Assembly: GCA_002633005.1 (NCBI GenBank)
Contig: NMRA01000217.1
Location: 610,228 to 674,227, forward strand
Direction: 5' to 3'
From: Phoronis australis
Lineage: Eukaryota > Animalia > Phoronida
DNA length: 64,000 bases
The translations under genes and the position numbers were made by a program. The notes under the pieces are model-generated. The model worked only from the letters and a program-made list of their open reading frames with translations, did no database searches and was not told the origin of the DNA. The stretch's first letter is position 1; every line of letters starts with the position of its first letter. Shown here piece by piece: positions 1 through 64,000 of the stretch.

Positions 1-1600
1 TAGATGGACAAAATAATTCGGCCTGGGTAGAGATTTTGCGGAATTCAAGTCAAATTGACATTGCTAGGGTGTTCAATCTAAGAAACTATTCTTTTTAATA
101 CTAGCCCAGTCCACAGGGAATCCTTTATGGAAAGATGTTTTTTCACCATCTGAGTTCGGTTGGATAGTAAACGAGGTCAAAAAAAGATGACAGAATACTG
201 CCAATGCCTTTATGGCATAACACAAAGGTTCCAATTTTAGGGAAACCAATATCTTACCCTACTTGGAATGAAAAGGGTGTGAGATTCTTAGGTGATTTAC
301 CTGACGAAAACGGAAATTTCTTGTCATACAGTTTTGCAGACAAATTTGCTTTTAAACCCTTTTTACACTCTATTGCAGGCTAAAAATCGGGTTGATCTGA
401 AACCCTCTTGACGCCCACACCCCTCGAACCCCTAAACCCAGACCCCTTCGACCCCCAACCCTCTCGACCCACGACTCCCGACCTGTGGCAATAGAAGTAT
501 TTGATGTGCGCTTTTTGCACATTTCATAATCTTATTACGTCGCTGAGTGACTTTCCCATAAGACATACTTACACGCGAGTCTGCTCTGGCTCAAGTCTGG
601 TTATTAAAAACAGATTGTGGCGTGAGAACGTGGTCTTAAATAACGCATTGTGAGCGCCTATCGTTGTCACGGAAATAGTTCCACGAGCGGCTAACAATAG
701 CCCAGTTCTGCTTAACTTAGGGCGAGAGTACGTTAACAGGAATAATTTCATATTTTTATCATTTGCTTTATGTTGTATATACGTCTACAATATGCACCAT
801 ATAACACTGAAATACACTTTAGTTAACAGTTTGTTTTTTCAAACTGTACTTAGTGATGAAGTTATAGTTTTGTCGGTTTCTCGCACTCTCCGCAAAAAGG
901 TTGAATCTGCCATTCACTGAGGAGCAGACGAGACGATTAGTGAACACACTCTGCTGGGAACGACATTTGTAACGTTGGTAGGTCTATCATTTGATTTGGT
1001 CGCGTTTTTTTCTGTTTTTGGCTTTCAAGCTTGCCGATTCGACTCTCTTAATTGCAAAAAAATGCCATTAAGAAAGTCGATTCGGCAAGTGAGCTTAGCT
1101 GGCTTTATTAATGAAACAGGGAAAAGCCAACTGAGCTCACGGCCAAACTCACTGGTTCTGTAACTCAGCGTTTGTTCTATGTTCAGATCGAGTCGAGCTT
1201 GTGTGCACTGGGTCGAGGGGGTTGTGGGTCGTCGGTCGACGGGGTTGTGGTTCGCGGGTGGTCTGTCGACGGATTGTACATGTATGTCGAGGGGGTGGAA
1301 CGTTGTGGGGTCGAAGGTTGTGGAGGTCGAGGGGACTTCAGAACAATTCCTAAAAAGTGCTAGCCTTGAAATTAACTGTCCAAAGTATATTTCTTCCAAG
1401 TGCAAAAGTCAAGTGTCTCAACCAGTTATCCCACAAGTCTGGCAAATTTTGGTGAAAAATTTGCATGGTACTCGTGATATATATGACATTTTTCTGGCAA
1501 CTCTGTGTCAAAAACCAAGAGGATTAGAAAAATATGAAAATGCTCTTGGTTGTGCAAGATCAATGACCGAATGGAACTTATATTTCCAAACATCCGTTTA
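1..1600 (+). mobile_element. Degenerate L1/Tx1-like LINE ORF2 C-terminal relic, interrupted by a MITE
   Basis: Fragments PLWHN, KGVRFLGDLPDENGNFLSY, then (after the MITE) LKSASLE...QKPRGLEKYENAL...EWNLYF. Frameshifts present; recognised by motif only. Confidence 0.45.
387..1350. mobile_element. MITE with imperfect TIRs and subterminal CCTCGACC arrays
   Basis: Left ggttgatctgaaaccctcttgac, right gtcgaggggacttcagaacaattcc; flanked by the direct repeat (c)taaaaa. Partial copy at 4475-4650; internal part also at 20900-21230 and 25310-25630. Confidence 0.7.
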
Positions 1601-3085
1601 ATGTACTTCAAACGTTACAATTAGATGGTTTCGAATAAGATTCGTACACAGAATTTTAGCTAAATATTCCAAAGGCGAAGATGCCGTAGCTAATACTGAT
1701 GGCAACAGTGGTGCACCGGAAATTATGTAAATGCAGTAGATAATTGATGTCCGTCGAACGTGCCACAAGGCGTCCATGGCACCCACTAGGCCAAGCATAA
1801 TTATGGACGCCACTGGCATAAATAATAAACGATGACACTAAAACTTTGCCATCATGTTAATGATAATATTAACATATCAACGTTATCATGATCACTATTA
1901 TCCTCAGCATCATTTTCAAAATGGATGACGAAATCCGTAAACCATTAGAGTCTTGTCCAACGGGGAGGGGCGGGGGGAGGGCAATCGACTAAGGAACTGT
2001 CAGTAAACAAAAGGACATTAAAAGTATCTAATAAGTCAAGAGCGGTCAGTTGTAGTTAACAATTGGCGATTTTTCCTGTAACTCCTAGCGAAATCTTCAT
2101 GTATCTACATGTACATACAGTGTACCACGATTCACAAAGGAGCGTCGAGGGACGCCCGAGTGTAAAAATGGCGAAACAATGGCCATCACAGCGTCACCGT
2201 ACATGTGCGTCCGGTTCAAATAAAATGCAACTATTCTCGAGATAATAAGAAGTCACATTCACGAGTCAATCGGACAAACACTATTGTAAAAAGATAGCAA
2301 GTTCTAAAACATTTTTGGGCTCTTCAAACCATAAAATCGCCTGCTTACACGCTGTTGTATTCCTATCACCAGTAAATCCCGAATATCCCGAGAAAGGCAA
2401 TCCAAGCAAAAACGGATGCCACGTTTATCACAGCCCTTATAGAGATCTTTTCACGTATGAAGTTTCAACAATTCAATCAAAAATGGTAGAGCTCTGGTGC
2501 AACAAACGATGAAGAAAAGTGCAATCGCCAAATACTTCAAAAGCCGTAAGTCATCACGACAAACCGTTATAACTACCCAAGTTGCCCTTGGCGGAGATCT
2601 ATGTACATTAACGATTGCAGAAGAATCATACAAAGGATCACGGACCTTGAGCTCTGCAAAGCGATTTTTTTGGTCGTCACAGCGCGTCCGATTACGCCCA
2701 AAACCATACGTGTATGCCGATCGGATGAAGATTGCAACGAGTGGCTGGCGTACAAACAAAGAACGAGCAAAAATTAATGACAGAGCCCCAGACTTGAGGA
2801 AATTTCATTTCACCAAGTAAAACGTATGAGAAAGTAACATACATGTACAAAGCATTTCAGAAAGTAAAAAATAATTAAAATGAAACAACAGCAAACGATA
2901 AAGTAGTTTAAAAGCAGTCTACGAGGGTAATTTTCAGCACAATGTGCAAGAAACCTTGATAGGCCCATATAATCGTCTTGAACTTCTATGATTAATTTCT
3001 CTACAAGAAAACATGTTTTCATTACATATGCAGGGAAAATGCTGAAGTCAATCTTCTTGATAATAGTGACAAACTAAGTCTTTAC

Positions 3086-3165
3086 CGCACAACTTGTCTT
3101 TGTCGACGGTAGCGGGACAACGCTCTCCCAATTTCCCGAGGGTGTAAGGATTTCCAGATCTGAAA
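3086..3165 (-). CDS. CAP gene exon: hinge region (G)FRSGNPYTLGKLGERCPATVDKDKLC
   Basis: ctacag acceptor (alternative in-frame tttcag acceptor would start the exon at 3159), gtaaag donor, phase 2 to 1. PY..G....CP......LC is the CRISP hinge pattern. Confidence 0.85.
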
Positions 3166-3649
3166 CTGTAGTCGACGAAATATTCTGTACTTTCACTTTG
3201 AGTGAAACACTTAAGCTCTGGCCTTAGTAGGCAGCTTCACACTCACTCCAACCCACGATTACCGTCACAATTTTACTGTATTCATTAGTTTTCTGCGTGC
3301 GAATATTAACAATCTGATCAGCCCATAAAATTATTCTTTATAATTGCACCGTTGCTATCAACTGTAAAGTTGTTTAGTGACTCAACTGCAAAATTTAACC
3401 AAGAAATACCGGCCGTGAAAATTTGTTTTTCAATTCAGGCTCAGAATAGAATTTTCAATAACGATTCACATATTCGTTGGGGGAAAAATGAAAATCGAAA
3501 CATGAATCACGTTCATACTGTATCTATAAAATATTGGAACGTCATCTTTAGTTTATAATTCAATTGGAATAGAACACTGGAACTGCAAACCTGAGCACGC
3601 ATCGTTCTTATCCAATTGACGTCGAGTTGTTATCATGATCTGTACTTAC

Positions 3650-3738
3650 CCGGGCCCGTAGTTACACACATAAAAGTGTCCCATGTCTCCACACAGGGAT
3701 TCACCACATCCGATTTGATAAACGTTATCTTGAACCAT
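3650..3738 (-). CDS. CAP gene exon: MVQDNVYQIGCGESLCGDMGHFYVCNYGPG
   Basis: tag acceptor, gtaagt donor, phase 0 to 2. Contains IGCG and YVCNYGP (CAP2 motif). Confidence 0.95.
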
Positions 3739-5594
3739 CTATAATATAACGGCCCTGTAGTGTTAACTGTATATACATGTACAAACGGTTGTTATGATGA
3801 CCTTAGACAAATTTTCAATTATGGCTTACTTCGGAAAATTCGTGTCTCAGAAATGACTGACGAAACTTTCTGACACTATAATTTGTACTCTGTTCTGCAA
3901 CACTATTTTAAGAATTGTTTTTAACGTGTTCCACGTTTGGGAAAGGGGCTATAAAAATGAGTTAAGCGATTTTTTGAAAAAAAATTAAATTGAATAAGAC
4001 GAAAACGAAATAAAAATTTAGCAAACTGTCACAGAGTTTTTGAGATTTCATCTTCAACATTTAAAAGATGGCTCAGTAGTTCTCCCAAAACAGGTCCCTA
4101 GCTTTATTTTACCAGGCCTTCCTGATTTTACTAATATTTTTTCTACTTGATTTAGGGACCAGAACCTTGCATTTACCTGCACGATTATATTTGCTGTTTA
4201 CTACCGTATATATGACGTCATTTTGACACTTTGGACCCAGGTAAAAAAAATCAACATTCCAATATTATAAACAATAGTAAGCAATAGGCCATATTTACAC
4301 TGTAAATTAAAAAGCTCTCTAAAAATATTTCCTGTCAGTAGATCCAGTCAATCTTAACCATTATCAGCCCGCCAACGGCATAGACGGGTGCAGCCGTTGT
4401 CGGAGCACACCGATTAATGCAAAAACGTAATCAAGTGTATTTTGATATTATTTTTCCATGCGGCAAAAATTTCACGGATTGCTCTGAAACCCTCTCGACC
4501 CACGACCCACAACCCCAACCTGTGGCAAAAGAGGTTTTTGACGTACGCTTTTTACACATTCCATAATCTTATTACGTCGCTGGGTGACTTTCCCATAAGA
4601 CATACCTACACGGTGGTCTGCTCTAGTGGCTTAAGTTTAGTTATTATAAACATCGGCCAAAATCTCAATTAACAGGTATCAGTATTGTAAGCATGAAATA
4701 ATCGATAAAAATCACAAAGCATACCTTTGTATAAGGTCATGCTTACTTCTTCTCATAGAAGCACCCTTTTCACGCAATCTCAGGTTCAGTTGGCAGGGCT
4801 GCAAGCCATTTCACGATGCATTTCAAGGGCTCGCGAAATCGAGGTTGCTTCATCTATCACCACTAGTACACGCGCGCCCTCTAGGGAAGTAAAGATTGCC
4901 CTATAGCCCCAATAGGGGCACCTCCACGATTAAGCGCACACGCTCAATTGCGGTGCCTTGCGCAAAGCAAAACATTAATTTTTAAAAATGCCGTCTAGCT
5001 CGAGTAATTTTTTGCAGAATAAAAATGGAATATCGTTTCATTTTCGTCACGTCTTCTTCAAGTACTTCTCAAAATGTCTTCCGTTGTTATTGTTGAGTGT
5101 AATTTTGCGTATATTATATTCTAGCGCATCTTTTATGTGAAACATTCCTCTGCAGTAAATCGAAAATTACACTGATACAAGTTACATTTCATTGACAATT
5201 TGAACCGCTTCGATAAGTTTGGCCTGTTCCAAAGTACAAGAGCAAATTGACACACGTAAAATTATTACGATAATTTGGGCCTGCAGTGTTGTCCCTAAAT
5301 GTCATAATTTTGAAGTTTTGACTATTTGGGAATTTGTGAGAATTTTGGATTGCACAGAGCTTAATACAGGTGAATATGTGCAAATTGAGTTTATGTCCTT
5401 ATCACGTACATGTTCGTTCTGTTTGGAAAGGGAAGAGCGTTGCTTATTTGGGGCACTCCGTGACTTGTCTTCCAGAAGTTCCTCCGAAAACAGAAAAGAC
5501 TGAATGACCACAGGTGGTTAATAAGATCAAACAGACCGTTGACAAAAATAAACGTACCCAGCGCCACCTGAAAGCGGGCGGGGTAACTGAAGTG

Positions 5595-5656
5595 GTGTGT
5601 GTGTGTGTGCGTGTGTGTGTGTGTACGTGTGTGTGCGTGTGTGTATGCGTGTGTGC
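5595..5656. repeat. (GT)n microsatellite
   Basis: Direct reading. Confidence 0.95.
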
Positions 5657-5804
5657 ACGTGCGCTTAGTGGGGAGGGGGTGTTATTTCTCGTACGGCACA
5701 GTGGCCGTGAGGAGAACGGGCGGCAAAAAGCACATTCCAACTTCTGTAAAAGTATTCTAACGACCTTAAAATTACAGAATGCGTTCAATGGACTTTACAC
5801 TGAC

Positions 5805-5947
5805 CATTGTATAATGCCCAGTTTTTGCCGGCCGGCCACTGTCGTAGACATAGTACTGCTTCTCAGAGGCCCAGAGCTTTATCATAGCAGGCCAATCGGT
5901 TTCTTGCTTGGTAAATTCTGCTATGTTCTGGCTGACATGGAAACGAC
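5805..5947 (-). CDS. CAP gene exon: GRFHVSQNIAEFTKQETDWPAMIKLWASEKQYYVYDSGRPAKTGHYTM
   Basis: ttttag acceptor, gtcagt donor, phase 1 to 0. Contains SQNIA (CAP4-like), W..E and GHYT (CAP1). Lies within ORF 5772..5969. Confidence 0.95.
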
Positions 5948-7541
5948 CTAAAACATAAGAAAGTTCCACAGAAAGTTTGTCTAAGAACTGAAATTCGTCA
6001 TTATTTTAGATTCATCGTGTTTCGAGTTAAAAAAATTATCTTTCAGGTTCAGTATAAAACCTTCAAAACCTCATCGTGCCGCAAACACCGCGTACCTACG
6101 CACCACACTACTTAATTAAATCTGAAGCACGCAGGCTTCAGTTAACTGTATCTAGCACAAAATTCAATGGTGGACAGTTCTGTCCAAGTCATCGGTTAAA
6201 TGACTCTCATCAGAAGTTGTTCTAGCTCGAGGATGCACAAATCCGAAGCTGCACTAGTCCCCAAATTGTGTATGTTGCTCTGTGCACGATTAATTGAATA
6301 GACGTGAAAACGTTTTCAAAACTGTTACTGTGTTTTTACCTTCCTGACACATCGAAGACGTCACGATATGAAAGGAAACAAAGTGAATGATATCATTGTT
6401 GATTACGACTTACTATGGCTCATTCAGTTTCCAAAAAACACGAAGTGTGATTCATGGAAGTGAATTTTACCGTTCCCAAAATCTCAAATTTGAATTATTT
6501 TTCTTGCATCCGGCATTCACTTGACTCCAGCGATAGCTTCCCGGCGCATTGTCTTGACTCCAGCGATGGCTTACCGTCGCATAATTGACTTTCTTAGAAT
6601 CCCGACAAAATTGCATTTTAATGTTCAGTTCCGCCTTATTATAAGGCTTTCGGACTATTGCACCTTCGAATATTGAGCTGCTCCCAAGCCAGTCATCGAT
6701 GTTTTCCGCTTTGTGTAAGAACTGAAAAATTCCCTGGCAAAACAAATCCTCACACTGACGATATTGATTACATGAATTCATGAACAGACAGTGTTTGAAC
6801 CTGTTGCATTCGAATGCTGTATTGTCATTGAGCCACCACACTGGGTATATTTGGTAACAATAAAATCAGTTTTGAGATGCAGTTGTCATCCATGCACAAC
6901 TTTTAATTTTTTTTGTGTGTCTAATTCTTGGCTTCCGGGAGCTTTGAGACGATATCCTTTTCAAACAATAACGGAGTACACGAGAATCGCTGTGAAACAG
7001 GTTATTTCAATTCAAACAGTGATGTGAAACGGAATTCTTGCCTTAAACAATTCTCGTCACTAATTGTCGGTTTTCTTTTAATAATCGCGAAACGCTTTTC
7101 AAGCTATCAGGTGTGATCGAGATGATGACTTTGAGTACTACTCTTCAAAGCTCTCACAATACATGTAGATTACCGGAAAAGAATGTCTAAAGTGACGTCA
7201 CGCTGATGAATCTTCAAAGATGTTTGAAAATATCTAATCTTGTTGGCTGACAACAAGGGTCTTGTTACGTATATCCGCCTTAATATTCTGAAAAATGGAG
7301 GACCGTGACTAATTTTTCAATTATTCTTTGAAAAATACATACTGTACCTATCGAGGACCTACTATAACGGGTAAGGATATAACTTTAATTCGCTTTACTA
7401 AATATCTGTAACACGGTGTTACGCCGGTAAACACGGAACCGAAAGTGATTTTCAGAGACAGTGAAGTACATAGTTGCTAGCCTCGTCAAGTCGACAACCT
7501 ATTCAGATCTGACATGTGTATAATACCAAAGACTACACTAC

Positions 7542-7626
7542 CTGGTATATCTCGATTACTGTCATGCACAAACAAACACGCTTCAGCCCACCGTTGAGCC
7601 ACCATAGCAATCTCATCGTCCCATCT
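7542..7626 (-). CDS. CAP gene exon: RWDDEIAMVAQRWAEACLFVHDSNRDIP
   Basis: ccgtag acceptor, gtagt donor, phase 0 to 1. WD..A..AQ.WA..C...H is the CAP signature. Confidence 0.95.
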
Positions 7627-9795
7627 CTACGGAATTATCAACATAACAGAAAAAAAGTGAATTCTCTGTGACCATAGAACGTTATAGGGAAGGAGTCGCA
7701 ACTCTCGCACTCTCCATGCATTCTCGTGTTAGAGCATGCGACCCCAATATTTCATGGGACTGGCCATAAGGGTTTGCATTGTGACTTTCCTACTGAGTTT
7801 TGACTGAGTGTATTCCGCAGATTTGGTTAGATACCCTTTACCACTCTGAATGTGTTAAACAAAAAATCCCCACAATTTTGACTCCACTGTTGCATATTGT
7901 CAATGCTCAAACAGGGTGCTCAAATTTTAGGAACACATTTGTCAGAAATTTGAACGCCCCAAATAGGCTTGTGGACAGTTCCAGGCAGACGTGATCTAGA
8001 GATTTAAACCTTACTCCTGATGATATTTTGATTGATCCTAAATTTATCGAATACCGTAAGTTTTAACGTTAGGTACATATTTAAGGTATTTTCAGTACAA
8101 TACTGTACGCCGTATTATGCAACAAATGTCTATTTAACGTTAGTTGAATTTCAAGAGAATGTCTGGTGCTCTGACCATTTATTTGTGGAATGTAAATAGT
8201 TGAGAGGGTTGTGGAGGAAAGTTTGAGATGATTTCTTCACGACCGATTTTTTAAACGGCTTTGACATTCTACTTGGGAATACTGAATGTAAGAACAATAT
8301 AAATCTTGTAGTTTTAAATTAACAAAAACGTCACTTATCAACGTAGAATGCAGTACAAATAAATTCCGTTAACAACTGATGCCACTAAAGTTTTGAAAAA
8401 CTGTAGAAAAATGTAATTTACTATAAGTAAAATCAATGGTACATTAGAAAAATCACAACTTAGTACAATTATAACGGTAGAAAATGTTTTTATATGTTGA
8501 TGTACGTTCGTATTGTAATTGTTAGTTTGTTACAATAGATGTTTGGAAAAATAATTTAAAAACTTGGCGGAGTGTTGTACCTTTAATTATCAAATTAAGC
8601 CTAATTTCATGCCACGTTTTCGTTTTGTCATTTCTATTCACAGTGGCAACACCAGGCAAGACTACATGTAGGTAGGCCTACAGTTCCTGACAACTAGGAA
8701 TTTGTCGCCAAACTTAGTCAATAAACCCGACAATGTCACCGGTTGACTTACGAACCAAACTGTGATCTTAGCATGGACGCCAGGTATAACGTGTCCATTT
8801 TCAGCTCCATTCATAGAACCACTTTGGACAACCTAGGACTTCTTCAACAAGACATTTTTGCGTGTCAAATTCACCACTGTAAATTGCTTTGAACTTATAC
8901 CGCTCATGAAAAGTGATTATGGTCTTTCAAAGAACTGATTGCTCATAATTTTTTCATAACAATATAAAACATTCACGTCACGTCGTCAAGATTCATTTTC
9001 TTGTTCTAACAAAATAAGGAACGCCCAGGCCTTACAAAGCCCAGATATTGCTTCTAAACTCCGTGAGAATAGAACAAGATAAGACCATCTTTATAACACT
9101 ACAAGTCAAAACTTGTAATATATTTTTGTCTGAAAGCACTGGTCTAATGCCGCTTTAAGTGATGTCACATGTTACGGACGGCATGAATAACCGACAATAA
9201 CATAGACAATTCTTACGCTAACAAGCTTTGCACGTAAGTGAACGTGAAAGCGTGCGCTGTTCACCCCCAGAGTATGCAACCAATTCCTCCGCACATCAAA
9301 GGCTTGGTTGCTCAATCAAAGACTGAGGTGAGCTGGTCTCTATTCATGGGCTTGGCCGTATTTGATGAGATAATGTTGGTTGTAAACCAACGCGCATGCT
9401 TAGGGTATAAGTAAAGTCAGAAAACGAGCAATAAGTTAGGAAATCGACCTAAATGACTGTTTTTGGCAATTGAAAAGTAAATACAAGCCATCTTCAAATT
9501 CATAAATTCATTATAGAAGATATTAGCGAGCATCTTTTACACCAGCGCGGCTAAGCCACGCACATTAATTTGTGATTCGATTAGGACGGATTAGGTACAT
9601 GTACAGTTTGGTTTCAGCTTGCTTAGTCCTTGCTTAGACAGCAAATGTTAGCATAAGAGTCTTCTCAAGGACTACATGAATATTAGTCCATGCTGACGTA
9701 ATTGCTTCAAGTCACCCAAATCCAGATTTCATGTTTTAATGTGACTGAGCAGTCTTGATTTTCAGAACAGTCAACTCAAAACTAACACGTCTTAC

Positions 9796-9884
9796 CATCT
9801 TCATCATGTATGAGGCTTCCGACACTTCTGAACGTATTTTGTTGTGCATGTACACTATTAATTTCTTGTCTTCATCACGGACTC
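9796..9884 (-). CDS. CAP gene exon: GVRDEDKKLIVYMHNKIRSEVSEASYMMKM
   Basis: tttcag acceptor, gtaaga donor, phase 1 to 0. Contains HNxxR (CAP3 motif) and A..M.KM. Confidence 0.95.
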
Positions 9885-10443
9885 CTGAAAATAGTGTAAG
9901 TAGCACGTGAAAATAAATGTTTTAGAAGAAGAATCAAAGTGATGAGAAGAGTTACTAAATAAATGAAGTTAATCTGTAATGTAACCATTGCTAAAGACAA
10001 ATAAACCCAAGCCAGCTGTCCAAAACCTGGATTATACAGACCATTTGCTTTATTAAACTGGTCACATCATCCTCCATACTCCGACAAGAAATGATTTCTT
10101 CATCTGATTTCAAATAGTTTGCATTTTTCCTTAGGCATTTGTACGTCCCTCCCCATAGTAGTAGAAATTTACAGGAAAGGTATTAAAACGCTGAAGGTTG
10201 AAACCTCCCGACCGCATTACACAGGATGTTTAGGTGGCACCGAACGCCTATCCACCTAAGCCCTGGTCGCAGACATGATAGGGAATTTCAATATGGCGTG
10301 GCTATTTCGAATATCAGCAGTTGTGCTGTAAAAAGGATAAACATTACTGCATTGCGATGACGCCCTATTAACGCACAGCATTGTGGGTAAATTCAACAGT
10401 GTTAAATCTGCAAGTGACTATATATTCTCAGTTGAATAATTAC

Positions 10444-10563
10444 CTGTAATACTAGTATGTTTCGGCGACCTGGACAAGCAAGCTGAATGTTGACCAGAAA
10501 AGTGATGTTTGTATTTGTCCTCACAAGTGCCGGGCCGTCTTTGAGGGAGTGTTTTTGCTGCCA
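10444..10563 (-). CDS. CAP gene exon: pre-CAP segment MAAKTLPQRRPGTCEDKYKHHFSGQHSACLSRSPKHTSIT
   Basis: ttacag acceptor, gtaatt donor, 120 bp, phase 1-1, open frame. C..KY...H.ACL is typical N-terminal of invertebrate CAP domains. Confidence 0.88.
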
Positions 10564-12705
10564 CTGTAACAAAATCAACTACAGTATGCCAAGGATCTAA
10601 CTGCGCTAAATACAGCCAGCCTTGATTAGCACGGGATCATCCTGAAATGTTCCTCCGTGGTTCATGTGTCCCGGTTTCTATGTGTGTCCCGGAATATATG
10701 TTCCCATTTCATACTTATCGGAGCGCTATGTGTCCAGTTTTCTGTGCATCCGACAGGATTCTGTGTGTCCCAGGTTCTGCGTGTCCCGGACTGGTAGTTG
10801 TGATTAGAAAATGTAATAGCTGCATGTATTTGAAAGCCAGCATACGGGCACGGATGCATCATTCAAATACACTTGGTAGCATCAAAACGTGACTGAGAAA
10901 ATGAATGTGATTGCAGTAGTTTTCCACCAGTTTATTCTTCTTCAAGGTTTTACAGGAATGCATGCTATCCACGTTTAAGTCAATGTCCAATAGTAGAGAA
11001 TGGGTTGTATAGATGCCACGCACTCGTTTGGGGGTTACGACCGCTCCCGGTAGAGAGATTGGAATCAGACATTGGGCTGAAATAATCGACGAATTACAAA
11101 GGCACAAAGCTTTCGTCATTTTGGAACAAACAAGACAAAAATAAAATCCGGTTAGTATCACAATAATTAGCCTGCTATGATCGTTGCTGACAAGAAAGAA
11201 ATAAAATCAGGACAGCCCGAGTCAAAACTTCGGTTAGATATACAGTTCGAAGCACATATTACTCGACACCACAATGGTTAGAAAACGAAACCGTCATTAC
11301 ATGTATATAAAAGGCTTTAGTCACCACTCTGACATCGGGACTGTCAATCAGTCAAGACTGGCTGGACCTTGCTTACAACAGTTTTCTTGTGCATATGTGT
11401 CCGTACTTCAGTGTTTGTGCGGCACATGATGCGTAGGGCCGTTGACGATGCAATTGGCTAAATGTACTACTTAGGTACCAAGGATTCAAAAAAAAAATCA
11501 GAGACAACCCAGTTGATGACATGATTCACACATGGTTGCTATGTTGCAAAACGTCATCAGTTGATCGTTACAAGGTAATTTAAATCTATTGCTGAATAAA
11601 AAGGTACAATTCAAGCACACAGAAACATAATAGACACAACCAATTACACGGATATTAAAATTCTAGATTTTAGTAGATTCTGTTGGTAGGGGTATAGTGA
11701 CTCGTTTGAGTTCGAGTTCGGTTTCAGTGATTATATTTTGGCCCCTGATTATTCCACACCTTTCTTAAAACAGGCATTATTTTCATTGCTTTTTAATAAA
11801 CATTTTCAAATTATTGAATAAATAAAGCAATTAGTCGATGTCAGAACTTTACAGTAGTTTTATAATATTATCGCAAAATTTGATGCACAATTTCGAATGA
11901 GACTGATAGGCATTTTCTCCGAAGTTTGGAGACTTGCTTAACCAGCAACCACTGAAAAGACGATTTTTTTCAATAGGCGGCCATTGGTTTATGATCCACA
12001 GTACGATTGATGGTTGTGGGAGAAGTCCGATGCCCTATTAAGCAAAATCAATAAAATTGGCAATAATTATTTGCGTATGGAAGGTATATTGTCCACAAGT
12101 CACAGTTAGAACCATGTTTAACAATGCTGATAGCGCTTCACAAGATCTACTCAGACACTGCGTGTAAATTACAAACAGATCCGTCAAGAGAAAACCTAGA
12201 CACGTCACAGAAACTCAGTTGCGGCGGTCATCAGAAACTTTCGATTAACTTTGGAGAACGACAAGTTGTAGCAAGAATCATATCACGTATTTTCTTTCGC
12301 GCTCAACGAGACACCTAAACAGAATTTTTCAGAAGAATCCATCAACGGACCGCAGCAGTACATGTAGATATCAGTGAAGCAATATGCCAAAACTGGCCAC
12401 TAAAGCGCATTCCTCGAGCCGATTTTAACCAAGAACAACAACCTTCGAGCAATTAACAAATCGCATATCGAGTCTAAATTTTATGCTGAATGATAATAAT
12501 GCAACTTGTAGCGAACGTAAAAATGATGGCAAAACAGCAAACTTGGAGAAGCTACATGTACACTGCTTCAGGTCAAATTTGTAAACGGATGAACATAATT
12601 GCCGAAACGTTTCCGCTAAATAATAGGAAGGGATTTGTATTTGGGATAAAACAACGGAGCTTTTTACGAATATTAGTAGAGATAAGAGCAAAGCCAGATA
12701 CATAC

Positions 12706-12726
12706 TTGTGGTTGGCATTGTTGCAA
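12706..12726 (-). CDS. 21-bp microexon (I)ATMPTT
   Basis: ctcgtttcag TTGCAACAATGCCAACCACAA gtatgt; phase 1-1. Confidence 0.78.
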
Positions 12727-12958
12727 CTGAAACGAGATTATGATCTCAGGGTTAAAAAGCAGTTAGCAATAAGACGATTTCGGGATATGCAATCAAACAA
12801 GAAACGTTTTTTTGCTAACCATCGACAAAAATATTTGAAGTTGTTGTTGCATCAAAAACGAAAGTGTGGCCGTTGGATATCAAGGAAAAAAACAAACAGT
12901 ATGATATGAAACAAAACGACGTTTTTGTACGTTGACAACGATTTGAGAAGAAACTTAC

Positions 12959-12991
12959 TCGTAGTTGTTGTTGTTGTCGTTGTTGTTGATC
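12959..12991 (-). CDS. 33-bp microexon (G)STTTTTTTTT
   Basis: ctcgttttag acceptor, gtaagt donor; phase 1-1; poly-Thr. Confidence 0.8.
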
Positions 12992-13613
12992 CTAAAACGA
13001 GAAACAAGTGCTGCTTTACTTGATTTATTATTGAATTCCCTACACAATAATTAAGGTATTAAAGTCTTAATGGACTGATGACTTACCCAGACATTCGGCC
13101 ATCACTCTCACGAGTACATGTATATTTCGTGGCGCTTTGTGAGCTATGCTGTAGTTGCATGAAAAGTTATCTGCTTTGGTACACATGTACATGTATGCAA
13201 CGCTTGGTTTGCCTGAGCTCATCTCAGTTACAACAGCAACTTTGATAAATAATTGTAGACCGATTTTAACCATCGAGAAAAACTCGGTTTCATAGAGCTC
13301 TTCGAGTCATCTGCTATTTTTTCATATATTTCAAAACCACTTTCATCAGGCACTGTGCTAATACCACTGTATGCGTGCTGATAATTAGCCTGATTAATTA
13401 CCAGAACTCAGTAATTCACGCAAATGTGTACAGCGTTGTCCACTGGGGCTCTGTTGGCTAACCGAGATTTGTTCACCCTGTTTGGCTCTTTGTCGAGTTC
13501 TTAGTATGAGGAAAAAGGCTACGTACACGTAGTCTAGTCCTTAGTGTTTTAAAACATTTTGTGTGGATCGATGTCGTAACGACCCTCTTCACAATCGACA
13601 ATTTTGTAACCTG

Positions 13614-13835
13614 GGGCCCGTTCTAAGAAAACTGACCTAGGTAAGAAAATAACTTATTAAACTCCAGTACTTTTTAGCACAAAACTTCAATTTGTTTCAA
13701 GTGTCTTTCAAGAAAATTGTAAAATTGACTTCGATTTTTTACTTAATTTTGACTAACTTACGGAGTTTGGATGTTGAGACAAATCTGAGACTTAGGTCAA
13801 AAAGCGATCTCAAGTCAGTTTTTTGGAATTGGCCC
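13614..13835. mobile_element. Short Harbinger-like MITE
   Basis: TIRs gggcccgttctaagaaaactgac / gtcagttttttggaattggccc. Confidence 0.6.
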
Positions 13836-15349
13836 AGGGACTGCAATGTATCGTTATGCCAAGTACAATACGTGTCGCCAATATCGAATATTGTTACCCC
13901 AGCGTCATTGTATGGATTTCATGCATACATGGAACTCAAATTCAAAATACGTAGACCTTACTAGAAAAATCCATTGGTCAATGAGTTGAGAGTTACCTTA
14001 CTAGAAACATGTCTGGTATTTGATTGTGTATTTTGTCTAGTAAAACACATTCCTAGTGAAAATGAACATTATTTGAAATCTAGGTTATGCCTTTTTACAG
14101 CACAAAATCCCATAGATTTTCTTCTTGCATACCACTTAAGTGGCCTATGTGTGTATTGTTTATGGATTTTTTACGAGTCCGTGGTACCTCAAGTGTTTGA
14201 GATAGCTCAGTTTTTGGTGATATTTTATATGGTTTTGGTTTCACCTGCGTTGATGCAGACTGCAATATTTAAGTCATGGTCACGCGGTGCTCAGTGCCCC
14301 ACGACTCGGTCAAATTATGCCATATTTTCACATATTGAAAGTCGCTCTGTGTCAAAACCAGAGTCCAATTACCGACTGACATCCATTTTGAAAATACTGA
14401 TGATGCACTCACAGTTGGTGCCCCGTTTGGCTTCACTATGTACACGTGTCGTGATGGTGTTTGGATGCTACATGTATATGCCATGGCGATAGATCGTTTT
14501 GCGAATGCCTTAATTCACAGCTCCCATGTTGGAGCTGGCTCTGTAGTCGTTGCGTCACGACTTTTTACATTATGCAACATTTGTCTCGTGTGTACTATAC
14601 ATGTATATGTACTTAATGTAACTCAATTTTGTCAAACATAGAAAGTTCCCATATGTCATATTCAGTACAGTCGCCGACTGACATTCATTTTGAAAATTAT
14701 GAGAGTGCACTCCAATTGGTGCCTATTTTGTCTACACTAAGAACTCGTGTAGTGCTGGTGTTGCGATGCTATTTGCTATGCGATAGACCGTTTTCGAATA
14801 TCTTATTTCACGGGCCTCTAGTGGAGTTGGCCCTGTTACGGTTATGATGAATAACACTGAATATTCTGTCTAAAGGCATCGGTGTGCATGTCTCACTTTC
14901 GACCTTTTTGCTCTTGATTGTATCATCTTTAAATGAGCCGGAATGTGTAATGAATATTGTGTTTTCTGATTTCACGAGAACACGAAGTTATGAGAAATAG
15001 ACCAGTTCAACTTTTTACTAGCTGAAGCAGTGGCTGCATAATCAAATCGTTTCTCAATAGACGCTGCTAAATATTTATGTATTTCTCATCGTCCAGTCTG
15101 GCAACTGTTATTCTGTAACCAATCAGATATCCGAACTTTTGTTCTGCTAGTCAGTCACCATCATTTTACAGGGCCACCCTTCTTACCTCGTACCCCAGAA
15201 GACAATGCAGATTTTCAATTAACTGATGAGTAATTTGAAATATTTAGTTAAACTATCTTCATTTCTGTGACATCAGTTGAATGGTGTATTAGAATTCATG
15301 ACAGGGACAATTCTAAAATTTGTACAGAAACAAAGAACTTAAATCTCAC

Positions 15350-15469
15350 CCGTGAAGGTGCAAAATCCGCAGAACTTTCGGCAATTATCTCTTGCCCACG
15401 ATTCGTAAGCGCCAGTACATGCAGAAGATGAGTACATTTTACAGTCATCTTTCTTATCTTCACACTTAG
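15350..15469 (-). CDS. ShKT exon 4: AKCEDKKDDCKMYSSSACTGAYESWARDNCRKFCGFCTFT
   Basis: gtgcag acceptor, gtgag donor, 120 bp, phase 1-1. Six Cys ending C-x3-C-x2-C (ShKT pattern). Confidence 0.93.
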
Positions 15470-15909
15470 CTGCACACAAATCAATGAATTATTAGTGTGG
15501 AAATAAAAACACCAACCGTTACATATAAATGTGCAAATAAGATAAACAACAAAAAGGTTACTCACCATTTAACCGTTAGAAAATGGTAGCCGTATTGTTC
15601 GTTATTGGAAATAGAAATGATGTCTCAGCTTGTGGAGTTTTGTCAGGACGCTAATTCTTCAGACCACATTCAGATAAGATTTTTATTACGGCGTATTAGT
15701 TTTAAGCGCTGGGACTGCAGTTTGACCAGCCCCTTGGCAAGTGAAGGCGTTTTAACTAACTCTTATCAAACAGATCAAAATAGTACTTTGACGTGTTATT
15801 TTATAAGCCTGGAAGGCATGCTTTTTACCAGCTTCGCTATCCCTGCGCACTATTCATGTAGTCTACTAACAATAAAAATACGATTTGTTTTTGTAACTAG
15901 GGCACGTAC

Positions 15910-15927
15910 CTTGGACTGTAGTTGGAC
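15910..15927 (-). CDS. 18-bp microexon (G)PTTVQ
   Basis: tatttcag GTCCAACTACAGTCCAAG gtacgt; phase 1-1; homologous to 31761-31778. Confidence 0.75.
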
Positions 15928-18677
15928 CTGAAATACAGGACACCCAGATCTCATGTAAGCCGTTACTTTGCACAAACATGCACGTTCAGTATTAATTAAC
16001 CCATACATACAATTTAAATATGGAGACTTGACAGATATTTCACAAGGAAACCGTTCAATCCAACATTGACGACAACGCAAACCGTTGTTCATGTCTATCT
16101 GTATATATTGAAAGGAGACTTTAGATCGCCGTGTCGTTTTTTCAGGTAACGCAATTCCATGAACTCAAACCGGTCTCCTTCACGCATAGTAAAGTTGAGG
16201 TCTGGGATCGTTTTGGATACAAAAAGAGACACGGTGGGGATCCTAACGCTTTTCGGTGTCTTTTTGTTAAACATTGTATACCAAAACAGGCATAAGAAAC
16301 AATACCACTTAATGACCCGTAAAGGGGCATTTCATGTCTAAAATTATTAAGATAAACAAGTGAAGATGAATATGCTCAATACCCATGCATATTTTAAAAC
16401 CTGTAGACACTGATTTAAAGAGAAATAGCACCAGCCTGCCTGAATGGAGAACAGCTATCAGAGGATATCAAATGGTATCTCAAAATGCATAAAAGTAGAG
16501 ACAAATTATCAAAAAATGTGCCTTTCACATCCAATGTGTCATGTCATATATTCTATTAAACTAAAGCAATACGATATACATGTTATAAGAATAACAACGT
16601 AGCAAATAAATCTGGCACTAAAAGAGGCGATCCAAATCCTCTAAAGGATACTATTGCTTGACGAAATGTAAAATATATATAGGTAAATAAAACAACAATA
16701 ATGGATCAACTGAAATTTTCCGATGTAATAACATCATTCGTCAACAGAAACAGAAATAAAGTATAATGAAAAATGATATGGCATACTTGCCATAATAAAT
16801 ATGATAGATTGTTACGGAAAAAATAAAACATATGATTTAAGAAGTCTTCATGTTCAATACATGTGGTGCAAGTCTGTTAAGCTTATGTATCCAAAATTTT
16901 CCCTTTTGCGTCTGTGAGGGGTACTGGGGTATTGGAGTTTTTCTATTATTTGAAGAGAAAGATGTTGTGGAATATTGTTTTTGGAATTGAAACAATTGCC
17001 TATGATATCAGAACTGTTTTTATGTATCATGTTAAATCTATGATTGTGAAACTGAGTTTGTAAATTATTGAATTTGTTCTACATATTGAACGGAACATTT
17101 TCTACATGTTATTAGGTAAATGGTATTGTTGTTTTATTTACCTATATATATATATATACATACATATATATATAAGAAATGCAAAGCGCATGAATTATGA
17201 AGAAAAAATCATAATGTAATATGTTAGGGATTTAGGAGGAGCAAAGGGAATAATTAAACATATAGTCAACAGCGCATTTTCTTAAATTTTATACCACAAT
17301 TTTTAGAAAATGACAAAATGCGTTATCTTAGACAAGACAGAAATGACACAGAATTTCATTAATGATTTGTTCAGGATGGAAAGATCCTTGCCTGTGAATT
17401 AAACTATCTTGATAGTTTTTGTATTGCAGGCTTTTTAAAATCATGATGTGTTAAAGTTTGTATCTACTTCTAATGACGACAAAAATATCTCAAATGAAAT
17501 GTCAAAAAATTCCTGAATCTTCGTGGGGAATGGATAAAATTTCTTTTGTATTTTTTAAACAATGCTGTTAAAAAACTGAGAAATCCAACATCACTAATCA
17601 TAAACCAGTCCTTAAAGCAGGTATATTTCCAAAAATTAACACTGCGAAGACTACGCATTGATACAGGTGACGAAATTGATATCAATACCAATTTCACTGT
17701 TGACGGAATTTAATGCTAGTCCATATTTGGAATCATTTAATTCATCAACAATCAGTTGCTTATCATAGCTCAATTAATTACGATGTGACATGATTCATTT
17801 TTGTTTGTTTATCTTGTTTATTCAATGCACTGTGGCTTTCAGTGGTGTAACCCATCTTTATTCCATGTATTTGAAAAAACTGATATTGTTTACGTCACGT
17901 AATCAACTATGATAAACGGGAAAGTAGAGCCAATGGATATCCCAAAGTAGAGGCCGTATACAACTGTAGAAGCCCCATTTCACAGTTCGGGAGCAGTCTC
18001 CTGGTAGAGTAAATTCGCGAGTGCAATGGCAATTTGACTCATTCGTTTAGGTTACTTAAATCAGTAATCCTAGGTTTCGTTCCTGAAAAAGCGGTTTTAC
18101 TGCTCTAAAAGAGAAAAGATTTACAGATGAAAATTCCTTTGCAAGGTGATCAGGCGACCAGTTTGGGCCTCGCCGAAGTTTCAGTCATCATACATGTAAA
18201 TAGCTCAAGATAAGTAGAGTCCTCTGCCAGCAAAATCAGCCAAAATCTAGTTCAAATCCAACAAAAACGTTTCGTTGTGGATGCATACAGTATATCTACA
18301 CTGAAAGCTAAAAGGTCTTAACAGGAAATTGAGACCTAATAAAAAGCAAGCGTTTTTCATTGAGCCAATTGTCTGCTTGCAGCGATCAACTCTCGTTGGG
18401 ACCTCCTCTGATGAAATGAATTCTTGTTAGGATATAGCGGTAGAATTCTTAAATATGTGGGATAACCTATATTTACATGTCATAACGGTGCTTGCGATCT
18501 ATCTAATAAAAGACTTATACATTTTTACAATATTTCTGTTATATCTACAATTAAATAAGTTTGTTTACTGATTTAACATTTAATTCAATTCAATAAGCCC
18601 AATCCAATATGTTAGGAGTCTACAGTGTGTGTCTTGACAATTTACAATTTGAAGGAAAGTAAAACTTTAAGGCTTAC

Positions 18678-18797
18678 CAGTAACTGTGCAAAATCCGCAG
18701 AACTTTTCGCAATTTTGTCTTGCCCAGGGTTCGTAGTCGCCAGTACATGCGGAAGATCCGTAATTTGCACAGTTAGTGTTCTTATCTTCACACTTAG
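18678..18797 (-). CDS. ShKT exon 3: xKCEDKNTNCANYGSSACTGDYEPWARQNCEKFCGFCTVT
   Basis: CAGCAG tandem acceptor, gtaagc donor, 120 bp, phase 1-1; six Cys. Confidence 0.93.
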
Positions 18798-19486
18798 CTG
18801 CTGATACGTCATTGATTTACGGGAATGTAAAGAAACATCACTGACAGTTAAATGTGCAATCAACAAAAACTCTTGGCTTAACCGCCATTCAACCGCTTTG
18901 AAATCGGCTTCATATTGTTCACTATTGAGACTAAAAATGATGCTTCAGCCAGTGGAGGTTTGTCAGCTCCCTATTGCTGTAGACCACGTTCAAAGCATTT
19001 TTTGTCAAGGAGGTTTTGTTTTAGTCGCCTACTGAAATGTGAGGCGCTTCTGAACAAGAACAGACACTTTAACTGTAAATAAAACCTAACAAAAGGATGT
19101 AGTTGTACTTTACTGAAAAAATATATCAGCCGTAACATGCTTTTAGACATCTTCATTACAATTGTGAAACTTATTCTTTAAGCATATTAACGACATCAGG
19201 TGCGTTGAAATGCGATCTATAGCAACAACGCAAAGAATGTGTTCAACGGATGTTGATCAGTATCAAAATGGTAGGTAGAAGGCGCAGAATATGTCATTCA
19301 CATCCGAAATTGGTTGGGAAGGTGTTGTCGTCTACCGAGAAAAAAGCTACTCACTAAATTCCAGGGGTTACAGAAGCGAACGGGAAGGAGAAGCGGTAAC
19401 AAATCCATGCTGATTCGACGAAAAATTAGATACATGTATATACCAACCAAATAGCCACGACCAATTGTTCATAATGCAGACAGCAC

Positions 19487-19793
19487 GTGAGATGATCTAC
19501 ATGTATCTTCATGACGAATTTCAAAAGCATCCCTAAGGGGACCCCGACAACGAGACTCAAAATCATGATAATGCATACTTCGGAAAGTCTCCGATGACTC
19601 AAGAAACAAGATGAAGAAAAAATCGAAGAATTCGAAAACNGTGAGATGATCTACATGTATCTTCATGACGAATTTCAAAAGCCTCCCTAAGGGGACCCCG
19701 ACAACGAGACTCAAAGTGATGATAATGCATACTTCGGAAAGTCTCCGATGACTCAAGAAACAAGATGAAGAAAAAATCGAAGAATTCGAAAAC
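19487..19793. repeat. 153-bp near-identical tandem duplicate across single N at 19640 (likely assembly overlap)
   Basis: 19487-19639 vs 19641-19793. The paralogous unit at ~24050 has only one copy. Confidence 0.85.
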
Positions 19794-20594
19794 ATCCATC
19801 GAATTTCACAAAAATCTTTCCAGATAGAGAGCAGCCATATCTGACATCAACGAAAACATGAAAGATGTCAGGCACAACAACATATGGCGCCTGATTCCAT
19901 CCGAAAACCAAAATGTCAAGCTATGGACGAGACTCATAAACATCTCATATCCATCATACGAAAATGCGACCTGTAATAAGAAAATGAAAGGACAACAAAC
20001 GTGGAGCCGGAAGTAAGTCGATAACAGAACAGTCCTTGTTCAAGTTCATGTTGAGTGTTCCGAAAACATTGAGTTGGTTCCAGAAAAAGACTCCACATTG
20101 CTGTTAGCTCTTAGCAATATTCATATACTTGTACATGGACCAAATGCTGGACAGACCCGTAAAAAGACAAAAGAGATACAACAAACACAGTGGGACTAAG
20201 CATTCATCAGGATATTCTCGAATAGCTGGAGCCGGAGAACGGTAAAGAACCAGATGAAACGTTTTCTTAAGCCATCGACGAGGTCTGTGTACATGCCAAT
20301 TTTCAAAAGACTGCAGATCTAGAGCTCCGAGAAGCGAAAATTCCAAAAATCCTCTCAACAAACGTCATTTCGAGTCCGATTTTCATGTACAAACCAGATA
20401 TTGAATGGAAATTTCATGCTTATGGCTTAACCAAGAAAACAAAACCATTTGACTTGGAGAACTTTCAGTTATCCCAAGCAGAAATAGTATATGGAGGATT
20501 AAACTTGTGGATCAAGTTATATTCATGGACAAAAAAGAAAGAAAAAATTACGTCGACTGGCAACTATCAGATAAACGTACATGTAGATACTTAC

Positions 20595-20615
20595 GGGTCG
20601 TTGTTGTTTTCGCAA
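20595..20615 (-). CDS. 21-bp microexon (I)AKTTTT
   Basis: ctcgttttag TTGCGAAAACAACAACGACCC gtaagt. Confidence 0.78.
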
Positions 20616-20752
20616 CTAAAACGAGATTATGATATTTGCAATTAAACAAAATATCAAATACAAATATAATAACAAGACGATTTAGGCCAAAGCAACGAAA
20701 AGACGCCCTATACGTGTTTTTGGTAACTATAAGAGTAAGCAAAGGTCCTTAC

Positions 20753-20773
20753 TTGTACTTGATGTTGTTGCAA
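20753..20773 (-). CDS. 21-bp microexon (I)ATTSST
   Basis: ttgtttcag TTGCAACAACATCAAGTACAA gtaagg. Confidence 0.78.
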
Positions 20774-21899
20774 CTGAAACAAGAACATATTAGTTGCTGC
20801 TTGCTTCATCAACAGATTTCGAAAATTTCGTAAACCCTCACTGAACGTTGAGGAACTGCCGCGGGGTACGTACCCGGAAATTCAACCATCACGGCGTTGG
20901 GCGACTTTCACATAAGACAAATACCTACTGGACACGCGAGTCTGCTCTGGCTTAAGCCCGGTGATTGAAAACAGAAAGTGGCGTGAGAATGCCGGTGGTC
21001 TTGAATAGCGCATCGTGAGCGCGCTATCGTCATCCCTATATCACGCAAGTCTACATAACGCGCGGCACAGTTCCACGAGCGGTTATCAACGGCACAGTTC
21101 TAATAAACTTAGGGAGAGAGAGAACTTTAAGGTGAGTGCCTATAATTTCATTATTTTAGTATTTGGTTTATTTTTTATATTCGTTTACAACATACTCCAT
21201 ATAACGAAATACTTTTTACAGTAGTTAACATTATGTTTTAAGGCCTTTATTGTAAATTTCGGATAGGCAGTTGGAATTATTAGTTTATCACATTTTTGTA
21301 TATGTCACTGCCTTTTGAACCTTTAATGAAGAGTATTATCAAATGGCATCACATGTCAACTTAATATATCAAGACTTTTAATTTCGGATGAATGCATGAC
21401 TAAATTCTTCACACCAATTGAAATTCTTCACACCAACTGTTAGGCAACCATATCCTAAAATCTTTTGTCTTGATAGGTAGAAATCTTTTTTGAATCCTTG
21501 AAATTATTTCCCCTCTGGTTAAATTATTCATTTATGAACCTCTCTGATTAATTTTCTTTTCATGTTACTGTTACATCGAATAATTTTTGCATTTTCTAGT
21601 TTTAGAATTAAAAACAAATTTTTAAACCTGCAAATATGCGACATGATGACTGTCTGTGAATTAAGTTATTTATCGTTTGCTTTTTCTATAATCATACACC
21701 ACCAAGAACCGGTAAAGGGCTGTTTAATGATTTAACTCTGATTCAATTCGACTGAAAAGCTGCAGAGTTGCAGTAAATTTCATAACAATAAGCAACACCG
21801 GAGCAAATGAATTCAAACATGCGCGGTAAAACTCCAGCAGCGCGAAATCGAAGTTGGCATTCCAGGCAAGAGTTCTGTAGAGTTAACAAAAATACTTAC

Positions 21900-21920
21900 T
21901 TGTAGATGATGTTGTTGGAA
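21900..21920 (-). CDS. 21-bp microexon (V)PTTSST
   Basis: ttttgtttcag TTCCAACAACATCATCTACAA gtaagt. Confidence 0.78.
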
Positions 21921-23143
21921 CTGAAACAAAAAGATACTCTTACGAAATCACGGCTTTCTTGATCACCTAATTTTTCAAATCCTCATTGAGGGTAAGCGGG
22001 CTGTGAAATTCAACCGTCACTACCCTTAGGGGTTTCACAGACTACATTTATGTTGTACTTGCACTGAAAGTTGTCAATACAACGTATGTGACATGTTTTT
22101 TGTCTCCTATTCTACAACGACGACGAGAAAACCTAAAGACGCTTTTATTGGTCGCCAACGCATCAGAGCCTCATCGAACTATCAGCTGTTAAGTCTAACA
22201 CATTTCAATAAATGTTAATTTGATATTTAGACGTCACAGGCTTTACAATCAAGCTGTAAAATGAAACTCTGTTGCCACGTCATCCTCTTATTCAATCAGC
22301 TGTTGTTGTAGGCCTTGTTCAAAAGCCCTATTTTCATTAATGCCACTTAACCGCTCTTTACTGTCTTTTCTTTCTAAACCAAGCTAAATGAATGAATTTG
22401 CCAATTTGTCTGCGTTAATGGTTTGGTATGCTGTGCTTGATTTGTCCAGGTTCTGCTATACTTGGTATCACGCAACTTTTCATGTTTTTAGCTACATTTT
22501 GATAAATATTTCAAAACTACTTTCAGTAGACACTGCACTTATACTACTGAATGTGTGCTGATAAGCCTAGTGCATGTAGTTCCAGAAATCAGTGATTGAT
22601 AGCAAGCGTGTATAAAGAGATATCCATTCAGGCTCTGTTGGCTGACCGAGATTACACACCCCGTTTGGCGATTTGTCGAGTACACAGAATGAGCTAAAAT
22701 GGTATCTACATGTAGGCTATGTCCAGGTTATGATGTTTCATAACATTACATGTAGGTGAAGAGCACTGTAACTGTGACACTTGTTGTAGTGTCGCACTCA
22801 AACGTGTCGCACTCGACACATTTTATCTCCCAGACTGCAATACAGGGTTTTTCCAAGTACGACATTACAAGTGGTAGTTACTGATACCTGTTGTCGCCCT
22901 CGCCAATTTGAAAGGTCGTTTCTTTAGCAGGGTTTTTGGAACAACATTGGTTGAGAAATCAGACTAAGAATAACCTGAGAAATTTAAAGACAGCCAAACA
23001 CTGTGGATGTTGTAAGTTAAAAAAAAAGATCTGGAAAATAGGCGTTGTTGGCAATAATCACGCCACATAAAGCCCGCACTCCGACCGCATGACACAACCG
23101 TTCCATAGCTAGTGGAAAATGAAACTAAGAGGTTTAAACTCAC

Positions 23144-23263
23144 CCGTGACAGTACAAAATCCGCAGAACCTTTCGCAATATTGTCTTGCCCACGATTTGT
23201 ATACGCCAGAACATGCGTAAGATCCGTAACTTGCACAGTTAGTTTTCTTATCTTCACAATTAC
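23144..23263 (-). CDS. ShKT exon 2: xNCEDKKTNCASYGSYACSGVYKSWARQYCERFCGFCTVT
   Basis: tgacag acceptor, gtgagt donor, 120 bp, phase 1-1. Visible in ORF 23109..23324. Confidence 0.93.
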
Positions 23264-24994
23264 CTGTCAACACGTCATTGAATTTAGGAAATGGAAAAGA
23301 CAACACTGACAGTTTAAGGTGCAATCAACAAGAATTCTTGATTTGACCGCCATTCAACCGCTTCGAAATCGGCTGCATATTGTTCATTATTGAGAACACA
23401 AATAATAATTCAGCCAGTAGAGGTTTGTCAGGTCCCTATGGCTGTAGACCACGTTCAAAGTTTTTTTGTCCTTGAGGGTAAGTTTTAGTCACTTACAGCG
23501 ATGTGAGGTGCTTCTGTACAAGAACAGACACTTTAACTATAAATAAAACCTATCAAAAGGATGTAGTTATGCATCATTAAAAATACATCAGCCGTAACAT
23601 GCTTTTAATCAGCTTCACTACAATAGTGAAACTTATTCTTGAAGCGTACTAACGATATCAGAAGCAATGAAAAGTGATCTACAACAGGAACGCGAACAGT
23701 GTGTTCTACGGTTGTTGATAAGTATCAAAAATGGCAAGTAGATGGTGCAGAATATGTCATTCACATCGGAAAATGGTTAGGAATTTGTTGTCGTCTACCG
23801 AGAAAAAAGCTATTCACGAAATGTTCAATCAGAGATTACAGAGGCGAAGGTGAAAAAAATTGGCTTGCGAAGGAGAAGCGGTAACAAACCCATGCTGATC
23901 CGACGAAGAATTTGACATGAACCGAGAATGATACATTTTTGTCCCAGCCAAATTAACTCGAGGAATTGTTCAGTAAAGGTACATACATCTGACTAATCAA
24001 TCTATGAGTGAGAAAAGGATGACACAATGCAGACAGCACTTGACAATAAATATCTACATGACAAATTGCAAAAGGATTCCTAAAGGGTCCCGACATGGAA
24101 ACTGAAAATCATGAGAAAGCAGACATCGGAAAGTGTCCAATGACTCAAGGAACATAAGATGAAGAAAAAAATCGAATGGCAATTTCCCATGGCTTTTGAA
24201 AACATCCATAGAATTTCAAAGAAAATCTTTCCAGACAGACAGCAGCCATAGCTGACATCACAGAAAACATGAAAGATGAGAGGCACAACGGATCTTGCGC
24301 CTGCTTCCATCCAAAAACCAAAAGTTTGAGCTATAGACGAGACTCGTAAACATCTCATATCCATAATACGATAATGCGACCTGTAGCAGGAAAATGAAAG
24401 ATTAACAAATTTGGAGCCGGAAGTAAGTCGATAACAGGACAGTTGTTGCCTCAGTTAATGATAGGTGTCCCGAAAACATTAAGTTGGTTCCAGAAACAGT
24501 ATTAACAATGGTGTTAGCTCTGAGCAAGATCTACATACATGTACATACACCAAATGCCGGACAGACCCGTAAAAAGACGAAAGTGATACGGAACAAAATT
24601 CAGTGGAACTAGGAATTCATCAGAATATTCTCGAATAACTGGAGAAAGGTAAAGAACCAAATGAAACGTTTTCTTAATCAATTGGCGAGGTCTGTGTACA
24701 TGACAAGTTTCAAAAGACTGCAGATCTAGAGCTCCGAGAAGCTATAATTCAAAAACCCTCTCAACAAACGTCATCTTGAGTCCGATTTACTTGTACAAAT
24801 CACATATTGAGTTAAAATTCCATGCTCATGGCTTAACCAAGAAAATAAAACCATTTGACTTGGAGAAATTTCAATTATCCCAAGTAGAAATGAATTATGG
24901 AGGATTATACTTGTGGAACGAATTATATCCATGGACAAAAAAGAAAGAAAAAATTACGCAGACTGGTAATGATTAGATAAACGTAGATACTTAC

Positions 24995-25012
24995 GGGTCG
25001 TTGTTGTCGCAA
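24995..25012 (-). CDS. 18-bp microexon (I)ATTTT
   Basis: cattttag TTGCGACAACAACGACCC gtaagt. Paralogue of 20595-20615 with an in-frame 3-bp length difference. Confidence 0.78.
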
Positions 25013-25149
25013 CTAAAATGAGATTATGACAGTTGCAATTAAACAAAGTATCAAACAAAAATGTAATAGTAAGACGATTTAGGCCAAAGCAATGAAAAGA
25101 CGCCCTATACGTGTTTTTGGTAACTGTAAGAGTAAGCAAAGGTACTTAC

Positions 25150-25170
25150 TTGTACTTGATGTTGTTGCAA
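25150..25170 (-). CDS. 21-bp microexon (V)ATTSST
   Basis: ttgtttcag TTGCAACAACATCAAGTACAA gtaagt. Confidence 0.78.
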
Positions 25171-26308
25171 CTGAAACAAGAACACACTAGTTGCTGCTTG
25201 CTTCATCAACAAATTTCGAAAATTCCGTAAACCCTCACTGAACGTTGAGGGGCTGCCGCGGAGTACGAACCCGGAAATTCAACCATCAAAGATAATCTTA
25301 TTACGGCTCTGGGCGACTTTTACATAACACATCTGTATATGCGAGTCTGCTCTGGCTTAAGCCCGGTGATTGAAAACAGAAAGTGGCGTGAGAATGCCGG
25401 TGGCCTTGAATAGCGCATTGTGAGCGCGCTATCGTCATCCTTATATCGCGCAAGTCAACATAACGCGCAGCACAGTTCCACGAGCGGCTATCAACGGCAC
25501 AGTTCTAATTAACTTAGGTAGAGAGAGAACTTTAAGGTGAGTGTACATAATTTCATTATTTTATTATTTGCTTCATATTTGATACTTGTTTACAATATAC
25601 TCCATATAACGAAATACTTTTTAGTTAACACTTTGGTTTAAGGCCTTGATTGTAAATTTCGGATAGGTAGTTGGAATTATTAGTTCATCAAATTTTTTGT
25701 AAATGTCACTGCCTTCTGAACTTTTACTGAAGAGTATTATCAAATGGCACCACATGTCCACTTAATATATCAAGACATTTAATTTCGGATGAATGCCTGA
25801 CTAAATTCTTCACACCAACTAAAATTCGTCACACCAACTGTTAGGCAACCATATCCTAAAATCTTTTGTCTTGATAGGTAGAAATCTTTTTTGAATCCTT
25901 GAAATGATTTCCCCTCTGGTTAAATTATTCATTTATGAACCTCTCTGGTTAATTTTCTTTTCATGTTACTGTTACATCCAATAATTTTCGCATTTTCTAT
26001 TTTTAGAATTAAAAACATATCTTTAAACCTGTCCGATATGCGAAATGACGACTGTCTGTGAATTATATTATCTATCGTTTGCTCTTTCTATAATCATACA
26101 CCACCAAGAACTGATAAAGAGCTGTTTAATGGTATACATGTAACTCTGATGCAATTCGGTTGAAAAGGTGCAGAATTGCAGTAAATTCCTTAACAATACC
26201 CAACCCCAGAACAAATGAATTCAAACATGCCCGGTACAACCCCAGCAGCGCGAAATCGAAGTTTGCATTCCAGGGCAAGAGTTCTGTGGAGTTAACATAT
26301 ATACTTAC

Positions 26309-26329
26309 CTGTAGATGGTGTTGTTGGAA
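26309..26329 (-). CDS. 21-bp microexon (V)PTTPST
   Basis: tttctttcag TTCCAACAACACCATCTACAG gtaagt. Confidence 0.78.
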
Positions 26330-27550
26330 CTGAAAGAAAAAGATACTCTTAATAAATCACAGCTACTGCTTTCTTTATCACCTAATTTTTCAAATCCTCA
26401 TCGAGGGCAAGCGGGCTGTGAAATTCAACCATGACTACCCTCAGGGGTTTCACAGACTACATATATGTTGTACTTGCACTGAAAGTTGTCAATACAACGT
26501 ATGTGATACGTTTTTGTCTCCTATTCTAAAACGACGACGAGAAAACCTAAAGACGCTTTCATTGGTCGCCAAAGCATCAGAGCCTCATCGAACTATCAGT
26601 TGCTAGGCGTAACACATTTCAATAAATGTTAATTTGATACTTAGACGTCGCATGCTTTAGAATGAAGCTGTAAAATGAAACTCTGTTGCCACCCCATCCT
26701 CTTAATTAATCTGTTGTTGTTGTAGCCTTGTTCAAATGCCACTTAACAGCTCTATAATTTCTTTTCTTTCTGAACCAAGCTAAATGAATGGATTTGCCAA
26801 TTTGTCTGCGTTAATGGTTTGGCTTGCTGTGCTTGATTTTTCCAGGTTCTGCAATACTTGGTATGATACACCTTTTCAGGTTTTTAGCTACATTTTGATA
26901 AATATTTCAAAACTACTTTCAGTAGACTCTGCGCTTATACTACTGCATGTGTGCTGATAAGCCTGATCAAATGTACAGCGTAGTTTCAGAAATCAGGCAA
27001 TTCATAGCAAGCGTGTATATAGAGATGTCCGTTGAGGCTCTGTCTGCTAACCGAGATTACACACCCCGTTTGGCGATTTGTCGAGTACACAGGATGAGCT
27101 AAAATGGTACGTACATGAACGCTATGTCCAGGGTATAATGTTTCATAACATTACATGTAGGTGAAGAGCACTGTAACTGTGACACTTGCTGTAGTGTCGC
27201 ACTTGAACGTGTCGTACTCGACACATTTATCTCCCACACTGCAATACAGGGTTTTTCCAAGTACGACACTGCAAGTGGTAGTTACTGATACCTATTGTCG
27301 CCCTCGCCAACTGGAATGTCGTTTCTTTAGCAGGGTTTTTGGGACAACATTGGTTGAGAAATCAGACTAAGAATGACCTGGGAACTTCTAAGACAGCCAA
27401 AATCTGTGGATGTTGTAAGTTTAAAGGGAAAGATCTGGAAAATAGACGTCGTTGGTAATAATCACGCCGCATAAAGCCCGCACTCCGACCGCATGACACA
27501 ACCGTTCCATAGCTAGTGGTGGAAAATGAAACTAAGATGTTTAAACTCAC

Positions 27551-27670
27551 CGGTGACAATACAAAATCCACAGAACCTTTCGCAATTTTGTCTTGCCCAC
27601 GATTTGTAGACGCCAGAACATGCGTAAGATCCGTAACTTGCACAGTTAGTTTTCTTATCTTCACACTTAG
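27551..27670 (-). CDS. ShKT exon 1: AKCEDKKTNCASYGSYACSGVYKSWARQNCERFCGFCIVT
   Basis: ggacag acceptor, gtgagt donor, 120 bp, phase 1-1; six Cys. Confidence 0.93.
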
Positions 27671-29944
27671 CTGTCCACACGCCATTGAATTTCGGAAATG
27701 GAGATAAAATACCGACAGTTAAAGGTGCAATCTACAAAAGTCCTAATTTTGCTTTAGGCAAATGTTCTTGATCACGAATATAATAGATGTCAACACTTTG
27801 CTTACTCTATTGTGGCAGACCATAATCGATTAAAGTTTTTAGACCGCACAATATAGTCCAAATTTGGCCAACTTCAGAACGTTGTATCTTTCTGATACTT
27901 ACATGTATACGTTTTCCCCACACAGACAGGAATACTACTAAAACATCCTTTCGAGATTTCATTTCATCTGGGTATGTGCGAACGAAACCATTGCGTTGGA
28001 CAATCTCAGATGAAATTAATTGTAATTAAAATCCTATAAGTACAATGTATGAACTTATTTGCATTTCGAAATCAAGTTTTACTGGTATTCGACCCCAAAG
28101 AGGCAAGGGCCTCAAAATATGTGGTGAGTTTCTTCTCAAAACAGGCAAAGGATCAACCATTTAATTTTGCGTAGTTTTGAATGTCATTTTTGAAAATCAT
28201 TAAGGCTCTAGATTGGACTGTACCCAAACTCTGACTCATTAACTTAGAGGAAACGATTGACATCCAACAAAAATTTCAGCAAATGTCTGCTTTTCGTCGT
28301 AAGCTAAGTAGGGCTTGAATCAACCTGGTGTGCTCAGCAATGCAATACGTGAAATTAATGCCTTGAGCAGAATTGGAAACCTCATAGAATTCTGTCAGTG
28401 CAGCAACCTTATGGCGGTGACACCTAAGAGGCTCTACCGATGCTACGCCACGGCCAACATCGGACTTGTTCAGAACGGTAAAGACGAACTTTCATATTTG
28501 GAAACAAATTCAAATCACTTGGGAGGTTACCTTACGGATGATCTCAACAAAAAGTCTGAAGTTAGCCATATATTTTAAGATTTTAAATCCATAAAAGTTA
28601 TTTTTTTCCGAAAGTTCTCAGCTTTTGAAATTTTGTTCTTTAATTTTATACCTATTTTCCATTTTTTAGTAATATGGCAAGGATCTTTTAATAAATTGTA
28701 TCTAAATGAAGGTACATTTATGGAAGAAAAAGGTATCAAGATCATGAATCAATTTCGTGCCACAGAGATGCTCTAGGAAAAATCTCGAAACCGTCGTTAC
28801 TTTCTATAATTCATCATTGTGCTTTCTTTCTTTGAGAATTTTGAGTTTTATAAAACTCAACAAATTGCTACATTTGATAGTCACCATGCTAAGCTGGAGC
28901 GTTACATTGCGTGCAGAGTTCTGTGGGTCCCGGTCTTTTGCTTTATAATCCAGGCGCTAAGCAGACGACTGTGTCAGTTTTAGCTATAATCGCTATTTTA
29001 GGACTACACGACAACTTTGAGGTACTTATTTTCGATCCTGATATAGGGCAAAACTTGACCTCTGCATGCATAACTCCATGTAGGTCAAAATGTGACCTAA
29101 TAGCATGAATTACATGCAGGTATATATCTCTGTAGACAGAATGTGATGAACTTTGGGTCGACTCTTATGTTATAAGAGTGACCATTTAATTTTTACACCT
29201 TACGAGATCATTCAAGGTCAGGGTCACTTCACAATTTCCCCAAGACCGCTGTCTTTAGCCAAAAATGTACATAACATTCAAACGACAAGCAGTATGTGAA
29301 AGTTCCATAAGAAATTTCCATACTAAATCCAAATGACCGTTTCAAGTTGTCTCTTGAAACCTGATATGGGGCAAAATAATTCGACCTCAGTAACTGAAAT
29401 TTTTATGCATATGATTAGTTAAAAGTTGTTTGTCAAAATTTGCCTAATTCTCTCAAACCATTTTTGACACTTTCAAGGTCATTATAGGTCAAAGTCACGA
29501 GACAATTTCCCAAAAACTTCAATTTTTATCCAAAAAATACATAACATTAAAACAGGGCAGGTACGTGCAGAGTAACATAGGCCTACTTCAGATAGGTAAA
29601 AAAACTCGACAAGTAATGAGGCAACGTGTTGCTTTGATGCATCCTTATCGGATCCTGGTCGTTGTCAGATCAAGCAATGGTTCTTGGAATTTTCGAATGC
29701 GACATGAATCTTCAAAATGAGTTTTTAGTTTGCGAGGTTTTGACAAGGTCGCGAACGGCGAACTTTTGTTGGTTTTCTTGTCTGATCAAGCGCTAGCCAG
29801 GGACCCATACATGTAGAATCCGGTGTCAAATTAACATTGCCCCCTTAGTGGAGAAATTGTCCGGATTGCGTGTAGTTGAATGAAGCATCTGGGTAATGCG
29901 CCCGTTTGATGGCTATCAAATACATGCAGTCAAAATTCTCTACG

Positions 29945-30170
29945 GGGGACAATCACAACGACCGCACCGGGACACACAGGACCCCGATAAAATGGGACAC
30001 ATATGTAGAACCCGAGACACATGGAACCCGGACACATAGAACCCGGGACAACTAGAACCTGGGACACATAGAACCCTGGACAAATAGAACCTGGGACACA
30101 TATAATCCGGGACACATAGAACACGCGGGGACAAATAGAACACGGGACACATCCGGTCCGGGAACATACA
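29945..30170. repeat. ~19-20 bp minisatellite (CCGGGACACATAGAA core); inverted relative at 10650-10800
   Basis: Repeated gggacacatagaacc units. Confidence 0.85.
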
Positions 30171-30788
30171 TGTATAAAAAGCAACTTCTCATGGAGTATC
30201 GTGCATAAAGCATGACATCTGAAAACTTCATAAATGCTATCACCCGTTTCTGAGATACACGCATGATGAATTTGGACATTATCCAAGGTATTACAACACG
30301 ACAAGTCGCTCTTGCTGTTGTCATCGATCTGCCGTGGTTACATCACAACAAATTTTGCCGATACAATGTTAGACACACCGCATACCGATACCCTATTCAG
30401 TCACGGAGTTCTATTGCCATAACAATTCTAACGACTTTCGTGTCGATACCCTGCCCTGTTTAGTCCGTTCCAAGCTGCAGGCATCACAAATGCTGTAAGG
30501 GTGTGATGGATTGAGAGGACATCGACAGAATGTCATGTTGCCCATACTTTACTGGAAAGATCAAGGACAGGAGGATACATAGCACTATGGGCCAGGGAGT
30601 GGTAAAACTTTACAGCCATACTACAGTAACTATAGCTTGACCAGGGATGCAAAGTATTGACAAACCCACTGTTAATTTATGAAAATCTTGAACGGGCGTG
30701 GAAATAGAGATCACAAGCATTTTAAACCTGGTCTGCACGCCACCTGTTGGGCACATCACATGATGTGGCCAACAGGTGGCGTGCAGAC

Positions 30789-32828
30789 CAGACTCATTTG
30801 AAATGTTTATGAACCCACAGTTAAGAACAAAACTCAAAATATAAACCATACTCTAGAGAGTAAGATCATTGTGTGGCACTTCATATGACCCAAAGTGACA
30901 ACACTGGACTTTCAACAGGAACTGCCAAGAGCGGGTTCGATTGACTTTAAATTACATTTACCTAAGTTGTTTTTCAGATCGCGTCCGAATCCTCACAGCC
31001 TATGACTCAAAGTACTACACGGTTATCTGAAAACTGTCTATAAACAATGCCTTTTGACCGTTTGACGTCCCCATCTCTGCTGATCATTAGGCGTCGGACG
31101 GTAGTTTGAAACCAGATCTTGTTCGTATTCATCAGCCTTCACGAAGTTTTGATAACAATGACGGGAATTTGAGGGTCATTGTCAAAACACAGTTTAGTAG
31201 GCATAATAGAAAACACCGTTCAGTAACACCATGAATATAATATTTTATAATATTTTTGCGCAATTTGTATAAAAGTCCATGAACTGGTGTACATGCATTG
31301 TAGTCGTCATGGACAATGCTGACCGGTATATTTATGCATTTGGCTATCGGACCATTCACACTCGTCATATCTCACAAAGAGATGAAAGGGCGGGGCACAG
31401 TGTATTGCTATGGCGGGCCCAGATGTTTAGTGGTCTGCAAATGGGTACAAATGTATTAACATACATGGAAATTCTAAAGCCTAACTGTATTCTTGCTGTA
31501 AAATGTATTAATTAACTGTTAAATTTGTTTGCCACGGCGGATCGGCTTTATTTGTTGATTATGCGAGCAGCGTCTTGGCAAGTAAAGGTGGTTTGACTAA
31601 CGCTAAATAAGACAAAGCAAAAAGAATCGATAATACCGTGATGCTGTTTAGACACCGTAACCTGTTTTTATCAACTCCACTTGAACTGTATAAAGTATTC
31701 ATCAATCCTATTGGTAATATACATGTAAGTACAATGAGTTTTTCTAGCTAGAACACGTACCTTGAACTATACTTGAAACTGAAAAAGAAAAACACACAAT
31801 TTATTACACNCAGACTCATTTGAAATGTTTATGAACCCACAGTTAAGAACAAAGATCAAAATATAAACCATACTCTAGAGAGTAAGATCATTGTGTGGCA
31901 CTTCATATGACACAAAGTGACAATACTGGACTTTCAACAGGAACTGGCAAGAGCGGGTTCGATTGAATTTAAATTACATTTACCTAAGTTGTTTTTCAGA
32001 TCTCGTCCGAATCACAGCCTATGACTCAAAGTACTACACGGTTATCTGAAAGCTGTCTATAAACAATGCCTTTTGACCGTTTGACGTCCCCATCTCTGCT
32101 GATCATTAGGCGTCGTACGGTAGTTTGAAACCAGATCTTGTTCGTATTCATCAGCCTTCACGAAGTTTTGATAACCATGACGGGAATTTGAGGGTCATTG
32201 TCAGAACACAGTTTAGTAGGCATAATAGAAAACACCGTTCAGTAACACCAAGAATATAATATTTTATAATATTTTTGCGCAATTTGTATAAAAAGTCCAT
32301 GAACTGGTGTACATGCATTGTAGTCGTCATGGACAATGCTGACCGGTATATTTATGCATTTGGCTATCGGACCAATCACACTCGTCATATCTCACAAAGA
32401 GATGAAAGGGCGAGCACAGTGTATTGCTATGGAGGGCCCAGATGTTTAGTGGTCTGCAAATGGGTACAAATGTATTAACATACATGGAAATTCTAAAGCC
32501 TAACTGTATTCTTGCTGTAAAATGTATTAATTAAATGTTAAATTTGTTTGCCACGGCGGATCGGCTTTATTTGTTGATTATGTGAGCAGCGTCTTGGCAA
32601 GTAAAGGTGGTTTGACTACCGCTAAATAAGACAAAGCAAAAAGAATCGATAATACCGTGATGCTGTTTAGACACCGTAACCTGTTTTTATCAACTCCACT
32701 TGAACTGTATAAAGTATTCATCAATCCTATTGGTAATATACATGTAAGTACAATGAGTTTTCCTAGCTAGAACACGTACCTTGAACTATACTTGAAACTG
32801 AAAAAGAAAAACACACAATTTATTACAC
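30789..32828. repeat. ~1.02-kb near-identical tandem duplicate across single N at 31810 (likely uncollapsed haplotypes)
   Basis: 30789-31809 vs 31811-32828, differing by scattered SNPs and 1-2 bp indels. Confidence 0.88.
31761..31778 (-). CDS. 18-bp microexon xSSIVQ (second copy at 32780-32797, probably allelic or an assembly duplicate)
   Basis: tttctttttcag TTTCAAGTATAGTTCAAG gtacgt; phase 1-1; homologous to the microexon preceding ShKT exon 4. Confidence 0.68.
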
Positions 32829-35800
32829 TTAGCTTCAATGTTAATAGACCTCTACAGAAACAGGGAAACGCCAGGGCCTAGTTGCATAAACTTTATAGGC
32901 AGTAAACAAAATGAATGACGTCGCATTATCACGCGCCAAGTAGTTATTGTTGAACAATGCACCTGACGTCATGCAAAAATCAAATTTTATCATAGATTAT
33001 AGACAACAGATTTGCAACTCCGACACTTTTCCGTGCTATCCAAGAGGAGGTGCTACTCTTCTAAATTATCTGGTGCAGTTTCCGGTTAGTGTATTGTGAT
33101 GGGAAATTCTCGCCTCTAATTCACTGTCCAGTACAACGAAAGCAAACTGATACTTACGGCATTGAAACGCTTTTCAAACTCTTAAAATAGTAAGTACTTT
33201 TAGCAATGCTACCACCCGACCACACAACAGCCGAACAAGATTAGCAGACGACGTACGTGCCGGAAATAACACCAGATAATTGGGCCCGGTGTCGTTAGTG
33301 AATAATGACGTAACGATGTACTGATGAGCACAGATTTCGTCCATTGAAAATATAAGGAGTTGGCGGTCTATGTATTATTATCTACATGTATGCATTGATC
33401 CAGTTGATAACTTTGAAATTTTATGCAACCCTGTCCGGGTTTCAAATGGAGGTCCTTTAATCCAACCATCTCACTAAACGTACACATATATGTACAAGTA
33501 TATCGTTATTCGTCGAAATACTACTATAGACGAACGTACAAATCGATTGTTTTTAGATCAGGCAAATGGAAACGCTAATCGATCTCTTTCATGCAGTGCC
33601 AAATTCAAGTTTTGCAGTGTTTGGAACAAAAAGAGAAAATGATCTTAATAAATTGTGGCGACTTTTTGCAGTCAAAAGAGGAAAAAGAAACAACCCGTCA
33701 GTGTTGTGTAAATGCATTCCATTCCATGGTGTGCACACAGACTGAATTTTAAAACCTGCAAATCAGTGAGTGATGAGAAAGAGCGACTGCCTGCATCAAT
33801 TTCAGCAAGGATATTGTTCTTGAATAGCTCAGCTAAAAGACACACAAGCAAGAACTGATACTACACAATAATCGAACCAATACATAATTACTTGAAAAGC
33901 TGCACAAAAAATCTTAAATGATAATGGATCTTTTAAAAGTGATCGCAGTCATTGCTGCGTAAAGCACGTCAACTGTCGAAACCTGATGCATGCATTTAGA
34001 CTCGTCTGAAGTGTATGTAATACGGTACACGATCCCACTTAGTTACAATTCTCGACTTTCTTTGGGCCGCTGTAGTACAGCAAACACGTTGGGATGCCGC
34101 CACAAAACGAACTTCCAGCTACGCCGATGCAACCATCTGGCGTGTTTTGATTCCCAGTGCATTTTCAAACGCACACAAACACAATTTAGTGTTCACGGTT
34201 ATCTAGGACCTCATCGGCAAATCTGTGAATTTAGATATTAATATTTTCAAAAGTGAAGATTCCAAGTGAGTAAAACATGCAAAGAATACTGCATTGACAG
34301 CCTTAGCTGTCGAGATTGGGCAGCGTGCTCGAGCAATTTGCAAATTCAGTTCAAAGACGCCATGATGTTGTAGTAATTGAAACCGCATCAATGAGACCGC
34401 CATAACTACATTAGAGGTGAGAATATTTTTTTGACTTTCGTTTTGAGAATTTGTAAATAGCATACTTGAATAGCTCGTGAATAGCACACGTGATTAGGTT
34501 TTTGTCAAATGCTACAATAATATGCTCCTCATTAATTGTACTGGGTGTGCAACATACAATACTAAGCAAATTACCAAACCACCAAGGCAGAGTTGGACTT
34601 TGAGATAAGGCAAGTGTCAATTCTTGGCATGAGTGTGTAGCCGTTATGAAAGTAGGAAGAGTGCATAGAATTTGAACTGTGACATCTTGTCATCTATTGG
34701 GTCACGTGACTATATGAAAAAAAGAAATGCACAAAAACGTAAAAACGCCGTCAAACGTTTCTCAATTACTGATACGTACATGTATTCGTTTTTTTGCACT
34801 TCAAAAGTCTTATTCCGATAACCCTATGGTTGAATCGTAGCGCAGTGCCTAAAGTATATCAACCGTTTGTGAGATGCGACGGTCCGAAATTAGACAAATT
34901 TGGACATAAATTCCAGATGCCAACATGTCGCCCTTGTAAAATATCACTATGCTGATGAGCATACATGTACATTGTAGACTCCATGGCCGACTGAATATAC
35001 GAGACTCCGAAGTCACCCCAAACTGCAGACGATATGGTTCACGCTAATTACATGTATGGGGAGAAAATCCACCTCAACCTATTTGAGTGACACAAATCTA
35101 AAGATTTTACGTTCTGCTAAAACGCTGAGCCCATCTTGACGTGCGGGAAGCTTGTGCATGTACGGTTGTTTGTTGAGAACTGATTTCGCGGCCAAAATTG
35201 TAACCTTCACACAATATGATACTGGATTCCGATTTCATGATCTCTATTACAAATGTTGCACGTCATGGCGTACTTATAAACTTTCATTATCATCTCATCC
35301 TCAAAGCAGTCTATTTCTGAATCAATTCTAGAAAAATAGGCTGGCATTGTCAGACACAATACTAACGATACCTTGAGTGTTATAATACTCATCAAATTAC
35401 CTGCAACTCACAGTTATATTTACACACTTTGATCAGAAATGTTTTTTCAAAGCACTGGCCAACAGTAAGTTTGAAGACTAGCTCCACGACCCTGTGCTAG
35501 ACCCTGTGACGAAGACTTGTACCTTCAATAAGCGTCCATTTCTACCGCAGAAATTACACACTCTTTCCTTTGTAAAACCATTGTACAGCAAATTAAATAA
35601 GTTCCACCACAACGCCTACAGTTGACCGCAGATTGGTTCTGAACTTCTACAGTTTCTAAGCAATTTCCATAACAGAGACGACCCTGCACTTGAAACCTTT
35701 TTGGAAGCCAGACATGATTCAAACCAAAGACTAGTTTAATTGCCTAAGTTTCAGAATTCACGACATTTACACACGATAATCGTTCCTCGCACATGCTTAA

Positions 35801-36434
35801 AATGTTCAGCCGGTCATCATGAGGATTGTGGGCTAAAATGTTTCTTAGTTGCGCAGCAAAAGTATAGGCCCAATCTAAGTAAAAAAAATCTTCGCCTCTT
35901 GGCTGCCTGATTCAATCTCGTTTTTCAACAATTTATTATGAAGGCAAGCATGCCACAGTTTAAGTTCTCTCTCTGACGGTCAATTTCCCCAGCCAAGTAA
36001 CCAAATCCATGGTTTCCAAACACACGAAAACACGTCAAAGTCCTTTTTAGTCCTGATGACTTACCCTTGTAGCAAATTACATAGTTACATGTAGCTGACC
36101 AGGCGTGACCAAACGTGGAGAAGAGTGCAAAAACAAACCCCAAGAAGTCTGGAAATGTTCACTCAATTCAGACGAAGTCAAAATTTTATTTTGTTTTGAA
36201 ATATTTAATCTAAAAAATACCTCTCTAGCGTATTTTGTGTTTTTGCCACAGTCATGAAAAAAGTTGTGAAGCTCTTTCGGAAACTCTCATTCAGCATTTG
36301 GAAGTGCTGCACGTGAGAATAAGTAATGGTTCCGCTTGAGATTGGGACATTCAACTCGGTGGTTTGACGGATTTAAAAGACTTAAATCACTGAAGTTGGA
36401 GACAGTTAGTTTCGTTTATGTAGATTTAAACTTT

Positions 36435-36993
36435 TGTTGTTATGAAACGTGACTTCCGGTTGTAAGGACACAGCAGATAAAGCCTCTCTAAGTCGCTTGC
36501 CAAGTGGCAAATTGCCTCTTTGCCTCATGACGCTTGGCTGTCGCTCGTGCAACCTGGGTTCAAGTCCCGAGAGTGAGAAATTTTCTACAGTAGCACTCAA
36601 CTAAACAAAAAATCCACAATTAACCCCAAAATGTAAATATTTGTTCCTAGTGGCGGATGGAGAGGGGGCGACCTGATAGTGGTGGGTTCAAAAGCACAAA
36701 GAGGGTGTCGCTGACGGAAATTCTACACTGTATGACACAGGAAAATGTTACTGAGTACACATTCCAGGACACTAGGGTGCTGAGATCTAAAAGCCAGGAA
36801 GCACGCCTGCTCCACGGAAGGGGGAATGTTGTTGTGAAACGTGACTCCCAGTTGTGACGACACGCAGAACCAGAATAAAGCCTCTCTAAGTCGCTTGCCA
36901 AGTGGCAATTGCCTCTTGGCCGAATGGTTTAGAGGCTTGGCCGTCGCTCGTGCAACTTGGTTTCACGTCACAGGCTGACTTAAATGTTCTACA
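36435..36993 (+). mobile_element. Miniature non-autonomous LTR element (TRIM-like) with tRNA-like LTRs
   Basis: LTRs 36435-36589 and 36827-36993, both TGTTGTT...TCTACA. PPT ggaagggggaa lies directly before the 3' LTR. A box TGGCCGAATGG at 36917-36927; B box GGTTCAAGTCC at 36557-36567. No TSD found. Confidence 0.72.
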
Positions 36994-39900
36994 TTGTTGA
37001 CGTCAAGTCTGTCCAAGTTTCACTCTATCGACTGACCCACCTTTCATTAGACTGGTTTTGCGTGGTCTATCTGTAAGATGTATGACTAAAACGGTTATAC
37101 GCATTCTGGTCCGTTTTTTATTAAATATATTCAATTTTGCGGTGCGTTCATTCTACCGTGCTCCATTTTGCTGGCGACCAAATCTAAGAATTATTTGCAG
37201 TGCATCATTTCTTGTGTATGTGCTATTTAGTTTGCGACGAATATACATGTACGTGTACAATAAAAACACTAACCTGTAAGATAGAACCAAAATATTTGTA
37301 GGCACATCCGTGAAAAAATGACTTCAGTCATGGCGGATGTAGTATCTGTTAGCATTTTTTTTCGTTTGTGACGTTCGCAACTCCAGAAATATCAGACATA
37401 GCCAGTGCACATGCGCAGCATGCAGCTCACTATTCCCCCACAGAATAAACAGGAGAAGGGGTTTTCCGAGAAATTTTGTGTCAGGAAAAACAACCCTGCA
37501 ATTTGCCGATAGTTAACGAGAAAAGTATAGACCTGTAGATGCATTATGTTGAATATTGGAGAGAGTGGTTAAGATTTTCCGGTGTCCATTGAAGTTTGAA
37601 GGTTGCTCATGTTGACGGTACACAGCCAATCATCCGGAAGGCAATATTTGAGCGCCTATCAATATTCAATTCAAATCTGTGGAGAGTATAATTCAGTTCG
37701 TTTTTTGCCGATAGATATCACAAATGCGGTTTTCAAACAAATTTTCTCAACAAAAAATAACGGTGTACAAAGGTGTATTGAAAACGGGATGGCGGTGAGA
37801 AATGTTACTACTTACTTATTGTTCCGTTGCCTGCAGTACGTTTGCAAGCTCAAATGAGGACGTTTTAGCTAGGAATGTAAATTTTCATTGCCACTTGTTT
37901 TGCAACAAGCACTGATTTGTCATGTATTTTGCTCAAAATTTGAATTCTGAAATTATTGCACAGAGAGCACTTCGGCGCCGTTTTTTATTATTTGCAGGGG
38001 ATCCCTGGGCATATTCTAAACTCCTAACTTCCCTAAATCCACTTATGCTTCATACATCTACCGTTTCACGGGGGGTCACTGGGATACATACACCTTTTCC
38101 CCTTGATTTTAAAGGTATCAAATCTAGAATTTTCAAAATGTTTAATTTCACCCCTCTTTTTAATAGAACTTGATCCGGGGTCCCTATAAAAATCCCGAAT
38201 CCTCCCCTGCATTTGGTTTAAAAACAGATTGTGCTGGCGAACGAGTATGTAGATAATTTGGAACGAACTCTTACGATTCCCGAGTCAGTAGTAGGTATCA
38301 ATGTTGGGTAAGTATTCCAGCAATTGAAAAAGACATGTCAATGCCATTTTTATCGTGAACGGATGGGAGGCCTGGGCTTTCTTGGACCTCCCTAAATCCA
38401 CCTACATGTATGCAGCGTACCGGTTGGTTTCAAGACAGACTGTGTCGGTGAATGTACAGACAGGGGTTCATAAAGTAGCCAGAACAATCTAAGGAGTAAA
38501 TTTTGTTCAAAACCTTATTTTGTATAGCGATAAATATACAAAAGGCAAGTGATGCTGGTTTAAATAGCTGCAAAAGTTCAAATAAATAAAAAATGACTAG
38601 AATTGAAGATTAAACCATTTCATATAACATGTTTGCATGCAATACGAGATTTTTGTGACAACAAAAAAACATCACTTGGCAAAAAATGAAAATCTTAAAT
38701 GAACACAAAGAACAAAAATTGCAAATGTCTCTAAAGTTCTACCACGAGGATCCCTTTCCTTAACGTTTTCTAGTTGAATGTTTGCATATTATCAATTTTT
38801 CTAAAACACAATTATAGCATACAATAACTGAATTCAACGATGTGAAAATAATTATAAGACTTTAATTAACAAAATAATATCTAGTGCAAAGGTATGTCAA
38901 CGCTACTTCCATAAAGCTCAAATTTTTCAAGGTGTCACTGATATATGACATCTGAGGGACTTCAAGAAAATAACAGACATATGTACATGCCAGTCTTCGA
39001 CTCAGAAAAAAATGGCTGCTCGAAAATACGAGAGACGGCATATTCCGGATTTGGACGCGCAAAAAGTGACGATCTAAAATGCTGAACGTCAAGTGAGGTC
39101 ACTTTCCTACTCGCACTTTACTTTTCAATGATATTTTCGAGCAAGTACTCGCTTAATCATATCGATCCCTGCATGTAATGAATATAGTGTTGGGATAATA
39201 GCGACTTTACCCTAACTAATATTGGACTCATCTATCAATGGTCACAACAACACTGCAAAAATGTTCTCTTTGACTGCCTCTTGACTTTCAAAGGGGATCA
39301 CTAGCTTGGTGAACAACTGCAATCTCTCTGGCGAATTGTGTAGGCAAAAGTCCAGCCAACCTAAAAATAAAAGCAACGTATCAGCAACAGAGTAACATAC
39401 TCTCTAAATTTATAGACTAAATCCAGCACATCGGTATTTTATTAGTCTGAATGGATATTAGGTTGTTTTACAGCCTTATGCCTTACATACGTGCAGAAAT
39501 GCAGTCGATGAATTCTAACTGGGGAAGTGCAACAAAGGTAATAAGGCTATATTGAAATACATTTCACATGCCATTACAATTATAGGATAGTTATTAATTA
39601 CTCGACAGTAAAATCATTACTTACTGTAATTGTGTGCAGAAACAATTCAGTCGGCCAGTCACTGAGTCAGCTGAGCTGTGCCGCTTACATGTACATGTAG
39701 CTATGGCATGTTTATACTTATTGTTTTTGATTTTTGTCAACTTGTTGTATGTACAACTGTATGTCGGGACAAGACGTCTAAAACTTGAAAGTGCTAAGTT
39801 TACAATGACCGCTAATCGCTATAACACTAGGGCTAACTGTCATCCAATTTCAATCTTCCGAAGAAAACCAGAAACTAAACTGGAAAAAATAATTTTGTTA

Positions 39901-40233
39901 CAGCGGGCCTTACCTACAATGTACGTACATGTAGATAATTTATTGCCCTTAGTCCACGGTTTGTAAACCCAATATTAAAGCAATAAGTTCGAGTTTGAAC
40001 TCGAAATTTCGAGTTTATACTCGAGTTTGTAGCACGAATATAAGGGTCTTCAAGGGCAAACTTGAACTAGAAACTCCTATGCATAAACTATAATATATTC
40101 GAGAATAGTGTGAAAACCAATTATCTTAAGTTCGCACAAAAGGAGCAGAGAAATTGCCAAAAATAGTTTCGAGTTTGTTTCGAGTACAAAGATTAGAGAC
40201 CGGCCCCTGGTCTTGCTTTAATGTTCAACTTAC

Positions 40234-40414
40234 GCTCCTTCAGGCACGCAACATCCGACCTTCTTGTCCCGCAAACAGCAGTCTGTCGTACCAGCCTCTT
40301 TTTTCTCTTCGCCTTGGCAGTCATAGTAGTTGCCTTCTGCCGTGTCCGGAAGTGACTTGTTCACGATACAGTCCTTGTCGTAAGTAGGGTCAGTTGGATG
40401 GGGAACTTCCACGG
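40234..40414 (-). CDS. Cys-rich exon AVEVPHPTDPTYDKDCIVNKSLPDTAEGNYYDCQGEEKKEAGTTDCCLRDKKVGCCVPEGA (Shisa-like/STMC6 C-C-CC-CC pattern)
   Basis: tttcag acceptor, gtaagt donor, phase 1 to 2. Cys spacing C-x16-C-x12-CC-x7-CC; NKS sequon. Confidence 0.8.
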
Positions 40415-42325
40415 CTGAAACAGTATGAAGGATTAAGTGCATGCATTCAAAACTGCGGCTGCCAGCGAAACGTGTTATTCATATCGAATTTCAATACTAA
40501 AATTTCAGAGATTCAGTTGAAATCATTTCACGAGTGACGACGGCCGAATGCATGCAGCGGTCCCAGTAGAGCCTCTACTGAATTCTCGCTCTCTGGCCGC
40601 GTTTCGGCGGGACCTTCTATATTAATATGGAAGGCTCCGCTTTTGGCGCCCGAAATTCAATTTTGCTTATGTCATTATAATAAGAATAAGTCATTTTGAA
40701 TAATATGCTGTTTTCAGCACATTTGTAGGATTTGTTTCCCCACTAATGTTATACTTCCAGGCATTAAATCTTCACATAAACTCGAGTTATTAACCCAGGA
40801 TTATCACTGGAGTCTCTGGATCGAATCTAACCGTCAAGCAAATTTAGACAAGACCTTTTTTCTGTGTAAACACACTATTTTCGACAGTGACTGTGACACT
40901 GATCAGGGCTCCGTTAAACGAAATGTGATATATAAGGCCTAAGCACTACTGAACAACATTTTGCCAATGCTGTTCGTAGCAAATTGCGCACTTAACTAAT
41001 AATTTATACAGCATTGTAAGTGCTTCAAGTGCAGACTGTATTTCCTGGTCTTTTGCCGTCAACACGTTGAAACGGAATTAAATCCGTGCTTTCTATTAAA
41101 ACAAATTTTGAATTAGGCCATTTGCCGTAATTGACCTTTAGTTGACATTACGCTAACTCTGTTTAGAAGGGAAAATGGAACCTTCTGTATTTTAAGTCAA
41201 AGCTCAAAAACTTTCAGGTGACACATCGTGATTTTCTTAGTTTAGCATGAGAATAAAAAGCCGTCATTTCTTTCCAAGCCCGCCAGCAAGCATCAATTAT
41301 TGTGACTAAACAGCAAATTGGGACCAAATTCATAATGATAATAGGTCTAAATCAAAGCTAGCACGGATTTTAATGCCGTTTTAAGGCACAAGTATTTATG
41401 ACTTGATGAGTTGTTCGTTCCAACAAGCAACCGAGAGGCACTGACTATCGACAACTACAGTGTATCTACATGTTCAGGAGTTTACGAAAACAAGTCGAGG
41501 CACCACATCACATCGGAAGTCTCCAAAGGTGTTGCTTCTCGTATTTAGTAACGGAAGTGAAAAAATAAGCTGTTTAATCAAGGATAAAGGAGACATCAGT
41601 TCTGATTTTATGTTCGGAAGTTCCGCCAGAAAGAAGCAGAGCCACAATAAATCTGTTTATTGTCTAAACATGTTTTAAAGTTGTATGCAGCGTGGCGTTA
41701 ACTACATGTATATCTATTCGCATCACCGTTTTCCTTGTGACTTTAATGCTAGCGTTAACACTCAAAACCTGTCTCCATTCATCATTCGTAACATCCACAT
41801 TGTCTTTATACTTATCTGTTTATCAGTGTAAGTGATATCAGTAATAGAAATTACCACAAGATTGAGTGTCGCTAAGTAACGTAGTTCCATTAAAGTGACA
41901 TGATCGGCGAGAAAAGAGGATATCCGAAAACAGCCCCAGCGGGGAATGAATCCGGTAACCTTTTTGGGTTCACATCTTAACTCTGTGTTGACTAGCTAAA
42001 TTATGTTCTAGACATGGCAAGAAACTTTAAGTGTGTTTAATCCGTTTATAACGTCACAGGCCAGCTTGATGGCAAGCAAATGTCGGACAAACATCAACGA
42101 TAATTGACTGTTAGCAATAAAATGAAAAAAAATACATTGGTTCTGGTCAAAACTAATATCTTTAAAAAGTATCCCACCCAACAATAATTGTAAATCGCGT
42201 TTTCCCGCCGTAAAATAATGCGATAGTATCCCTTCAAATCGGCGAAAAATATCCAGTCGTTCAAACCATTGTGTCTGCAATACCGTGTCTAAACGCTGTA
42301 CATTTCAGTACCAGTTTGGATTTAC

Positions 42326-42404
42326 CTGTAACTGTGATATTGAACAACACAAACGCCGCTATGGCCGCCAACAAACAGCCCCGAAATGCGAGGTTATTCT
42401 CCAT
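42326..42404 (-). CDS. Signal-peptide first exon MENNLAFRGCLLAAIAAFVLFNITVT
   Basis: agaATGG start, hydrophobic core, ACAG/gtaaat phase-1 donor. Joins in frame to the exon starting at 40414. Confidence 0.78.
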
Positions 42405-42775
42405 TCTGTCTCGGTCTCTTCTTTATGGGTCTCTGTGAATCTAGTGAAATATTTCCTATGAATTACCAAGCCGAAACAACACTAGCTGCGTGTGACGTTA
42501 TTACTTCGAGTGAAATGAATACCATTATTTTTTAATTAGGCTAACAGGTATAGCGGTTTGTATTGTTCTACGGCAAAACGTGAGAGCCTTATTATTTATA
42601 GCGAAACGATTAATCGATGATATGGTAATAGTTGATCAAAATCCCTACCAAACCATATTTTTTTAATTTGCACAGGTCAAAAATCGAGTAGGAGATTCGC
42701 AGTTTTAGCAACGAAAACGTGACGTTACTGAAATCATTTGTATTATGAAAATGGCTGCGCTTGTGCTCATTGTTG

Positions 42776-42975
42776 TGATGGTGTTATTGACGACGACAAT
42801 TATGGTGATGGTGATGAAGACGATGTGAATGACGATAATGATGATAATGGTGACAATGATGGTGTTGCTGATGATGTTGATGACGATGATGATGGTAGTA
42901 GTGGTCGCAGTGGTGGCTATGATGATGGCAGTTTTGATGCTACTAAAGTACTAAAGATGACGATGACGATGATAA
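42776..42975. repeat. Degenerate (GAT/GGT)n trinucleotide repeat
   Basis: Direct reading. Confidence 0.9.
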
Positions 42976-43419
42976 CCGGCGGATTTTCATATAGGATGAG
43001 AACATTGTTGCAAGGACGTTGGCAATGCCGAGCGGTATTCAGTGTACAGGGGCCGATAGATAGCGCTAGTGTATGCTGAATCATAGGATTGTCGCCGTGG
43101 ACACAATCTGCTGAATGTCCTACGAGTTACCGCCTGTTAGTAGTGTTAGAAATTCACATTCATATACCCATCCAGATATTTGTTATTACGCCATCTAATG
43201 ATACGCAGATGTTCAAGCTTGGGTGCTTAGTGAATACTCGTTTTTGGCCAGTCGAGTGAGAGGGCTAGTTTAACTGAAGACGCCGAGTGGCGAGTCACCA
43301 TGCAACCTGTGCGCACGCTATGCTCAACATCAAGTATAAGAACCTTAGACTATACCACATATAACCTTTAAGCGGCATAAGATGTGAAAATTGACTAAAT
43401 TGCATTATTCATGGCGGTT

Positions 43420-44328
43420 NNNNNNNNNNNNNNNNNNNNNNNNNNNNNNNNNNNNNNNNNNNNNNNNNNNNNNNNNNNNNNNNNNNNNNNNNNNNNNNNN
43501 NNNNNNNNNNNNNNNNNNNNNNNNNNNNNNNNNNNNNNNNNNNNNNNNNNNNNNNNNNNNNNNNNNNNNNNNNNNNNNNNNNNNNNNNNNNNNNNNNNNN
43601 NNNNNNNNNNNNNNNNNNNNNNNNNNNNNNNNNNNNNNNNNNNNNNNNNNNNNNNNNNNNNNNNNNNNNNNNNNNNNNNNNNNNNNNNNNNNNNNNNNNN
43701 NNNNNNNNNNNNNNNNNNNNNNNNNNNNNNNNNNNNNNNNNNNNNNNNNNNNNNNNNNNNNNNNNNNNNNNNNNNNNNNNNNNNNNNNNNNNNNNNNNNN
43801 NNNNNNNNNNNNNNNNNNNNNNNNNNNNNNNNNNNNNNNNNNNNNNNNNNNNNNNNNNNNNNNNNNNNNNNNNNNNNNNNNNNNNNNNNNNNNNNNNNNN
43901 NNNNNNNNNNNNNNNNNNNNNNNNNNNNNNNNNNNNNNNNNNNNNNNNNNNNNNNNNNNNNNNNNNNNNNNNNNNNNNNNNNNNNNNNNNNNNNNNNNNN
44001 NNNNNNNNNNNNNNNNNNNNNNNNNNNNNNNNNNNNNNNNNNNNNNNNNNNNNNNNNNNNNNNNNNNNNNNNNNNNNNNNNNNNNNNNNNNNNNNNNNNN
44101 NNNNNNNNNNNNNNNNNNNNNNNNNNNNNNNNNNNNNNNNNNNNNNNNNNNNNNNNNNNNNNNNNNNNNNNNNNNNNNNNNNNNNNNNNNNNNNNNNNNN
44201 NNNNNNNNNNNNNNNNNNNNNNNNNNNNNNNNNNNNNNNNNNNNNNNNNNNNNNNNNNNNNNNNNNNNNNNNNNNNNNNNNNNNNNNNNNNNNNNNNNNN
44301 NNNNNNNNNNNNNNNNNNNNNNNNNNNN
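43420..44328. other. Assembly gap (909 N), followed by (TA)n
   Basis: Direct reading. Confidence 1.
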
Positions 44329-44362
<34 letters not shown>

Positions 44363-44963
44363 CATATAGGACATACCACTGACATTATTCTTTTGAATGG
44401 TAAATCCTCTCTTTATATATATAATAGATTGATTAATGAATTTGCAAGTGTGGTATTGTCTGGGCAATACCTTATCAAGTATTCAATTTAAGTCTTTTTT
44501 TCGAAGCTCATTTATTTGATAAAAGCTCATTTCAAGTGAGAAGGTGTGGGTTAAATTTTTAATTTTGATGAAAACATTGTTATTTCCAAGTTTCCCTCCA
44601 AATGATGTAATGAATAGAAGACGTTTGATCTCTTGACAATCAATTGCAATTGCAGCAAAAAGCAGAACAGAAGACGAGGACGATTATGAGCGTGAACTGG
44701 GTAATTATTATGCAGGCAAATCGAGAGGAGAGTGGATACGGGATTCGCACTCAAGTACTAAAAGGATCATACATCCCACATACATGTAGCGAACTTTTGT
44801 CGGCTTTGGGGCCATATGACCTGCTTTAGTACACGACAAATGCCGCAGACAGTGTGAGCCAGAACCAACTGAACCAAGAAATGGTCAATATTCACAAAAT
44901 AGACACTTAATATTCACTGGACAAAGCCTCGTGAAACCCGATTCACCCGTATTCACTGTTGCC

Positions 44964-47900
44964 ATAATGGAATATGTTATCACGTTCTAAACAATGCATT
45001 AGCCTACACTTTACGAGTGATAGCACTCGATCTGGGCCGAGGTCAAGGGCCTGGCATCACTAACCCTAGAATGGAACCAGCTGGTTCGTCACTTACAAAT
45101 GTAGAAATACACTTACAAGGTGGCGAGTCCATTATCGTAACGCCGCTTTTGCGTTTATTGGAAGTGGTTCCCGACCTAATCGTATGTTGCACCGTGTTAT
45201 TCTACTTTCTTGTACGGCGCGAAAACGATGGCATTTCTGTCCAACTTTCACGCCTTTCGAAATGTCGAACACAGAGTCGTTCTCAGTCAAGTTGCAGCCT
45301 CAACATTAGCATCTTTTCATGTCTGAAAAAAGAGACTCTCCGCGCGCATTCCTCACAACTCCTCAGTATTGCACTCGTAAAAACAACAACGGCGCCAGGT
45401 TTTCCAACCATGACGTACAGTTGTACAACCCGGCTAACAGAAAAATGGCTTTTTTATTTTTGGCTCGTTTCTTACCAACAGATGTACTAAAGGGTATTAA
45501 TTCTCTTACGATGTAGTACTGATTCTTTTTGAGATACATTGTCATTATGGGAACTCTTTAAAAGAGACGATTGAGGATATTTTCTCGCAGAACCTTAACG
45601 CTTAACAATATTACCCTCAAAGGTAAAAATTTAGAAACACGTACTGTGAATACTATATTGTATTGCATTTATTTATTTTAGTCACAAGTACAATTAATTC
45701 AAACAGTTATAGATATAACATTCGTAAGAAATTTATGTACCCAGCCCAGTTGGTCTTATTAGTCACTTCACTACACATCTCATATGCACCATATATGACA
45801 CGTTTTCTCAGTTCAAAAGCAGACTTGATATATTTGGCGAATCGCCTAGGGAAATGCTTAAACAGCAGTATTAACGTATGTAGTCTTCTGAAATCTGCAT
45901 GTTTCGGAACTTGAAGTGAAACCCTATTTTAATTGCATTTAAAAATGCATGTAGAATAGTCCTCCGTGAGTTATAAATAGAACAGTCATAACTCCTCTTT
46001 TGGTGCTCAGCACTGACTTCACTGCGTGCTGTGTTTGAATCACAAAGTCTCTGCAAGTAATCCTCTTGTGATTTCTCATTGGCTGATGCTTACAACATTT
46101 CTGACGCCTGAAGAAAATTTTAAACCAATCATATCCTTCTTATACTGAATTCTGATGACTAAACATATCACAGGGCCCGGTCTCCAGTCTCCGTACTCGG
46201 ACTCGAATAATTCAAACTCAAACTTCATACTCAACTCGAGTACAGATTCAGCTTTGGTGTATTCATTGTCATACTCCAAAAATCTATACTCGAAATTTCG
46301 AGCTCGTACTCAATTTTCGACTATACTCGAACTGAAGTGTATCTCATCTATATTTCGAGTACGATTTTGAGTAACAGTCCGAGTATATGCTGCAAATTTC
46401 AAGTTTGGTCTGGCAGTGTGCTTGAAATCGTACTCGCAAATACATGTAAATACGAGCGAGGGAACAAAATATCGAAAGGCCACCGAGAGACACAGCAAAC
46501 GTAAAGAAATTAAGTCCTCTTACCACATTTCAGTGCTTCAGTATAATTTCAGAGATAGTAGTTTCATTTCAAATCTTCTTACTCTTATTAACCCGCCGTA
46601 TCACTGGATGTCATCGCCGTCAATTTATAAACTCCTTCTTACCGTACGATTCCTGGCAACAGTCGCATTCGAATCATTATTGTCGAAAGCTGTTGTGGGG
46701 GAAATGTCGTGTTAGAAGTTTTTGCTGCCCTTATTTCAGTAGGTGTTGCTTACGGTTTCCAAAAGATGAGGAGGTGAGGATAGTTAAAAACAGTTTGCNA
46801 TAATGGAATATGTTATCACGTTCTAAACAATGCATTAGCCTACACTTTACGAGTGATAGCACTCGATCTGGGCCGAGGTCAAGGGCCTGGCATCACTAAC
46901 CCTAGAATGGAACCAGCTGGTTCGTCACTTACAAATGTAGAAATACACTTACAAGGTGGCGAGTCCATTATCGTAACGCCGCTTTTGCGTTTATTGGGAG
47001 TGGTTCCCGACCTAATCGTATGTTCCACCGTGTTATTCTACTTTCTTGTACGGCGCGAAAACGATGGCATTTCTGTCCAACTTTCACGCCTTTCGAAATA
47101 TCGAACACAGAGTCGTTCTCAGTCAAGTTGCAGCCTCAACATTAGCATCTTTTCATGTCTGAAAAAAGAGACTCTCCGCGGGCATTCCTCACAACTCCTC
47201 AGCATTGCACTCGTAAAAACAACAATGGCGCCAGGTCTTCCAACCATGACGTACAGTTAAGTTGTACAACCCGGCTAGCAGAAAAATGGCTTTTTTATTT
47301 TTGGCTCGTTTCTTACCAACAGATGTACTAAAGGCTATTAATTCTCTTACGATGTAGTACTGATTCTTTTTGAGATACATTGTCATTATGGGAACTCTTT
47401 AAAAGAGACGATTGAGGATATTTTCTCGCAGAACCTTAACGCTTAACAATATTGCCCTCAAAGGTAAAAATTTAGAAACACGTACTGTGAATACTATATT
47501 GTATTGTATTTATTTATTTTAGTCACAAGTACAATTAATTCAAACAGTTATAGATATAACATTCGTAAGAAATTTATGTACCCAGCCCAGTTGGTCTTAT
47601 TAGTCACTTCACTACACATCTCATATCTCAGCTTGGTGTATTCATTGTCATACTCAAAAAATCTATACTCGAAATTTCGAGCTCGTACTCAATTTTCGAC
47701 TATACTAGAACTGAAGTGTATCTCATCTATATTTCGAGTACGATTTTGAGTAACATTCCGAGTATATGCTCCAAATTTCAAGTTTGGTCTGGCAGTGCGC
47801 TTGAAATCGTACTCGCAAATACATGTAAATACGAGCGAGGGAACAAAATATCGAAAGGCCACCGAGAGACACAGCAAACGTAAAGAAATTAAGTCCTCTT

Positions 47901-48177
47901 ACCACATTTCGGTGCTTCAGTATAATTTCAGAGATAATAGTTTCATTTTAAGTCTTCTTACTCTTATTAACCCGCCGTATCACTGGATGTCATCGCCGTC
48001 AATTTATAAACTCCTTCTTACCCTACGATTCCTGGCAACAGTCGCATTCGAATCATTATTGTCGAAAGCTATTGTGGGGGAAATGTCGTGTTAGAAGTTT
48101 TTGCTGCCCTTATTTCAGTAGGTGTTGCTTACGGTTTCCAAAAGATGAGGAGGTGAGGATAGTTAAAAACAGTTTGC
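44964..48177. repeat. Near-identical tandem duplicate across single N at 46799; the second copy lacks ~460 bp
   Basis: 44964-46798 vs 46800-48177. Segment ~45787-46247 is absent from the second copy. Confidence 0.88.
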
Positions 48178-50348
48178 TTCCCTGTCAGGTACATTTCACA
48201 TCATATTTTAGTCATCTATAATTCCTCAACCCCCGAATTGTATTCCAAATTTTGTTTGCCGATTTCTAATAAGACAAGTCTCGTCCCGTTCACTCGTGAA
48301 GTCTGAATGCCTGCGCATATACTGTTTTGTAAGTCACGCGCCAAATGTCAACTGACTTGATACATCCTGGTAAAATACAAACTTTAAGATACAGTATTAA
48401 AGTTTTGACATCAGCGTAAGCCTACACAGCAATGTATTCTATAGACCCAATTCACGCGGCAGACATTAAAATCCAAAGCGAGGCTCACTGCGATAAACAA
48501 AGCCGAAGTTGACATTGCATGAGTTAAATGGCCGGTCTTTTGAGTCCAACCTGGATATTAAATCTTAAAAATATGTCAATAATAACCCCCAGAGACGTAA
48601 AAAAATCATTAGAGAATAAGTCAATGCACCAACGAGTTGTCTGGCGAAAGGGTATAAGCTTTTCTCGGAAAACTAGGTTCATAACATGAAAATAGATACG
48701 ACCAAATTGCGGCGATCAACGTATTACGTCTAGGTATTATGCTGAACGCAGGGTTACGTTTGTTCTTGTAAATTGCTGATAATAATGCTAATTTCTACAC
48801 TAACCAGTTCGTCTGCTCTTAATGTTGACGAGTTGATGAAATATTCGACAGCATTTTGATGTCATGTGCATCTGGTTTAATTTGTTAATCAAGAATATTA
48901 ACATCAAGAAGAGCTAGGTCCTGGTGAGGTAGGGACTACCGCGACTAACAATTGATTTGTCATTGATCTGAAAGAATAATTGGTGTTATTAATTATATTT
49001 TATTAACATAAAAAATTGGCTCGTAATTGAAAATAAAAATTCATTGACCATCAATTCTGCTTTCTTGGTTTTAATAATTCTTACGTCTATTGCATGTGTT
49101 AGGTTTCAAATATCAATCTGTACCAAGTTGAATTTTAAAATTAAAACACAAACCTAATTCGTTCGTTTAAAGCATAACCTCATTTTAGAGCTCAATTTAG
49201 TTAACTGCACAGAGCAACCATAATTACCATGTTTCTCCACGGGCCTCGTTCATCTCGGCGAGGGGAAAGATGCCTGTGCCTTCAAAAGGTGGATTTTTTC
49301 GCCGAGTGACGGGAAAAATCTAGCTCCCAATAACTATCAATAAGACTCCCGCCCTGTTGCAAGCCCTCATAGGCTATGTCTCAAATAGAATTTTGTGCTC
49401 TTTCAAATTGTCACGTGGTGTGGTTCACTCCAGATGATTTGAACTTCGAAGAGAATTTTCCAATCACATTTTTAGGCCTCGTGGTGGAATTTCGCGTGAA
49501 TTTTTAATATTTTTAGAGGGGAATAGAGCCGATATTCCGACCCAAAATCGGGGGATTGAGGGCCCTGTCCTTTTTGGAAAGAAAAATGCATTATGAAAAC
49601 ACACTGAGCCTGGCTGGCCGAAGATTCTCAAGTCGTCATTACTCGGCAACGAGATGCTATCAAATATGATCTAACTTTTCGAAAACATTTATAAACTTTA
49701 TACGGACATATTTTCTTTCGTCGCTTCTGCATCTCAGCGTCCTTAGTCGGAGATTATTAAACGACTGTTGAATGTTCATATATTTCCTAGCCGTTCGAGC
49801 AACGAGGAATACAGCTATCGTAGCAAGCATCGTTTTGGAACTCGCCTCCTGTCGGCGTGAATAAGGTCTATGTAAGAACTAAATTAGCAAGAGAGAACAG
49901 GGGTTCTTTGATAAGATCTGTTACAAATTTCTTAAGACATTTTCGGGAGATGAGGAACTCAAGAAGTAAAGCTTAACAATTGTCAAATGTATCAAAGAAA
50001 TGGTATATGAATATTGTATTGAAACTGAAAAAAATGAATAACAGAACACTCAGAATTCCACGTTAGGCATATACTCTTGTAGTTGTAGCGACAGCAGACA
50101 ATCATGTGGTTGCTGGGGTGGTCTATGCCAATAGGGAGCGATGAATCAGCGCGACTTTTGCATGGTTTGGCATTTCACATCATAAATAGTTCCATAGCAA
50201 CTCGAGTATGAGTGTCAGATTTGAGTACGTTTGGAGTCTACTCGAAATGTGACATTAGCTAAGCTTTTTTGAGTACGACTCCTGTGAGCACGACTTTGAG
50301 TACGAAATCTCGAGTATGAGTCTGAGTACGGAGATTAGAGACCGGGCC
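46174..50348. mobile_element. Non-autonomous PIF/Harbinger-like element, CAG TSD
   Basis: TIRs ggcccggtctccagtctccgtactcggactc / gagtctgagtacggagattagagaccgggcc; CAG at 46171-46173 and 50349-50351; subterminal TACTCGA repeats. Related terminus at 39985-40207. Confidence 0.75.
48443..49869. mobile_element. Nested TIR element with AT TSD
   Basis: at-agacccaattcacgcggcag ... ctgtcggcgtgaataaggtct-at. Confidence 0.55.
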
Positions 50349-50468
50349 CAGGCGTTGTACTCTCACCATCTGGAAGCTGCATGCACTTGGCTGAACACGT
50401 GGCTACACTTATAGTCACAATGTATTTAGCAATTTGACCATGTTTTGAAGCTACCAACACACTTTATA

Positions 50469-51989
50469 CTTAACTTACTTTAAACACTTGATGGAACTGT
50501 GCTCAACGGTCATCTTCAGTTGGACTTCTGCTGTCCTTAATGGTTTTGTCCCTACACCAAGACCATCTCTAGTAGGCGGGACAACAGAGTTGATCAGGCT
50601 CTGCCTGACGGTTGTTGATGGTATTGCTGTTGGTGCTTCATCCATATCCAACAAGATGCTTGTTCAGCTTCGGTGGCCACATCGCGTAGAAGAACCTTTT
50701 TCCTGTCGCAGAGACGCCCAGAGACCTTGCCATAGCAGTAACCGAGCTGGCCGGAAAACCACGGCAACCAACCTCCACAGAAAAACTCCAACACCTCCAG
50801 CCGTTAACGTGGCAGTCACTCCTCAGATCAGTATATTTCAGGTTCTTCCGCTCATGAGCCTCTTCTACCCTACTCTCCCACGGAATGGTGAGCTCGATCA
50901 GGATGATCTGGTGGGAACTGTCCGAATAAAGAATCAAGTCAGGGCGCTGGGTAGTCTGGACAATGTGCTGTGGGAAGGATGACTGGTGACCCGCAAGATC
51001 AACCCACAATTTCCAGTCGTTGGCTGTGTGAAGGATGCCTTTTTGCGCTGGTGTCTTCTTCTTACTTGCCTCATCGCCACTTCTTCTGATACTGATAAAT
51101 TCGATCCGGTGGCTTCTTGACTTTGGTTTACTCTTGACTTCGTCAACCAACACCCTTGCGAAAACTTTCAGTACCTGGTTGTGTCGGTAGGTGTACTTTC
51201 CTGATGCCAAAGACGCGCTGCAAGATGACAGAATGTGTTCTAAAGAACATCTGCGTCCACACTGAATACAGCTCGGGTTGTCAGTAAGACCCCAAATAGC
51301 AAGGTTGCTGGGAGTAGGCAGTACATCATAAACAGATCTGATGAGAAACTTTGCTTTCAAAGGCGACATCTTCCACAAGTCCGCCCACTTTATTTCCCTT
51401 TGCAAGACTTTGTCCCACTTCGTCCACGCCCCCTGCTGACCCATCTGAACTGCTCGGGCATACCTTCCTTCGTTCTCTGACAATCTAACTTCTCTGATTA
51501 TTCTGTCTCTGTCTGGGTTTTTAAGTCTCTTCCTTGCTGGATTCCCGGTCTTGTAGCCCAGTCCTTGCCTACCCTGGCAAGCACTCCCTATCAGTTGCTT
51601 GTGCCTCAGCCGGCTTTCTGCTTCGCTGATTGCCGACGTGGTGGACCACTTACTGCCGGTACGTGACTGGGTGATGCAACCACTGATAACCTGGTCAGAT
51701 GTATTCCGCAGAGTGATACTGGCTCGCACTTTGGTAACTTTATATTCCTCCACCACAGATGAGACCGGTAGAACGAGTTTCGAAGACTTGCAGTACAGCC
51801 CGACGTTGCTGAATGATGCAGGTAGACCAAGCCACCTTCGAATGAACCGGCTCGCTGCTCTTTCCATTTCCTCAGCTGAAGACGATGTGACGTCGTAGAT
51901 TAACAGTGGCCACATAAGCTTCGGGAGCAAGATGAACTGGTAGCACCAAAGCTTGAATCTTCCGGGTATGCCGTCTTTGTCGATCTTCT
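50469..51989 (-). mobile_element. 5'-truncated non-LTR retrotransposon of the RLE class (HERO-like): RT C-terminus, CCHC knuckle, restriction-like endonuclease
   Basis: ORF 50638..51930 has CIQC..HILSSC, YTYRHNQVL, RPDLILY..IELTIPWE..K..KY and VEVGCRGF. A frameshift near 50700 continues as EAEQASCWIWMK. AAGT-like tail. Imperfect TSD caacacactttata (50455-50468) / caacatactctata (51990-52003). Confidence 0.92.
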
Positions 51990-53163
51990 CAACATACTCT
52001 ATAGAATTGACTTACCTTGTGTTTACACGAGCAGATCCAGGATTTTTAATGGGGATCGGATCAAGGATTAATAAAACGGGGTTCCATGTCAACAACTCTA
52101 GATTTGATATCACTTAAATAAACGAAAAACTTAGGTTCCGGACACCCTTGAACCCCTGGATCCGCTTATGGTTTAGTTGGTTGAGAAGCACTGCTGGACC
52201 TGAAAAATCGGCGTAATCATGGAATTCCAGGTTTGCTCAAGTTAACTATAGATTGATCAGACGACCACGTTCCCGGTATGACTGTGGCAATATTCTGTTA
52301 TCCATGTAAAACGGCAGCTTTCATCTGAGCTTGTCCACGTTTTAAACGAATAGGCATATTGGTATTTAAATTTAGGTTGCACACAACTACCCAACGATTC
52401 CAGAATACACAAGCTTATGTTCAAAGTCTTTTCATGGAAGAAGACGTTAAAATTGCAAAGATTATATTTCCGATTGTGATACTTGAGTTGTGCAGAGAGT
52501 TCTTCATACACTGTTGATTGTTACATGGAATTTAAGAAACTTAGATTGAAAGTCACTAAAATGGTTTCTACAGAGTACGTAGTGTTCTAAGAAAAACCAG
52601 GGCGGCGCTGGCGAATGGAGTTCTTGTCAAGGAAGGATTGTTGAAATCAGCTCCGTTATCCACTTTTGCTTCGTCCATAGCTACCACTCCTCGGGAATAG
52701 TCCTCACCACCCCCTTGAAAACCAAAGTAAAACCAGCGGTCCGCTTATCGGTCGCTCAACAATATACTTGTAATTGAGAGAAGGTATACAAATGCCATCC
52801 ACAAGACACTCGAAGCAATTCAAAGCATGTAATTCTGGGAGCAATGTGCGTCACACCTAACATTATGTGGTAGTGCAACACGTTCGCTAGTTATGTTGAT
52901 ATTGAAACAAATGGACACCCTAAATTAACTGGCAACATGGCAAAGACGTCTCAACTAGCCTGTGCTCGGTCGTCAAGACGCTTACGTCAACTAAAAGCAG
53001 CACATGGTGACAATGCTGACAGTAATTCACGATCGGGAAGAGATCAACAAATCTTGACCTGCTGTGATGAGGTCAATATGATATGGTTCGCTCTCTTATG
53101 TAATTCGACTTATTTCCAGATAATCTTTCCAGTAAGTAAAACTCATACACGTGTATCTACAAT

Positions 53164-54601
53164 AGCGGATTTGCAGCGCAAACGAACTACACATTGCGCA
53201 TGTGCGAGTTACTTCCTGCGCGAAGGCTCATGGGATAGCTTGGGGTCAGGGATGTCTTGAGCAGGCTGGATAGTGTGTGCATTTGGAGTGATTTGCAAAC
53301 TAAATCCATGTTTCATTTTTTGCTTTATAATACAAAGCAAATAGTCTCTCTCGTTTCTAAACACAGCGTAGTTATGATCAGTGACCGTGTGACCGAGGGC
53401 ACGACTGTCGTCATGTTCAGTATTGGGGCAATCGGCGTTGATTTTGAAATCTACTCCGGTTTCAGACAAGTTGAGAGTTTTTGGGTTCCTTAACTTTTGT
53501 AGCTTTCGCGGTGGATATCCTAGAGACGTTAATTTTAAGAGGAAACTCCGTCGGAATGTTGTTCTCATACGTCTTTTTTCCACCAGGAAAATGTTCGCTG
53601 CACACACGATGGCCCCTAGACAATTACATCACACTGGATGCCGCAGGCATTCAGGGGCGATAGTATATACATCCTCATAAAAAGTTACTCATTTCAAAAA
53701 ACAGCATATAAAATCAAATGAACCATACATAGGAACACGGAGTTGTAATTAGCACATGCCACGACTCTGAATACAATTTAGTCAGCAAAACTTGAACAAA
53801 TCGATGAAAATCTGTCACGGTTTGCTCGAGTTTCTCTCAGTTACCGGGTGCCATTTTGAGGTTTTTGAAGTTACGCGAAATAACGCATGTTGACGAATAA
53901 AAAGTCCAAGGGACAAACATCTTACAAGTTTCACCCGATACCTGCTCATGCTATTTTACAGGTGCCGTACGCAATTGTCACGCGCTAGCGTCACGCGCTT
54001 CGCTCAGTCTCGCGCTAGCCTTTGCCTAACTCACGTAATTCAGTTGACATGATTTGTGGTTATCGCGCACGCGGTGATAAAATTAACGGCAACCAAAAAA
54101 GTAGAGTTGTAATTCTTCGCTAAAGTCATCTTAATTCTCACAACTAAGCTTCATCAAAGATATGTATAGAAGTAGAAAGGACCAATGATGAAAGTAAGCG
54201 TTTTTCTTCAATGCCTTTATTTTTAAGTGTAGAATGTATTTTTGACGAGGTGAAAACTCGAAATCGGTAACCCAAATCCGAGGGGATACGGGTTGCCTAC
54301 TAGAAGGCCCCGCGCTGGTTTGAATGCGCTAAATCTCCCCTTACTCCCAACTCTTATAATGTTGTTAGTCCATTTTTCACGAAGTTCTTGGTTTGCAGGG
54401 AATACATAAAAACTCAGATTAATATCTCTCTTGTTGTTTTTGAAGCAGCCAGGAACACAACAAGTGTATCCGCCGTAAGTTTTCTTCGCGCTCATACCGC
54501 GTATTATGCTTGTTACTATGGCCGCTTTCGGAATCCTGACCACAGCACCCACAATGCACCATTTTAACCTAATTTCAATATGGCGTCGCTGCAAATCCGC
54601 T
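53164..54601 (-). mobile_element. Non-autonomous TIR DNA transposon carrying a THAP-domain remnant (ISL2EU-like)
   Basis: Perfect inverted repeat caatagcggatttgcagcg (53160-53178) / cgctgcaaatccgctattg (54587-54605), consistent with an AT TSD. THAP halves CCVPGC..SFYVFP..REKW and HRVCSEHF.....PT.FP. Confidence 0.78.
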
Positions 54602-55675
54602 ATTGACATACAGTACATGTATCGCCAGGATTGTGAATGATGGCTTATCCGACCAATCAGAACACAGCATTCTTGACACACCCTCGGTTTACAAGTCGAC
54701 ATTTTACCCGACAAACAACACGTTGCCGGGTAAAAGTTATTGTTTGTTTGTCGGCATTTCGAAAGGGGGCGGAGCTTGCGATAAGTCAATGGCACCTGTT
54801 GACTATGACAAAACCAAATGGAATTCGAAGGCCACTGAAAAAGTTGACCTGTCTTACTGGTCCGCAAACAGTGTACTCCCGGAGTACTTTGCTTCAGCTT
54901 ACGCAAGCATACTTCCGGTGATGTTGTGAACGGCCTCACGAGCATGCACGCAGGTTTGAGTGAATGGACTAGGCTAGTTGAGAGGCATACCAGGTTAATT
55001 TTACAGATTGAATGAACCTGAGGTGGTACTACTGGATTATTGGTGTCATCACAGGTAAAACGTGAAACGTTAATTGCTCCCGATGGCATGCAGCAAGTTG
55101 TTCAGGAAGTGCTTGGTGGGTCACCACATTGGATAGCAGTCATATTTGTTATTGAAATACCGCGTCAAACGTTTAATGTATGAGACCTGCGGTAAAGCAT
55201 TACTAACTCGCTTTAGACCAGTCTTCTCATTGGTCAGAAAAATGAAGTGTACACATGGAAACGAGCTCATCCAGTAAACAAACAATTCTTCAATATCGAT
55301 ATCATTGCATATGCCAGGATGCTATAATGTTTTCGCAGCCACTATATGACGAGCTACTCATTCCGAAAAGCGAAGCTCATGTGCAGCAGATTGCTAAAAT
55401 GGCGAGATGCGGAGCTTAAGCATTGTAAGTCATTGCAACGCGACTTTTGTTCAAGCAACTGTATCTCCTGCAGGGAATCTCTTCGCAACTAGAACCTTTG
55501 AAGTCGAATTTTGCCTTCAGAACCAAATGAAGTCAGTGCTCAGGTATGAATTTAAAAGCTTGCAAAAGAAGATAATGGGGCTTTGGCACACTTTCGTGGG
55601 TCTCTATTTCAAGTCTCATATTTTCTTGCATTAGCTAATTCAAAATAATAAGGTGTTTGGACAACTGTAAGCCGA

Positions 55676-55696
55676 CGCACACTCACACACACACAC

Positions 55697-55735
<39 letters not shown>

Positions 55736-55741
55736 CACACA

Positions 55742-55788
<47 letters not shown>
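55676..55788. repeat. (CA)n microsatellite
   Basis: Direct reading. Confidence 0.97.
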
Positions 55789-55790
<2 letters not shown>

Positions 55791-56472
55791 AAAATTACAT
55801 GTATTTTACGAGGGCTTATTGGTGTAAGCGCATTTAAATAGGGATACTTGTACCCTTAATATTGAAATGTCCGATATACTTACAGGGGCAAACGTTGCAC
55901 ATAAATGGACATTGCAACGGTGTAGAGCCGTATTTGCCACACGTATCCAGGAACCCGGGTTCAGTACAGTGTGGCGGCTTTTTTGCTGATTTGCAGAATA
56001 CTAAAATAGCAACAAACCTATTGTAATGCTATGCTTTGAGAAAGTGATACACCGCGCTACTGCCTGGATACCTAATGATCTTCTTGATAACACATCGTGC
56101 AATTCTTTGTACTTGTTGTCTCAACGAGTCAGTAAACATCACAATTACATGTAAAAAGTGAAAGACTTGCAGCAAAGTAGGCCTCACGTCGAAAACGGGA
56201 TAGCAAAATCACTCTACCGAAAGACTTAGATGGTTCCACACTATACACGAATACACTGTACATGCGTCTACATTATGCTCATACAGTATATGTACACGTA
56301 CAGTGTATGTGTCTTCAACTGTGTTTGGATAGATTTGATATCTGGGACTCCATAACAATTTAACAGGGAGTCTCAAAACACAATCAACCCGCGGCAGTGC
56401 TAACAAGTCGCGGCATCACAACACGCAGGCACTCCTCTGCGATGAAATCCTATAACACTTCTAGTGCTACTA

Positions 56473-56709
56473 GAGGAGGCAGTGTGGCCTGGTTGATAAG
56501 TGCCCGCTTTCTTTACTCGAGGTCGTGGGTTCAAGTCCCACCAGGTCACACTGCTAAACCTTTGAGCCAGGTTTCTAGCTCCTCAGCTCGGTTTTAACCA
56601 TATATCAATAAAGCATAAAAATATTTCCAGGTGATCAGTGCAATGGGCGCACATGCGAGGCCTGCGCACGTCTGATACAACGTGTATCAGACCGCCTGCA
56701 ATAAAAAAA
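56473..56709 (+). mobile_element. tRNA-derived SINE with 11-bp TSD
   Basis: A box TGGCCTGGTTG, B box GGTTCAAGTCC, A-rich tail, TSD tagtgctacta at 56462-56472 and 56710-56720. Confidence 0.88.
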
Positions 56710-58396
56710 TAGTGCTACTAAACCAGTCAGGAGGCTTAGAAGTTTTGTTGTGCATGTCAAATGTAGTTTTGTGGATAACACCGGTGTGGTTTATCAGATA
56801 CATGTACCTTGCGGTGTGAGCCGCACTTATATAATTGGGACTGGTAGGGATCGAACTCGGGACTCGTCTTTACAAACATCACGACGATACAGAGTCTGAG
56901 GAACACCGTCCCGTAACCAGAAACGGGCTTCTCAGTCAGTGTGTCACAGCTCGGCAGTCACTGATCATATTATGTAGTTTAATTATATCATCAATTAGGA
57001 CAGTTGCAACAGGGCCTGCATGTTTTGTAATGCGACTGAAAACAAACTTTCAAAATTAAATAAAGTATGATTAGCTACCGGTTGTATAGAATCGTAAATA
57101 GCACTTTCAGTTCTGACGTTGTACTCTGCTTCCTCAAGGTTAGCGGCACTGGTTGACCTAGCGCCAGTTTTATGAAGTCTGTTGCCAGTGTTGTCATTCG
57201 GAACCGATTTTTCAAGTTTATCGCTCACGTAAAACTGAACGTGGTCCATTCTGAAGTCGGCGACGCACCCTAAATGGTCTCTCAACTGTACGCTTGAGCA
57301 ACTCTACACCGTAGAAGTCAACCGTATTAAACTGAATCTGATCACGTCCAAAGTTAAACCTGGTTGATGATCAAGTGCAGGTCTAAGGAATTTAGACATC
57401 GGTGGTGAAGTATAAACCGGCTTGAACGAGATATAAACTGTTTTTAGTTGACCACTGATCTAAAATTTAAACCGACTTGATGAAATGCACAATTATCTAA
57501 TACACCTATTCTAAGTCTAAAAACACAATTACTTTTAAACCATGTTCATGAAATCAGATGTAGCAGTCGTCAATGTGGACTATCATTAGTCAGTGATTCA
57601 TGTTCGGAACACTGAGTTTATTTGTAAACAGAACGTAAAATGGCCAATGTCTAAAAACATATACTTTCTCGATTCAAACCCAATTTACAAAAAATTGAGC
57701 AACATGTACAAAAGGAACCTCGAAGAAATAGTGCTCACTAAGGTAATCTACGTGGATGTCCGAGAACTCGAATCCGTGGCGTTCTGGTGAAAACGTCTAA
57801 ATGGGGCACATTCTATAACTTAATTTAGAAACTGCACAGCAGTTGGGTGCGTGAAATGACCGATGAAAGTCTCGTCAGTAGGTGCTCATTTTTCTGATGA
57901 ATTACTTCAAAGATTTCCACTGATCAGTCTTTAAAATTAAATTATCAGACTTAAGTTTGGCAATACTGTGCTAGACCACTACGTGTACGTCAAGGACAAA
58001 TTTCTAGCCGGTATTACTTGAATATTCTGTCGATGATATGGAGTTTAAAGTGACGTAAATGCGATTAATCGCTAAGTTATTATGAATGACCTTGCTAATT
58101 AATTTCCCTGATTTTGCCAACGCGGGTGGAGAGACACTTGTTGATATTGTGGCTCGGTGTAGCCAGCATTTTTGTGGAATCTACGGAGATGAAAGAAAGA
58201 GAGAGAAATCGAGTAGAACGTTTGGATCTAGAAATTTTGGTGATGTTCAGCTGGTTGGGAAAACTGCTGTACTTCATTGCCGTGTGCCAAATGTCAAGTA
58301 CAACGACTTTTTGCCCGCACCTGTGTTTCATAGCGTATTGCAGCAAACAAGGGCCAACGTCGAAATAACTGTTACGAGGCCATAAGGATAACTTAC

Positions 58397-58507
58397 GTTT
58401 GCAGTTGCTTTCCGGTTTATAATTATTGACACCGAAATTTGAACACTTGCACTTGCAGGTTTCCGGATCAAGGTCGCCACCATTGTAACAAAACTGTTCT
58501 TTGCAAT
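58397..58507 (-). CDS. EGF-like exon (D)CKEQFCYNGGDLDPETCKCKCSNFGVNNYKPESNCK, probably from a second CAP/CRISP paralogue
   Basis: ttatttacag acceptor, gtaagt donor, 111 bp, phase 1-1. Motif C.NGG.LD..TC.C.C. Confidence 0.85.
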
Positions 58508-61500
58508 CTGTAAATAAATGAAATAAAAAGACGATCACGATGATGAAGATTATGATACACTGACTCAATGTGTTCTATAAGAGATCTTTTATTGCCATGG
58601 AATATAAAACGATAACAACACCTTGACATGTGCCTTTGGAATTTATTGTATAAAAGCAACCGAACGGAAATGGATCATTCAATGTTTCTAAATTTTCTAA
58701 ACACACTTAACAGAGGTTTTATTTCTCTTCAATCCATGTAGCTTGTCAAGACAGTTATTTCAAGTTATTTCAAAATTCGTTTTGCAAATCATCAGGCACG
58801 AGAAACTAATAACCCATTGCCCATAGCGCTTGGAGATACTTATCTAGATACCTGAACGAAGAGAGCACAAAACTGAAATGTTTTGAAAAGTGGAATAGTC
58901 CTGCTATGTCTTCCATGACTGACCCAGTGATGGCAATCACAGTTTAAAAAATACAACCACCTTGTTTGTTACATTTACTTAACACATTTAAGCAAGGCGA
59001 GACAATCACGGCAAGTAGACCTCAGACTGATGAGGTCGTTACGGCGAAATTTGTTTCTAAGTCACAAAGAGCGCCACTTTCGAATATTACCCATACGTCA
59101 ATGACTTCTCATAGGAAGTTGCTTAAAAACAGGAACATAAATATGGTAAGATAACATATCCATTGGCAATTGTTATCGTGTTAATGCACAATTTCATAGA
59201 CGGTTACAGTGGCGGAACTGGATTCCATAAGGGGTTTCAACATCCTCGGGGGAATTGGGCAAAGCGCGATTGTATGTGCACAGGCGGCCCGAAAGTTCGG
59301 GGGTGAGGATGTACAGTAGATCTTGTGTTCATAAAATGTATTGGTGGACAAAAAAACTGCAACGCGTTTCCGCGTCTGAGCACCCCCCTTTCTTCCGCTA
59401 CCGGCCCTAGCTCCTGAACTCAATATTCAATATTTCCTCACGCTTCACGCTGCTGCTGTTTCATTTTGCTTGCGGCAGCCAAGGGGGCGGGGCCCTGCCC
59501 CTAAATCCGCCTATGGGTTAACAAAGAAAATTAGGAATGACGCCTACATTATAACCGGGCAGCTCAAAACCGATCCAGGGAGGCATCGGAAAGAGGGAAC
59601 ACCGGGGTCCTGGAATTTTGACTGGGGGACATTCGGTGCACAACATAAAGACCAGCTATTATTCAGCTTAGCAAACAACGTTAGACTACCAGCTGAGCGT
59701 GGGTAAACTTTTTTCAAGGAAGTGGCTTAGAAATTTACATGTAGGTCATCTTAGAGAATCGCTGCCGTTTTTCTGAATGAAAACGTGTTAGGATTGTTGT
59801 TAGAAGGGACATTCTTCTTGGAATTATTTCCTTCATTCAGAGCTACAGAACAACAAGTTCAATTTTGTGGACAAATCGCAAAATCTCGCGGTCAGACAGA
59901 CATTTGCCGGGATCTTTACGACTTCGACACACTTCAATATACAGTGCCAATTAACGCGTGGGACATGGCTTTAACGCAGAGCGTTTGGCAGTTATTGCAG
60001 AGCTAGTACGTTCAATTGTGCGCTACTTCTAACTGCTGAAAAAAGGGTTCATTTTTCCACGACAATGACCTTGAAATCATTATGCACTGGAGAACATTGT
60101 ACAGTACATATAAAACGCATTGCAGTTTAAGTGAACTGAAGAGAGGTCCGGTCCACAGAAAATGGAAAATGTTTGATTGTTGCGAGAAAGGGGTGATCCA
60201 CTTCAGGTCGTTCTTTACGAAAACATTGACATAACCGCGCACCTTCTGGCGCCACCTTGTGTTCGACTTAAAGCTTTGAAATTCAGGTAATCGTGAGACA
60301 CATGTTGTGTGTAAAATTTCAAATGTTCGGTCGAGTAAATAAACAAAGCCCAAAGAGTGCTTAAAACAAACAAAAGATAAACTAACACAATGAAATAGAG
60401 TATCGTGTTTTGCGAAGAATTTCGCAACGTAGAACAAAACAGAAACTGGCTGGAAAATTTGGATTAAGGTTTGACCTTTTAAACACATTTATAGTATGAA
60501 CCATTATCAGTCCTCTTCTTCACATTAGGGAACATATAATATTATCATGTCAATTTCCACAACAATCCTTAGAATGGTTATGCTGACAGAGGATAGACGC
60601 CAACATATTTGAGAGCAATAAAAATAGCCACTAGGTGGCACAAAATACCACGCATCAAACCGAAGACCGAAGAATAACGTTACTTCACTAATAGATGCCT
60701 ATTTTCCATATTTAAAATTGCCACTAGGGGCACACCGGCAGTTCGATTCGTCCGAAAATTGTCGTCGTCCGTGTTCAACTTCGTATAAATACGCCGGATA
60801 GCAAAATTTAGTAAAAATCAAGTAGAGCGTTTAGTAGCCGGGAGTTACAGTCATGGGTCCAACAACAAACAAAACTGCCCCTAAGAGGCACCGCAGTAGC
60901 CGAAGTCGGAAGGTCATCCTCAGTCATCCTGTTCAAAGTAAAACAAATAGTCAAATTTCCCAAATCATTACCTGAGCGGTTTGGTTGATAGATTAGGAAA
61001 CTATAACAGTAAAATTAGCCACCCAGTGGCGAAAATTACCTCGAATCCACCCGCAAACGGGAAGATAGCGCCATCTCACGTAACCAACAGTCGAGTTTTA
61101 TGGAAATCCGTTGAGGACTTCCGAAGATACAAAGGTAAGCGTAAAAAACTAAAATTGCCACTAGGGGCACATCGATAGTCGGAGTGGTCCTAAATTCTCC
61201 GTCATATGCCATTGTCCTTGGACTCTAAGAAGCTTAGAAATATACTTCCGTGGTTACTTTTTGGGGGCAAGATATTTTTGGTGCTTTAATGTCATTAAGC
61301 ACTATACTTTAAGAATTCAAATAATCCCAAAGTTTGTCTTGCACGTTTTCGAGAAATGTGACCTCAAAAATCTGACTTCATCGATAGCTACCAGCACGAT
61401 AAAATGTTTTCAATACTTTTTATCAGGCTACCAATTTCAAGTTCTTTAACAATATACATGTAGCACACACATATGTTATTTTCATCCACTCCATCATCAT

Positions 61501-61548
61501 TTATATCAACATTATTGTCATCAAAAGATGTTTCTTGAAACACCGTGT

Positions 61549-61945
61549 TTACATAATCTCGACAGTAAATATGGAATTCCCAACTTCAAACAAGAGTACA
61601 TTTTTCCACTTCTTATACACTGTCGAATAACATTTTCTAGACAGAGTCATCCAGTGGAACTTCAGACTATCCTGTTCCAAAAGCCACCCATTACCAACTG
61701 AAGATGGTGCATTGACATGCTGTTGCAAGGCTCGTTTGTAAATTGCACACTGGTAGTTTGCTCTTGTAGCATGTAACATTAAACAATCATGATGAGGAGG
61801 CAGAGATGATTTCATTACAAATTTCAACCTGAATATGTGGTAGCGTGCTTTGTTAACAGTTGATAATCAGTCGCCTTATATCTTGCATACAAATAGTTCA
61901 ATGTATTCCTTGAGTTGACCAGGAAACACAAATGTTGAGCCCAAC
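61549..61945 (-). pseudogene. DNA-transposon protein relic (LPP..D.L.LH..RANYQ...GW...WMT, Academ-type C-terminus)
   Basis: ORF 61549..61827 plus upstream VNKARYHIF with stops, and a decayed Cys-rich tail. Family assignment is from motif recall. Confidence 0.6.
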
Positions 61946-62926
61946 TTTAATGGTAAACTTTAAAAAATACATGTATGTCTGCAAGCGTGCACCGTACCGG
62001 AAATAGCAAATCGTTGTCAACCTGAATACCGTTTCATCTAAACACCTTGTTACAGTAATCTTTTTAACTGAAACACATAACCAAAATGCTTTTCACTTTA
62101 GCCCACAGTGTGACCAACAGGTGAAATTTCATATTATCTAAGTGTTCAGCAAAATAAGCATCATTACTAGCATTGATTGCACTGTACAGTTGCCTTCAAA
62201 CAATTTGAAACATAGAAACATTTTTATCATCCTTAATACTCAGCCCATCTGAAAATAAATGAATGGTCATGTTGGCAATACGTGTATTTTTGTTTGAAAT
62301 TGAATAGTGTCTTATTTACCGTAGAGCTAAATTTCTTTTGACGCTCCCTGTTTTAAGTAGCACATAATTGGAAGGGTAAATATGTTACTACGCTAAAAAT
62401 TCTCCAATCCAAGAATCTTCAAAATTGTGAGATACTGAAATCTGAACAACATTTGAATTTTCGACATTTATGAATTACAGAGCACGGGCAATATTTCCAT
62501 GTTTTATATTTCCCAAATTTTAAACAATGCTCATGTTTTCACATAAAAGAGGCTGAAAATAGGCTTAGCAGTTCACTCACGTGCAGGAAAAACTACTAAC
62601 AGTACCTTTTAGATTGCGACGGCTAGTACTGCAAAATTATCAAGTAAGAGATTTTTTTCTCTGGCCTAAACTAAAGATTATTTACCATAAATAACGAATT
62701 AAGCATAGGTAGCCAGACCCATTTATTATTGAATATTTGGAACTGGGAGAGGTTTTCAAATTTTCTTTTTCTTGAAGTTCCCCTGTGATTGAATTTGATT
62801 GTGGAAAATGATTCATTATGGTGGCAAGACACATACAGTACGGTAGATTTCTTTGAACACTGTTACATGTAAGAGACAGTGACAATCTCATTAATTTTCT
62901 AATGTGTTCAACATATATCCTTTATC

Positions 62927-63901
62927 TACGGTGGCCCGAAAGTATCATCGCTATTTTAGCTTGTTAATTTTCTATTTTTCCTTTTCCACCTAGGAAGAAA
63001 TATTTCAACCTAGGTGGAAATTATTTTCACCTGGGTGGAAACTATTTCAACATACACTGTAGGTGGAAACTATTTTCATTCGGGTGGAAACTATTTTCAC
63101 ACGGGTGGAAACTATTTCAATCTAGGTGGAAAATATTTTCACCCGGGTGGAAACTATTTTCACCTGCGTGGAAATTATTTCAACCTAGGTGAATACTATT
63201 TTCACCCGGGTGAAAACAATTTCCACCTAGGTTGAAATATTTCCACGCGGGTGAAAATAAATTCCACGCGAGTGAAAATAATTTCCACCTAGGTTGAAAT
63301 AATTTCCAGCCGGGGGAAAATAATTTCCAGCCGGGTGAGAATAATTTCCACCCAGGTGAAAATAATTTCCAACTCGGTCGAAATAGTTCGGACCCAGGAG
63401 AAAATAATTTCCACCTGGGTGAAAACAATTTCCACCCCGGTGAAAATAATTTCCACCTAGGTTGAAATAGTTTCCACCCGGGTGAAAATAGTTTTCACCT
63501 AGTTTGAAATAATTTCCGACCAGGTGAAAATAGTTTCCACATAGGTTGAAATAGTTTCCACCCATGTGAAAATAGTTTCCTCCCGGGTGAAAATAGTTTC
63601 CACCCAGGTGAAAATAATTTCTACACAGGTGAAAATAATTTCCACCTAGGTCGAATTAGTTTCCACCCAGGTGAAAATAGTTTCCACCCGGGTGAAAATA
63701 GTTTCCACCCAGGTGAAAATAATTTCCACCTAAGTTGAAATAGTTTCCACCCGGGGGAAAATAGTTTTCACCCAGGTGAAAATAGTTTCCACCCAGGTGA
63801 AAATAGTTTCCACCAAGGTTGAATTATTTCCAGCTAGGTGGAAAATGAAAAATGAAAAAATATTTAAACTAAAGTTGCGATGATACTTTCGGGCCATCGT
63901 A
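62927..63901. mobile_element. Foldback-type element: 25-bp TIRs, 6-bp TSD, internal 21-bp minisatellite in inverted halves
   Basis: TIR tacggtggcccgaaagtatcatcgc matches the right end at 24/25. TSD tttatc at 62921-62926 and 63902-63907. Unit ggtggaaactattttcacccg. Confidence 0.9.
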
Positions 63902-64000
63902 TTTATCAACTTGTTTTTTTCTTTTTTTTTTAAGAACTCTTTTAGTTTTTGTTACATCCGTGTCTGTAACAGTGTTTGTGATAGAAGCATGCGCGCACCC

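What the first reader, a model, noticed from the sequence alone, without database searches (positions are those of the whole stretch)
12706..32797. Linkers encoded by a battery of ~10 symmetric microexons (18, 21, 33 bp): a potential combinatorial splicing system
Seen: microexons at 12706, 12959, 15910, 20595, 20753, 21900, 24995, 25150, 26309 and 31761 (32780). Each has a pyrimidine tract + AG and a strong GTA donor, each is phase 1-1 and a multiple of 3, as are the 120-bp ShKT exons. Paralogues 20595 (21 bp) and 24995 (18 bp) differ by exactly one codon while surrounding introns have arbitrary indels, suggesting selection on frame. Inference: any subset can be skipped in frame, tuning linker length and ShKT number, reminiscent of schistosome micro-exon genes (MEGs).
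Basis: partly seen in the sequence, partly recalled or inferred. Interest (0 to 1): 0.8.

Follow-up and report, generated by a model that had tools for sequence, protein, structure and literature searches.

The report
Microexon-built threonine spacers, ShKT-CAP gene
In an invertebrate animal gene, ten tiny in-frame exons encode threonine-rich spacers between four ShKT domains ahead of a CAP domain; RNA reads show several of them spliced in one after another with no skipping seen, so they are likely fixed spacers made by exon duplication rather than a mix-and-match splicing system.

Summary
The microexons are real. All eleven sites have the stated length and phase; 31761/32780 are probably one exon assembled twice. 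With four 120-nt ShKT exons they form one open frame into a CAP domain and encode 7-22-residue spacers, mostly Thr-rich. RNA-seq shows the chain ShKT-A>26309>25150>24995>ShKT-B and ShKT-C>15910>ShKT-D. All 41 listed junction observations join neighbouring exons; no microexon-skipping joint was listed. Depth was only 4-11 reads per junction in two runs, so minor or tissue-specific skipping is not excluded. Symmetry is poor evidence for skipping: the ten exons fall into about three duplicated lineages, and only symmetric exons survive tandem duplication. The variation seen looks DNA-level (variant 18- and 21-nt exons absent from the assembly), plus a one-codon tandem acceptor and three reads compatible with loss of the whole ShKT-B module. 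It fails the MEG definition (longest run three; known domains). Closest known: schistosome SmVAL6 and mollusc ShKT-mucins, whose RefSeq isoforms already drop linker pieces. The scan noted similar microexon-linker arrays in other genomes.

The parts
42326..42404 (-). Candidate first coding exon with a signal-peptide-like stretch, ends phase 1; link to this gene untested
   Evidence: sequence only; outside both laid stretches
32780..32797 (-). 18-nt microexon, second assembled copy (probably allelic duplicate of 31761-31778)
   Evidence: 1017 aligned bases, 19 mismatches, either side of single N at 31810; no RNA test
31761..31778 (-). 18-nt microexon before ShKT-A (SSIVQ)
   Evidence: no RNA test
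27551..27670 (-). ShKT-A exon, 120 nt, phase 1-1
   Evidence: Pfam ShK E 4.6e-07; joint to 26329 in 5 reads
26309..26329 (-). 21-nt microexon (PTTPST)
   Evidence: joints in 5 reads, out 3+4 reads, run X1
25150..25170 (-). 21-nt microexon (ATTSST), identical in letters to 20753-20773
   Evidence: joints to 25012: 4+1 reads, plus 6+1 placed on the identical 20753 copy
24995..25012 (-). 18-nt microexon (ATTTT)
   Evidence: joint to ShKT-B 4+2 reads; 3 further reads continue into a ShKT exon that starts like A/C/D
23144..23263 (-). ShKT-B exon, 120 nt, 94% identical to A
21900..21920 (-). 21-nt microexon (PTTSST), paralogue of 26309
   Evidence: sequence; about 2 reads of depth in X2, no listed joint
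20753..20773 (-). 21-nt microexon (ATTSST), paralogue of 25150
   Evidence: reads cannot be separated from 25150
20595..20615 (-). 21-nt microexon (AKTTTT), paralogue of 24995 with one extra codon
   Evidence: sequence; RNA shows a 2-letter variant before ShKT-C in 4+3 reads
18678..18797 (-). ShKT-C exon, 120 nt; tandem (NAGNAG) acceptor at 18797/18800
   Evidence: Pfam ShK E 1.2e-07; loose ends at 18797 (4 reads) and 18800 (3 reads)
15910..15927 (-). 18-nt microexon (PTTVQ)
   Evidence: its letters lie between ShKT-C and ShKT-D in 3+3 reads; a 4-letter variant in 2+3 reads
15350..15469 (-). ShKT-D exon, 120 nt
12959..12991 (-). 33-nt microexon (ST9)
   Evidence: sequence; indirect RNA support, masked as a repeat
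12706..12726 (-). 21-nt microexon (ATMPTT)
   Evidence: sequence; indirect RNA support
10444..10563 (-).
   Evidence: joint to 9884 in 7+1 reads
9796..9884 (-). CAP exon 1 (HN..R...M.KM motif)
   Evidence: joints; motif read from sequence, no database hit by itself
7542..7626 (-). CAP exon 2
   Evidence: joint 7626->9796 in 4+3 reads; PDB venom allergen 3 E 1.7e-05, Ves v 5 E 1.1e-04
6575..6733 (-). Predicted CAP exon 3; junction with exon 2 unresolved, no RNA depth
   Evidence: bin 6451-6900 depth 0 in X1 and X2
3650..3738 (-). CAP exon 4 (IGCG...YVCNYGP)
3051..3164 (-). Predicted CAP hinge / last exon in window

Best explanation
The ten microexons are short coding exons that build threonine-rich spacers between four ShKT domains ahead of a CAP domain, and they are likely included in nearly all transcripts rather than shuffled. 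Shown: the exons, the open frame, the domains, inclusion of at least four microexon sequences in consecutive order. Inferred: they arose by tandem duplication of single phase 1-1 exons and of a 4.4-kb [ShKT + three microexons] unit, which only symmetric exons survive; the spacers are extended, O-glycosylated stalks that hold the ShKT domains apart on a secreted protein; diversity comes mainly from DNA (divergent alleles or unit number), with at most minor splice variation.
For: Chain of 17 exons from 31761 to 7542 has 0 stops in one frame. Linkers are 21, 22, 7 and 19 aa, 71, 73, 43 and 74% S/T/P. One search lists 6 joints, 30 read observations, all between neighbouring exons or their identical twin; one search lists 11 ShKT-C to ShKT-D reads, all carrying an 18-nt exon, and no direct C-D joint. 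Depth accounting in X1: 5 of 5 reads at 27559 against 5 A->26329 joints; about 10 read-equivalents on 24995 against 10 joints in; about 4 entering B against 4 joints. Duplication: units A/B 87%, B/C 76% identical; flanking-intron homology links 26309/21900, 25150/20753 and 12959, and separately 24995/20595 and 12706; 31761 resembles 15910. Microexons differ at 2 of 60 bases between units against 336 of 3375 in introns. The variant 18-nt exon always follows a ShKT-C with a changed last codon (table 5c), which points to an allele or paralogue and not to a choice of exon. In relatives 108 of 217 inter-ShKT linkers are at least half S/T/P.
Against: Only two runs of one study express the gene, 18-19% of each was read, 4-11 reads per junction; 0 of 5 and 0 of 10 allow up to 45% and 26% skipping, and joints under 3 reads are hidden. 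No joint was listed for ShKT-B->21900->20753->20595->ShKT-C. Three X1 reads run from a 24995-type exon into a ShKT that does not start like B, and four are placed 26309->20753; both fit loss of the whole B module as well as alleles. RefSeq isoforms of related mollusc ShKT-mucins do drop 9-22-aa linker pieces. Signal peptide and glycosylation were not tested.
Confidence: 0.65

Rival explanations
1. Limited cassette splicing: the microexons are mostly included, but one whole module (ShKT-B with its three microexons) or one or two linker exons are skipped in a minor or tissue-specific isoform, changing ShKT number from four to three.
For: 3 reads 24995-type exon -> ShKT starting like C; 4 reads placed 26309->20753; no listed B->21900 joint although about 4 reads cover B's end in X1. 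Tandem acceptor at ShKT-C used both ways, 4 and 3 reads. Relatives have such isoforms in RefSeq: Mytilus trossulus XP_063433371-80 (blocks of 9, 16, 20, 59, 75 aa), Haliotis pairs (11 and 22 aa), a whole-ShKT drop in an ADAMTS-like protein.
Against: No 18797->24995 joint was listed; 7 of about 9 reads at the start of C carry another 21-nt exon. The sequenced animals clearly carry alleles or copies unlike the assembly, which explains the same reads.
Confidence: 0.2
2. Full MEG/SmVAL6-like combinatorial skipping of any subset of microexons, giving a ladder of linker lengths.
For: All 10 exons symmetric and phase 1-1. SmVAL6, a CAP gene with small same-phase exons, gave 35 isoforms in 67 clones (PMC2270263, passages). 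Other tissues and stages were not sampled.
Against: At SmVAL6-like diversity most reads would skip; here none of 41 listed junction observations does, and depth leaves little room for hidden ones. Longest microexon run is 3. No TGC within 20 nt of any microexon acceptor (the link of this motif to srrm3/4-regulated microexons is recalled, not looked up).
Confidence: 0.1
3. The assembled locus is a mosaic or decaying copy; much of the RNA comes from a sister gene, so the splicing of this copy was not really tested.
For: Single-N join at 19640 inside the B-C intron; variant exons absent from the window; no depth on predicted CAP exon 3; exons of what looks like a sister CAP-EGF-ShKT gene at 55885-58507.
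Against: Reads match 15910, 25150 and 24995 letter for letter and join at the predicted sites; 21 of 45 X1 reads are 99% or more alike.
Confidence: 0.05

Closest known systems
Schistosoma mansoni SmVAL6 (PMC2270263 and PMC3435950; passages read)
   Same: CAP (SCP/TAPS) domain gene with many small same-phase exons outside the domain.
   Different: SmVAL6 has 38 exons, 17 under 20 bp, C-terminal to CAP, no signal peptide, and 35 isoforms in 67 clones. Here 10 microexons lie in runs of 1-3 between ShKT exons N-terminal to CAP, and no skipping was listed.
Micro-exon genes (MEGs) of Schistosoma, Echinococcus, Hymenolepis (PMC4671649 passages; bioRxiv 10.1101/2023.06.21.545858 part 1 of 3; bioRxiv 10.1101/2020.04.08.031872 passages)
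   Same: Symmetric exons under 36 nt, long introns, Thr/Ser/Pro-rich product.
   Different: MEG coding regions are mostly microexons in runs of four or more, without known domains, and are skipped. Here microexons are 213 of 987 nt of the traced chain, longest run 3, with ShKT and CAP domains.
Mollusc and brachiopod multi-ShKT mucin-like proteins (e.g. M. trossulus XP_063433371.1, Lingula XP_013415044.1, Dreissena XP_052221273.1 isoform X16)
   Same: Same ShKT subtype (54-66% identity for best hits), Thr-rich linkers; RefSeq-predicted isoforms differ by small in-frame linker blocks.
   Different: None of the 32 scanned with Pfam has a CAP domain (32 of 150 hits), nor did a CAP motif pattern match any of the 150. 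Their exon structures were not examined.
Molluscan CAP-ShKT proteins and CRISPs (PMC6409789, passages)
   Same: CAP plus repeated ShKT domains; frequent internal domain duplication; low-complexity spacer N-terminal to CAP in type II.
   Different: ShKT repeats are C-terminal to CAP there, N-terminal here; the word 'isoform' and 'alternative splicing' do not occur in that paper's main text.
Symmetric exons encoding disordered linkers by tandem duplication (PMC3632108; abstract and passages)
   Same: General rule that fits this gene; 40.5% of constitutive human exons are symmetric against 49.4% of alternative ones, so symmetry alone says little.
   Different: Human data, not microexon-specific.

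Membership tests
MEG | Microexons with lengths divisible by three | tested here: met
   10 of 10
MEG | [quoted passage not shown] | tested here: not met
   Longest run 3; 10 of at least 21 exons
MEG | Central coding part mostly microexons, no conventional domain exons | tested here: not met
   213 of 987 nt in the traced chain; four ShKT exons and CAP exons
MEG | Extensive exon skipping | tested here: inconclusive
   None listed in 41 junction observations, but shallow, two runs, 3-read listing threshold; leans against
MEG | Signal peptide in a long 5' exon | tested here: inconclusive
   Candidate exon 42326-42404 exists; its link to this gene was outside the laid stretches
MEG | TSP-rich product, O-glycosylated | tested here: inconclusive
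   Composition met for three of four linkers; glycosylation not testable here
CAP-ShKT / CRISP-like | CAP domain | tested here: met
   Exon 2 matches venom allergen 3 E 1.7e-05; exon 4 matches PR-1/VAL4 weakly; third exon unresolved
CAP-ShKT / CRISP-like | ShKT domains | tested here: met
   Four above the Pfam cut-off, spliced into the CAP exons
CAP-ShKT / CRISP-like | ShKT C-terminal to CAP | tested here: not met
   The four lie N-terminal; further 3' exons beyond the window cannot be excluded
Class 1-1 exon-duplicated modular gene | Modules on phase 1-1 exons with duplicated flanking introns | tested here: met

The most novel reading that the evidence does not exclude
A free-living invertebrate CAP gene has independently evolved an SmVAL6/MEG-like diversifier: in tissues or stages not sampled, linker microexons and whole ShKT modules are dropped by splicing, on top of unusually divergent microexon alleles (4 of 18 and 2 of 21 letters), giving each animal a set of secreted proteins with different ShKT number and spacing.
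Probability: 0.15. Interest if true: 0.6.

Novelty: new variant of a known kind. Interest (0 to 1): 0.3.

Why it matters
As it stands it is an RNA-backed example of linkers built from hidden microexons, which gene finders miss, in a CAP protein with an unusual N-terminal ShKT array; useful for annotation and as a case where exon symmetry reflects duplication, not skipping. If module or microexon skipping were shown, it would place VAL6/MEG-like variation outside parasitic flatworms and allow a test of whether it predates parasitism.

Tried and rejected
No whole genome is held for this window, so paralogues and the variant exons could not be sought elsewhere. No indexed RNA holder was listed; runs came by species label. 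X3 and X4 showed no depth on the ShKT exons. Three word-based protein searches with single exons found nothing; the Atlas search did not run. CAP exon 1 alone had no PDB hit. The variant 18- and 21-nt exons are not in the window. A candidate exon at 8751-8876 was rejected (stop in the needed frame; RNA joins 9796 directly to 7626). Mutually exclusive 18-nt exons were considered and rejected because the variant travels with a changed ShKT-C end. Paper searches: 'ShKT + CAP domain + threonine + exon + tandem' gave 0 papers; (listings and abstract starts) showed no paper on microexon-coded linkers in ShKT or CAP genes of free-living invertebrates; the library lacks most subscription papers, and DeMarco 2010 was not held. 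Supplements were not read; MEG tables there could hold similar genes.
Full report
Observation. The gene runs on the minus strand. Four 120-nt exons (27551-27670, 23144-23263, 18678-18797, 15350-15469) each pass the Pfam ShK cut-off. The 17 exons from 31761 to 7542 give one frame with no stop, and all ShKT and micro-exons are phase 1-1. A simple splice-site scan of 12001-33500 finds 18 candidates of 9-36 nt, 13 divisible by three, against a mean of 2.6 (maximum 8) in 200 resamples; the plus strand gives 3 candidates, none divisible by three. The pair 31761/32780 lies in a 1-kb, 98% duplicate around a single N; the other two single Ns (19640, 46799) have the same 98% flanking duplicates, so I read these as haplotype overlaps and count ten microexons.

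What the gene is. Linkers are 21, 22, 7 and 19 residues, 43-74% Ser/Thr/Pro. After them come a 120-nt exon (10444-10563) and a CAP domain: exon 7542-7626 matches venom allergen 3 at E 1.7e-05, exon 3650-3738 matches PR-1 proteins weakly. The nearest named ShKT relatives are from molluscs and a brachiopod, so the animal is probably a lophotrochozoan (inference). Thr-rich linkers are common among them: 108 of 217 linkers, in 67 of 142 multi-domain proteins. None of 32 scanned of the 150 hits has CAP.

RNA test. Three raw RNA-seq runs and one contig set were offered by species label. X1 and X2 express the gene on the expected strand; X3 and X4 show no depth on the ShKT exons. In one search, ShKT-C joins ShKT-D with the letters of 15910-15927 between them (3+3 reads) or with a variant 18-nt exon (2+3 reads); no direct joint is listed. 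ShKT-D reaches 10567 with unknown letters between (3 reads); the ends fit inclusion of 12959 and probably 12706, but the 33-nt exon was masked. Joints 10444->9884 (7+1) and 9796->7626 (4+3) tie the array to CAP. In one search (X1, X2) six joints are listed: A->26329 (5), 26309->25170 (3), 26309->20773 (4), 25150->25012 (4+1), 20753->25012 (6+1), 24995->B (4+2). Since 25150 and 20753 are identical and 20753->25012 runs backwards, the twin placements are most simply mapping ambiguity. That makes 41 junction observations, none skipping a single microexon. They are not independent, and joints under three reads are hidden, so the better limit is depth accounting: 5 of 5 reads leaving A, about 10 of 10 entering 24995, about 4 of 4 entering B. 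Per junction this still allows 26-45% skipping at 95% confidence.

Results against my reading. No joint was listed for B->21900->20753->20595->C. Seven X1 reads enter ShKT-C from a 21-nt exon that differs from 20595 at two letters and is not in the window; four use the acceptor at 18797 and three the one at 18800, a one-codon difference that may be alternative splicing or an allele. Three reads go from a 24995-type exon into a ShKT that starts like A, C or D, not B; with the four 26309->20773 placements this fits skipping of the whole B module, a haplotype with a different unit number, or a unit lost at the N at 19640. Related mollusc genes have RefSeq-predicted isoforms that lack 9-22-residue linker blocks or a whole ShKT (12 pairs compared, 5 with an internal 9-22-aa linker block, the rest other kinds of difference), so cassette splicing is plausible in this protein class.

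Why symmetry is weak evidence. Units A and B are an 87% tandem duplication, B and C 76%. Intron homology and exon likeness reduce the ten exons to about three lineages. An exon can be duplicated in tandem without a frameshift only if it is symmetric (established reasoning; PMC3632108 reports it for disordered regions, and gives 40.5% symmetric among constitutive exons). The one-codon difference between 20595 and 24995 is required of any coding exon, lies in an ACA repeat, and 7 of 29 intron indels in the same duplication are also multiples of three. Lower divergence of microexons (2 of 60) than introns (336 of 3375) supports coding function, not skipping.

Mechanism, with status. Shown: exons, frame, domains, ordered inclusion of at least four microexon sequences. 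Inferred: birth by duplication; near-constitutive inclusion; variation mainly allelic, since the variant 18-nt exon travels with a changed ShKT-C end; spacers as O-glycosylated stalks; secretion (the signal-peptide-like exon at 42326-42404 was not linked).

Comparison. It is not a MEG: longest run three, microexons 213 of 987 nt, known domains present (criteria). SmVAL6 is the closest named case of CAP plus small exons, but it is heavily skipped (35 isoforms in 67 clones). Molluscan CAP-ShKT proteins carry ShKT after CAP. My searches found no paper on this arrangement. Earlier notes of this scan report similar microexon-linker arrays in other animal genomes (unchecked).

Verdict. Real microexons, combinatorial claim not supported at the depth available. 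New variant of a known kind; interest 0.3; novel reading 15%, worth 0.6 if true.

Noticed in passing
window 6575-6733 and 6001-6300: The predicted third CAP exon has no RNA depth in X1/X2 although the exon before it has about 4 reads; its junction with 7542 is unresolved (best donor is phase 1, acceptors phase 0; weaker phase-0 donors exist). Reads on the gene's strand with several differences pile up at about 6090-6190 in X1/X2 but hardly in X3: possibly another 3' end or a repeat.
   Followed up: partly
window 58400-58507 and 55885-56000, minus strand: EGF-like (C..CYNGG.LD..TC.C.C) and ShKT-like exons that look like the 3' end of a neighbouring CAP-EGF-ShKT gene; no Pfam hit at E 1e-5.
   Followed up: partly
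window 42326-42404, 40232-40414, 36065-36148, minus strand: Signal-peptide-like exon, a Cys-rich exon without database match and an 84-nt phase 1-1 hydrophobic exon; unclear whether they are the 5' end of this gene or a separate gene.
   Followed up: partly
window 19640, 31810, 46799: Each single N is flanked by 98% identical direct duplicates (153, 1017, 550 bases): likely haplotype overlaps of the assembly, implying about 2% allelic divergence.
   Followed up: yes
window 18797-18800: Tandem NAGNAG acceptor of ShKT-C, both sites seen in reads (4 and 3).
   Followed up: partly
window about 50360-52030, minus strand: Fragment that reads like the 3' part of a non-LTR retrotransposon ORF (seen by eye, not tested).
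   Followed up: no
window 62983-63846: 21-bp tandem array of about 41 copies.
   Followed up: no
window 16600-17070 and 13610-13830: Interspersed repeats with many reads on both strands in all RNA runs.
   Followed up: no
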